Origin: Macrostomum lignano
Lineage: Eukaryota
DNA: 64,000 nt
Assembly: GCA_002269645.1 (NCBI GenBank)
Contig: NIVC01000276.1
Coordinates: forward strand, 237,427-301,426
Direction: 5' to 3'
The notes under the pieces were generated by a model. The model was given only the letters and a program-made list of their open reading frames with translations, ran no database searches and was not told the DNA's origin. Position numbers and translations under genes: made by a program. Shown one piece after another: positions 1 to 64,000 of the stretch. Positions within the stretch are counted from its first letter, which is position 1. Every line of letters starts with the position of its first letter.

Positions 1-644
1 ACCCAACTAGAGAAGCCGGCTGCCTGCGCACCGAGGACAAGCTCTGCTCTGCATGTGCCAGTAAAAGTTTGCTGGCAAACGGTGACAGCGGGAAAAATCT
101 GCTTAACAATCGTGCTTGACTTGACCTTCTTCATCCGAGGGCCGTCAGAGGCAGCTGAACAGGTACAGGAGTCGAGAGCTGTAAATAATTTTACTGTCCT
201 GGTTATTCAGGCTGGAATTCTTTTATTTTATTTGACCTTCTTTATACTTGCTTACTTGCTTTCTCCACAAAACTTTACAGTATTTTAATAAAATACTTCG
301 GTGTGAAACGCACTGCAGTTGACCGCAAACCAGCTTACTAGAAAATCCCAAACATTTTTTTAGTTTTTTTCTAGCTGATTTTTAACAAATAAAGTTTTCA
401 AAAAGAGATTCGCCTTTCACAGAGTTTCGCGTTGAAATTGGTTGCTAAATATATTTGAAGGACGTTGAAGAAAGGCAAACAGGAACTGCATAAAATCGGA
501 GAAATTGATTATCAAAAAAGTCAGTAGTTTAGCAGTAGTATCAATAGTGCAGTCAGAAAATGTACGCAGAAATTCCGAGCCGATGGAGCATGGACGAATT
601 TCAGATTTGTTTAACTGGAGCTGCAGCGACCATTTTGCCTCAGC

Positions 645-1820
645 CTACTGCCCAGCACCGGCACGCAGAAAGGCCCGCAGGCAGTCGGCCATCAGGCAGC
701 TTGACGGCCCGTCAGTCGATCCCCGTCGAGCTGGAGTCAGAGCTCGCCGCAGCAGAGCGGGTCCGTCGGCCAATTCGTACGGATGGCGACGCTCGCCCGC
801 CGAGGCGTCGTTGGGTTCAGCGACGGAGGCGCCGACTCCGCGAAAGCGCAGCAGCCCGGGGCTCTGTGACCCAGAAGGCCGCAGGGCCTCCAGTAGCCGC
901 AGGAACCGCAAGGCTTCCCCGCCGGCAGAGCGCCAGCGCTGATCACGCGGCTCCAGCTGGCGCCCGGTCCAGCTGACCCCGGGGGTGGCAGTCACCACTC
1001 CGCAGACAGTTTGTGGCGCGGAGCGGCAGCCCATGGTGACCAGGAAGCCGCTGCCGCCATCAGCCAGTCGGAGGCTGACCCCAGCGAGTTCCTCGGCTGG
1101 TACAGTCCAGACGGCAGCCACTGGGCAGGAGGCGGTGACAGATTCAACAGCCGCGTCAACAGCGGCGGACAGCTCCGAAGGCGTCGACCCTTCTGAGATT
1201 GAAGGCAGCCGCCACAGGCAGAGCAGGTTGACCAGGTGGAGCCGGTCCCGGCAGACAAGAGCCAGCAGGCCGTGACGCAGCGTCAGCTTCATCAGGTTGG
1301 CCAGCGGCTTATCGGCGCTGGCGAGAGTGGCGGCAGCCGCGGCTGCGACCTCTGTGGCCGGCCCGGCTGGCAGCGCCAGGGTGCCGGAGCCGAGAAACGG
1401 ACGCTGCTGCGTCGACTCGCTTGCTGTTAGCCCGCGTTCCAGTGCCGCGACCAGCCAGGCGAAGCAGGCCTCGGCCGGGTCAGGTGCAGCCCGGCCGGCC
1501 GATTTGTCCGGTTCAACCTCCTCTCCATCGGCAACGAAGCCGCAGTGCAGGTAGCCGGTGCGGCTGCGGTTCACGGACGGCCAGGTGGCCAGGGAGCACG
1601 CGGCCAGCAGCGTCTCTGGGCCGCGCGGCCGGCGCTGCATCATGTCGGTGGCCAGCTGCGTGAGCAGGTCCAGGTGCATCCAGGCGTCCGCTTTGGCCAG
1701 CATGCTCACCTGCAGGAAGACGGGAGACTTTACTGGATAGGCCAGTTGAGAGATATCCGTCTCCCTTGGTTTAAAAATGCCAGCACTAATTGCTTTACCT
1801 GTCACAGGTGCATCATGCAC
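645..1820 (-). CDS. Uncharacterised GC-rich ORF/exon (391 aa), possibly the 3' part of a spliced gene continuing in 1984-3111
   Basis: Long ORF with host-like GC-rich codons, flanked by AT-rich DNA; no family motif recognised. Confidence 0.45.
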   Translation of the reverse strand: MHDAPVTGKAISAGIFKPRETDISQLAYPVKSPVFLQVSMLAKADAWMHLDLLTQLATDMMQRRPRGPETLLAACSLATWPSVNRSRTGYLHCGFVADGEEVEPDKSAGRAAPDPAEACFAWLVAALERGLTASESTQQRPFLGSGTLALPAGPATEVAAAAAATLASADKPLANLMKLTLRHGLLALVCRDRLHLVNLLCLWRLPSISEGSTPSELSAAVDAAVESVTASCPVAAVWTVPAEELAGVSLRLADGGSGFLVTMGCRSAPQTVCGVVTATPGVSWTGRQLEPRDQRWRSAGGEALRFLRLLEALRPSGSQSPGLLRFRGVGASVAEPNDASAGERRHPYELADGPALLRRALTPARRGSTDGPSSCLMADCLRAFLRAGAGQ

Positions 1821-1983
1821 ATCTAAACTATGAGTATAAGCTAAGACATTCAGACTGCTAATTTTCTTAATACCGGCTTTGTTCTGGGTGAATTTCCGGT
1901 GAATTTCATACGGATAGAGAGGACTAAAATGGCACAGGGTCCACTGTCTGCAGCAGCAAATGTTTGTGAGGCGAGAGGTTGAG

Positions 1984-3111
1984 CTAGCAGCGAGAAAGCG
2001 CCATCACATGGCCGGTTTCAGTCCTCACCCGATCGTCCACCATGCGCGCCGGACGGTCGGTGACGAGCTGAGCCTCGGCCAGCCGCGCCGAGTCCCTGGC
2101 CAGCTGCCAGGCGTGCTCGGCCAGCTGCAGGACGCCGCGAACGAAGCGAGTCGCTCTGGCCGCCTCGCCGCCGCTCCCGCTGCAGTGGCCGCGCAGCTGA
2201 GCGACCAGCATCGCCTGGCCGAGCGCGGCCAGGTCTGGCAGCGCCGACTCGACCGTCTCCACGTCCAACATGCAGACGCTGAAAGTCTGGCGCGAGACTG
2301 TCGAGGCTTTGTTGCCGCTGCCAACCAGACGGAGGCTGCCGACGCTGGCGGCCACCATGGCCAGGACGGCTTCGTCGCCAGTGTCTGCGGCGGGCAGCTC
2401 CAGGTAGGACCAGACCGACGGTGGCGGTCCCGCCGAGCTTGAGGCTTCGGCGCTGAGGAGTTTCAGCTGGCGACGCAGCTCTTCGAAGGCGGCCTCCAGC
2501 GAGTCGGACAGCCGCTTGGCGCTCTGGCAGTGGCTCTGGCCCGACCGATCCAGCGGCGACGCCGACGGCCGCAGTAGCAGCAGCGGCAGTGGAGAGGCGC
2601 CGCCACCGCCGAATCGGGCGAGCCGGTCGAGCTGTCCGGACAGCCACCGGCGGAGGGTTGCGGCCTGCCTGCGCGAGTCCGGGTGCAGCTCCACCGCCGG
2701 CTGCTGCGTCTGCGGCTGCTTCGACATCGATGAGGGACCAATTGAGTCGATCAGAGGGAAATTGCGCCTCATCAGCAGCGGCAACTGGGCGCAGTGGCTC
2801 ACGAAGGCCATCCGCTGGCGGGAGCCGCCGCCGCCGCTGCCAGCCGTCCAGTCAAGCAGCTGCTCGCACTGGCGAGACCCGGCGACCCGGCCGAACTCGT
2901 CCGCTCCCGTCCGCAGTGGACGAAGGCCGCCGCGCGACCGTCCAAGCCGCGTGACCAGAGTGAAGCTGCAGCAGGCACCGCCGGACTCGTCCTTCTCCAC
3001 GCCGGAGAAGGCGGAGCCCTGCATCACGGGATGCAGCCAGCGGTCCAGCTCAGCCTCCGCCAGATTGCCAATGTCCGGTATGACGAACCAGTTCCACAGG
3101 TACTCCTGCAC
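1984..3111 (-). CDS. Uncharacterised ORF/exon (375 aa)
   Basis: Long ORF on the same strand as 645-1820, separated by a ~160-bp AT-rich gap with candidate splice sites; no motif recognised. Confidence 0.45.
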   Translation of the reverse strand: MQEYLWNWFVIPDIGNLAEAELDRWLHPVMQGSAFSGVEKDESGGACCSFTLVTRLGRSRGGLRPLRTGADEFGRVAGSRQCEQLLDWTAGSGGGGSRQRMAFVSHCAQLPLLMRRNFPLIDSIGPSSMSKQPQTQQPAVELHPDSRRQAATLRRWLSGQLDRLARFGGGGASPLPLLLLRPSASPLDRSGQSHCQSAKRLSDSLEAAFEELRRQLKLLSAEASSSAGPPPSVWSYLELPAADTGDEAVLAMVAASVGSLRLVGSGNKASTVSRQTFSVCMLDVETVESALPDLAALGQAMLVAQLRGHCSGSGGEAARATRFVRGVLQLAEHAWQLARDSARLAEAQLVTDRPARMVDDRVRTETGHVMALSRC

Positions 3112-3162
3112 CGAGGTTAGAATTCTTGCGGAAGGTTTCAGGAATGAGATGGACTATATTAT

Positions 3163-3217
3163 TGACTGACTGACTGACTGACTGACTGACTGACTGACTG
3201 ACTGACTGACTGACTGA
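3163..3217. repeat. (TGAC)n microsatellite, ~14 units
   Basis: Directly visible perfect tetranucleotide repeat. Confidence 0.95.
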
Positions 3218-3329
3218 ATTTTAAAACAGTGGGATACTTCGTACTCTACAATGGCTACTTAAATACACGTGCAGAAATTTCAAGTCCTAACCATATACGA
3301 AGTAGATAGCAGATTCGAATGTGCAAAAT

Positions 3330-4754
3330 TTATGTAGATAAAACGTACGTCACTGTGCATTCTAACCAAGCTACAGCTAAAAATAGAATCAATTTTAGCA
3401 TTCTGGTGCTTGGAACACCCCCATAAACAGTCGTTTGGCAACACAGTTTAACGCACCTCAGTTTCTGCGCAGACGCCCCAGCAGCTGTCGATGGCTCCTG
3501 GAGCAGCGGCCGAGTGACGTCACCAGTGGGAGAGTAGAACAGCTGCGCCCGGCTGCCGCAGCAGGCCAGGTGCCGGCACTCGATGCCCAGGTGCTCGCAC
3601 TCGGCGCCCTCCTCGGCCCACACGCCGGCCAGGTGAAATTTCAGGTGTCCTTCAAAGTCGGCGTAGAACTGGCCGGACCCGGCTGAGCCCTCAGAGGCGT
3701 CGGCAGCGGGAGGCGGCACGGAGTCCAGGCGACCTCGAGTCATCGGGCGGTACCAGGTGAGCGGCAGCAGCTGCAGGCTGGTGACCGCCCGGATGGAGTC
3801 CCCCGAGCCCGTGTGGCCCACGTGCTCGCTGCTGCCGGCCAGCAACAGCTTCCACTGGCAGCCGGGCAGCCGCGGCTCGAATCTGCCCAGGTAGGCGTCG
3901 AATTCTGCCGCGTGAGTGGCCCGCACCGGCCGCGGCAGCGACGACTTCGCTAGCAGGTGCAGCCGCCCGGTGGACTTGCAGCAGGACAAGGCGCTGGGTG
4001 CCGCCGGGTCACTGGAGTATAACGGTCTTTGCTCAGCGACTAGAACCGTCAGCACCCATTCCACCACCCAAACCACCACCACTACTCACCCCAGCACCCA
4101 TTCCACCACTCACCCCAGCACCAATTCCACCACTCACCCCAGCACCCATTCCACCACTCACCCCAGCACCCATTCCACCACTCACCCCAGCACCAATTCC
4201 ACCACTCACCCCAGCACCCATTCCACCACTCACCCCAGCACCCATTCCACCACTCACCCCAGCACCCATTCCACCACTCACCCCAGCACCCATTCCACCA
4301 CTCACCCCAGCACCCATTCCACCACTCACCCCAGCACCCATTCCACCACTCACCCCACCACCCACAGCACCACCCATACCACGGAATGGACAGTCAGCAA
4401 CGGAACCCACCGATAGTACATATAGTAGTACTCGTCGCACTCGCAGAGAACCAGACGCTTTCTGTCGGTATGATAGGCCACCTCCGGCTCCTCCAGCGCC
4501 GCGGGCACCACGCCGAGGTCGGCAGCCACGTCGGCAAGCGCAGCTTCGCGGCGCAGCTCGGCGGCGGGCACCAGCGGCTGGCAGCGATAGTCGGCGAGGC
4601 CCTGTGCGCAGCAGAACTCCGGTGCCTTGTAAAACGGCGCGGGACCAGCGTTGCCGTTGCTGTCCGAGTTGGCGCCTGGCCGGCGAGGCTTCATGACGGC
4701 TTGGGCTGACGGACGGGACGAGATTGGCAGACGAAAATTCTTATCGATCAGCAA
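3330..4754 (-). CDS. Uncharacterised gene, probably two exons (~4754-4410 and ~4040-3330) split by a minisatellite-filled intron
   Basis: Two GC-rich minus-strand ORF segments either side of the 24-bp array; splice phase could not be fixed. Confidence 0.35.
4050..4375. repeat. 24-bp minisatellite (CAGCACCCATTCCACCACTCACCC), ~13 units
   Basis: Direct tandem repeat. Confidence 0.95.
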
Positions 4755-5544
4755 GCCGCAGAGAGAAAACTCGAGGGTGCAGTTGACAACTAATTGCCAT
4801 AGAGTGCAGCGTTTCAGCTAGATCAGCTGATCTCACAGTTCCCGATTTTTACAGATATTTTTTCATTTCAAAAGATTCATTAATAAAATTTTATTGAGGT
4901 TGATGCCATGGCAAGTTAAGCAAATTTAGCCGCGGTTAGTATTCGACTGAATAAGTTTACGTAACCCAACAACCTATGGAACGAAGTTCACTTGTCACTT
5001 GTCACTATTTATGCTATGCACTCCCTGACCCCTTTACCTGCACTCCCTGACCCTACCTGAACTCCCAGCACTGTCAATAATAGCTTACAATATCTCATGT
5101 CTGCTACACTCATCCCTCCCCTGATGATGCGAACGCGGCAGCTGGACGGAGACAGAGCCTCTGGCTCCCAATAAAATCTAGCAATCCCTTTGTTAATTCT
5201 TCCCAGCCCTGCATGCAGATGCAGAGTTGAAAAAGCCTCTGACACTCTATCAGATTCAGTAGAATAAAAATTCAGAAATATATGCTCGCTCTTCAACAGA
5301 TCCTTCAAATCACCTGAAAGGCACCTGCTGCAAATTTCCCAATAAAATGTAAAAAACGAAAGCTGTTGCTGTCGAGTGTGACAACAAACTGCTCACTTTT
5401 ATTTGACTAGTCAACCTTCTCAGCAGCAGAGAAGTCTATTTCTGCTATACCAGGTTTTCATGCTGAGACCATTGCGTCAATATGCGACTGAATGTTTTTT
5501 TAACAAAAGCAAAATTTTACTGATGACGTGGACTATAGAAAAAT

Positions 5545-6055
5545 ACAGCATACTACAGCACACTACAGCACACCACAGTCCACTACAGCACACCGCAGCC
5601 GCAGCACACCACAGCACACCACAGCACACCACAGCTCACCACAGCTCATCACAGCTCATCACAGCACACCACAGTCCACTACAGCTCACCACGGCACACC
5701 ACAGCTCATCACAGCTCACCACAGCTCACCACGGCACACCACAGCACACCACAGTCCATTACAGCACACCACAACTCACCACGGCACACCACAGCACACC
5801 ACAGCTCACCACGGCACACCACAGCACACTGCAGCACACTACAGCACACCACAACTCACCACGGCACACCACAGCACACTGCAGCACACTACAGCACACC
5901 ACAACTCACCACGGCACACCACAGCACACTACAGCACACCACAGCACACTACAGCACACCACAGCACACTACAGCACACCACAGCACACCAAAGCACACC
6001 ACAGCACACTGCAGCACACCACAGCACACCACAGCACACTGCAGCACACACTACA
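5545..6055. repeat. Degenerate 10-bp tandem repeat (CAGCACACCA-like)
   Basis: Direct tandem repeat with variants. Confidence 0.9.
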
Positions 6056-6076
6056 GCAGGCCACACCTGAAGTGAC

Positions 6077-7012
6077 TCAGTTACACAATCGGGCCAGTCC
6101 GCCAAGCTGCTCTGCGCTCAGCTTCCACTGAGCGATGCCGAAGCAGACTACGGTCCCGGACAGGCAGCCGTCATCTCCGATTGATGAGTAGCCAAGTCGA
6201 ATCTCCGAGTCAGCGGTCAGCTGGTCGAATCCCGAGCCATTCAGTTCGTAGAAACGGTCATCCAAGAAGACGAAAGCGCCGGTGACGTTGCTGGCGGCCA
6301 CGGCCAGGAAGAACGCGGCGGGGTCGGCGTCCGTCTGCATGAACTGCGACGTCGCACTGAACTGCTTGCCCAGTGGTGCGTAGTTGAACGTCAGGGCTCC
6401 GTTGTACTCGTACAAGCTGGTCAATTTTGAACCAAGGTCAGAGTACATCTTCATGTAGACGTTTTTGGCCTTGTAGGGCCGTCGCACCTTCATGAAGAAG
6501 CTCACTGCTCTCTCTCCTTCGCGATCGATGAGCGCCGTGAGACCTCCCGGGATACTAAGCTTCAGGTATGACGTCATCCTCCCAGCAAAGTGCAGTCCGC
6601 TCGAGTCTCTCGTCACGTCGAAGCCCTCGGAGCTGATGCTCGCGCTGCCCGCCGCCTTCTCGAGCGACTCCCTGAAGTCGAAGAAGGCGAGGAGCTGCAG
6701 CAGGACGGGGGCCAGCGTGAGGCTGCTGCACTTGCCGAGTCCTCCCGAGGTCGACCAGAGCGACAGCTGTGAGAAGTCGGCAGCCAGAGAGCAGACGGAG
6801 TCTTTGAAGTGAGCCGCCTTGCACTTCGGCAGCCGCAGCGTGCACACTCGGATGCACTGGAGCTGGCTGGGCAGCTGCAGGAGCTCCGCTGCTCTCGGAG
6901 TGGGAGGGCACAGCTGAGTCCGCACCCACCGCCACCGGCTCGCGCAAGTGGGGTTCAAACCCCCGACCTCCCTCAAGGATAGAAGCAGCAAGCAAAAGCT
7001 CAGATTTATCAT
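6077..7012 (-). CDS. Putative secreted protein: signal peptide + PAN/apple-like Cys motif + concanavalin A/LamG-like domain (311 aa, intronless)
   Basis: Hydrophobic N-terminus MINLSFCLLLLSL; Cys pattern CIRVC..PKCKAAHF..VCSL; LamG-like features (FFDF..SL, AVSFFMKVR, IRLG..SGTVVCFGI...LSAEQL). Recognition by eye only. Confidence 0.55.
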   Translation of the reverse strand: MINLSFCLLLLSLREVGGLNPTCASRWRWVRTQLCPPTPRAAELLQLPSQLQCIRVCTLRLPKCKAAHFKDSVCSLAADFSQLSLWSTSGGLGKCSSLTLAPVLLQLLAFFDFRESLEKAAGSASISSEGFDVTRDSSGLHFAGRMTSYLKLSIPGGLTALIDREGERAVSFFMKVRRPYKAKNVYMKMYSDLGSKLTSLYEYNGALTFNYAPLGKQFSATSQFMQTDADPAAFFLAVAASNVTGAFVFLDDRFYELNGSGFDQLTADSEIRLGYSSIGDDGCLSGTVVCFGIAQWKLSAEQLGGLARLCN

Positions 7013-7931
7013 GTTTCTTGGTGGAATTTATTGACTGACGAATTAAAAAAACATTGCAGAGACGTCTCACCATGAAGCAGTGGGTGCAAGCTTTATAGGA
7101 AAGTTAGATTGACCTGTTATTGGCTGAATTTCGGCAGCCAATCATGGCCAGCTTCAAGGACCGCTGAATGACAGTAAGAGCACTTGAATTGTCCGAAGAC
7201 CCACTTAGAGCAAAGGCGAGGTGCCAGTCAGGGAGCTCATGTGGGCCTCCCTGCAGCGTTGCTAGGGAAAAAAAAGCCTTCCTTCGAAACGGAAGATGAG
7301 CCGCTCCAGATTCATGCCAAATTGTGAAATAAGGTGCCCTAAAAATTTAGGTGACTGACAAAACTTGTATAAAATCTGTGGTGCCGCATCCCAATATCCC
7401 AGGAAAATTCCATTTGGAAAACGCACAAGTTAGTTTTGTTTTATTTCCTGTTTCCAATAGTTAAGATTCTTAAAAAGCATCTCCATTTTTTACTTTGTCC
7501 TAAAAAATTTGCAGCAAAAGTTACTTAAAAATGAATAGAATATGTTACAAGTACGTATATACAAATTTTTTGAAAGCGTTTAAGTACATAATTGAATATA
7601 AGCCAAACTAAAAGCTTCAGGTTATGTAAGTAGTACGGTTGCAGACAAAATAATTTTACGAGCTAAGTGCGCAATTTACTCGCAATTGGAAAAGTCATGT
7701 CTACGAAATAAGACAAGGGAGTCATGGTTATTCAAGAAAATTTGTCTACTTTTAGTAGTCATACTTCGAGCACTATAGGAAATAGTATATAAAATGTATA
7801 AAAATTGTTCATATAATTTGACTGGATACTTAAATAGCATGATTAGCAGCTTTAAAAAGCAGCATGGAAGATCAACATGTAATTAACAGAGATCAATGGC
7901 TACTTTTTCGATAAGTTTGCGGTTGCTGCCT

Positions 7932-10222
7932 TCAGTGTTCCAGCGTCTGCTGCTGCTGCTGCTCTTCCTTCTTGATGAGTCGGTCGCCCTCAGTGGCATT
8001 CGTTGTCGCCGCCGCCTCCTGCAGAGACTCCACGGTTTCATTGTAGGCTCTCAAGCACCAGGGATTTGAGTCGATGAAAGCGCGCAGACGACAGGGATAG
8101 TCGGTCATGACGCCCTCGCATCCGGCGCTGGGAATGTCGGTTTGTAATGAGGAGATGAGAGAGTCATTAGGAATCGGGAGGATTCCAGTTCGTCGGGTGA
8201 AAACTATTTAAAGTTACATAAAGATTACTTCGACCAAGTTGGAACAATCTTTGATCAAGTACGAGTCTCTAGGTGTGTGTCAGGCGAGTATTGTACGTGC
8301 CAGGTGAGGTGTATGAAGAAAGTATCTGTATGAAGATAGTAGAAAAGAATTGAAGTGTACGCAAGTCCGTCAGGCGATAAGGCCTCACCGGAAGGCCCTG
8401 ACGAACTGTTCCTCGGTGTTGGCCACCCAGGCAAAGGTGGGGATGCCCCGCAGCCTCAGGTGGCCAATCAGCATGGGGGACATGATCAGACAGTCCAAGA
8501 CCCAAAACAGGCCCCGCAGTAGGCAGCGCAGCGGGCATGGTACTCGGCGCCAGAACTCCTTGGCGCTGGGATCAAGGAACACTGACGGCATCGGCGGTTC
8601 GTAGTGAGTCTCAGAGATCGGCACGAACGGCAGCAGGCCAGTGACGAATAGCAGGAGCAGGAGGCCGATGCGACGCAGAGAGAACAGGCGGGGCACCCGG
8701 GGCTCCAGGCGGGCCAGCTGGGTGACGATGCGGTGAGACCAGTTGCCCCACACTGTCACGTCGAGACGATTGTGCTCGCGAAGCATGCGCAGAATTGACT
8801 CCATGAGGTCGCGCCTGTAGTGAAGAAAGAACTTCGAGGTAAATTTTAAATAGAAAATGAAAAACCTAGCCTGTGGTGAAGCCTTCTTTGACTAATTTTC
8901 TCTGGAGTTCCAGCGAACATCACAGACATTGTGATCATTGTGGTCACACAGGATCTACAAAAAAATCAAGTTAAAGCTATGGCTGCATTGGGTTTTAAGT
9001 TGACATTACCGACCATTTAAATGCTTTAATCTCATAATTTTATTGATATTATCAACATCACTTCTGAGCCTTTTCAGTCATTCAGTAAATCATTTAATAT
9101 TATTCATAGATTCACAATCTTGCCTTGCATTCGGTAGAATCTTACGATTGGAACCGAGTCCAAGGTCTTTTGGATTCCTACCTTTAGGAGGCACTACCAT
9201 CCAGTCTCAAAGGTCTATTAGCACAAGTTTACATACTGCAATCGAGTCCTAAATATCTACTTGCACAGTTGGTGCCAGACTGCTATCGAGTTCCAAAGCT
9301 CATCTAGCACAATTGGTGCCATACCGCTATCGAGTCCCAAAGCTCATCTAGCACAATTGGTGCCATACCGCTATCGAGTCCCAAAGCTCATCTAGCACAA
9401 TTGGTGCCATACCGCTATCGAGTCCCAAAGCTCATCTAGCACAATTGGTGCCATACCGCTATCGAGTCCCAAAGCTCATCTAGCACAATTGGTGCCATAC
9501 CGCTATCGAGTCCCAAAGCTCATCTAGCACAATTGGTGCCATACCGCTATCGAGTCCCAAAGCTCATCTAGCACAATTGGTGCCATACCGCTATCGAGTC
9601 CCAAAGGTCCTTTAGCACAATAAGCAGCTGTCACATGACTACTCCTTAGCCGATGGCGACTTCGGTGAGCTGTCTGTTAGTTGCCAGTAGAAAAGGCCGA
9701 ACGAGGTTCAACCCAAGACATACGTGAGTTAGCTTGTCACAAAAATTACCGATCAAATTTGACATCGACGTTCATTGGCAGGCCGGGAAACGCCCGCAGG
9801 ACCTCCTCGAGCTTCGGTATGCGCCTATCAGTGCCGGACGCCATCTCCGCTCCGGGAGAGAACGTGATCCCCAGTCGTGCGCTGATTGGAGGCAGCTGGT
9901 CATAGTCCAGCTCATCGATTCGGCCTTCGCAGCCGCACAACCTGTCCAGCTGCTCATCGTGAGCAACTACTACGCAGCCGTCTCGAGTCATCTGGCAGTC
10001 CAGCTCGAGCATGTGGGTGCCGTGCTGCTCCACCGCCGCACGGAATGCCTCCATGGTGTTCTCGGCCAGCTCGCCCGCGCCGCCGCGGTGACTGATGTGG
10101 GCGGCCGCGAACGTCCTGCGCTTGCGCCGATGCAGAACGCTTGGGTAGCGCAGCAGAAGGCAGGAGATGGTGGCGTAGCCAAGCAGGCAGCCCCCCACCA
10201 CTGCCGTCCACAGGTACCAAGC
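7932..10222 (-). CDS. GDPD1: Glycerophosphodiester phosphodiesterase GDPD1/GDPD3-like (lysophospholipase D); exons 10222-9750, 8814-8389, 8127-7932; first exon/ATG not located
   Basis: Motifs ISHRGGAGELAENTMEAF, MLELDCQMTRDG..VVAHD, RIPKLEEVL, TVWGN, LFVTGLLPFVP, GVMTDYP; phase-consistent GT-AG junctions (phase 2, phase 2). Confidence 0.9.
9265..9620. repeat. 44-bp intronic minisatellite (ATCGAGTCCCAAAGCTCATCTAGCACAATTGGTGCCATACCGCT), ~7-8 units
   Basis: Head-to-tail units 44 bp apart (e.g. 9329, 9373), no spacers. Confidence 0.95.
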
Positions 10223-11955
10223 CTGTGCAAATGTTAGCATATAATCATTGTCCACATAGCAATTAACTATCAAATACACATGAAATTATTCAGTAGTAAA
10301 ATGTCTAATGTATTTGAAACAAATGAATTAAATTTTTAGCACTTTCTTTAAGTAGAAATATTTATCAAATATTTTAATATCAATATACAAGTAATATACA
10401 AGTCAATATACAAGTAATTGTTTAAAGGATGCTTAAAAAGTAATTAAACAGAAACTTTCTATTGTCTGTAGTGCTTCTCGATTATTGGTAGGTATTAAGG
10501 TATAGTAGACTCAAGTAGAGATGTCTGCACATAATACAAGTTTATAAAAATACAAATTATTTTATAAAATAAAATTAAGACTATATATAAATTTATGCAA
10601 AATTGGCCTATTAACTAATATCTGATAGTGCATAAAATATGATACAAATAATGCATAAATTTCTTAAATATTATATTTTCCTGAACTTCACTAAAGCTAA
10701 AGTTTAGGCTTATAGACATAGTTACAGGAGTGCTTTTTAGGTTTTACTAGTAATTTTACCAATTCAAAAATCCACAAAAAAATAATAATATCCTAAATAT
10801 CCATTCTAAGCTTTAGTTTTAATGCGCTTTAAATAAAACTGCATATGTTTTTATTTTTTATCTTAATTTCTTTCTAAACTAATGTACAAAGAAAATAAAA
10901 TAAGATAGCTGATATAGAACTTGATTGCACGACATTGTGATTAAATGTTTTATATTTACTGATTCCTTTACTCTTCGTTGGACTTAGGTTAGGACTAGCT
11001 AGGGACTTTGGCTACCTATGCTAGATGATTTGATACGACACCAGCTTATCAAAAGCACTAAAACCTAATACATATAGCTAAAATATTGATAAATGTTAAA
11101 GAGATACGAGCGTGACAACGCTATAACTCAAGAATTGACAGTTTTAAGACAGCAAACATTGAGTAAATGGTCGATATGAAGCAATTTTTCCTTTTATTAC
11201 AAAGTTTCTGAAATAAAAAATTTATGGGTTTTTTTCCTATAATTTGCTTTGTTTTATTCTCCCTAGCATGCTCAATTCGCGGAACTCGTGAATTTTTCGT
11301 AACTTACATGTAAATGGTTTGACAAAGTCATATTATTTTCTAGGCTAAGCTGTTTTATTTCTGCTGCCTATCTGTGCATGGGTTCTAACTTGTACCTTCA
11401 TTTGCACTCAAAACTTAGATAGCTTTGGCTAACCCCGGCCCCTAATGACATAATTACGTTTTCATGCTTTTATTTTTTACGATGAAAATTTCTGAGAATA
11501 ACTTTACTCATTTATCTGAGTCTCTTTTTCTGTTCAACTTTATAGTAGCTATCAATGACCCAATAGTCTCATCATGCAAGTGGCATAGCTAGGATTTTCA
11601 TCATGAGGGGGTCACAAGCCAGAGCCACAGGTGAGTTACAAAGTAGCTATTACTAAAATTACCGATCCATAGTCGCAATGTCACCACAACAAACATGTAA
11701 TCAGGCGCAACGAAATATTTTTGGCGAGGGGCCAAAGTTTAATTTGCCAGTCACTGAACAAAATATTTTAGCGCCAATTTAGCGTACGTTGTAAGCTATA
11801 CGTGTATTTTACTTTACATTACGTGGTAACAGTTCTGTAGAACAAGTAGATCGAGAATAGTTAAGATCAAAATTTGAATATTGGGCCGTCTGGCGGCCCT
11901 CGGCCACTCACTGCGTCCTACAAGAGTACAAATTTATTTTTTTGTGTACGCTTTG

Positions 11956-14900
11956 TGTAGTGTACGCCCCTCTACGCCTGTAGGCTTGTATGTGACTATA
12001 GCTTGAGTTCTCTCGACCAACGTGCGCTAGCTCTGCCCCCCCCCCCTTAACCATTGCATAACGTGGTAGCCGCACGTCGGCAGTGACTATATATTAACTC
12101 AAATATATGGTCCACGAGACCACTTTATATTTCGCGCACAAGCGCACTACAATGGCGTCGCAAGTCAGTTTACAGACCCCCAGCAAATTGGACTTGCGCA
12201 CGGACCCAAATGCAGCTCATACAAAATGGAAAAAATGGTCAGCCCAGTTTCAACTGTTTGCCGTCGCCTCTGGAATAGACGACAAGAAAAGACTACGGCA
12301 GCTGCTGTTGTATTCGGCCGGCGAGGACCTGCAGACGATCGCCGCGGGCCTCACCGATGAGGCCGAGGGCAAAGATATCGACACGCTCGTGGCCGCCTTG
12401 GACAGGCATTTCAACCGCAATCTGAACCTACCGTTCACTCGCTATCAATTCAGGCTCTGCACGCAACGGTCTGGCGAGCCCACGGACGAGTGGCTTCAGC
12501 GTCTCCAAGAAGCCGCCGACTGCTGTGGCTTCGAGGGTCTCAGAGACTCTCTGATTCGAGACCAGCTGATCGCTGGCTGCAGTTCCGAGCAGCTCCGCCG
12601 GAAACTGTTGGCAATGGACAATGTGGACCTGAAGCAGGCGCTCCGGGTGGCCAGGGCCATGGAGGCGGCGGAAGCCCAGGCGAGCGTCATGGAGGCCAAC
12701 GAGGCGTCCGTGCAGCGGCTCCGTCGGCAGGAGGCCAGTGGGGCGTCCAACAACCGTCGACAGCCACAGACCACGCAGTCCCCCGGCGGCAAGCAGCTCA
12801 AGTGCATCAGGTGCGGAGCCCCGGGCCACCGCACATGCAACGCAGCTGAAGGCAAGACGTGCCGCCGCTGCGGCAAACGAAACCACCTGGCAAGAGCCTG
12901 CCTGTCCGCACTAAAGGGAGACGTCCGCGTCTTGCAGGCCGACAGCGATAGCTCAGAGGTGGAGGATGGCGTCTTTTGCCTGACCGTTGCAGCCACCGGC
13001 ACTGCGGCAGTCGGCGCCAAGACAACAGTGCTCGTCGGTTCAACGCAGCTGCCGGTTCTGGTGGACAGCGGCGCCGACTGCAATATCCTCACTGAGCGGG
13101 CCTGGCGCACGCTGCCGGGACCCCGCGGCTGCAACCGAATCGCACTAAAGTCTTCGCCTACCGCTCATCCAAACCGCTCAGCACCCTGGGAGCATGCAGT
13201 CTGCAGGTGTCAGCCGGGCAGGACAGCCAGGCGGTCCGCTTCATTGTCATCCCGGGCGACGGCGCGAACATCTTGGGGCGCGAGGCATCAACCTTGCTGC
13301 GCCTTCTGAGCCTGGGTCCCCAGGTCAACGTAGTTGCGTCTTCCGAGACGGATGATCCAGCTATCCGGGCTGTGGTCGAGCGATTTCCGGAGCTCTTCAA
13401 GGGTCTTGGCAAGGTCAAAGACGTCTCGGTGCAGATTAACATCAAGTCCGACGCCAGGCCTGTCTGCCACCCGCCATCTCGAGTCCCAGTGCACCTCCGG
13501 GAGGCGCTGGACCGCGAGCTAGACGAGCAGGAGCAGCTCGGCATCATCCAGCCCGTCGAAGGTCCAACGCCGTGGGTCAGCCGCATCGTCGTGGTGCCGA
13601 AGGAGGACGGCAAGAGTGTGCGAATCACACAGGATCTTCGGGACGTAAACAAAGCGGCACTGAGGGAGCGGCACCAGATCCCGACCTTCGAAGAGGCCAC
13701 AAGCGACATGGCGGGGTCGACGGTCTTCTCCAAACTCGACATCTTCAAGGCGTTTCATCAAATTGAGATCAGCGAGGACAGCCGCAGGTTCTTTGTGTTT
13801 TCTACGCCCCGAGGAATGCGTCGGCTGACCCGCCTAAGCATGGGCTTTGCCTCTGCCTCGGAGATACTCCAACGCGTAATGCAGCGAGTGCTGGCGGGAC
13901 TGACCGGCGTAAAGTGGATCCACGATGACATCATAATCCACAGTCAGGACCTGGAGTCTCACCAGGCACACGTGGCTGCCTGTCTGGCTAGACTGCGAGA
14001 GCACGGCATCACCCTGAACGCCAGCAAGTGCCACTGGGGCATCAGCAAGGCCAAATTCATGGCCATGACGCTGTCGAAGAATGGAATTCAGCCGTCAGAA
14101 GAAAAGATCGCAGCGCTGCAGGCCTTCAAGGACCCCCAGTCGGTCAAGGAGGTCCGGTCATTCCTGGGGTTGGCAAACCACCTCGAGAAGTTCATTCCGC
14201 AGTTGGCAGCCAAGGCGGAGCCCCTCAGGCGGCTGGTACGAAAGGGCCAGGAATTCGTCTGGGACAGCGAGCAGCAGCAGGCCTTCCAGGCCGTCAAAGA
14301 CGGCATCTCCGAGAGCTCCACTCTGGCCTTCTTTGACAAGCAGCTGCCGACTGAGCTGGTGGTCGACGCATCGCCCGTCGGTGTCGGCGCCATCCTGCAG
14401 CAGCGACATTCCGGCGGCCTGACTCGCCCGGTGGCCTACGCGAGCCGAACCCTCAGCGACGTCGAGCGGCGGTACAGTCAGATCGAGCGCGAGGCCCTGG
14501 GCGTCAAGTTCGGTTGCCTGAAGTTCGCGTTCTACCTTGAGGGCTGCCCGCACTTTGATGTCTACACTGACCACAAGCCGCTGCTCGGCATCTACAGGGC
14601 GGACTCTAGGCCGCCGCCCCGGCTCGAGCGTATTGTGCTGCAGACCCAGCACTTCTCGTTTACGCTGCACTACCGCAAGGGCGAGGACAATCCGGCAGAT
14701 CCCCTCAGTCGCAACCCGCTGCCGAGCGCATCGCCCGGCAAAGGCGAGGCCGCAGAGACTCGACTGCTCAACGCTGTTGTCCAGGCAGCCACGCCGAAGG
14801 GCCTGACAGTCGACAAGGTCCAGGCTGCAACCGAGTCGGACCCGACCCTGACGGCCGTCATGCAGGCGCTGGCAACCGGGAACTGGAGCTGTGGTGCGAC

Positions 14901-16408
14901 AGCGCCAGCGCACAGCTTCCGGTCTCTGAAAGACGAACTCAGCGTCCACGCAGGCCTGCTGCTCCGAGGCAGTAGAATTGTCATCCCAGCAGAACTGCAG
15001 CAGTTGACCATCGGCCTGGCGCATCAGGGTCACCTGGGCCAGAAAAAAACGTGCGATCGACTTCAACGCAAGGTCTGGTGGCCCGGCATGACCAAACAGG
15101 TGGAAGCCGTCGTCTCCCGCTGCCGCCCGTGCCAGGCGGCCCGGCCTGATGGGGCCACCAAGCCGCCGCCGATGCAGCCGACGCCTCTTCCGTCGGGGCC
15201 TTGGCAATCGCTAAGCGTGGATGTCTGCGGGCCATTCCCGACCGGCGAGAACATTGTCGTGCTGGTTGACTACTTCAGCCGGTACCCGGATGTCTACGTG
15301 GTGCGAAGCCTCACCAGCTCCAGCGTCATCACCTGCGCCATGGCCTCGTTCAGCCGCTTTGGTGTGCCGCAGCAGATCACCACGGACAACGCCACGTATT
15401 TCACGAGTGACGAGTTCAGAGAGTTTCTCGATGGCCTCGGAGTTCAGCATCGCCGCGTCACCCCGCTCTACCCGGCAGCGAATGGCGAAGTAGAGCGCTT
15501 CAACCACAGCCTCAACAAGGCCGTCAACGCCGCCACAGCCGAAGGCAAAGACTGGCGCCGGGCCATCCACGAGTGGCTTCTCGGCTACCGCAACTCCGTG
15601 CACCGCGGCACCGACCGCTCGCCCAACGACCTCTTGTTCAACAGGGCCGTCGGCGACGTCTTGCCTACCATCTCGACGAAGCAGCGCGGCAGCCGCGAGC
15701 GGCAACTCCAGAGCCACGACCGCAGCTACAAGCAGGCGATGCGGCAGACAGCCGACACGCGACGAGCGGCTGGGCCGCACGGCATTCAGGCGGGAGTCCG
15801 CGTGCTGCTCAAGAATCGCGGCAAAGCCAAGTTGAGGTGTCCGTTTGATCCACGCCCCTGGATCGTTAAAGCGGTAAACGGCAGCGCCCTGACTCTGGAA
15901 CGTGACGGGGCCGTCTTGCGACGGCACGTGACCGAGACGAAGCGGCTGCGCGAGTGCCCCTGGGAGCCCGAAGTACTGGATGCCGGCGAGACAGCCGAGA
16001 CTCCGCCCACCACGCTTGGAGGCGCGAACGAGGGAGCCATTGCACAGAGGCCCCATCCCAGGAAGGCTAAGCGGCAAATTTGTTACAAACTATAAGTTGG
16101 AGCGCAAGCAAACTTTTTGTTCATTGCTTTATTACCGTTGCTTCATTTTGTTACAATTCGTTCAACTCTAACGTATCGAAATGCGGCCTCAACCCTCTGC
16201 TTGGGGGAGAGGTGTAGTGTACGCCCCTCTACGCCTGTAGGCTTGTATGTGACTCTAGCTTGAGTTCTCTCGACCAACGTGCGCTAGCTCTGCCCCGCCC
16301 CCCTTAACCATTGCATAACGTGGTAGCCGCACGTCGGCAGTGACTATATATTAACTCAAATATATGGTCCACGAGACCACTTTATATTTCGCGCACAAGC
16401 GCACTACA
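11956..16408 (+). mobile_element. Full-length Ty3/Gypsy LTR retrotransposon
   Basis: 196-bp LTRs (11956-12151, 16213-16408; TGT...ACA; 2 mismatches seen), 5-bp TSD CTTTG (11951-55, 16409-13), PPT GGGGGAGAGG before the 3' LTR, TGG-initiated PBS at 12153, PR-RT-RH-IN order. Confidence 0.97.
12152..16095 (+). CDS. Gag-Pol polyprotein with one 1-nt frameshift at ~13125
   Basis: Gag Zn knuckles (CIRCGAPGH, CRRCGKRNHLARAC), protease LVDSGADCNIL, RT WIHDDIII, RNase H VVDAS..YASRTL..YTDHKPL, integrase GHLGQKKT...C..C, TTDNA, NGEVER. Confidence 0.92.
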
Positions 16409-17077
16409 CTTTGTTTTAAAATATAAGGAGAATATTTGATATTTATTTTGCTAGAATGTTTTTACTAGACTGATCAAATTGATAATCTCTTTCATTTTTA
16501 CAGAAGGTTGACCAATCAGTCAAAATTAAGTTCACATTGAGCGCTGCATGGCTGCATTTTCTGAGACAGTTCAAATCTTTTACTGAAAAAACTGCTAGCA
16601 AATTGTTTAGGTGGATTTGTAGTCTTGTTGCCAGTATAGAGGCAACGAAAACTGCGAATTGACTGTGTAAGCATAAAAGAGTCTCAGTTTGATCTGCTCT
16701 TTCATCTCCTTCATCTTAGTGTGGTTGTAAGCCTTCGTGCGCAGCGGCAGGCGGAATAGCGCGTGTGCCTCTGCAAATTGAATCCGCCACTGAAAGTCGA
16801 AAACCGGCGGTTGTATAGCGCTGCGCAATTGTGAATTTTGTAAAGCAACCTAGGGCAAAACACAGCATACACAGTCCAGTTGGCTGCGTACAAGTTTGTA
16901 GAGATTCGTTAGGCATACCGTAATGCGCTACTCAAATTAATGTTCTAATAAAATCAATTTAAACTCGCAATCTATTTTTTAAATGAGTCATGATGAGTCA
17001 TATCTATTTTTAGAAATTCTGTTTTTAGAATGAGTCATGCGTTTGCATGTATTAGGAGTATTCGCGCTTGGCGAGAC

Positions 17078-19787
17078 TGTGGGCGCAGCCACACCCCTTT
17101 ACAAGTATATTTGAGTTTGCCCATAGACAATAATGTATGCATGAACTAAACTAAAGCGGCTGGCTGCCACATCCCCCTTTTTTTCAAAAGAACATTGTTC
17201 GTGAATTGCATAGTTTGTGCATAAACAAAAAATGCATCATTAAAACAGCTTAATAGAATCTCGTCTGTTTGACAGTACGACCCGATCGTGTCACATATGG
17301 CGCATTTGTGTCAGCATTGGTCGTTTGTCGGTTAGCATCTTCAGCAGGATTACTTGTTGTTGGATGCTCATGAGTTGGCTGAATTCCGGATGATGCAGTT
17401 GAATCATTCAGATGACTCTCTGAGATATCTACTGGTCGCTGTAGCGCTAGATGTTTCGGTATTGCAGACAGTCTGGAGTTCGCAACTCTGGGTGCTAAAA
17501 ATCGTCTGTTCCTCCTGTAGCATTTACCATCAGCAGTTTGCACTCGGTACGATCGTTCTGGATCCGTATGATCCCGCGATTGAATTTCTGCTGGAATTCA
17601 CTGTCTCTTGTCCTCGTACTCGTACAACCAGACTTGCTCTCCAGTCTCCAGTGGTTTCAAATCCCTAGCTGTACTGTTGTAGCGAATCGCGTTCTTCCTT
17701 CGCATGGCGTTTAGTGTTTCGAAATCATTCTTCGTCCATGTTCGTTTTGGTATCAATTCCATTATTGGTACAGGTAGTTCGTACCTCAATTTCCTTACGA
17801 TCAGTAGCTCTGCTGGGGTCGGTAACCCACGCTCAATCGGAGTATTACGGTAGTGAAGCATTGCTTTTTCAAAGTCTTCATTCTTTCTCAAGAAGCATTT
17901 CACTGTTTGCACAGCTCGCTCCGCTAATCCATTGGAGGACTGTGGATGTCTTGGTGATGATGTTACAATCGCTATCCCGCTTGATTTAGCATATAATTGG
18001 AATGCGTTGGACGAGAATGGCGGTCCGTTGTCGCATCGCAACTTCTCAGGTGTTCCGAATGTGGAGAAATATTTCTTTAATTGCAGGATGACAAACTCAG
18101 CTGTATTTGATCTTAATGGATCTGCACAGATCCATCGGCTGTATCTGTCCACTAAAACTATGAATTTTCGACCTTTAAAATCGAACAGGTCAGTCGCGCA
18201 CTCTTAAAATGGATAATCAGGATGCGGACTTTGAATGATTGTTTCTTTCTGTGGTCGGGATTGGCTGCTTTGGCAGGCATCGCATGCTGCTATGTAGTTC
18301 TGGATGTCTCGACGCATTCGAGGCCAGTATACCGATCCTCTTGCTTTTAGCAGTGTTTTTTCAATGCCTTGATGTCCTTCATGAAAGATGTTCAAGAATT
18401 CGTGGCGCATGGTCCGTGGTATAAATATCTTGCTGGTTTTCATAATTAATCTGTCGTGCTCGGCTAAATCGTGACGAACATTCCAGAAAGGCTTTAGTTG
18501 TTCTGGCAATTGGTTTCTGAGTTCCGGCCAACCATCGCGAATGCGATTCTTGATCGCATGGTAAGTTGAATCTGCATATGTGTGTTCCTGAATCTTCTTG
18601 AGTAGATCTTCCGGTAGACAAACCTTTTGGATACCCAAGATTTGATTCTCAAGCTCAGAGTCTGTCATTCGCCGAATGCACGGATTGCAAGAAAGCACGG
18701 CTTAATGTATCAGCCAAATAAAGATATCTTCCCGGTTTGTATTGCACGTCTAAGTCGAATTCTTGGATCTTGAGTATCAGACGTTGAATTCTCGCCGATA
18801 GTTCATCCATTGGCTTCTTCATAATATACTGCAGCGGTTTGTGGTCAGACTCGACGGAGACTCTACGTCCCCAGAGATACTGTCTGAACCTTCGACAGCC
18901 AAATACTATCGCAAGCATTTCCTTCTCTATCTGGGCATATTTCTTTTGAGCGATGTTAGAGCTGATGATGCATACTCAATGACATGTCCTTCCTGCAATA
19001 GTGCTGCCCCCAAGCCATCTTTGCTGGCGTCGACAGATAAAATTAGGTCTTTATTCGGGTCAAATGGCGCAAGCACAGGTGCTTCGCAGAGGCACTGCTT
19101 GATTCCTTGATACGCCTTTTCTTGGTCGTTGGTCCACACCCATTCGGATTCTTTCTTCATGAGTTCCCTCAAAGGACTTGTCAGTGCAGAAAAGTTTGCT
19201 ATGAATCTTGACAAGTAATTTGCACTGCCAATAAACCGTTGGAGCTGCGCTTGCTTTTCAGCACGCTATTCGAAACTGTTTGGGTGCGGAATTTCTTTGA
19301 TGCTGTTTACTTTTTGTGGATCTATTTTCACACCTTTGTCAGTTAGTATGTGTCCAAGAAATCGAAGGTCGGTTTTGCCAATGCTCGTCTTTTGCCTGTT
19401 CAGAGTCAGGTTCTTTTTTCTGCATTGCTCCAAAAGATTTCGAACTGCTTGGTCGTGCTCTTCCCGAGTCTTTCCCCATACTATGATGTCATCGATGTAG
19501 TTAGCAGATTTTTCTACCTGACTTGTCACTTCTTCTTTGATGCGCCTTTGGTAAGCTTCAGGTGCATCCTTTAGACCAAAAGCTTGTCGATTCCATTTGT
19601 AAACACCAAACGGGGTGTGAAATGCAGTAAGAAGTGAACTTTCTTGATCCAACTGAACTTGATAGAAGCCAGACTTAGCATCAAATGTTGAGAAGAATTT
19701 TGCTCCTGTCATCTCGCTAATCATCTCGTCATAGGTTTGAATGGGGTATCGATTTCTGACAATATCATAAAGCGGCTGGCTGCCACA
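17078..19787 (-). mobile_element. Internally deleted, frameshifted Ty3/Gypsy element (RT-RH-IN remnants plus 3' LTR)
   Basis: RT (FSTFDAKSGFYQ, NYIDDIIVW), RNase H (SVDASKDGLG, ESDHKPL), IN (HEGHQGIEKT, LRCDNGPPF, NGLAERAVQ); PPT AAAAAAAAGGGGGA then LTR start at 17171; 20-bp LTR terminus repeated at 19768-19787; LTR far end at 17078 is tentative. Confidence 0.85.
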
Positions 19788-21005
19788 AGCCCTACGTAGC
19801 AGCGAGATTTATTTGATCAAGGAACCGCGGTTCTCGGGAGTTTTATTTGCTTAATTCCATATATGGAAATGATCAAACATTTATGACCTCTTAATCAAAC
19901 ATACGTGACCTAAGTAAATAACCGATTTTAAACCAGTTTTTCACCAAAATTTTACTATAAATATAAGTGAAAATCCGAGTCAAAAATTCAGACTCGGAGC
20001 GGTCTCAAGGAATACCTTGGAATACGTTAACTAAGAAGACCCATCACTGAGAGAAGAAATCCGGACAGATTAGTAAGCGTTACCTGTTTTAGTTCTTTGC
20101 TATAGCACTAATAAGTTGATTAATTGAGTTTACGAGAGCCACTTATTGTCGACACATTTGTTGAGAAAGGCCTCCTTGTTTCCTAGGATACATTCCTAGA
20201 GGATTATTGAGTTGATTTGAGTTATCCGTTACGTTTCGGACGTAACGAAGAAGACGCCCTTCAGGAGGACCTATTACAGAAAGTTAGAGAATTCAATCGT
20301 TCATAAGGGCGCACGTTCTATTGTGAATTCCGAGCTCGAGGACCGTCAAGAATTCTGATTTGCTCTCGTTTTGGTCGACCCACAGATAAAGTTAAGGACT
20401 CCATGAGACAACAGCTGTTCACCGGAACCGGCCGCCGCAACCGCTCAGCAAGCTAGCTAGCCCTACAGACAACAAGACTAGGAGCTCCGCCGACTACCGA
20501 CCGCAAGAGTATCCGCTGCAGTAAGAGTTATTCGATTTGGTATATACCTAGGCACTTGTTCCCCAGTGTCTAGAAGTGGGAGTTTATTGAGTGACTGATC
20601 ACCACCCAATATAAACTCTTCAAGTTTTACAACCAATTGTGTCCGATAGTTTAATTGATTCTATCAATTTGTTTTTGAAACTCTTACTGATAGCAGTAAG
20701 AGTAAAGCAATTGTAAAGAAAGTATACACCGCTTTTTATTTCATTATAAATAACAATATTAACGCAGTTGTCTCGATAATTAGTCCCGGTGAAAGTGAGT
20801 TAGAATAAGAGCGCAAACTGATGAAAGCAATAAGTCAGTTGCAATTCTAAAAAAACCTGATAAAAACTGAAAAACGCCCGCCACAATTTATTGACATAAA
20901 AATTAGCTAAAATTCTAAAATTATTTGCATTCATTGCTCTACTGCTTTGCACTCTTCGGGTTGCTGCTGCCAAATACTAGCGAGATTCCCCGCTTCTCTC
21001 CGGCC

Positions 21006-22444
21006 TCAGCGAGCAGCCAGCAGCGGCCATAGGTATAAAAAGCCAACCGCGTTGACTGCCGAGAGAGTCAGGTAGATCCCGCAGCCAATCACACCGAATC
21101 GCCGTTTTCGCTCCGAGTTAATCCGCTCAAACACTGCCACGGCGGCGAAGGTGCAGAATATGAGCACCAGCATTTGCACCATGAGGAAGTAGCCCAGAGG
21201 TGGGATCTGGTTCATGGACTTGGGAGCCGACTGTGAAGCGATCAGGATGTAGAGCGACATTGACATGATGATGGCAATGGAGATGCTGGCCTGATCGCCC
21301 TGCTCCTGGGCAAAGAACATCACGCAGGCCAGGAGTGACAGCATCTCGAATGGCAGCAAGATGAGCACCGCGTAGTACAGCGGCTTTCGTCTCAAATGGA
21401 ACTCGATGCTATAGTAGCCGAACTCCTGACCCGCCGCGTTGTACTTAGAAGAGGTCTGGTCCAGCCTCTCCAGGTGCCACTCGCCAACGGAGTAGAAGGT
21501 TGAGTCCACCTTGGCGCTGCTCATGCGACTCTCCATAGTGAAGTTGAAAAAGTGCAGATCCGAGCTGATGCCACCAAACTCCAGTTTGCACGTCTGGGTG
21601 TCGAATGGAAACAGATACATGTCGATCTGGCACGGAAACCGAATCACTGTGTGCACATACCTGCGAACAATTATTTAGATTAGCTGGCATTCTGCTTCAG
21701 AATAGCAGGTCTGAGTACGTAAATTTTGATTAACTGCTTCATTCACAGGTTGTTACGATCTCATATTTTCGTTATTGGTTCTAACAAGTTAACTATGCAT
21801 CGTAAATTAATCTCAGTAGCTATTTGCCTAGTCGGGGGCTTTTGTGATATCTTACCGTATATAGAATGGACGGCTCCATTGCATCTTGCAAGCATCAATT
21901 TCCTACGAGTGTATCGAATTTGTCACAAAAGACAGTAGTATTTGGCGCGAAAGATCAGCAGAAGTCAGACTTAAAATACTTTAACTCACAGACTGACGGT
22001 TCCGTTGGTAAAAACCGTCGTGTCGCTGAATTTGGCATTGCGCAAGTCCATGAACTCGATCTCTTTGGCGTTCCAAAATCCCACATCCGGGATCCAGATC
22101 TGGCCGCGCGTCATCTTCAACTGGGGCACGTTACCGTCGCTGTCGTTCCAGGCCAGTCTGAGGTCCTGCCAGACCACCAGCACCCAGCCCGACCACTCCA
22201 GCAGCTCGGACTCGTCCAAGCCATATACAGTCTTCACCTCGATCATCACAGAGACGTTGCACTGATAGCCAAACAGGGTGGGGGCCAAGATCACGTGACA
22301 AGAGGGAAGAGTCTGGGAACCGGCGGCAGCAGCCAAGGCGCGGCAGGCGGGCACATCAGCATTGGTTGCTGGGTCGAGAGCAGCCACCAGATGGAGTAGC
22401 GGTAACACCAGCCAGAGCAGGACTACCGAACTCAACGGAGACAT
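21006..22444 (-). CDS. Cys-loop pentameric ligand-gated ion channel subunit (nAChR-like, non-alpha), 369 aa; exons 22444-21990, 21660-21006
   Basis: Signal peptide; WQDLRLAW, IWIPDV, Cys-loop CQIDMYLFPFDTQTC, RRKPLYY before M1, four TM helices; phase-2 GT-AG junction. Confidence 0.9.
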
Positions 22445-22663
22445 CGGTGGGAGCCACACTGAAATGACCTGTAATTTTTTTTTCGATGCAGTAAGATGCA
22501 GTTGAAGCGAGTCAACGACATTTGAGTTTCCGAAATAGACCAACCAATGCATCGTAAAATGGTGTGCTTTTGAAATACAGTAGCTTAATCTGACTAGCGC
22601 TGCTTATTTACGAGCCAGAACTTTCTACTCAAGTTGATCCCAGAAGATTTGAATTTGATCCTA

Positions 22664-22984
22664 TTAACCATGAGCGGGTGGAATCAAGAGAAATCTGTCT
22701 GTTGATAGAGAGAAAGGCTTGGAAAGAAACGGGCAGTGAAAGATCAGATCGGTTGACCAGTAGCTGGCTATTTCTGGCTTCTTGTCGACTCCCATGAGCA
22801 GCACCAACTTTCGAGCTTCATTAGTTGAGCAATCACGCCAGTTTAACACCAGCTTCAGTACAGAATCCTTGGTCTCTGCCTCCTGAAAGATCTTCCAAGC
22901 TTTTGCGTTGGTCGATCGGCTAATATCTTCAAACAGTTGATCCGTCAGAAATAGCTTCAGGAAAGCTTCTTCGTTTCCATCCAC
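22664..22984 (-). pseudogene. piggyBac-like transposase N-terminal fragment
   Basis: FLKLFLTDQLF..I...TN..A, W......E, LLMG..KKP...YWSTD, FS....RF match the piggyBac transposase N-terminal pattern; truncated. Confidence 0.75.
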
Positions 22985-23534
22985 AGCATGTGGAGAATGC
23001 CAGTCAGGTCGTGCACCGGGGTACCGAGGAATTCAGGCAAGGCTGATGGTCGATTATCAGTGTCAGCTTGAACTATGTGCCACTCATCGGCATGCTCGAC
23101 TCCTGGGACCAATTTCATGAGGCACTGCTAACTGCTATTTAGCAGCTGCTACTCAACTTTTAGTTTCTAAATAGTAGCACAAACCATGGACAATCTCAAT
23201 GCTTATTCGTTCATCGGTAACAGTTTGACACTGCTGCGAGTAAAACATTAAGATATAGGAGCCATATGTGGCAGTCGATAAAAAGTTTTAATGAAAATAT
23301 ATTTAAGTGATATTTAATTAAAACAAAATATACAAATGAAGTATGAGCAAGAAGATACATGGAATGAAGAAGAAACATAAAGGATGCATCCTTCATGAAC
23401 AACGTCAATTTGTATATAGATGTACTTGTCTCATACTTTATTTGCTAACACATGCGCGTCATATTTTTCTCTCCTCTTCAAATTTCATCCTTCATGTTAC
23501 TTGTTCCTTTTTAAATCATTTTATTGTATACTTC

Positions 23535-26500
23535 TGTAATGAAGTCAAGTCAATCGCTTTTTTTGGAGTAACTCACTTGAGGCAAAACCCTCGACGCTCT
23601 GTATTATATTTATTAGGCCAAGGGGCACGGTGGCCCGCGCATGTACATTACCGTACGTACTGCTCACTAGGCTTTAACCAAGCTTCACCCCTACCGCGCG
23701 GCCCCACTCCATAAGTCATGACACTTTTCCCCTCTCAGAAGAAGTCCGCTCTCTATCAACCACAGCTCCCGAGTTTCGAGTAGGTCAGCTTCTCAGGTGG
23801 CCGTCGCCGGCGTGCAGGCTGCAGTCTGCCGAGCGCGTCTGGCGGTTCCGGCTCCGGGTGCTCCGCTCCGTGCTGGTCCCGGTCGAATCCGCCGCTTCAG
23901 CTGGCTCGGTTCCGGCTGCCGGACCATCAGGTTCGTCGCTCTCGACCCGTCGGCTCCGCAGTTGGTCGGCATGACGACGCCAAGTCAGGCCGTCGCTCGT
24001 TTCGACTCGGAAGCTCAGCGGCCCAGTCTGCTCGAGAACTTTTGCCGGTTGCCAGGCCGCCGCATTAGGCCGATAGTCTCTGGCCCAGGCCTCCGACCAC
24101 GGCTCCTCCGGCAGCTCCCGCGCCCGCCGGTCGTGTTGTCGCTTCTGGGCAGATTACTCTCGCAGTACTCGATCCCGGGCTGACGGCCGCAGCAGGTCCA
24201 TTCGAGTCCGGAGCGGCTGCTTCAGGAAGAGTTCCGCTGGTGTCCGACCGGTCGTTGGGTGCGGGCTGGCTCGGTTAGCCAGCAGCCAGTTGCACAGGCG
24301 GATGTCGAGGTCCGGCTGACTGCACCGTGACGCCTCCATCGCCATCTTGAACGACTTCACCAGCCGTTCCACCAGTCCGTTGGTCTTGGCGTGATATGGA
24401 CTGCTTCTTGTGTGGCGAATTCCATTTGCTTTGCAGAAATCGCTAAATCCTTGGCTGATGAATGCTGGACCGTTGTCCGATACCAGTTCTCTCGGCAGGC
24501 CCCATTGTGCGAACAACACTCGCAGCTTGCGAACCAGCTCGGCCGATTCGAGTGTTGACACGGCCTCCACGTGCGGCCACTTTGAATGCGCGTCGACTAC
24601 GAGAAGAAACTGGCGGCCTCGGAACGGTCCGGCAAAGTCAACGTGGATGCGGTCCCAGGGCTGGTCTGGCCACACCCAGGGGTGCAGTGGAGCCAGCACC
24701 GGATGCAGCTTAACGGATTGGCAGTCCTGGCAGCTGCTAGCAACCGACTCGATGTCGGCATCCATTCCTGGCTACCAGACGAAGGTTCTGGCGACACTTT
24801 TCATTCGAGCCATGCCGAAATGTTCCACGTGCAACTCGCGCAGAACTCCAGGTCGCAACGCTCCCGGAACCAGTACAGGAGTTCCCCAGATCACGCAGCC
24901 GTCTTCAACGCTTAGTTCTAGTCGACGACGAAAGTAGGACTCGAGCCGAGGCGGAACCGACTCTGGCCAGCCAGACATTTTCATCCGGAGAACTTCTCGG
25001 AGCTCGTCATCTCGCTTCGTTGCTGCCGCTACATCCGCCGCCGTCAATGGGAACTCGCCCATCAGCTGACAGACCCGATCGTCGTCGTCTGGGCTGTCGT
25101 CCTTCATCTGCAGGGGCAAGCGGGACAGGCCGTCTGCGTTGCTGTGCTGAGCAGTCTTGCGGAACCGGATGCTGTAGCTGTACCCTGACAGCAGCAGTGC
25201 CCATCCCTGAAGTCGCCCTGCTGCAGTCGGAGAGATGCCAACCTTCGGTCCGAAAATCGTCGTCAACGGCTGGTGATCCGTAATAATCGTGAAGCTCCGG
25301 CCGAACAGGTACTGGTGAAACCGCTTGATAGCGAACACGATGGCGAGGGCTTCTTTCTCAATTTGCGAGTAATTTCGCTCCGCTGCTGACAGCGTCCTTG
25401 AAGCAAAAGACACCGGCCGTTCCGAGCCGTCCTCCATTGTGTGGGACAGCACCGCGCCGATGCCGACCGATGAAGCATCCGCGGCCACCACCACTGGAAG
25501 CTGCTCGTTGAAATGCGTCAGCACGCTGTCCGAACTCAGTTCTTGCTTAAGATGGTCCCAGGCTCGGTCCTCCGTCTCAGCCCACCGCCAGTCCGTCTCC
25601 TTCCTCAAAAGTTTATACAGAGGAGCAGCGATCGTGGAGAAGTCCTTGACATGTCGAGCATAGTAGTTTGCGAGGCCCAAGAATGATCGCAGCTCTGATA
25701 CTGTCGCTGGCTTCGGGCTGTTGACTATTGCTTCCACCTTCTGAGGCAATTTCTTGACTCCGTCCTTGCTTAGCAACGAGCCCATGTATTCGACTTCTTC
25801 TTGCAGAAATTTGCACTTGATTCGCTTCAGCCGCAAGCCCGCCGCTCTCAGCCTGGTCAGTACCTCGCGAAGCGCTGCTAGGTGCTCACTCATTGACGGA
25901 CCGGAGACCAGGATGTCATCAATGCGGCAACAGACTCCCGGCACGCCCTTCAAAAGTGTTTCCATCAGCCTCTGGCAAATCGCAGGAGTCGAAATGACGC
26001 CAAATGGCAACCGGAGGTACTCGAAAAGCCCTTTATGCGTGTTGATGGTCGTCAGCTTGCAGCTCTCTTCGTCGAGTGGAAACTGAAGATAACATTGTGA
26101 CAGATCGAGTTTTGAGAACAGCTGACCCTGTCCCATTCTTCAGGCGTAGGCAGCGGGTACTGGTCGATGTGGAGCTGAGGGTTCAACGTCAGTTTATAGT
26201 CGCCGCACAGCCGGACTGAGCCGTCCGCCTTGAGTACCGGAACCACTGGCGTAGCCCACTCGCTGTAGGTCACGGGGCGGATGATGCCTTTGTTGAGCAT
26301 GTCCTGGAGCTCGAGCTCCAGCTTGTCCCGCACTGCGAATGGCACTGGTCTGGCCTTGCAGAATCGAGGCTGTGCGTCACTTTTGAGTCTCAGTGCGACT
26401 GTCTGATCCTTCAGCTGCCCGAGGCCCTCGTTGAAAACATCAGCGAACTCCTCTAGCATCTGGTCAAGAGGCCCGCTGTTCTGCGCCGGCGCCTGATTGA

Positions 26501-27563
26501 TCTGGTTGGCAAACAACTGAGTCCAGTTGAGTCGCACTTTTTCCAGCCAATTGCGTCCTTACCCTGACCTCGGCTGTTCCTTTGACTTGTATTGGCTCGC
26601 CCGTCCAGGTCCGGAGTCGCAGGCGTGTTGGTGTCAGCGGAGGTCGGCCGAGCTGCTTCCACACCGACTCCGGTACGAGGCTGACGCAGGCACCGGTGTC
26701 CAGCTGCATGGTGAGAGGCTGGTCATTCACCAGCAGACTTACGCTGATCTTCTTGGCCGATGCAGTGACTTGCGAAATCCAGCCAGTTGCTGCTTCCTCC
26801 TCTTCTGTTTGCATGGCGTGTGCTGGTCCGTCCTCTGGCCGTCCGGCTTTCGTTGTACTGGAGGTTTCTTGGCTGAGCGGCAAACTTTCTGCAGGTGTCC
26901 CACTTTCACGCAGTTGTGGCACTTTGCGGTCCTGAAGCGGCAGGCTGCCGACAGGTGGCCTCTGAATCCGCACCTGTAGCACGCCTTCGAGTCCGACGCT
27001 ACCTGCTGGATTGAGCTGACCTTTGAGCTCGATCGATTTCCACTGCTCAGTTTCCGACTGTGCAATCTCCGCCGCGAGGGCAATTTTCTTGGCCGCATCC
27101 AGCGTGAGCTTCTCCTCCATCAGGAGTCGCTGTTGGGTCCGCTGGTCCCGAAGGCCGCAGACGAAACAGTCTCGGAGAGCTTCTTCTCGAAACCCCCCGA
27201 ACTCGCACGAATCGGCCAGGTTCCGCAGCGCAGCCAGAAATTGAGCAGCCGTCTCTCCGTCCCTTTGTGCTCGCTTGTAGAACTTGAACCGTTCAGCGAT
27301 TACTGGCTTCTTCGGTTTGAAGTACTTTTGAAGGTTCTCGGTGAGGGCGCTGTATTGCAGATCTGTTGGCTTGGTCGGACTGCAAAGATCCCGCAGGACT
27401 GCGTAGCATCGTTCGCCAATCAATGTCAGAAACACGGCCTTCTTCTTGTCGTCGCCTTCTATGCCGTTTGCAAGCATGTAAGAGTCCATTCGCTCTTGAT
27501 AGGCGTCCCAATCTTTGCCTTCTTCGTAAGGCTCTAGTTGTCCAACTGAAGCCATCCTCGTCA
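23535..27563 (-). mobile_element. Ty3/Gypsy LTR retrotransposon lacking its 5' LTR; gag-pol (ATG 27555) with several frameshifts
   Basis: Gag (MASVGQLEPY..WDAYQERM; CYRCG..GH, CHNC...GH), PR LDTGACVS, RT EWATPVVPV..VRLCGDYK, RIDDILVSG, RH AADASS, IN RIHVDFAGP, LVSDNGP, TNGLVER; PPT GAGAGGGGAAAAG; 3' LTR 23535-23723; PBS remnant GACGAGGATGG. Confidence 0.9.
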
Positions 27564-29602
27564 TCTGAAGCCATCTGAATTTTGGTGCTACTAACCCAAG
27601 CCTATGGTACAAGACACCGCCAACCCAAAAATTTGAATCAGGGACGGTGCTAGGACAGAGTCCACCCAGCAGACAAGTCCTCGGGAGTGCGCCAAAAACA
27701 GAATTGGAAAATCGAAAAATGTTGGGTATACTACTTAAAGCCATCCAAGAGCGGGGAAACCCAGAAGTCTTGGAAAAAGGCCTAACTATTGGAGCGAGTC
27801 TGGAAGGCTTTTATCCGAGGGCGAGTCTCCTATTAGGCAGGATATCGCGACTACCTATAAGGCTGCAAACCACAAGGACGTCACCTATCCAGCTCTATAT
27901 TGGAGGCCAGGCCAAGGGGTCGGGAAGGGGCACAAGGACCAAGAGGATCTTAGATTTACTCACTCACAACAGTGTCAAACTGTAACCGATGAACGAATAA
28001 GCATTGAGTAAATGACTATTTTTAGATTGTTCATGGTTCGTGCTACTTGCTTTATTCACCCTAACAGTAGGGTCATGGCGTTTTTATTTGTCCAGATAGT
28101 TTTCACGCGAATGAGCTTTCTGTGTGATATTCTGTGCGCACACCCGCCCCTGCAAATGTCTTCCATTATTTTACACTTTGTTTTTGCTTTTATGTGACGA
28201 TATTTTCAAAGCAAGTGCTGGCTATGAAAATATAAATATATGACTTAATTTTTCTCGATATCCTCAAATGGAATGAAGGATCATTTATTTTTTGGAGCTT
28301 GAGATGAATAGGACCATTGGAAATAAAAATGGCGTCCGTAGCGACCTCACTAGCTAGAAAAAGTTTGGGTCAGTTCGAATCTATTCTCATTAAAGATGCA
28401 TTAGCTGACTAAGTTACACATCATCCATTATTTTTCTCCGAGGCCAATTCATTACTTGACTCTGGGCGTTCTCCCCAAAGAAGCAAGGACTGCACGAAAT
28501 TGCTGTTAGAATCCTAATATTCTGCGGTTCTCCTACCAGCTCTGCCTCCCAATCTGATCTCGCTCTCGTCTCTCCCAGGGCTTTCACGCCACAGTGCAGG
28601 CGATCCTAACTGATCCAAGGCCGATTAGATTAGCTTTATTCTAGCAACGCTCTCCCGATTTTTACAGCCATTCATTTTCTGCTGCTAGAATCGGCGTCGA
28701 TTTCCTGCTCCAATTCCTATTAGTAAGCGTAGGCCATGTTTGAATGCATGGTGCAGACCGTGAGTGCTTGTTCAAAGTGTAAGGATACGTACGCTGTGCA
28801 TGTGGGTTAGGCAATTGCTTTCCATTTCGATCGGTGACAATTTATTAGGTATTCTACACGAACATCAATATACAGACTAGAAAGTTAGAAGCTTACTTAC
28901 CACGAAGCTTATGTCCAAATGCGATTTGTTAGAATGGGGGCTGAGGATCTTTATGTTGAACGTGGGGAGCTACCCAATGCTACCCGGGCTAAAATAAACG
29001 TTCTCTCTGCATTGCTGAGAGGCTACGGAACCAGTGGGATGCAGAACCCTCATTGGATAGTGGCTGGCTGTCCATCCTACCCGAGCCCTGCAGTTGGCTT
29101 CCCAGAGAGATCTGTCTCGATTTCAACCAAAACTGCCGTACGGTTCAGCATAAATGAAAAAAAAATCAGAGCTGTATTTAGAAAATATTTGTACAATTTA
29201 CAGTTAATAATGTTGTATTTTAAGCTCTCATCTAACTGCAAGACTCAAATACTTAAGCAGAGGAGGATAAATTGTACAGTTTGAATAAAATGCAGCTGAA
29301 TGCTGGGAGTTTCAGAACCTGGTTCGAATCATAAAATAATAAAGTTGTAATGAACTTTGGAGCTCTCAGATCTGGGAACTGGAGAGGACTGTGCTAGCAT
29401 AAAGGTAGTACTACTTCATCAGATAATAAACAGCCTTGATTATCTCTACCTTAAAAATCTGAATCAGATAAGCCTACTAACATTATTTTCATCGTCAACA
29501 GTTCCTAGTGATCCCAACAGAGATTTGTTAATCTCGATTCGGTGCTAGCAGCTTCTCTCCGTCCAGTTTCTGAATCCGCAGCTCCAACGATGCGGCTCAG
29601 GA

Positions 29603-30089
29603 TTAGGTCAGCAGCCGCAACATCAGAGTCGAGCAGGCCAGAAGGCCCACGAATAGCTGTGTGGAAGCGCCGCTGAAGCCAGTCCTCAAAGCCGAGTTGC
29701 ACAGTCGGCCGGAGCAGCAGTAAACGTCCGCGTTGTAGATTGTTGGACACTGGCTGTTCGTGACGCAGTATCGACTAATCGCTTTGGAAGTTTTGTCGAC
29801 AGCTTTCTGTAAATGCAATCCGAATTGGTGCTGTCAGAATGCAATCGATATGAAACAATCTACAAAATCAGCCACGCAATTCTTGCCGACTTACGTAGCA
29901 CAGCTGGCATCCGGAGCTTCCCACGCTAATCACTTGCGATGTCGAGGAGGCATCGAAGGTTTCTGAGCACAGGCCTACGCCGCAGCTGTAGCAGGTGAGG
30001 CTGGAAACGCTGGTTAAGCACAGGGCCGCTGTCATCAACGCGAGAACCGTTGCTGCACCGTGAGATCCGTGCCATGTCGCTGACGTCAT
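29603..30089 (-). CDS. Ly6/uPAR (three-finger) GPI-anchored protein, 132 aa; exons 30089-29895, 29806-29603
   Basis: Signal peptide, LTCYSC start, 10 cysteines ending CCSGRLCN, hydrophobic C-terminal GPI-like tail; phase-0 GT-AG intron. Confidence 0.88.
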
Positions 30090-31212
30090 CTTGATTGAGA
30101 TTGCTTCGATTCGATTAAAAATTTCTGGAAGCTTAGAGTTTGAGTCTGCTTTTTACGCTGCCTATCTGTGCATTCATCTGTATTTAAAAGAGTTTTGTAG
30201 CTGGCAGGGCTGGGGTGTGCGTTTCTTGTTGTTGCACCGTTTCGAAGGGCGCCGGGCGGTAAACAGACCGGGCTGAGAGCTTCAGTGTCTCGCTGTGGAT
30301 GGGGGCTGGGCGGTTAGCGACGGGGGTGGCGAAGGAGTTTTGCATCCAGACTGTTCATTTATTTTCGTCTCATTCCAGCGCTTCCCCGCATCTCGCCCGA
30401 GTGCTGCAGTGTTTGCTTTGACAGCGGTCGTCAATGCGCAGGCCAGGCTCTTGGCTAGCAGTTAGGGCGAATTTGCGTCATTCAAACCAGTTCATAGCAC
30501 TGCAACTTGAGGTGAGAGATAGAGCACAAGAGCCACACTGAGCCTGAGCTGTGGTCTCAAGTTAGCTCCACTATTAGCTCAATCTTCTCAACCTACTTTC
30601 TCCTTGCTTCTACCCTGCTAGTAGACTGTCATGAACTAAACTGTCTTTACTGTCATTGTGCTGACAGAGGCATTTCAAAAAAATAAAAAAACAGTAAATA
30701 AACAATCTACTAGCTACTACTTTTAATGCGATCCATTCGATCATTCGTTCTAAATGGAATCGAGCCGGGCAAACTGGAAGCAATGACGCATTCCAATGAT
30801 CATCTGTATGCAAAACGGGTGCCCCACACTAGGATTGGAAAGCTGCTTGTCTAACCCCAAAGTTGTGAGGCTGCGTATGCTGGTGCTGGCCTGCCAGTGC
30901 GAGGCATTTGGAAGTGCATCAATCAGGGAAATGTGGGGAGTGGGGCACAGCAGGGAGGAAGATGGCCGATCACGGATGCAGTGCCTGCCTCGCTTCGGTG
31001 CCCCGATTTGGCTGAGGCCAGCTCACTGCGCAATCTGCAGTGCGCAGCGAGCTGCCACTTCTGCCGGCCACTTGCCTCACCGCGGCTGGTGGGCCTGGGG
31101 TCAGATAAACCCTGCCTCTGCCTGGGAAAGCAAATAGAGCAGCGCAGAATATTGGGAATTGCATGTGAAAAGAGCGAAAGACGGGCAGGACAAAACTGAC
31201 ATGGACACTAAA

Positions 31213-31215
<3 letters not shown>

Positions 31216-31259
<44 letters not shown>

Positions 31260-31282
31260 CACAGACAGACAGACAGACAGGC

Positions 31283-31331
<49 letters not shown>

Positions 31332-31332
31332 C

Positions 31333-31403
<71 letters not shown>

Positions 31404-31426
31404 CACAGACAGACAGACAGACAGGC

Positions 31427-31477
<51 letters not shown>

Positions 31478-31562
31478 GAGACAGACAGACAGACAGACTG
31501 ACTGACAGACAGACAGACAGACAGACAGACTGACAGACAGACTGACAGACAGACAGACAGGC

Positions 31563-31602
<40 letters not shown>
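31216..31602. repeat. (GACA)n microsatellite, ~95 units
   Basis: Direct. Confidence 0.97.
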
Positions 31603-33145
31603 TCTTTTATGTATGAATTATTGATTCATATACTGCAACTGTGCAGGATGCATGATGGGGTGAACCGTTTACAGGACGCAGCAAACTTAATTAAAAATAT
31701 TTGCATAAAAATGGCAATAGCTTTATCAAAATCAGGTACATAGGATTTTTTGATCCTTCAGCTCAGTCCATACTTCTCTACTAAGGTAAGTAGTATCTTG
31801 AAAAAATTGAATTTATTAACTGTAGCTCGCAGACAAGCTACTCGTAATATTTCAATTCAAAGCTCAGTGTTGCAATTTGCAACTCAACTTGGCGGGTAGC
31901 TTCATAGCCAACTTGATACATTCTAGCTCTCCAGATTCAGCGTTGCTACGGTCTTCCTCAATACACTCTAAAGACTACAACGAAGACGGGACAAACCCGA
32001 GTATCTTTACTTACTGTTGCTTATTAATTCCACTTTGAGCAAGTCAACGTCTGGACGCTGGGTTGAAAGCGTCCTAACGCAGATCGGATCCAGCGCTCTC
32101 GTACTCAATCACTCTCTGAGCTGCATGCTGAAGCCGCTCGTAGGTATGCAAAGTCAGTGCCTCAACGCTCCTGCTTAGAATATGCATCGGCTTGATTAGG
32201 AATAGCAATTTTAACTGATTGGCTTCTCGTGTTGGATGACTCCACTTACTTCTACTGACGCTGGACCGTTCCTAACTGATAGTGAGCCCTCGGACTGAGC
32301 ACTTTCTCGTCAACGTTTCGGGTGGAGCATATGAGGCAACTTCAGTTCAATTTGAATTTTCATTGAATTTTCAGTCAGTCCCGACAGCTTTGGCGACTTT
32401 GGCTTTTAATTTCTGCACGCGAGGACGTTGGTCAAGCGTTGAGTAAGAACATTGCCGTATACAATTAACTTCTCACCGGACCATTTCATTAATGTGCAAC
32501 CACAGCAAAAAGGTTTTGCCGTGAAAGGCAAGCGTAATACTTCTGAGCAAGCATTGTAGAGACACTTCTGCACTAGAAAAAAGCATCTGTCAGCACCAGT
32601 CAGTACACACACATCTTGCTGCCAAGTAGAGACAATCAAGGCATCGTGAACTTCCTTAGGGAGTTGCACAGTTTTCCCTCATGAACAGCGTCACACCCCT
32701 CAATCGACCTACTTTCACAGGCGTCGCACGGTTAGCTTGGCTTCCCCTTGAGTCCTCCGATTCAATTAGCAATGCAAACTGTGCGCTGCATGCGAAGCCG
32801 AGACGCTGCCTCCCCCTGTGCCAATGGCAGGGCTGACGGGCTAAGGCAAGGACTGGGAGCCAATCCACTGAGGGAGAGAGCTGCACGGAAAGGAAGTGTC
32901 CGGGAGGCAGTTTTCAGACAGTCCTCAGCTTTCCGCGGGCCAGAGGCAGCAACCCAAGAAGTGCGGAATTGCCACGCTAGTGTTTACACAAAACTGAGTC
33001 TCCACCTCAATGAGCTCTGAGAACTATGAGAGGCAGGGAGAGTCGGTGAATAGAACAGAGAAATCCGTATAGGGCATCCGCATAGAGAACCTGTTGATTG
33101 CGCTTTGCTATATAGCTGATATTCAGTACATCCCGACCGGGAAGC

Positions 33146-45935
<12,790 letters not shown>

Positions 45936-46457
45936 AGAAGCTTGTGTTGAAAATTTTTGGTCTGATTATTCGTTTTCGATAACAACATTCGTACCCTACT
46001 TTTGTGGCTAATATAGCAAAATTAGAATAAAGTAGCTGGTGTAAAGCCTCGTTAATTATGAGATTAATTGAAATATATGCTATGCTAATACTGAGGCACA
46101 ATATTTTGTCTTTAATATTGCGTTTATAAGCAAGTTTTATACATACCATTTTGTCAGCGGCTTTACGAGTCGCCACACGCGGGGCAGTAAATGATCCACG
46201 ACCCCCCGTGGGGAGTGTACAACTGAGATAGCAATGTACATCTAGGCTAGAATGTACACTGGTTTACTCTCGTCCCCTGAGGGCCCTGAGGGCATGCTTG
46301 GATTTTCCGACCACAACAGGCAAAATTTGAAAATAAAATAGAGCGTGCGGAGCCACGGCCATGTAGGTCTGGAATCTCTTCGGGGGGACATCCAGGCCAG
46401 CAGCTCAGCAAATAATTATCTGAAAGCAGCAATTCAGGATTTCTGCAACTCTTTCAG

Positions 46458-49400
46458 GTTATCGATGAGCGAAAGATCCGAGGAGCAGCAGGCTGCGAAA
46501 GCCGCTTTTCCGTCAGCATTGATGAACAGTGTGCTCGGGGAGTCCACGTGAGTGCTAAGTCTTTGTTTCATTGTTGATAACTATGCAATATTGCAATGAT
46601 TAGATTAAAGATGATTATAGATTAGAGAAAATCATTTCTTCAAGAAGATTTTAAATTGTGAGCTGAGATTTAAATGAGGAGAGCTAAGATTTAAATGGAG
46701 AGCTGAGATTTAAATGGAGAGCTGAGATTTCAATGGAGAGCTGAGATTTAAATGGGGGAGAGCTGAGATTTAAATGGAGAGCTGAGATTTAAATGGAGAG
46801 CTGAGATTTCAATGGAGAGCTGAGATTTAAATAGGGGAGAGCTGAGATTTAAATGGAGAGCTGAGATTTAAATGGAGAGCTGAGATTTAAATGGAGAGCT
46901 GAGATTTCAATGGAGAGCTGAGATTTCAATGGAGAGCTGAGATTTAAGTGGAGAGCTGAGATTTAAATGGAGAGCTGAGATTTCAATGGAGAGCTGAGAT
47001 TTCAATGGAATGCTGAGATTTAAATGGGGGAGAGCTGAGATTTAAAAGGGGGGAGAGCTGAGATTTAAATGGGGGAGAGCTGAGATTTAAAAGGGGGGAG
47101 AGCTGAGATTTAAATGGGGGAGAGCTGAGATTTAAATGGTGGAGAGCTGAGATTTAAATGGGGGAGAGCTGAGATTTAAATGGGGGAGAGCTGAGATTTA
47201 AATGGGGGAGAGCTGAGATTTTAATGGGGGAGAGCTGAGATTTAAATGGGGAAGGCTGAGATTTAAAGAAAGAGTGCTCATATTTAAATTGGGACTGCTT
47301 AGGTTTAAATAGGGAGTGCTCAGATTTAAATAAGGAGTGCTCAGATTTAAATAGAGAGTGCTCAGATTTAAATAAGGAGTGCTCAGATTTAAATAGGGAG
47401 TGCTCAGATTTAAATAGGGAGTGCTCAGATTTAAATAGGGAGTGCTCAGATTTAAATAGGGAGTGCTCAGATTTAAATAAGGAGTGCTCAGATTTAAATA
47501 GGGAGTGCTCAGATTTAAATAAGGAGTGCTCAGATTTAAATAGGGAGTGCTCAGATTTAAATAAGGAGTGCTCAGATTTAAATAGGGAGTGCTCAGATTT
47601 AAATAGGGAGTGCTCAGATTTAAATAGGGAGTGCTCAGATTTAAATAGGGAGTGCTCAGATTTAAATAGGGAGTGCTCAGATTTAAATAGGGAGTGCTCA
47701 GATTTAAATAAGGAGTGCTCAGATTTTAATAGGGAGTGCTCAGATTTAAATAAGGAGTGCTCAGATTTAAATAGGGAGTGCTCAGATTTAAATAAGGAGT
47801 GCTCAGATTTAAATAGGGAGTGCTCAGATTTAAATAGGGAGTGCTCAGATTTAAATAGGGAGTGCTCAGATTTAAATAGGGAGTGCTCAGATTTAAATAG
47901 GGAGTGCTCAGATTTAAATAGGGAGTGCTCAGATTTAAATAGGGAGTGCTCAGATTTAAATAGGGAGTGCTCAGATTTAAATAGGGAGTGCTCAGATTTA
48001 AATAGAGAGTGCTCAGATTTAAATAGAGAGTGCTCAGATTTAAATAGGGAGTGCTCAGATTTAAATAGGGAGTGCTCAGATTTAAATAGGGAGTGCTCAG
48101 ATTTAAATAGAGAGTGCTCAGATTTAAATAGAGAGTGCTCAGATTTAAATAGGGAGTGCTTAGATTTAAATAGGGAGTGCTCAGATTTAAATAGAGAGTG
48201 CTCAGATTTAAATAGAGAGTGCTCAGATTTAAATAGAGAGTGCTCAGATTTAAATAAGGAGTGCTCAGATTTAAATAGAGAGTGCTCAGATTTAAATAGA
48301 GAGTGCTCAGATTTAAATAAGGAGTGCTCAGATTTAAATAGGGAGTGCTCAGATTTAAATAGGGAGTGCTCAGATTTAAATAGAGAGTGCTCAGATTTAA
48401 ATAGGGAGTGCTCAGATTTAAATAGAGAGTGCTCAGATTTAAATAGGGAGTGCTCAGATTTAAATAGAGAGTGCTCAGATTTAAATAGGGAGTGCTCAGA
48501 TTTAAATAAGGAGTGCTCAGATTTAAATAGGGAGTGCTCAGATTTAAATAGGGAGTGCTCAGATTTAAATAGGGAGTGCTCAGATTTAAATAGGGAGTGC
48601 TCAGATTTAAATAGAGAGTGCTCAGATTTAAATAGGGAGTGCTCAGATTTAAATAGAGAGTGCTCAGATTTAAATAAGGAGTGCTCAGATTTAAATAGAG
48701 AGTGCTCAGATTTAAATAAGGAGTGCTCAGATTTAAATAGGGAGTGCTCAGATTTAAATAGGGAGTGCTCAGATTTAAATAGGGAGTGCTCAGATTTAAA
48801 TAGGGAGTGCTCAGATTTAAATAAGGAGTGCTCAGATTTAAATAGGGAGTGCTCAGATTTAAATAAGGAGTGCTCAGATTTAAATAGGGAGTGCTCAGAT
48901 TTAAATAGGGAGTGCTCAGATTTAAATAGGGAGTGCTCAGATTTAAATAGGGAGTGCTCAGATTTAAATAGAGAGTGCTCAGATTTAAATAGAGAGTGCT
49001 CAGATTTAAATAGGGAGTGCTTAGATTTAAATAGGGAGTGCTCAGATTTAAATAGAGAGTGCTCAGATTTAAATAGAGAGTGCTCAGATTTAAATAGAGA
49101 GTGCTCAGATTTAAATAAGGAGTGCTCAGATTTAAATAGAGAGTGCTCAGATTTAAATAGAGAGTGCTCAGATTTAAATAAGGAGTGCTCAGATTTAAAT
49201 AGGGAGTGCTCAGATTTAAATAGGGAGTGCTCAGATTTAAATAGAGAGTGCTCAGATTTAAATAGGGAGTGCTCAGATTTAAATAGAGAGTGCTCAGATT
49301 TAAATAGGGAGTGCTCAGATTTAAATAGAGAGTGCTCAGATTTAAATAGGGAGTGCTCAGATTTAAATAAGGAGTGCTCAGATTTAAATAGGGAGTGCTC

Positions 49401-52400
49401 AGATTTAAATAAGGAGTGCTCAGATTTAAATAGGGAGTGCTCAGATTTAAATAGGGAGTGCTCAGATTTAAATAGAGAGTGCTCAGATTTAAATAGGGAG
49501 TGCTCAGATTTAAATAGAGAGTGCTCAGATTTAAATAAGGAGTGCTCAGATTTAAATAGAGAGTGCTCAGATTTAAATAGAGAGTGCTCAGATTTAAATA
49601 GGGAGTGCTCAGATTTAAATAGGGAGTGCTTAGATTTAAATAGGGAGTGCTCAGATTTAAATAGGGAGTGCTCAGATTTAAATAGAGAGTGCTCAGATTT
49701 AAATAAGGAGTGCTCAGATTTAAATAAGGAGTGCTCAGATTTAAATAAGGAGTGCTCAGATTTAAATACGGAGTGCTCAGATTTAAATAGGGAGTGCTCA
49801 GATTTAAATAGGGAGTGCTCAGATTTAAATAGGGAGTGCTCAGATTTAAATAGGGAGTGCTCAGATTTAAATAGGGAGTGCTCAGATTTAAATAGAGAGT
49901 GCTCAGATTTAAATAGAGAGTGCTCAGATTTAAATAGGGAGTGCTCAGATTTAAATAAGGAGTGCTTTAGAGATGTTCCGAAAGTGCATTTTCTGCCGAA
50001 ATCAAAATCGAACTCGAAATCTGCCACTTTCCAAACTCAAAATCATAATTTTCTGACATCGAAATTCTGAAAAAAATTATTACGACCAACATTCACTTTT
50101 AAATGTCGTCTACTGCATGCTACATGTAAATGGTAACTATGTGAAGAAATTCCAACAATAATTACTGCCCTGACTCAGGTTCTGTGCAGGGCATGTTCTC
50201 TTGCTCTCTTGCGGCTTCTTTACATGTATTTATCTGTACCCGTATCACTGAATGGCAATTCGTGTAGACCGTGTCTTTGCATCGAATTCCAGTTTAGAAA
50301 AAATAGAACGATGTGACAGTTTAATTATTAAAATAGATACTCTATGATTTTTTTTCTCCATCAATAAATCAGAGCGATGGTGGCTGACGACATACCGCAG
50401 GCTCTGATGAACTTGCTGAGCTGCTGGATGCAGGTGTGTCTGACCCTGGCCAGCCGCGACCGGCGCCTCATCTGTGGGTTCCGCAAAGTGCTGGATCGGC
50501 TCGGAAAAGAGTGAGTTTCCCAGATCCCGATCCCAGATCCCGATCCCAGATCCCGATCCCAGATCCCGATCCCAGATCCCGATCCCAGATCCCGATCCCA
50601 GATCCCGATCCCAGATCCCGATCCCAGATCCCGATCCCAGATCCCGATCCCAGATCCCGATCCCAGATCCCGATCCCAGATCCCGATCCCAGATCCCGAT
50701 CCCAGATCCCGATCCCAGATCCCGATCCCAGATCCCGATCCCAGATCCCGATCCCAGATCCCGATCCCAGATCCCGATCCCAGATCCCGATCCCAGATCC
50801 CGATCCCAGATCCCGATCCCAGATCCCGATCCCAGATCCCGATCCCAGATCCCGATCCCAGATCCCGATCCCAGATCCCGATCCCAGATCCCGATCCCAG
50901 ATCCCGATCCCAGATCCCGATCCCAGATCCCGATCCCAGATCCCGATCCCAGATCCCGATCCCAGATCCCGATCCCAGATCCCGATCCCAGATCCCGATC
51001 CCAGATCCCGATCCCAGATCCCGATCCCAGATCCCGATCCCAGATCCCGATCCCAGATCCCGATCCCAGATCCCGATCCCAGATCCCGATCCCAGATCCC
51101 GATCCCAGATCCCGATCCCAGATCCCGATCCCAGATCCCGATCCCAGATCCCGATCCCAGATCCCGATCCCAGATCCCGATCCCAGATCCCGATCCCAGA
51201 TCCCGATCCCAGATCCCGATCCCAGATCCCGATCCCAGATCCCGATCCCAGATCCCGATCCCAGATCCCGATCCCAGATCCCGATCCCAGATCCCGATCC
51301 CAGATCCCGATCCCAGATCCCGATCCCAGATCCCGATCCCAGATCCCGATCCCAGATCCCGATCCCAGATCCCGATCCCAGATCCCGATCCCAGATCCCG
51401 ATCCCAGATCCCGATCCCAGATCCCGATCCCAGATCCCGATCCCAGATCCCGATCCCAGATCCCGATCCCAGATCCCGATCCCAGATCCCGATCCCAGAG
51501 CGTAAAACATTCTCACCTGCTTTTCGCTGTTCACTTTCAGCAATATTTTATTTTGCATTCTACCGGAAAGTCTCTGGTCGGACAAAACCCACACGGGTAT
51601 GCTTGCCCTGACCCTGGCTTCCTGTCACCAAAGCGGAGTTCGAATGATCAAGGTGAGCGAGACTGGGGCTCACTTGTACTTCATATGAGGGTCGTCCACT
51701 CTAAGTCTAGAATGGACACCTAATTAACCCAGCCAAGGACACCCAAACAATAGCAGCCAAGGACACCCAATCAAAGCAGCCATAGACGCCCAATCAAAGC
51801 AGCTAAGGACACCCAATAAAAGCAACCAGGGACATTTAAAAAAAGCAGTCAAAACACCCAATCAAAGCAGCCATAGACACCCAATCAAAGCAGCCAAGGA
51901 CACCCAATCAAAGCAGTCATAGACACCCAATCAAAGCAGCCATAGACACCCCATCAAAGCAGTCATAGATGAGTAGAAGGCATGAGGGGGCTTTTGGGAC
52001 AAAATTTTTCACATCCTCCATAATCCCATTAAATCCATCCATATTATCCCTGACAGAATCAGAAAAAAAGGGGGGTCGCACTCGCTCACAAAACATCCTC
52101 CATAATCCACCTAAATCCATCCATATTATCCCTGACAGAATCAGAAAAAAAGGGGGGTCGCACTCGCTCACAAAACGTCCTCCATAATCCACCTAAATCC
52201 ATCCATATTATCCCTGACAGAATCATGAAAAAGGGGAGGGGCCGCACTTGCTCCGAAAACTTCGAACATAATCCTATTAAATCCATCCATATTATCCCTG
52301 ACAGAATCAGAGCAGGTGTCCACTGATACCCGTTATGCTCACTGACACAGACATCATCCACTGACATCCACCCATAGCATCTTCGAAACAATCAGAAAAT

Positions 52401-55400
52401 AATCTGCATTCTTATCCCCACATTCAATTCGCAACATGAAACCAGATCCCTAAAACTTTAAATCATCAGCGCAGGGTCCTTACCCTTTGAAAAAAAGTAA
52501 TAAATTCTCAATAAAAATGTTTCCAGTTGTCTCTCCAGGTTCTTATTACAAAGCGCACGAGCCTAATTACAAGAGTAAGTACCGATGCAAACTTGAATGC
52601 AGCGAATACATGAGAAAATATTGGCCCGACGTTCAAATCAATGTCCCTAATATTAATCTAGCTCTCCAAAGACATTGGTTTCATAAGTATGGAGTAACCT
52701 ATGTAAAAGATTATGACAGCTACTATAACTTTGCAGAAATCATTAGGCAATTGTGATTTCTCACATTCTCTCAATGATTAACGTCAATACAAACTCTTCC
52801 CCATTAAAATCAACGCCCATCCCATCTTCAGTCTCAAACTGTAGCACAATCTCGTGAATCTCCTTATTACTCAATACAACTCTTTTCACTGGATTTGGTT
52901 TCTCTACCACCATCTGTCCTCCAGCTACAGAGTTGGAGATGTTGTACAAAATATTCGTTCGCTTTCCCTTAAATACCCAATCAAGACTGAGATTAGTTCT
53001 GATTAGAATATTCAAACCCTTTACAATGTCTGCTATATTGGGTGCTAAGAACAAACCGCGTACACTTTCCCGGGCCATGATAACAGCCCCCGTCGCTTGA
53101 GTGACAGTCCGCGCTGTGGATTCTGCCTTATAAACTTTCTTCACGAATCCCAATTCCCTATACCAAGTGTCATCTTTAAACTCAACCTCCGCATCTTTGT
53201 GAACTTGCATGACCACTCTCATTACAGTGAGATCATAGGTTAGTTTAACAGGGAACAGTTTCTTCTCTGGCTTACTCATATCAGGTGTCTCAAAATGGCC
53301 TCTTTTAGTAAAGACGTTTTCTAGAAAGTAATTGTAGGTATCCACACTTTGCGTGCTCACAGGGAATACCACAGGTTCTGCTGCTGCACCTTTCCATTTG
53401 TAATAAAACTTATTATTTGCTGCCGTCACATTGGGAACGTTTGACCAACCAGTGAAGTCGTTAAGATAGACATGGTAATTAGCACCTGGATCCAGGCGAA
53501 TCGCCTGCTCTAATTTTTGAATAAATATCCCGTTTGAGTCATTAATTCGCCCAGTTATTGTAATAGGAATGCTCTCCTTGGAGTGCGAAATAATATTATT
53601 TAGTCTTTCAGCAATCGCTTCCATTTTTTTCACATAAAAAAATATTTAAACTTTACTGGATGAATTGTTGATCATGTTAAGCTTCACCTTCCTCTCAAAT
53701 GCATAGATAATGTACAAGTCCACAGGTGTTGCGACAGTCCTCTCAATGTTAGTCACGATATTCACAGGGCTGTTATCAGTAGGCATTTGTCTGGCAGACA
53801 CATCAGCGCCAAACATTGGATATAGAGTTCCATATTGAAGAGCAGTGATAGCAATTCCATTGTTCTCTTTCACAGCCAAGTCGACCAACTCGCTATAAAA
53901 TTTGCTAATCTTGTTCTGACTGAAATCTCCATTTTGTGGCAGTGCAGGGTAAAGATTATCACTGATTTCATGCTGAATGGACCGCACGTCACCATGCATG
54001 TAGCGTATAATGCTATTTGGGTTTCTCATATTAATAATGATATACCTTGGATTGCTGCATGATCCCTCTTTAATGCAGATGTTTGTTCTAGTTTTGTTTC
54101 GCTCATCTCGACACATGTAGGCTGTGTATGCAACATCAATGTCCTTCTCTATTGCCTTAAGATAGTCTGCTTTTAGTGCAGTCTTTGGCTCAATGACTTC
54201 CAAATACAGCTCGATTCCGGTTAGCTTCACCTCCATCCTTGTGTGGTCCGCCCCAGTCCACAACACTCTACTGCGATCATCTCTAGTCATCTTAAAAGTG
54301 TAGCTAAAGTTACTAGTCAGTCGATTAAATGTACTACAAAATCCACTCATGAATCTCAGTGGTACAAATACATCAACAGACCGATACAGCGGGTTTTTAG
54401 CAGCATCATCAGCACCTTGCAATGCATAGTTGTATCTCTTCTTCCTCTTTTTATAGCCACTGTCATTGGTGTCTCCTTCTTTTTCATCTGCGATAAAACC
54501 CGCACCACTTCCCAACTGAATAAAATCAGGATTCTCGATCAAACAATGAGCGTCATAGACAATTCCAAAGTTGGCGATTCGCTCCAACTCAGTGCTCCCA
54601 TTCGATACACTAAACTCCTTGAACATGTACGCCCAAAAGTTACTGATCAGAGCCACATCCGCATCATGCTTGTCAACGTTAGCACGAGCCGCATCCGCAC
54701 CACCCTTTGTCTTGAATTGAAATGTCATATGGAAGCCGCTCTTAAGACTGTGCACACTAACCAAAGACGAACATCCATTGTATGTAAATGTCAGTGTTTG
54801 GCCAGGACCAAGATTAGTTTCATTCTGATTTTCCTGACTGGGAACTCTTACCTGAGTCACTTTGATTGTGCTATCATCACTCAAAATAGGCTTGTTAATT
54901 TTGTAGAAAACTGGTGTCAGTGGGTCGTTCATTTTTTAACTAAAAATAAAATAAAATAAGAAATGAAGCGAAAAAGTACACAGCAGATATCTGAATTGGA
55001 GAAGCTAGCACAAGCAGAGAAACGAGTTACCGGGCTAATAAATAAGGAGCAACAATCCTACAATGAGTTTGTCCAAGCAGCCACCGAATTTCACAAACCC
55101 GGATACACAGAAGCGAAGAAAAACCTCGACACTGTGAAGGAAGCAGTTGATGATATTCAAGAGAGCCACTTGCAAAACACATTGGGTAAAATCCCATCTT
55201 CACCAGGACAACCACAGGCTCAGGAACCAGGACAACCGGTGCAGATGAAAGTGACGGATAACTTTTTTGGCCCCGTAGTGGATGATGGAAAATATATTTT
55301 TGGAATTAGCGCCTGGCGAAAAAATATTACCGGGGAACCGGCGGATTACAACATTGAAGTGACAAAGGAAAACATTTCAATCAATAAAGGCGCAAAAACT

Positions 55401-58400
55401 AAAAGAATCCAGTTCACTCAAACTTTACTTGATTACATGACTAAAAATCTAGAGAATACGTCTAAAAAGCAGCTCAAAAATTACAAAGATCTTGTTACCT
55501 TTGCTCTCGATAGGGATATAGATATGCTCAAGAACAACGGTGTTTTGAAAATTTTACATGAAAACGGGATTGTCTTGAACAGATTTAAAAAAAATACAAA
55601 TACTTTAAACAATGGTTTGGTTTGCCGGATCAGGAAGAGGTCATAAGACAACAACCACAACAACAACAGCAACAACAGCAACCGCCACAACAGCAGCAAC
55701 ATTTCACAGAAGAACAAGTACTCAGGCAACTGGAAAATGCAGATCCGACTCAAGTAGCTAAATATAATAATGATCACCCAACAGACTGGCAACACTTAGA
55801 ACAACACTCTCCAGATCGAATGAACAGAATCAAGCAAAGAGTTTTCACACCTCAACAAAGACAGGCGCCACATGACAGTTCCATCTCTGAAAGTGAGCAG
55901 TCTTTTGGATCACCTCCCCAGCAGCCACAAGCCCAACCAACTCCACAACCCCAAGACCAACCACCCAAATCTGGAAAAGGAATAGCTGAAATCTACAAGC
56001 GAGTAGCGGTTCTTCTAGGAGCGGCAAAGACCGGAATGAAAGACGAGAATAGAAAAGAATTTGTCAACATCCTGGACAAAATGCTTGAGAGAAAATACAT
56101 CGATAAGAGGGCGAGAGAGCTTCTGCTTTCGCGGTTCAACAAAAAATAATTTATTTCAAGTAAAAATGCCACTTATTTTCGAAAAAGACATTGACAAATA
56201 CTATGACAAAGAGGAACTTAATCTTATTAAACGCGGATCTGGACTTTTCCCTGCAGGCCACTATCCAAGAAAAGAGCGCTCCGGGAATGGCCTTGCCGAT
56301 TTGATCGCTCAGGGGGCTAAGATTTTTAAGGTCATTGGAGAGAACAAAGAGAACATCAAGAACGTTGCCGAAGCGGCTGGCAGTGTAGCCACAGCAGCCA
56401 AAAAGATAAAGGATACTGTAACACCTAAACAAGAGATTCAACCTCCACTGGCCCCGCTGGCTCCGCTGGCCCCAAATCCAGACAGTGTGGACCCTGCAGT
56501 CTATGAGAAGATGAGAGCTAGCATTAAAAAAGGAAGTGGTTTCAAATTTGACTAAAGGGTACTTTCCGAGGGTACAAGAAATGTAAAGGTACAAGACTAG
56601 TCCCAAAATGACATACCTAAGTCCCAAAATGACACATCTAAGTCCCAAAATAACACATCTAAGTCCCAAAATGACACATCTAAGTCCCAAAATGACACAT
56701 CTAAGTCCCAAAATGACACATCTTCTAAATGTTTTATTATTAAAAAAAAATTTTTTTTCATCATAGAAAAAATGGACTTTTCAAAGGACTTCAATCCTCA
56801 CTGGACGCGTAATCAGATTAAGTTTTCTCATCATGAGTCAATCCCGAGTCACTTCAGATGCATTGTTGTTGGTTCATCAGGTTCAGGTAAAACATTCAGA
56901 GTCTTTAACATGCTTCTTAGACCTGGCTTCATCGACTATGACACTCTGCACATCTACTCTCCCACACTGTATCAAGATGAGTATAGAATGCTGATTTCTG
57001 GATTGCAAAACAAACTGAACAAAGAGGACATTATTCAATGTTTTAATAACCAAATGAGCCTTCCCAGTAACCCAGAAATTGTAGCTGCCGAATATGCAAA
57101 GCACCTCAAAGACAATGAAAAATGGCAGAACATTAAAGTGTTCTCCTATGGAGATCCGCAGGTGGATCCAAAGACCAAACTTCTACCCCATCCAGATGAG
57201 CTAGAAAAAGGGAGAAAGCATTTGATCGTCTTTGATGATTGTATGACAGGCCCACAGAAGCAGATAGAAAACTATTTTACAAGAGGGCGACATAACAATT
57301 GTAATGTAATTTACATTGCACAGAACTGGTTCGAGCTCCCGAACAAAACAATTTGCGGGAACTGCAATCTGATTCTCCTGTTTCCAACCATTCCACAGGA
57401 CAGGTTAAAAAGATTTTACAATGAGTTCATTGCGCCTGCCTATTTCATAAATCCAACAAAAAACTCAAACAGAAAGATTTCACAGGAGGAATTCGTTAAT
57501 CTTTGCTATGACAAGTGGAATCAGCCTTACCAGTTTGAGATTATCAGCAAAGAAAAAAGAACTGTAATTTAAAATTTGCTATTAAAAGATGTCTATTAAT
57601 TTTGCAGGTGAATCCATTTCTGGCAACAGCGCTCTTACATCAGCTCAAATATCCATCCTTGACAGGCGATATATCAACAGCGACGAAGAGATCCCAGAGA
57701 TCAAACTGAATAAAAACAGACTGAAAGCCCTACTAGAGCGCTCCATGCACCAGCTACAGATAAACATGGAAGATCTCAGGCTTAAAGTAGCTAGGCAGAA
57801 GTTTGAAAGTGATGAGCTTTTTGTGCCGTTGTCAAACGCAACTAATGAACTAAGGTCAGAAATAACTTCGATAGTCTCGCTAATCAACGGCTTGAGATCA
57901 TCAGTTAATCTTCTGGGAAATTCCACTGATAGACGGATGCGTATTCTTGAAGGAGGAGTTTTCACAAACACAGCTAAAGTAAATAATTTAGAAGAGTTCA
58001 TGAACCAGTCAACAGTGTTGCATGATAGAATTAAAGAAAACGTCGCAACCAACACAGGTAAAGTGAGGAATTTAGAAGAGTTCATGACTCAGTCAACATC
58101 GTTGCATGATAGAATTAAAGAAAGACTTGATGCAATTAAAGTCTATTTAGATTTAATTTTTACCGAATGGCAGAAATCGTTGAGAAGAATCAGTCGTCTT
58201 GAGGGAGTACACAATCTTCCTGATATTGATACTGTTGAAGAGGCACCACAGACCACAAGGGAAATAAGTGATCCAACCGACTTGACCACTGACCACGAAT
58301 TTCGTGAGCCAACCAGTTTGACCACTAACCCAAAATTTCGTGAGCCAACCGGTTTGTTTGAGATCAAGTGTAGAATGGAGCGCATAGACAAATAAATAGG

Positions 58401-61400
58401 TAGATTCGAAGAGACCTGCTGGCGCCAACTGCAGACGAAACAATCAAACGTAAAACAAATCTAACCACCACCAAAGAGTTGTCAATTTTGGGACTTAGAT
58501 GTGTCATTTTGGGACTTAGATGTGTCATTTTGGGACTTAGATGTGTTATTTTGGGACTTAGATGTGTCATTTTGGGACTTAGGTATGTCATTTTGGGACT
58601 AGTCTTGTACCTTTACATTTCTTGTACCCTCGGAAAGTACCCTTTAGTCAAATTTGAAACCACTTCCTTTTTTAATGCTAGCTCTCATCTTCTCATAGAC
58701 TGCAGGGTCCACAATGTCTGGATTTGGGGCCAGCGGAGCCAGCGGGGCCAGTGGAGGTTGAATCTCTTGTTTAGGTGTTACAGTATCCTTTATCTTTTTG
58801 GCTGCTGTGGCTACACTGCCAGCCGCTTCGGCAACGTTCTTGATGTTCTCTTTGTTCTCTCCAATGACCTTAAAAATCTTAGCCCCTGAGCGATCAAATC
58901 GGCAAGGCCATTCCCGGAGCGCTCTTTTCTTGGATAGTGGCCTGCAGGGAAAAGTCCAGATCCGCGTTTAATAAGATTAAGTTCCTCTTTGTCATAGTAT
59001 TTGTCAATGTCTTTTTCGAAAATAAGTGGCATTTTTACTTGAAATAAGTTATTTTTTGTTGAACCGCGAAAGCAGAAGCTCTCTCGCCCTCTTATCGATG
59101 TATTTTCTCTCAAGCATTTTGTCCAGGATGTTGACAAATTCTTTTCTATTCTCGTCTTTCATTCCGGTCTTTGCCGCTCCTAGAAGAACCGCTACTCGCT
59201 TGTAGATTTCAGCTATTCCTTTTCCAGATTTGGGTGGTTGGTCTTGGGGTTGTGGAGTTGGTTGGGCTTGTGGCTGCTGGGGAGGTGATCCAAAAGACTG
59301 CTCACTTTCAGAGATGGAACTGTCATGTGGCGCCTGTCTTTGTTGAGGTGTGAAAACTCTTTGCTTGATTCTGTTCATTCGATCTGGAGAGTGTTGTTCT
59401 AAGTGTTGCCAGTCTGTTGGGTGATCATTATTATATTTAGCTACTTGAGTCGGATCTGCATTTTCCAGTTGCCTGAGTACTTGTTCTTCTGTGAAATGTT
59501 GCTGCTGTTGTGGCGGTTGCTGTTGTTGCTGTTGTTGTTGTGGTTGTTGTCTTATGACCTCTTCCTGATCCGGCAAACCAAACCATTGTTTAAAGTATTT
59601 GTATTTTTTTTAAATCTGTTCAAGACAATCCCGTTTTCATGTAAAATTTTCAAAACACCGTTGTTCTTGAGCATATCTATATCCCTATCGAGAGCAAAGG
59701 TAACAAGATCTTTGTAATTTTTGAGCTGCTTTTTAGACGTATTCTCTAGATTTTTAGTCATGTAATCAAGTAAAGTTTGAGTGAACTGGATTCTTTTAGT
59801 TTTTGCGCCTTTATTGATTGAAATGTTTTCCTTTGTCACTTCAATGTTGTAATCCGCCGGTTCCCGGTAATATTTTTTCGCCAGGCGCTAATTCCAAAAA
59901 TATATTTTCCATCATCCACTACGGGGCCAAAAAAGTTATCCGTCACTTTCATCTGCACCGGTTGTCCTGGTTCCTGAGCCTGTGGTTGTCCTGGTGAAGA
60001 TGGGATTTTACCCAATGTGTTTTGCAAGTGGCTCTCTTGAATATCATCAACTGCTTCCTTCACAGTGTCGAGGTTTTTCTTCGCTTCTGTGTATCCGGGT
60101 TTGTGAAATTCGGTGGCTGCTTGGACAAACTCATTGTAGGATTGTTGCTCCTTATTTATTAGCCCGGTAACTCGTTTCTCTGCTTGTGCTAGCTTCTCCA
60201 ATTCAGATATCTGCTGTGTACTTTTTCGCTTCATTTCTTATTTTATTTTATTTTTAGTTAAAAAATGAACGACCCACTGACACCAGTTTTCTACAAAATT
60301 AACAAGCCTATTTTGAGTGATGATAGCACAATCAAAGTGACTCAGGTAAGAGTTCCCAGTCAGGAAAATCAGAATGAAACTAATCTTGGTCCTGGCCAAA
60401 CACTGACATTTACATACAATGGATGTTCGTCTTTGGTTAGTGTGCACAGTCTTAAGAGCGGCTTCCATATGACATTTCAATTCAAGACAAAGGGTGGTGC
60501 GGATGCGGCTCGTGCTAACGTTGACAAGCATGATGCGGATGTGGCTCTGATCAGTAACTTTTGGGCGTACATGTTCAAGGAGTTTAGTGTATCGAATGGG
60601 AGCACTGAGTTGGAGCGAATCGCCAACTTTGGAATTGTCTATGACGCTCATTGTTTGATCGAGAATCCTGATTTTATTCAGTTGGGAAGTGGTGCGGGTT
60701 TTATCGCAGATGAAAAAGAAGGAGACACCAATGACAGTGGCTATAAAAAGAGGAAGAAGAGATACAACTATGCATTGCAAGGTGCTGATGATGCTGCTAA
60801 AAACCCGCTGTATCGGTCTGTTGATGTATTTGTACCACTGAGATTCATGAGTGGATTTTGTAGTACATTTAATCGACTGACTAGTAACTTTAGCTACACT
60901 TTTAAGATGACTAGAGATGATCGCAGTAGAGTGTTGTGGACTGGGGCGGACCACACAAGGATGGAGGTGAAGCTAACCGGAATCGAGCTGTATTTGGAAG
61001 TCATTGAGCCAAAGACTGCACTAAAAGCAGACTATCTTAAGGCAATAGAGAAGGACATTGATGTTGCATACACAGCCTACATGTGTCTAGATGAGCGAAA
61101 CGAAACTAGAACAAACATCTGCATTAAAGAGGGATCATGCAGCAATCCAAGGTATATCATTATTAATATGAGAAACCCAAATAGCATTATACGCTACATG
61201 CATGGTGACGTGCGGTCCATTCAGCATGAAATCAGTGATAATCTTTACCCTGCACTGCCACAAAATGGAGATTTCAGTCAGAACAAGATTAGCAAATTTT
61301 ATAGCGAGTTGGTCGACTTGGCTGTGAAAGAGAACAATGGAATTGCTATCACTGCTCTTCAATATGGAACTCTATATCCAATGTTTGGCGCTGATGTGTC

Positions 61401-64000
61401 TGCCAGACAAATGCCTACTGATAACAGCCCTGTGAATATCGTGACTAACATTGAGAGGACTGTCGCAACACCTGTGGACTTGTACATTATCTATGCATTT
61501 GAGAGGAAGGTGAAGCTTAACATGATCAACAATTCATCCAGTAAAGTTTAAATATTTTTTTATGTGAAAAAAATGGAAGCGATTGCTGAAAGACTAAATA
61601 ATATTATTTCGCACTCCAAGGAGAGCATTCCTATTACAATAACTGGGCGAATTAATGACTCAAACGGATATTTATTCAAAAATTAGAGCAGGCGATTCGC
61701 CTGGATCCAGGTGCTAATTACCATGTCTATCTTAACGACTTCACTGGTTGGTCAAACGTTCCCAATGTGACGGCAGCAAATAATAAGTTTTATTACAAAT
61801 GGAAAGGTGCAGCAGCAGAACCTGTGGTATTCCCTGTGAGCACGCAAAGTGTGGATACCTACAATTACTTTCTAGAAAACGTCTTTACTAAAAGAGGCCA
61901 TTTTGAGACACCTGATATGAGTAAGCCAGAGAAGAAACTGTTCCCTGTTAAACTAACCTATGATCTCACTGTAATGAGAGTGGTCATGCAAGTTCACAAA
62001 GATGCGGAGGTTGAGTTTAAAGATGACACTTGGTATAGGGAATTGGGATTCGTGAAGAAAGTTTATAAGGCAGAATCCACAGCGCGGACTGTCACTCAAG
62101 CGACGGGGGCTGCTTATCATGGCCCGGGAAAGTGTACGCGGTTTGTTCTTAGCACCCAATATAGCAGACATTGTAAAGGGTTTGAATATTCTAATCAGAA
62201 CTAATCTCAGTCTTGATTGGGTATTTAAGGAAAGCGAACGAATATTTTGTACAACATCTCCAACTCTGTAGCTGGAGGACAGATGGTGGTAGAGAAACCA
62301 AATCCAGTGAAAAGAGTTGTATTGAGTAATAAGGAGATTCACGAGATTGTGCTACAGTTTGAGACTGAAGATGGGATGGGCGTTGATTTTAATGGGGAAG
62401 AGTTTGTATTGACGTTAATCATTGAGAGAATGTGAGAAATCACAATTGCCTAATGATTTCTGCAAAGTTATAGTAGCTGTCATAATCTTTTACATAGGTT
62501 ACTCCATACTTATGAAACCAATGTCTTTGGAGAGCTAGATTAATATTAGGGACATTGATTTGAACGTCGGGCCAATATTTTCTCATGTATTCGCTGCATT
62601 CAAGTTTGCATCGGTACTTACTCTTGTAATTAGGCTCGTGCGCTTTGTAATAAGAACCTGGAGAGACAACTGGAAACATTTTTATTGAGAATTTATTACT
62701 TTTTTTCAAAGGGTAAGGACCCTGCGCTGATGATTTAAAGTTTTAGGGATCTGGTTTCATGTTGCGAATTGAATGTGGGGATAAGAATGCAGATTATTTT
62801 CTGATTGTTTCGAAGATGCTATGGGTGGATGTCAGTGGATGATGTCTGTGTCAGTGAGCATAACGGGTATCAGTGGACACCTGCTCTGATTCTGTCAGGA
62901 TAATATGGATGGATTTAATAGGATTATGTTCGAAGTTTTCGGAGCAAGTGGCCCCTCCCCTTTTTCATGATTCTGTCAGGGATAATATGGATGGATTTAG
63001 GTGGATTATGGAGGACGTTTTGTGAGCGAGTGCGACCCCCTTTTTTCTGATTCTGTCAGGGATAATATGGATGGATTTAGGTGGATTATGGAGGATGTTT
63101 TGTGAGCGAGTGCGACCCCCCTTTTTTTCTGATTCTGTCAGGGATAATATGGATGGATTTAATGGGATTATGGAGGATGTGAAAAATTTTGTCCCAAAAG
63201 CCCCCTCATGCCTTCTACTTAGATGCCCAAACAAAGCAGCTAAGGACACCCAAACAAAACAGCCATAGACACCCAATCAAAGCAGCCAAGGACCCTTATC
63301 AAAGCAGCCAAGGACACCTTATCAAAGCAGCCAAGGACACCCAATCAAAGCAGCTAAGGACACCCAATCAAAGCAGCCAAGGACACCCAATCAAATCAAA
63401 GCAGCCAAGGACACCCAATCAAAGCAGCCAAGGACACCCAATCAAAGCAGCCATAGACGCCCAATCAAAGCAGCCATAGACACCCAAACAAAGCAGCTAA
63501 GGACACCCAATCAAAGCAGCAGGGACATTTAAAAAAAGCAGTCAAAACACCCAATCAAAGCAGCCATAGACACCCAATCAAAGCAGCAAGGACACCCAAT
63601 CAAAGCAGCCATAGACACCCAATCAATGCAGCCAAGGACACCCAATCAAAGCAGCCAAGGACACCCAATCAAAGCAGCCATAGACACCCAATCAATGCAG
63701 CCAAGGACACCCAATCAAAGCAGTCATAGACACCCTATCAAAGCAGCCATAGACACCCTATCAAAGCAGTCATAGATGCCCAAACAAAGCAACCCCAAGG
63801 ATATTCAACCCGACCGCCGCCCCGCCAGGTCGACCAGCACCAGTTGGTGCAAAAGACCATCGCAGCCATCGGCCAGCCCCGAACTGCAGCGCCGCAAAGC
63901 TACGAGTGCCTGGCCGTCCTGGACGCCGGACACCCCCAGCCGGAGTGCGACTCCGAGCTGGTGAAATTCTACGACAGCGAGATCACGGATGCGACTTCAA
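46458..64000 (+). CDS. Uncharacterised spliced host gene; exons 46458-46547 (possible ATG 46465), 50373-50510, 51541-51652, 63829->64000
   Basis: Three successive GT-AG junctions keep frame (phases 2, 2, 0): ..LGEST-AMVADDIPQALMNLLSCWMQVC..LGKD-NILFCILPESLW..VRMIK-VDQHQLVQKTIAAIG..; the last acceptor is the least certain. Confidence 0.6.
46665..47265. repeat. 20-24-bp minisatellite (GAGAGCTGAGATTTAAATGG) related to the adjacent 21-bp array
   Basis: Direct; shares the AGATTTAAAT core. Confidence 0.95.
47270..49965. repeat. 21-bp satellite (GAGTGCTCAGATTTAAATAGG), ~128 units
   Basis: Direct. Confidence 0.97.
50519..51498. repeat. Homogeneous 13-bp repeat (CCCAGATCCCGAT), ~75 units, starting 8 nt after a splice donor
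   Basis: Direct; no variant unit noticed. Confidence 0.97.
51730..51971 (+). repeat. ~23-bp intronic minisatellite (AAAGCAGCCAAGGACACCCAATC), left part; ends in TSD TAGATG (51966-51971)
   Basis: Same orientation as the continuation at 63220-63795. Confidence 0.93.
52016..52310. repeat. Subterminal ~82-bp direct repeats (~3.5 units), mirrored at ~62880-63175
   Basis: Unit CTCCATAATCCACCTAAATCCATCCATATTATCCCTGACAGAATCAG.. recurs at 52016, 52098, 52180. Confidence 0.85.
52487..52756 (+). CDS. Small element ORF (79-89 aa, Tyr/Lys-rich), unknown function
   Basis: Intact in both arms; convergent with the minor capsid gene. Confidence 0.45.
   Translation: MKKSNKFSIKMFPVVSPGSYYKAHEPNYKSKYRCKLECSEYMRKYWPDVQINVPNINLALQRHWFHKYGVTYVKDYDSYYNFAEIIRQL
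52761..53624 (-). CDS. Minor capsid (penton-like, single jelly-roll) protein, ~287 aa
   Basis: Beta-rich; C-terminal EIVLQFETEDGMGVDFNGEEFVLTLII typical of Polinton/PLV pentons; directly downstream of the major capsid gene. Confidence 0.75.
   Translation of the reverse strand: MEAIAERLNNIISHSKESIPITITGRINDSNGIFIQKLEQAIRLDPGANYHVYLNDFTGWSNVPNVTAANNKFYYKWKGAAAEPVVFPVSTQSVDTYNYFLENVFTKRGHFETPDMSKPEKKLFPVKLTYDLTVMRVVMQVHKDAEVEFKDDTWYRELGFVKKVYKAESTARTVTQATGAVIMARESVRGLFLAPNIADIVKGLNILIRTNLSLDWVFKGKRTNILYNISNSVAGGQMVVEKPNPVKRVVLSNKEIHEIVLQFETEDGMGVDFNGEEFVLTLIIERM
53646..54932 (-). CDS. Major capsid (double jelly-roll-like) protein, 428 aa
   Basis: Size and motifs (DDSTI, FVPLRFMSGF, IELYLEVIEP, PRYIII, LYP, YPMFGADVS) fit Maverick major capsid proteins; context with penton and ATPase. 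Confidence 0.8.
   Translation of the reverse strand: MNDPLTPVFYKINKPILSDDSTIKVTQVRVPSQENQNETNLGPGQTLTFTYNGCSSLVSVHSLKSGFHMTFQFKTKGGADAARANVDKHDADVALISNFWAYMFKEFSVSNGSTELERIANFGIVYDAHCLIENPDFIQLGSGAGFIADEKEGDTNDSGYKKRKKRYNYALQGADDAAKNPLYRSVDVFVPLRFMSGFCSTFNRLTSNFSYTFKMTRDDRSRVLWTGADHTRMEVKLTGIELYLEVIEPKTALKADYLKAIEKDIDVAYTAYMCRDERNKTRTNICIKEGSCSNPRYIIINMRNPNSIIRYMHGDVRSIQHEISDNLYPALPQNGDFSQNKISKFYSELVDLAVKENNGIAITALQYGTLYPMFGADVSARQMPTDNSPVNIVTNIERTVATPVDLYIIYAFERKVKLNMINNSSSKV
54963..56149 (+). CDS. Element protein split into 54963-55646 and 55622-56149; probably one ~395-aa protein joined by a -1 shift at the A8 run (55587-94)
   Basis: Second ORF has no ATG after its upstream stop; adding one A gives RFKKKYKYFKQWFGLPDQEE..; Gln/Pro-rich middle, helical C-terminus. 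Confidence 0.55.
56166..56555 (+). CDS. Small core/membrane-lytic-like virion protein, 129 aa
   Basis: GxG-hydrophobic motifs (KRGSG-L, RSGNG-L, KKGSG-F) and an amphipathic segment LADLIAQGAKIFKVIG; AAAAATG start context. Confidence 0.55.
   Translation: MPLIFEKDIDKYYDKEELNLIKRGSGLFPAGHYPRKERSGNGLADLIAQGAKIFKVIGENKENIKNVAEAAGSVATAAKKIKDTVTPKQEIQPPLAPLAPLAPNPDSVDPAVYEKMRASIKKGSGFKFD
56599..56723 (+). repeat. Six 21-bp direct repeats (AAGTCCCAAAATGACACATCT) at the inner end of the left arm; mirrored at 58485-58600
   Basis: Direct; the right copy has five units plus a partial sixth. Confidence 0.95.
56772..57572 (+). CDS. A32/FtsK-like DNA packaging ATPase, 266 aa (single copy, in the loop)
   Basis: Walker A VVGSSGSGKT, Walker B LIVFDDCM, YFTRGRHNNCNVIYIAQ (A32-type RGRH and Q motifs). 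Confidence 0.92.
   Translation: MDFSKDFNPHWTRNQIKFSHHESIPSHFRCIVVGSSGSGKTFRVFNMLLRPGFIDYDTLHIYSPTLYQDEYRMLISGLQNKLNKEDIIQCFNNQMSLPSNPEIVAAEYAKHLKDNEKWQNIKVFSYGDPQVDPKTKLLPHPDELEKGRKHLIVFDDCMTGPQKQIENYFTRGRHNNCNVIYIAQNWFELPNKTICGNCNLILLFPTIPQDRLKRFYNEFIAPAYFINPTKNSNRKISQEEFVNLCYDKWNQPYQFEIISKEKRTVI
57589..58395 (+). CDS. Coiled-coil protein with 28-aa and 12-aa internal repeats, 268 aa (single copy)
   Basis: Heptad-rich; 84-bp repeat (57964, 58048) and 36-bp repeats (~58272-58355). Confidence 0.65.
   Translation: MSINFAGESISGNSALTSAQISILDRRYINSDEEIPEIKLNKNRLKALLERSMHQLQINMEDLRLKVARQKFESDELFVPLSNATNELRSEITSIVSLINGLRSSVNLLGNSTDRRMRILEGGVFTNTAKVNNLEEFMNQSTVLHDRIKENVATNTGKVRNLEEFMTQSTSLHDRIKERLDAIKVYLDLIFTEWQKSLRRISRLEGVHNLPDIDTVEEAPQTTREISDPTDLTTDHEFREPTSLTTNPKFREPTGLFEIKCRMERIDK
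58644..59032 (-). pseudogene. Right-arm copy of the 129-aa ORF with a 1-nt deletion in a G run (~58883-86)
   Basis: Reverse complement of 56166-56555; 389 vs 390 nt. Confidence 0.8.
59049..60234 (-). pseudogene. Right-arm copy of the 54963-56149 ORF pair with an extra 1-nt deletion (~59864)
   Basis: Reverse complement; GGG vs GGGG at the NITG codons. Confidence 0.8.
60265..61551 (+). CDS. Major capsid protein, second intact copy (428 aa; R>L and K>E versus the left copy)
   Basis: Reverse complement of 53646-54932; differences at 61088 and 61102. Confidence 0.8.
   Translation: MNDPLTPVFYKINKPILSDDSTIKVTQVRVPSQENQNETNLGPGQTLTFTYNGCSSLVSVHSLKSGFHMTFQFKTKGGADAARANVDKHDADVALISNFWAYMFKEFSVSNGSTELERIANFGIVYDAHCLIENPDFIQLGSGAGFIADEKEGDTNDSGYKKRKKRYNYALQGADDAAKNPLYRSVDVFVPLRFMSGFCSTFNRLTSNFSYTFKMTRDDRSRVLWTGADHTRMEVKLTGIELYLEVIEPKTALKADYLKAIEKDIDVAYTAYMCLDERNETRTNICIKEGSCSNPRYIIINMRNPNSIIRYMHGDVRSIQHEISDNLYPALPQNGDFSQNKISKFYSELVDLAVKENNGIAITALQYGTLYPMFGADVSARQMPTDNSPVNIVTNIERTVATPVDLYIIYAFERKVKLNMINNSSSKV
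61573..62435 (+). pseudogene. Minor capsid, second copy, disrupted by a 1-nt insertion (~62113) and a 1-nt deletion (~62230)
   Basis: Reverse complement of 52761-53624. Confidence 0.75.
62440..62709 (-). CDS. Second copy of the small Tyr/Lys-rich ORF
   Basis: Identical translation to 52487-52756. Confidence 0.45.
   Translation of the reverse strand: MKKSNKFSIKMFPVVSPGSYYKAHEPNYKSKYRCKLECSEYMRKYWPDVQINVPNINLALQRHWFHKYGVTYVKDYDSYYNFAEIIRQL
63220..63795 (+). repeat. ~23-bp intronic minisatellite, right part, beginning with TSD TAGATG
   Basis: Same unit and orientation as 51730-51971. Confidence 0.93.

What the first reader, a model, noticed from the sequence alone, without database searches (positions are those of the whole stretch)
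51972..63219. Virion-module-only element: no polymerase, integrase or protease recognised between the TSDs
Every ORF inside is capsid, penton, ATPase, core-like or unknown, and none is long enough for pPolB. Yet the precise ends and TSD imply integrase action in trans. Options: (a) a helper-dependent satellite; (b) a defective-interfering genome; (c) one segment of a bipartite Maverick whose replication genes sit on a partner element with the same termini. Bidnaviruses, which use a Polinton-derived pPolB, provide a precedent for segmentation.
Basis: partly seen in the sequence, partly recalled or inferred. Interest (0 to 1): 0.8.

Follow-up and report, generated by a model that had tools for sequence, protein, structure and literature searches.

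The report
Palindromic capsid-only Polinton derivative
An animal genome carries a cleanly inserted virus-like element that has no copying or integrating genes and holds its capsid genes twice, as a mirror image, which looks like the footprint of a replication error in a Polinton virus rather than a new two-part virus.

Summary
Window 51,972-63,219 (11,248 bp) has AGTAG…CTACT ends and an exact 6-bp target duplication. It encodes a double-jelly-roll capsid, a penton and an A32 ATPase, and no polymerase, integrase or protease. The finding as written omits that 84% of it is one palindrome: two 4.74-kb inverted arms (4 substitutions, 8 small indels) around a 1.77-kb spacer, so only 6.5 kb is unique. 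The right arm copies the left up to a single junction inside a 21-bp array, with microhomology beyond it. One structural gene is split in both arms; three right-arm genes carry further breaks. Best reading (0.45): a copy-back defective genome of a Polinton/adintovirus, made by one template switch and integrated by the parent's integrase. Rivals: rearrangement in place after autonomous insertion (0.22; the target duplication does not prove action in trans), an established satellite family (0.12), assembly chimera (0.12), bipartite virus (0.07). polB-less Polintons and gene-bearing 2-kb terminal repeats are already reported in butterflies; my ten searches listed no capsid-only palindrome. Copy number, helper and raw reads could not be checked.

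The parts
51966..51971 (+). Left target-site duplication TAGATG
   Evidence: single copy in a neighbouring satellite unit
51972..56714 (.). Left inverted arm (4,743 bp), starts AGTAG
51972..52516 (.). Non-coding terminus with 82-bp sub-repeats (52,011-52,311); probably the parent's original terminal repeat (inferred)
52517..52756 (+). ORF79, unassigned small protein
   Evidence: no Pfam, PHROG, NCBIfam or PDB hit
52761..53624 (-). Penton / minor capsid protein, 287 aa, open frame
   Evidence: 13 relatives; model pLDDT 75; Foldseek top hits mavirus penton E=8e-11, Sputnik chain 3j26_N, adenovirus pentons
53646..54932 (-). Double-jelly-roll major capsid protein, 428 aa, open frame
   Evidence: PF21738 E=7e-5, below cut-off; relatives P0001 and P0007 pass the cut-off; Foldseek PBCV-1 capsid E=4e-11 from a pLDDT 53 model
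54963..56149 (+). One structural gene in two frames (ORF227 54,963-55,646 and frame 55,589-56,149), broken at an A-run at 55,587; PZ/GasderminX-like by position and C-terminal motif (label recalled, not tested by profile)
   Evidence: both halves match single 396- and 446-aa relatives; run position
56166..56555 (+). ORF129, small protein with an amphipathic helix and three GxG motifs; PM/cupiennin-like by position (label recalled)
   Evidence: 44 of 1000 shuffles reach the helix moment; no named hit
56599..56723 (+). 21-bp tandem array, 6 units, at the inner end of the left arm
56772..57572 (+). A32-type packaging ATPase, 266 aa, single copy in the spacer
   Evidence: Pox_A32 above cut-off; Walker A, Walker B and GRH motifs
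57589..58395 (+). ORF268, heptad-rich protein with internal 84- and 36-bp repeats; fibre-like coiled coil (inferred), single copy
   Evidence: no relative among 757 candidates; only weak PDB hits, one a coiled-coil protein
58473..58600 (-). Junction: copy of the 21-bp array cut in unit 6, followed by 12 nt of imperfect homology (9 of 12)
58485..63219 (.). Right inverted arm (4,735 bp), ends CTACT
58644..59032 (-). Second copy of ORF129, frameshifted near 58,887
59049..60234 (-). Second copy of the split gene: same break as the left copy, plus one near 59,866
60265..61551 (+). Second major capsid gene, open frame, two amino-acid differences from the left copy
61573..62435 (+). Second penton gene, broken near 61,668, 62,114 and 62,231
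62440..62679 (-). Second copy of ORF79, identical protein
63220..63225 (+). Right target-site duplication TAGATG

Best explanation
A copy-back (panhandle) defective genome of a Polinton/adintovirus-type element. Shown: Polinton-type ends and 6-bp target duplication; virion genes only; the right arm is a near-identical inverted copy of the left; one junction, lying in microhomology. Inferred: (1) a parent carried TIR-ORF79-penton-MCP-split gene-ORF129-array-ATPase-ORF268 followed by the polymerase, integrase and perhaps protease genes; (2) during protein-primed strand-displacement replication, a nascent strand stopped about 90 bp past ORF268, re-annealed to its own 21-bp array and was extended back to the left end, which deleted the replication half and duplicated the capsid half in one step; (3) the product had two valid termini, so the parent's polymerase and integrase in the same cell could copy and insert it; (4) since then it has been a passenger.
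For: Arms 99.9% identical in aligned positions and 84% of the element. The right array repeats the left array unit by unit, including its variant units, and stops inside unit 6, so it is a copy and not an independent array. Homology continues 9 of 12 nt past the exact arm end; such a match occurs at 0 of 3,460 other spacer positions, 3 of 9,216 left-arm positions and 69 of 103,378 host positions. One switch explains both the loss and the duplication. In vertebrate Mavericks the module holding pz, pm and atp also holds ppolb (PMC8097293 section 7), and here the split gene, ORF129 and ATPase run toward the junction. Signs of defectiveness: a gene whole in two relatives is split in both arms, and both MCP substitutions between the arms change the amino acid, one at a residue kept by 7 of 9 relatives. 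polB-less Polintons that stayed mobile are reported in Pieris mannii (10.1101/2025.02.07.637071).
Against: One locus only: no second copy, helper or raw read was available, so action in trans is not shown. The parent must have had polymerase, integrase and protease all beyond ORF268, whereas vertebrate Mavericks keep int and pro in the capsid module; here gaps of 4, 21 and 30 bp leave no trace of them. The arm differences look like long-read error (8 indels against 4 substitutions; 7 of 8 shorter on the right; 6 of 8 in runs of 3 or more, against 22% of bases), so the right-arm breaks, and the shared break in the only long A-run of any coding region, may not be biological. Copy-back replication in Polintons is an analogy from other linear viruses (recalled); my search for a direct precedent returned only AAV papers. 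The 12-nt window was chosen after seeing the junction.
Confidence: 0.45

Rival explanations
1. Rearranged in place. An autonomous element inserted itself with its own integrase. Later a chromosomal repair or replication template switch from the right terminal repeat into the left one copied 4.7 kb and rejoined at the array microhomology, deleting the replication half. No integrase in trans was ever needed.
For: Target duplication and ends survive such an event untouched. The break shared by both arms would be a mutation older than the duplication. Polinton repeats are linked to inversions in C. elegans (10.1101/2024.01.15.575659, passages).
Against: Needs two switches rather than one. The left arm is otherwise almost undamaged and the arms differ by only 4 substitutions, leaving little time between insertion and rearrangement.
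Confidence: 0.22
2. An established non-autonomous or satellite family: the palindrome is the normal form, copied and integrated repeatedly by a helper and supplying capsids, with the arms kept alike by panhandle repair.
For: Complete capsid, penton and ATPase set with open frames in the left arm. Gene-bearing ~2-kb terminal repeats with two hexon and adenain copies are a stable design in butterfly Polintons. An integrated PLV without a detectable integrase is reported (PMC11296320). None of the 9 MCP and 13 penton relatives is on a contig longer than 3,702 bp, as expected if long repeats broke their assemblies.
Against: The split structural gene has no intact copy in either arm, and three right-arm genes are broken further. 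Short metagenomic contigs are the norm and prove nothing. No other copy lies in the 64 kb.
Confidence: 0.12
3. Assembly chimera: a fold-back or amplification chimeric read joined through the terminal repeat to the true right end of a normal full-length Polinton.
For: The indel pattern in the right arm is that of a poorly supported consensus. Long palindromes are hard for long-read assemblers (general knowledge).
Against: A simple fold-back would run on into the reverse complement of the left flank, but the right flank continues the satellite in the forward direction behind an exact target duplication. The 1.77-kb unique spacer, the microhomology at the junction and 4 substitutions between arms are also unexpected.
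Confidence: 0.12
4. One segment of a bipartite Polinton: a partner with the same termini carries polymerase, integrase and protease, and neither works alone. The partner could be the reciprocal, replication-only palindrome of a crossover at inverted arrays.
For: The virion genes are cleanly separated from all replication genes. Segmented relatives by polymerase exist: bidnaviruses and Drosophila Vesanto virus with shared terminal repeats. Repeat-bracketed replication modules and replication-only transpoviron-like elements are described (10.64898/2026.10.13.758929 section 13).
Against: No partner in the window: no terminus match outside the element; 0 of 96 scanned outside frames hit pPolB or a Polinton protease (38 of 134 frames lying mostly in tandem arrays were left out). 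The duplication and broken genes are unlike a maintained segment. The right array is a copy, not an independent array.
Confidence: 0.07

Closest known systems
Polinton/Maverick (Polintoviricetes; animal adintoviruses)
   Same: AG…CT ends, 6-bp target duplication, DJR capsid, penton, A32 ATPase, intronless compact genes, and an atp-pm-pz-like gene run (PMC8097293 section 7; PMC4028283 passages).
   Different: No pPolB, integrase or protease. 11.2 kb against 12.7-24.6 kb for intact vertebrate elements. Inverted arms of 4.74 kb against 46-1,447 bp. End reads AGTAGA, not (AGT)2.
Butterfly Polintons with gene-bearing TIRs, and polB-less Pieris mannii copies (Pannagram preprint 10.1101/2025.02.07.637071)
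   Same: Capsid gene duplicated inside ~2-kb terminal repeats; loss of polB with continued mobility.
   Different: Their repeats hold hexon and adenain around a core of normal size, and the polB-less copies carry LINE or LTR cargo. Here the repeats are more than twice as long, make up 84% of the element, and integrase and protease are missing too.
Copy-back / panhandle defective viral genomes
   Same: One end copied onto the other through a single junction, replication genes lost, termini kept (definition from the search listing of PMC6140465; mechanism recalled).
   Different: Described mostly for RNA viruses and as free genomes; this one is DNA, integrated, and interference with a helper is untested.
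Bidnaviruses and Drosophila Vesanto virus
   Same: Segments with matching terminal repeats and a Polinton-related polymerase on some segments.
   Different: They are described as ssDNA, parvovirus-like viruses; this element has a DJR capsid, a penton, a packaging ATPase and an integrase-type target duplication, and no partner is known.
Transpovirons and integrase-less PLVs
   Same: Half-genomes with terminal repeats that lean on another virus.
   Different: Transpovirons keep the replication half and lose the virion half, the mirror image of this; those PLVs encode other replication genes.

Membership tests
Polinton/Maverick (autonomous) | Protein-primed family B polymerase | tested here: not met
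   Longest frame 429 codons; 0 of 49 frames with a polymerase family
Polinton/Maverick (autonomous) | Retroviral-type (rve) integrase | tested here: not met
   0 of 49 frames, control hit rve 5e-12; own profile best E=0.66 over 183 frames
Polinton/Maverick (autonomous) | [quoted passage not shown] | tested here: met
Polinton/Maverick (autonomous) | (AGT)2 or (AG)3 end motif | tested here: inconclusive
   End reads AGTAGA, 5 of 6 to (AGT)2
Polinton/Maverick (autonomous) | DJR major capsid, penton and A32 ATPase | tested here: met
Polinton/Maverick (autonomous) | Adenovirus-like cysteine protease (found in 74% of Polintons) | tested here: not met
   0 of 49 frames; no room between genes
Beta adintovirus virion module | GasderminX and cupiennin-like accessory genes | tested here: inconclusive
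   Position, GxG motifs and an amphipathic helix fit, but no profile names them
Non-autonomous Polinton derivative | Polinton ends and target duplication without the enzymes | tested here: met
Non-autonomous Polinton derivative | Mobilised in trans (same structure at several loci) | not testable with these tools
   Only this window was available; no second copy in it
Copy-back defective genome | One end copied onto the other through a single junction | tested here: met
Copy-back defective genome | A full-length parent with the same left half exists and is interfered with | not testable with these tools
   No host genome or particle data
Satellite virus | Own capsid, no replicase | tested here: met
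Satellite virus | Stable lineage distinct from its helper | not testable with these tools
   Relatives have no genomic context; the GTDB scan found none
Bidnavirus-like segmented virus | Partner segment with matching termini and pPolB | tested here: inconclusive
   None within 64 kb; rest of genome unchecked
Bidnavirus-like segmented virus | Parvovirus-like virion rather than DJR capsid plus penton | tested here: not met
Polinton-like virus (PLV) | Alternative replicase (large helicase) or tyrosine recombinase | tested here: not met
   No such family; no frame above 429 codons

The most novel reading that the evidence does not exclude
This is the virion segment of a Polinton caught splitting in two. 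A crossover or copy-back at the 21-bp array yields a capsid-only palindrome and a reciprocal replication-only palindrome with the same termini; both integrate and complement each other. That would be the first multipartite double-jelly-roll virus and a living route from Polintons to segmented forms and transpoviron-like replicons.
Probability: 0.07. Interest if true: 0.88.

Novelty: new variant of a known kind. Interest (0 to 1): 0.52.

Why it matters
How animal Polintons replicate is still inferred rather than observed. An integrated copy-back genome would be a fossil of free, strand-displacement replication and of one element supplying enzymes to another, and its junction gives a PCR- and read-level marker for finding both. 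Surveys that require pPolB plus integrase or cap terminal repeats at 2.5 kb would miss or mis-call such elements, so they may be under-counted. A 4.7-kb inverted repeat of capsid genes could also make hairpin RNA that silences relatives (speculation). If it is a one-off rearrangement or an assembly chimera, it matters little.

Tried and rejected
Hidden integrase, polymerase or protease: rejected by Pfam, PHROGs, NCBIfam and an own integrase profile. Sub-cutoff or weak hits (DUF1104, an antitoxin PHROG, TagH, lipase chaperone) were treated as noise; the whole-length relatives of ORF227 do not repeat DUF1104. Simple fold-back read artefact: rejected by forward flanks and the target duplication. 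Programmed frameshift at the shared break: not supported; two relatives are continuous and the downstream RNA folds no better than shuffles (z -0.94, 38 of 200). Genomic context of relatives: the GTDB scan gave 60 pattern matches, 0 confirmed; the ATPase had no match in phages; viral and metagenome contig collections stayed unchecked; names and accessions of cluster members could not be looked up. ESM Atlas gave no usable hit for ORF227 and only unnamed clusters for ORF129. Sequence searches of PDB with the MCP and split-gene profiles found nothing. An assembly error control from host repeats was too small to use: one 197-bp LTR pair with 2 substitutions and 0 indels. Host species: a free-living flatworm was my guess for one search (one unrelated paper); untested.

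Full report
OBSERVATION. The element runs from 51,972 to 63,219 (11,248 bp), starts AGTAG, ends CTACT and is flanked by TAGATG on both sides. It sits in a 23-bp minisatellite that keeps its direction across the insertion. A neighbouring unit at 63,750-63,803 has the same context with one TAGATG, so the 6-bp target duplication is real. GC is 40.7% against 49.9% for the rest of the window. The host is an animal by its neighbouring genes (Cys-loop channels, otopetrin); the species was not determined.

THE PALINDROME. The finding as written does not say that the element is mostly one inverted repeat. The arms 51,972-56,714 and 58,485-63,219 (4,743 and 4,735 bp) differ by 4 substitutions and 8 indels of 1-2 bp. 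They make up 84% of the element and leave a 1.77-kb spacer, so unique content is 6,513 bp. Each arm holds a non-coding end with 82-bp sub-repeats, ORF79, penton, MCP, a split gene, ORF129 and a 21-bp array. The spacer holds the ATPase and ORF268.

GENES. MCP (428 aa): PF21738 at E=7e-5, below the cut-off; 9 relatives at 43-77% identity, two of two tested passing the cut-off. A weak model (pLDDT 53) still matches PBCV-1, iridovirus and virophage capsids at E down to 4e-11. Penton (287 aa): 13 relatives; the model (pLDDT 75) matches mavirus penton at E=8e-11, then Sputnik and adenovirus chains. ATPase (266 aa): Pox_A32 above cut-off, with Walker A, Walker B and GRH motifs. ORF227 and the frame 55,589-56,149 are two halves of one gene that is whole in P0023 (396 aa) and P0024 (446 aa). 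The break lies at an A-run at 55,587, the only run of seven or more in any coding region, and is present in both arms. By position next to ORF129 and the ATPase this matches the pz-pm-atp run of vertebrate Mavericks (PMC8097293 section 7) and the GasderminX and cupiennin genes of Beta adintoviruses (PMC8502044 section 3.2). These labels rest on position and recalled motifs; no profile gave them. ORF268 is heptad-rich with no relatives found. ORF79 is unassigned.

MISSING GENES. The longest stop-free frame is 429 codons and the largest gap between genes is 545 bp. 0 of 49 frames of 45 aa or more in the left arm plus spacer hit a polymerase, integrase or protease family, while the host Gypsy control hit rve at 5e-12. 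PHROGs and NCBIfam agreed on 13 frames. A profile of three host integrase cores scored at best E=0.66 over 183 frames of the whole element. No Polinton control was available to calibrate sensitivity. No helper lies in the window: the element has no nucleotide match outside itself, 0 of 82 tblastn hits of the 27 relatives fall outside it, and 0 of 96 outside frames hit pPolB or a Polinton protease (38 of 134 frames, mostly tandem repeat, were left out).

THE JUNCTION. The left array has six units and runs on into the ATPase. The right array repeats it unit by unit, variants included, and stops inside unit 6, 89 bp past the ORF268 stop. The next 12 nt still match the left array at 9 positions. 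Such a match occurs at 0 of 3,460 other spacer positions, 3 of 9,216 left-arm positions and 69 of 103,378 host positions; the 12-nt window was chosen after inspection. So the left arm is the original context and the right arm a copy joined at microhomology.

MECHANISM. The simplest account is one template switch. A strand copied from the left end stopped past ORF268, primed on its own array and was extended back to the left end, losing everything beyond ORF268 and doubling the capsid half. The product has two valid ends, so a parent in the same cell could replicate and integrate it. Shown: the anatomy, the direction of copying, the microhomology, the missing genes. Inferred: the parent's gene order, free replication, action in trans. 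Against it: vertebrate Mavericks keep int and pro in the capsid module, so the parent must have been ordered differently, and one locus cannot show mobility. That rival needs two switches and gets 0.22. The arm differences look like long-read error (7 of 8 indels shorter on the right; 6 of 8 in runs of three or more, against 22% of bases). The right-arm breaks are therefore weak evidence of decay, and a chimera keeps 0.12, although forward flanks, the unique spacer and 4 substitutions argue against it. An established satellite family (0.12) and a bipartite virus (0.07) have no positive evidence but were not testable.

COMPARISON WITH WHAT IS KNOWN. Polintons are defined by pPolB plus integrase (PMC5499653), so this is a Polinton-derived element, not a member. 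Intact vertebrate elements are 12.7-24.6 kb with 46-1,447-bp repeats. A preprint reports butterfly Polintons with ~2-kb repeats that hold hexon and adenain twice, and polB-less copies that stayed mobile (10.1101/2025.02.07.637071). An integrated PLV without detectable integrase is known (PMC11296320), as are replication-only and repeat-bracketed modules (10.64898/2026.10.13.758929) and segmented bidna-like viruses. Short non-autonomous Polintons in the original descriptions are recalled, not read. Ten searches listed no capsid-only palindromic Polinton; only the top 12-25 rows of the larger result sets were shown, and the library lacks most subscription journals.

WHAT I READ. Named sections plus passages: PMC8502044, PMC8097293, 10.1101/2025.02.07.637071, 10.64898/2026.10.13.758929. 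Passages only: PMC11296320, 10.1101/2024.01.15.575659, PMC6431247, PMC11131425, 10.1101/2022.07.12.499685, PMC4028283, PMC8363768, PMC5499653, PMC12220804. Search listing only: PMC6140465. No supplements or figures were seen; the genome maps in the adintovirus supplements and in the two preprints could hold a closer precedent.

VERDICT. Real and well bounded. Most likely a young, defective copy-back derivative of a Polinton, and a new variant of a known kind. Its interest lies in the extreme palindrome and in the junction, which makes free replication and complementation testable with genome reads. Interest 0.52; the bipartite case would deserve 0.88 at probability 0.07.

Noticed in passing
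window 53,061-53,126 (penton residues 167-188): The penton carries a 22-residue in-frame insert where more than 60% of its 13 relatives have gaps; possibly a variable surface loop.
   Followed up: partly
window 54,933-54,962: MCP and the split gene start head to head with only 30 AT-rich bp between their start codons, and most genes have an A-run before the ATG.
   Followed up: no
window 56,166-56,555 and 55,973-55,981: GxG motifs in ORF129 and near the C-terminus of the split gene, the latter kept in both whole relatives. They resemble maturation-protease sites (recalled) although the element encodes no protease.
   Followed up: partly
window 11,955-16,408: A young Gypsy-type retrotransposon with 197-bp LTRs 99% identical; gag and pol lie in different frames.
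   Followed up: partly
window 17,250-19,810 and 24,150-27,810: Two further, broken Gypsy-type elements on the minus strand.
   Followed up: no
window 22,667-23,032: A DDE transposase fragment (PF13843) just upstream of a Cys-loop ion-channel gene at 21,006-22,603.
   Followed up: no
window 41,631-45,932: An otopetrin gene interrupted by long minisatellites (15-bp array 42,077-42,659; 19-bp array 43,600-45,572).
   Followed up: no
window 34,979-35,510 and 38,378-38,894: The same 23-bp minisatellite in inverted orientation about 3 kb apart, possibly the ends of a foldback-type element.
   Followed up: no
window 46,662-51,499: A 3.3-kb 21-bp array and a perfect 75-copy 13-bp array lie just left of the insertion; the region is dense in satellites.
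   Followed up: no
P0001-P0022: All 22 capsid and penton relatives come from contigs of 3,702 bp or less, and none has an informative name: the lineage appears undescribed in these sets.
   Followed up: partly

What the first reader, a model, noticed from the sequence alone, without database searches (positions are those of the whole stretch)
56599..58600. Copy-back junction maps into an internal 21-bp repeat array with microhomology
The left arm has six 21-bp units and runs on into the ATPase gene. The right arm starts abruptly after ORF 57589-58395 at ..GAGTTGTCA-ATTTTGGGACTTAG, part-way through unit 6. TGTCA is shared by the unique sequence and the inverted unit (one extra A). This is the footprint expected if a strand-displacing protein-primed polymerase switched to the other strand at 58480-58485 and copied back to the starting terminus, as in copy-back defective genomes.
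Basis: partly seen in the sequence, partly recalled or inferred. Interest (0 to 1): 0.75.

Follow-up and report, generated by a model that had tools for sequence, protein, structure and literature searches.

The report
Mirror-image defective Maverick transposon copy
A virus-like jumping gene in an animal genome lost its right half and replaced it with a mirror copy of its left half through a 5-letter copying slip; four other copies in the same genome folded back the same way at other places, so the slip is real and recurrent, but the repeat array is not its fixed trigger.

Summary
Window 51972-63219 is an 11.2-kb Maverick/Polinton with AGTAG…CTACT ends, a 6-bp target duplication, 4.75-kb arms (99.6% identical) and a 1.77-kb spacer. 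Full-length relatives of about 16 kb in the same genome carry the 21-bp array and follow the window to 58489, then continue into polymerase, integrase and PLA2 genes (25 of 28 loci read). The true microhomology is ATTTT at 58485-58489; the 'extra A' is parental. The junction occurs three times, all one insertion on two haplotypes, so it has not spread. Four other fold-backs were found (three left-end, one right-end): none breaks in the array and one lands about 45 bp past it. A template switch is well supported; the agent is open. Older outer repeats in sister cases and a nested retroelement at one junction favour host repair of an integrated copy (0.47) slightly over polymerase copy-back before integration (0.40). 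The scan noted similar palindromic Mavericks in two other genomes (unchecked).

The parts
51972..63219 (.). Whole non-autonomous fold-back Maverick/Polinton, 11,248 bp, ends AGTAG...CTACT
51966..51971 (+). Left copy of the 6-bp target-site duplication TAGATG
63220..63225 (+). Right copy of the target-site duplication TAGATG
51972..56714 (+). Left arm (original left end of the parent)
   Evidence: collinear with full-length copies
58485..63219 (-). Right arm: inverted copy of the left arm, replacing the parent's polymerase/integrase/PLA2 half
   Evidence: 99.64% over 4755 columns; missing genes identified
56715..58484 (+). Unique spacer, 1770 bp; flipped relative to the host flanks on the other haplotype
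58485..58489 (+). Junction: exact microhomology ATTTT, shared by the parent's continuation and inverted array unit 6 (56710-56714)
58480..58484 (+). Imperfect extension of the microhomology (TGTCA); parental sequence
56599..56724 (+). 21-bp tandem array, six units, upstream of the ATPase; also present in full-length copies, with varying unit number
58485..58600 (-). Inverted array copy, truncated in unit 6
56772..57572 (+). A32-like packaging ATPase, 266 aa
   Evidence: Pox_A32 E=4.5e-6, above cut-off
57589..58395 (+). 268-aa ORF of unknown family with an 84-bp internal duplication
   Evidence: Atlas best score 0.79
53646..54932 (-). Major capsid protein, 428 aa (double jelly roll)
   Evidence: DJR-like_dom E=6.8e-5, below cut-off
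60265..61551 (+). Second copy of the major capsid gene in the right arm
52761..53624 (-). 287-aa ORF, probable minor capsid protein (inferred from size and position); its right-arm copy reads broken in this contig
   Evidence: Atlas viral clusters at 0.98
54963..56149 (+). Two ORFs (227 and 109 aa) matching one 408-aa ORF of a full-length copy; broken in both arms here
56166..56555 (+). 129-aa ORF of unknown family
52011..52311 (+). 82-bp subterminal repeats of the native terminal inverted repeat (mirror copy 62885-63180)
51714..51969 (+). Host 23-bp satellite that received the insertion (continues at 63226-63791)

Best explanation
This is a single-locus, non-autonomous Maverick made by one replicative template switch that joined parent position 58489 to the inverted 21-bp array through ATTTT, losing about 9 kb of the parent's right half (shown). 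The array was used because it offers the best match to this particular 3' end, not because it is a programmed break site (inferred). Most likely agent (inferred, narrow lead): host break repair of an already integrated full-length copy. After a break near the AT hairpin at 58484-58500, the right end, resected into its terminal repeat, invaded the left terminal repeat and copied 4.7 kb inward. It then let go in the array and annealed to the left stump by microhomology, leaving the termini and target duplication intact. The resulting palindrome is unstable: on one haplotype its spacer is flipped and its last 650 bp match another family haplotype.
For: Parents are collinear to 58489. Five of the six one-edit matches to the 3' end lie in the array. 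The junction has three hits, all one insertion. Four more fold-backs, each at one locus with its own target duplication: C633, C2140, C1584, C975. Three of their junctions carry templated patches or small duplications, and the fourth shares about 1-2 bases. Over five elements the outer 420 bp hold 20 substitutions in 2100 bp against 11 in 20,986 bp inside; in C975 the two outer repeats are different family haplotypes. The C2140 junction lies in a nested tyrosine-recombinase retroelement whose insertion junction is found only there. No near-identical donor of the window's capsid gene among 40 scored of 321 candidates. Gap-filling with microhomology is described for single-copy derivatives of TIR transposons (PMC8277862, passages).
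Against: The window's own arms show no substitution in the outer 420 bp, as copy-back to the terminus predicts; only 2 of 10 native repeat pairs are that clean over their first 400 bp. The excess of outer differences could also come from arm-to-arm conversion or consensus polishing that works best mid-arm; the one control pair has few events (0 outer, 4 inner). No allele with a full-length element at the same site was found for any case: C975's other allele is empty, and no allelic contig turned up for C2140, C633 or C1584. Donor copies could be missing simply because insertions are polymorphic.
Confidence: 0.47

Rival explanations
1. During extrachromosomal protein-primed strand-displacement replication, the element's polymerase stalled at the parent's T-run/AT hairpin. 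The 3' end re-primed on the array of the displaced or own strand and copied back to the left terminus. An integrase supplied in trans then inserted the palindromic molecule.
For: The window's arms match to the last base. Termini and 6-bp duplication are intact in all five cases, and C975's empty allele shows a clean integrase insertion. Fold-backs occur from both ends. phi29 polymerase makes this product in vitro: over 85% of chimeras are inversions with a deletion, over 70% primed on 2-21 nt (PMC1855051, abstract). Parents encode a B-family polymerase.
Against: Every junction sits at one locus, with no spread as a defective-interfering family. Old outer repeats in C975 and C633 need a second switch inside the terminal repeat. 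The locus-unique nested retroelement at C2140. No near-identical donor found.
Confidence: 0.4
2. Two Mavericks nested or adjacent in opposite orientation were fused by a microhomology deletion, and gene conversion then made the arms alike.
For: Nested Maverick-in-Maverick insertions are frequent here, and two such joints lie in the array (C1098).
Against: Such pairs are only 77-97% alike, against 99.2-99.9% for the five fold-backs. One target duplication brackets each whole fold-back, which two separate insertions would not give.
Confidence: 0.08
3. Assembly or amplification artefact (a chimeric fold-back read).
For: Contig C276 ends 781 bp after the element and C3945 ends inside its arm. Listed public contigs do not bridge the junction (cut list, inconclusive).
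Against: The same junction is on two haplotypes that differ by about 2% in the flanks and 1% in the spacer. The arms end exactly at the element termini, with target duplication and continuous host satellite on both sides.
Confidence: 0.03
4. Native design of an element family with long coding terminal repeats.
For: Native repeat length varies among the copies measured, from about 430 to 900 bp, and in C875 reaches into a gene.
Against: 25 of 28 readable loci continue into the polymerase half. About 250 left-end markers yield only four long-armed left-end loci.
Confidence: 0.02

Closest known systems
Mavericks/Polintons (adintovirus-like endogenous elements)
   Same: AG…CT termini, 6-bp duplication, terminal repeats, A32 ATPase and double-jelly-roll capsid. 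Parents of about 16 kb have polB, rve integrase and a PLA2 domain. Vertebrate intact elements are 12.7-24.6 kb with repeats of 46-1,447 bp (PMC8097293, passages).
   Different: No polymerase or integrase in this copy. Arms of 4.75 kb, over three times the longest repeat in that survey, duplicate the capsid genes. No adenain-type protease was found in the one parent scanned.
Non-autonomous zebrafish Polinton with multi-kb terminal repeats (Kapitonov and Jurka 2006; recalled, paper not held)
   Same: As I recall it, an element of about 11 kb made mostly of two long inverted copies of one end of an autonomous parent.
   Different: Not verified. As recalled it is a multi-copy family, whereas each fold-back here is single-locus.
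Copy-back defective viral genomes
   Same: One terminus copied in reverse complement, giving a panhandle with a unique loop (PMC13506859, passages).
   Different: That definition comes from RNA viruses. Helper-dependent replication and interference are not shown here, and the molecule is integrated.
phi29 strand-displacement chimeras
   Same: Inversion with an intervening deletion, primed on 2-21 nt (PMC1855051, abstract).
   Different: An in vitro reaction; it shows that a related polymerase can make this product, not that it did.
Gap-filling / fork-stalling template-switch derivatives of TIR transposons
   Same: Single-copy derivatives formed after insertion, with short microhomology at breakpoints (PMC8277862, passages).
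   Different: Those capture host DNA; here the filler is the element's own other end, in inverted orientation.

Membership tests
Maverick/Polinton | AG…CT-type termini with terminal inverted repeats | tested here: met
   AGTAG…CTACT; native repeats about 430-900 bp in 10 of 11 copies measured, one interrupted
Maverick/Polinton | 6-bp target-site duplication | tested here: met
   TAGATG at both ends; empty allele with a single copy of the site for C975
Maverick/Polinton | Packaging ATPase and double-jelly-roll major capsid protein | tested here: met
   Pox_A32 above cut-off; DJR-like_dom E=6.8e-5, below cut-off
Maverick/Polinton | Minor capsid protein | tested here: inconclusive
   287-aa ORF beside the capsid gene: no Pfam family, viral Atlas clusters at 0.98; not folded
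Maverick/Polinton (autonomous) | Protein-primed polB and retroviral-like integrase | tested here: not met
   Absent from the window element; present in full-length relatives (DNA_pol_B_2 4.3e-9, rve 1.8e-9). Hence a non-autonomous derivative
Maverick/Polinton (autonomous) | Adenain-type protease | tested here: inconclusive
   No hit among 16 ORFs or ORF pieces of one full-length copy; other copies not scanned
Copy-back defective genome | One terminus duplicated in inverted form around a unique loop, with the other half deleted | tested here: met
Copy-back defective genome | Made by the viral polymerase, copying through to the terminus | tested here: inconclusive
   Window arms clean to the end, but sister cases keep divergent outer repeats
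Copy-back defective genome | Propagates with a helper | tested here: not met
   Junction at one locus only in this assembly; other individuals not resolved
Copy-back defective genome | Interferes with the full-length genome | not testable with these tools
   needs replication data
Array-directed breakpoint hotspot | Independent palindromic copies break in the same array | tested here: not met
   1 of 5 in the array, 1 about 45 bp past it, 3 elsewhere

The most novel reading that the evidence does not exclude
Endogenous Mavericks throw off copy-back defective genomes from either end during free, protein-primed strand-displacement replication, and these integrate with a helper's integrase. The five junctions would then be direct footprints of a replication mode so far inferred from gene content. 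The 21-bp array, which shares the motif GTCCCRRAA only with the two termini, would be a protein-bound pause site.
Probability: 0.33. Interest if true: 0.65.

Novelty: new variant of a known kind. Interest (0 to 1): 0.42.

Why it matters
How Mavericks replicate has been inferred mainly from their genes and termini. Here one genome holds about 250 copies, with parents and five independent fold-back products whose junctions are readable to the base. That makes the question testable: viral polymerase before integration, or host repair after it. Either answer would also explain why native terminal repeats vary in length. The element itself is a defective single-locus copy, so the biological consequence is modest.

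Tried and rejected
Taking the three junction hits as three transpositions: rejected, since the flanks are the same. C3945 overlaps the end of the window's contig and C1652 is the other haplotype. Array as obligatory break site: rejected (1 of 5). Opposite-strand marker pairs in C827, C1098, C3589 and C2787 are nested or adjacent elements or an internal deletion, not fold-backs. C957 is complex and unresolved. Pairs 40-49 kb apart (C33, C273, C716, C819) were not fetched; C33, C716 and C819 carry right-end markers between them, as two whole elements would. Searches for an allele holding a full-length element at a fold-back site gave one empty allele and three blanks. Public contigs of four runs show the parental continuation at 58489 in two runs; no listed piece bridges the junction and 513 pieces were not shown, so this is no verdict. 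No RNA holder was listed. The solved-structure search for the capsid gave nothing. Ten literature searches listed no paper whose title or abstract opening describes junction-level fold-back Mavericks. The 2006 Polinton paper is not held, so precedent there is recalled only; supplements were not read.

Full report
Observation. The window ends in an element at 51972-63219 with AGTAG…CTACT ends and a TAGATG duplication, inserted in a 23-bp host satellite. Its arms align over 4755 columns at 99.64%. The left 21-bp array has 6.0 units and the right 5.7, and the right arm starts at 58485 opposite 56714 in unit 6. The element encodes an A32-like ATPase and a double-jelly-roll capsid protein and a probable minor capsid protein (inferred).

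Parent. A search with the last 335 bp of the spacer gave 53 matches, and 30 loci were fetched. The junction region could be read in 28: 3 carry the junction and 25 run on into a T-run and the next gene; alignments to the window stop at 58489. Whole copies are mostly 14-18 kb. One copy of 16.3 kb, used as coordinate reference, carries rve integrase, a B-family polymerase in pieces and a PLA2 domain in the part that the window lacks. The array is native to the family (476 exact pattern hits).

Junction. Parents read …GTTGTCAATTTTTTT, so the 'extra A' is parental and the exact microhomology is ATTTT at 58485-58489. Five or more shared bases arise at 0.65% of random inverted junctions. The 10-base 3' end has six one-edit matches on the inverted template, five of them in the array. 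In the parent the break lies in the 5' arm of a weak 7-bp AT hairpin (-2.7 kcal/mol); that it caused a stall or break is inference.

One insertion, not a family. The junction pattern has three hits in 764 Mb, and all share the same flanks. C3945 overlaps the end of the window's contig. C1652 is collinear over about 45 kb, 96-98.5% identical in most distal blocks and 91-93% across satellites, and is the other haplotype. On that haplotype the spacer is inverted relative to the flanks and differs at 15 substitutions and one indel beyond a homopolymer difference. Most differences lie in the last 650 bp and match variants of full-length copies, up to the base before the microhomology. The arms differ by only a few bases between haplotypes. 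I read this as later conversion and inversion of an unstable palindrome; two independent switches at the same site cannot be excluded.

Other fold-backs. A left-end marker has 265 hits; allele-split patterns listed 236 of 243. A right-end marker has 213 hits, with 189 of 192 listed. All close opposite-strand pairs of fold-back geometry were fetched. Four are further fold-backs, each with its own 6-bp duplication. C633 has arms of 4854 bp at 99.3%, returns at the ATPase start about 45 bp past the array, and carries a 235-bp patch from the capsid gene start. C2140 has arms of 6228 bp at 99.9% and its junction lies inside a nested RT/tyrosine-recombinase retroelement, with a templated insertion. 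C1584 has arms of 1752 bp at 99.8% and returns in the capsid gene with GATG shared and a 2-base duplication. C975 is a right-end case with arms of 5448 bp at 99.2% and both points in the polymerase gene. So 1 of 5 lands in the array. C633's nearness is suggestive, but with the window left out it is 1 of 3 left-end cases. Fold-backs with arms shorter than the marker distance, or split across contig ends, would be missed.

Mechanism. Shown: a replicative template switch with microhomology, recurring at roughly 2% of copies, from either end. Inferred: the agent. For polymerase copy-back: the window's arms are clean to the last base, the termini remain integrase substrates, and phi29 polymerase gives this product in vitro (PMC1855051, abstract). 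For host repair in place: across five elements the outer 420 bp hold 20 substitutions in 2100 bp against 11 in 20,986 bp inside, 17 of the 20 from C975 and C633 and none from the window. C975's outer repeats are two different family haplotypes, which a single copy-back to the terminus cannot give. The retroelement junction of C2140 exists nowhere else. No near-identical donor was seen for the window, and no junction has spread. Caveats: conversion or polishing could clean mid-arm preferentially, the control is small, a double switch during free replication could also keep an old outer repeat, and donors may be absent by polymorphism (C975's other allele is empty). I put repair in place at 0.47 and copy-back at 0.40.

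Comparison with what is known. The element is a non-autonomous Maverick. It meets the terminus, duplication, ATPase and capsid tests and fails polymerase and integrase, which its parents have. Vertebrate repeats reach 1,447 bp (PMC8097293, passages). It has the shape of a copy-back genome (PMC13506859, passages), but propagation and interference are not shown. Gap-filling derivatives of TIR transposons are the host-side model (PMC8277862, passages). Passages of PMC3014272, PMC11414722, PMC6431247 and PMC12090768 described no such junctions. I recall a long-armed non-autonomous zebrafish Polinton from 2006 but could not see the paper. This scan holds two unchecked notes of palindromic Mavericks in other genomes.

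Verdict. The feature is real and well anchored. New variant of a known kind; interest 0.42.

Noticed in passing
window 51992-52000 and 56599-56724: The motif GTCCCRRAA occurs in a 16.3-kb full-length copy only in the 21-bp array (4 times) and once in each terminus. The 21-bp period is two helical turns, as between adenovirus packaging repeats (PMC12090768, passage). Candidate protein-binding array.
   Followed up: partly
G000:C1652:28604-39932 (L033, L034): Other haplotype of the same insertion: spacer flipped relative to the flanks, last 650 bp of the spacer a different family haplotype, one extra 82-bp unit in one terminal repeat.
   Followed up: yes
G000:C211:356218-356973 and C3895:59174-59929 (L045, L042): A 755-bp internal inversion in an otherwise full-length copy, with about 6 bases of inverted microhomology at its ends.
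   Followed up: partly
G000:C1098:29333 and 34390 (L076): Two Maverick termini are joined directly into the 21-bp array of other copies; Maverick-in-Maverick nesting is also seen in C2787, C2829, C4149, C3589 and C957.
   Followed up: partly
G000:C875:262239-278153 (L052, L053): Full-length copy whose terminal repeat is about 900 bp at 99% and reaches into the probable minor capsid gene; native repeat length varies from about 430 to 900 bp. May be a short version of the same copying process.
   Followed up: partly
G000:C2140:109125-113517 (L050): 4.4-kb retroelement with RT, tyrosine recombinase and split direct repeats (Ngaro/DIRS-like; name recalled) nested between the capsid genes.
   Followed up: partly
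G000:C957:97839-114804 (L093-L095): Complex nested element with partly inverted right halves (99% over 1.15 kb, 94% over 1.9 kb) around a 6.7-kb insert; possibly an older right-end fold-back.
   Followed up: partly
G000:C211, C298, C2087, C3895: A second capsid-gene type only 78-79% identical to the window's sits in otherwise similar elements, so the family is a recombining mosaic.
   Followed up: no
G000:C2715:18000-19500 (L054): The 82-bp subterminal repeat is expanded into a long array at one end.
   Followed up: no
window 12107-16095 and 24154-27744: Two LTR-retrotransposon-type gag/pol regions (RT, RNase H, integrase or protease), lying in stretches that the other haplotype skips.
   Followed up: no
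window 31215-51499: Dense run of unrelated satellites (periods 4-46 bp), including about 158 copies of a 21-bp unit at 46662-49966 that is unrelated to the Maverick array, and a perfect 13-bp array at 50518-51499.
   Followed up: no
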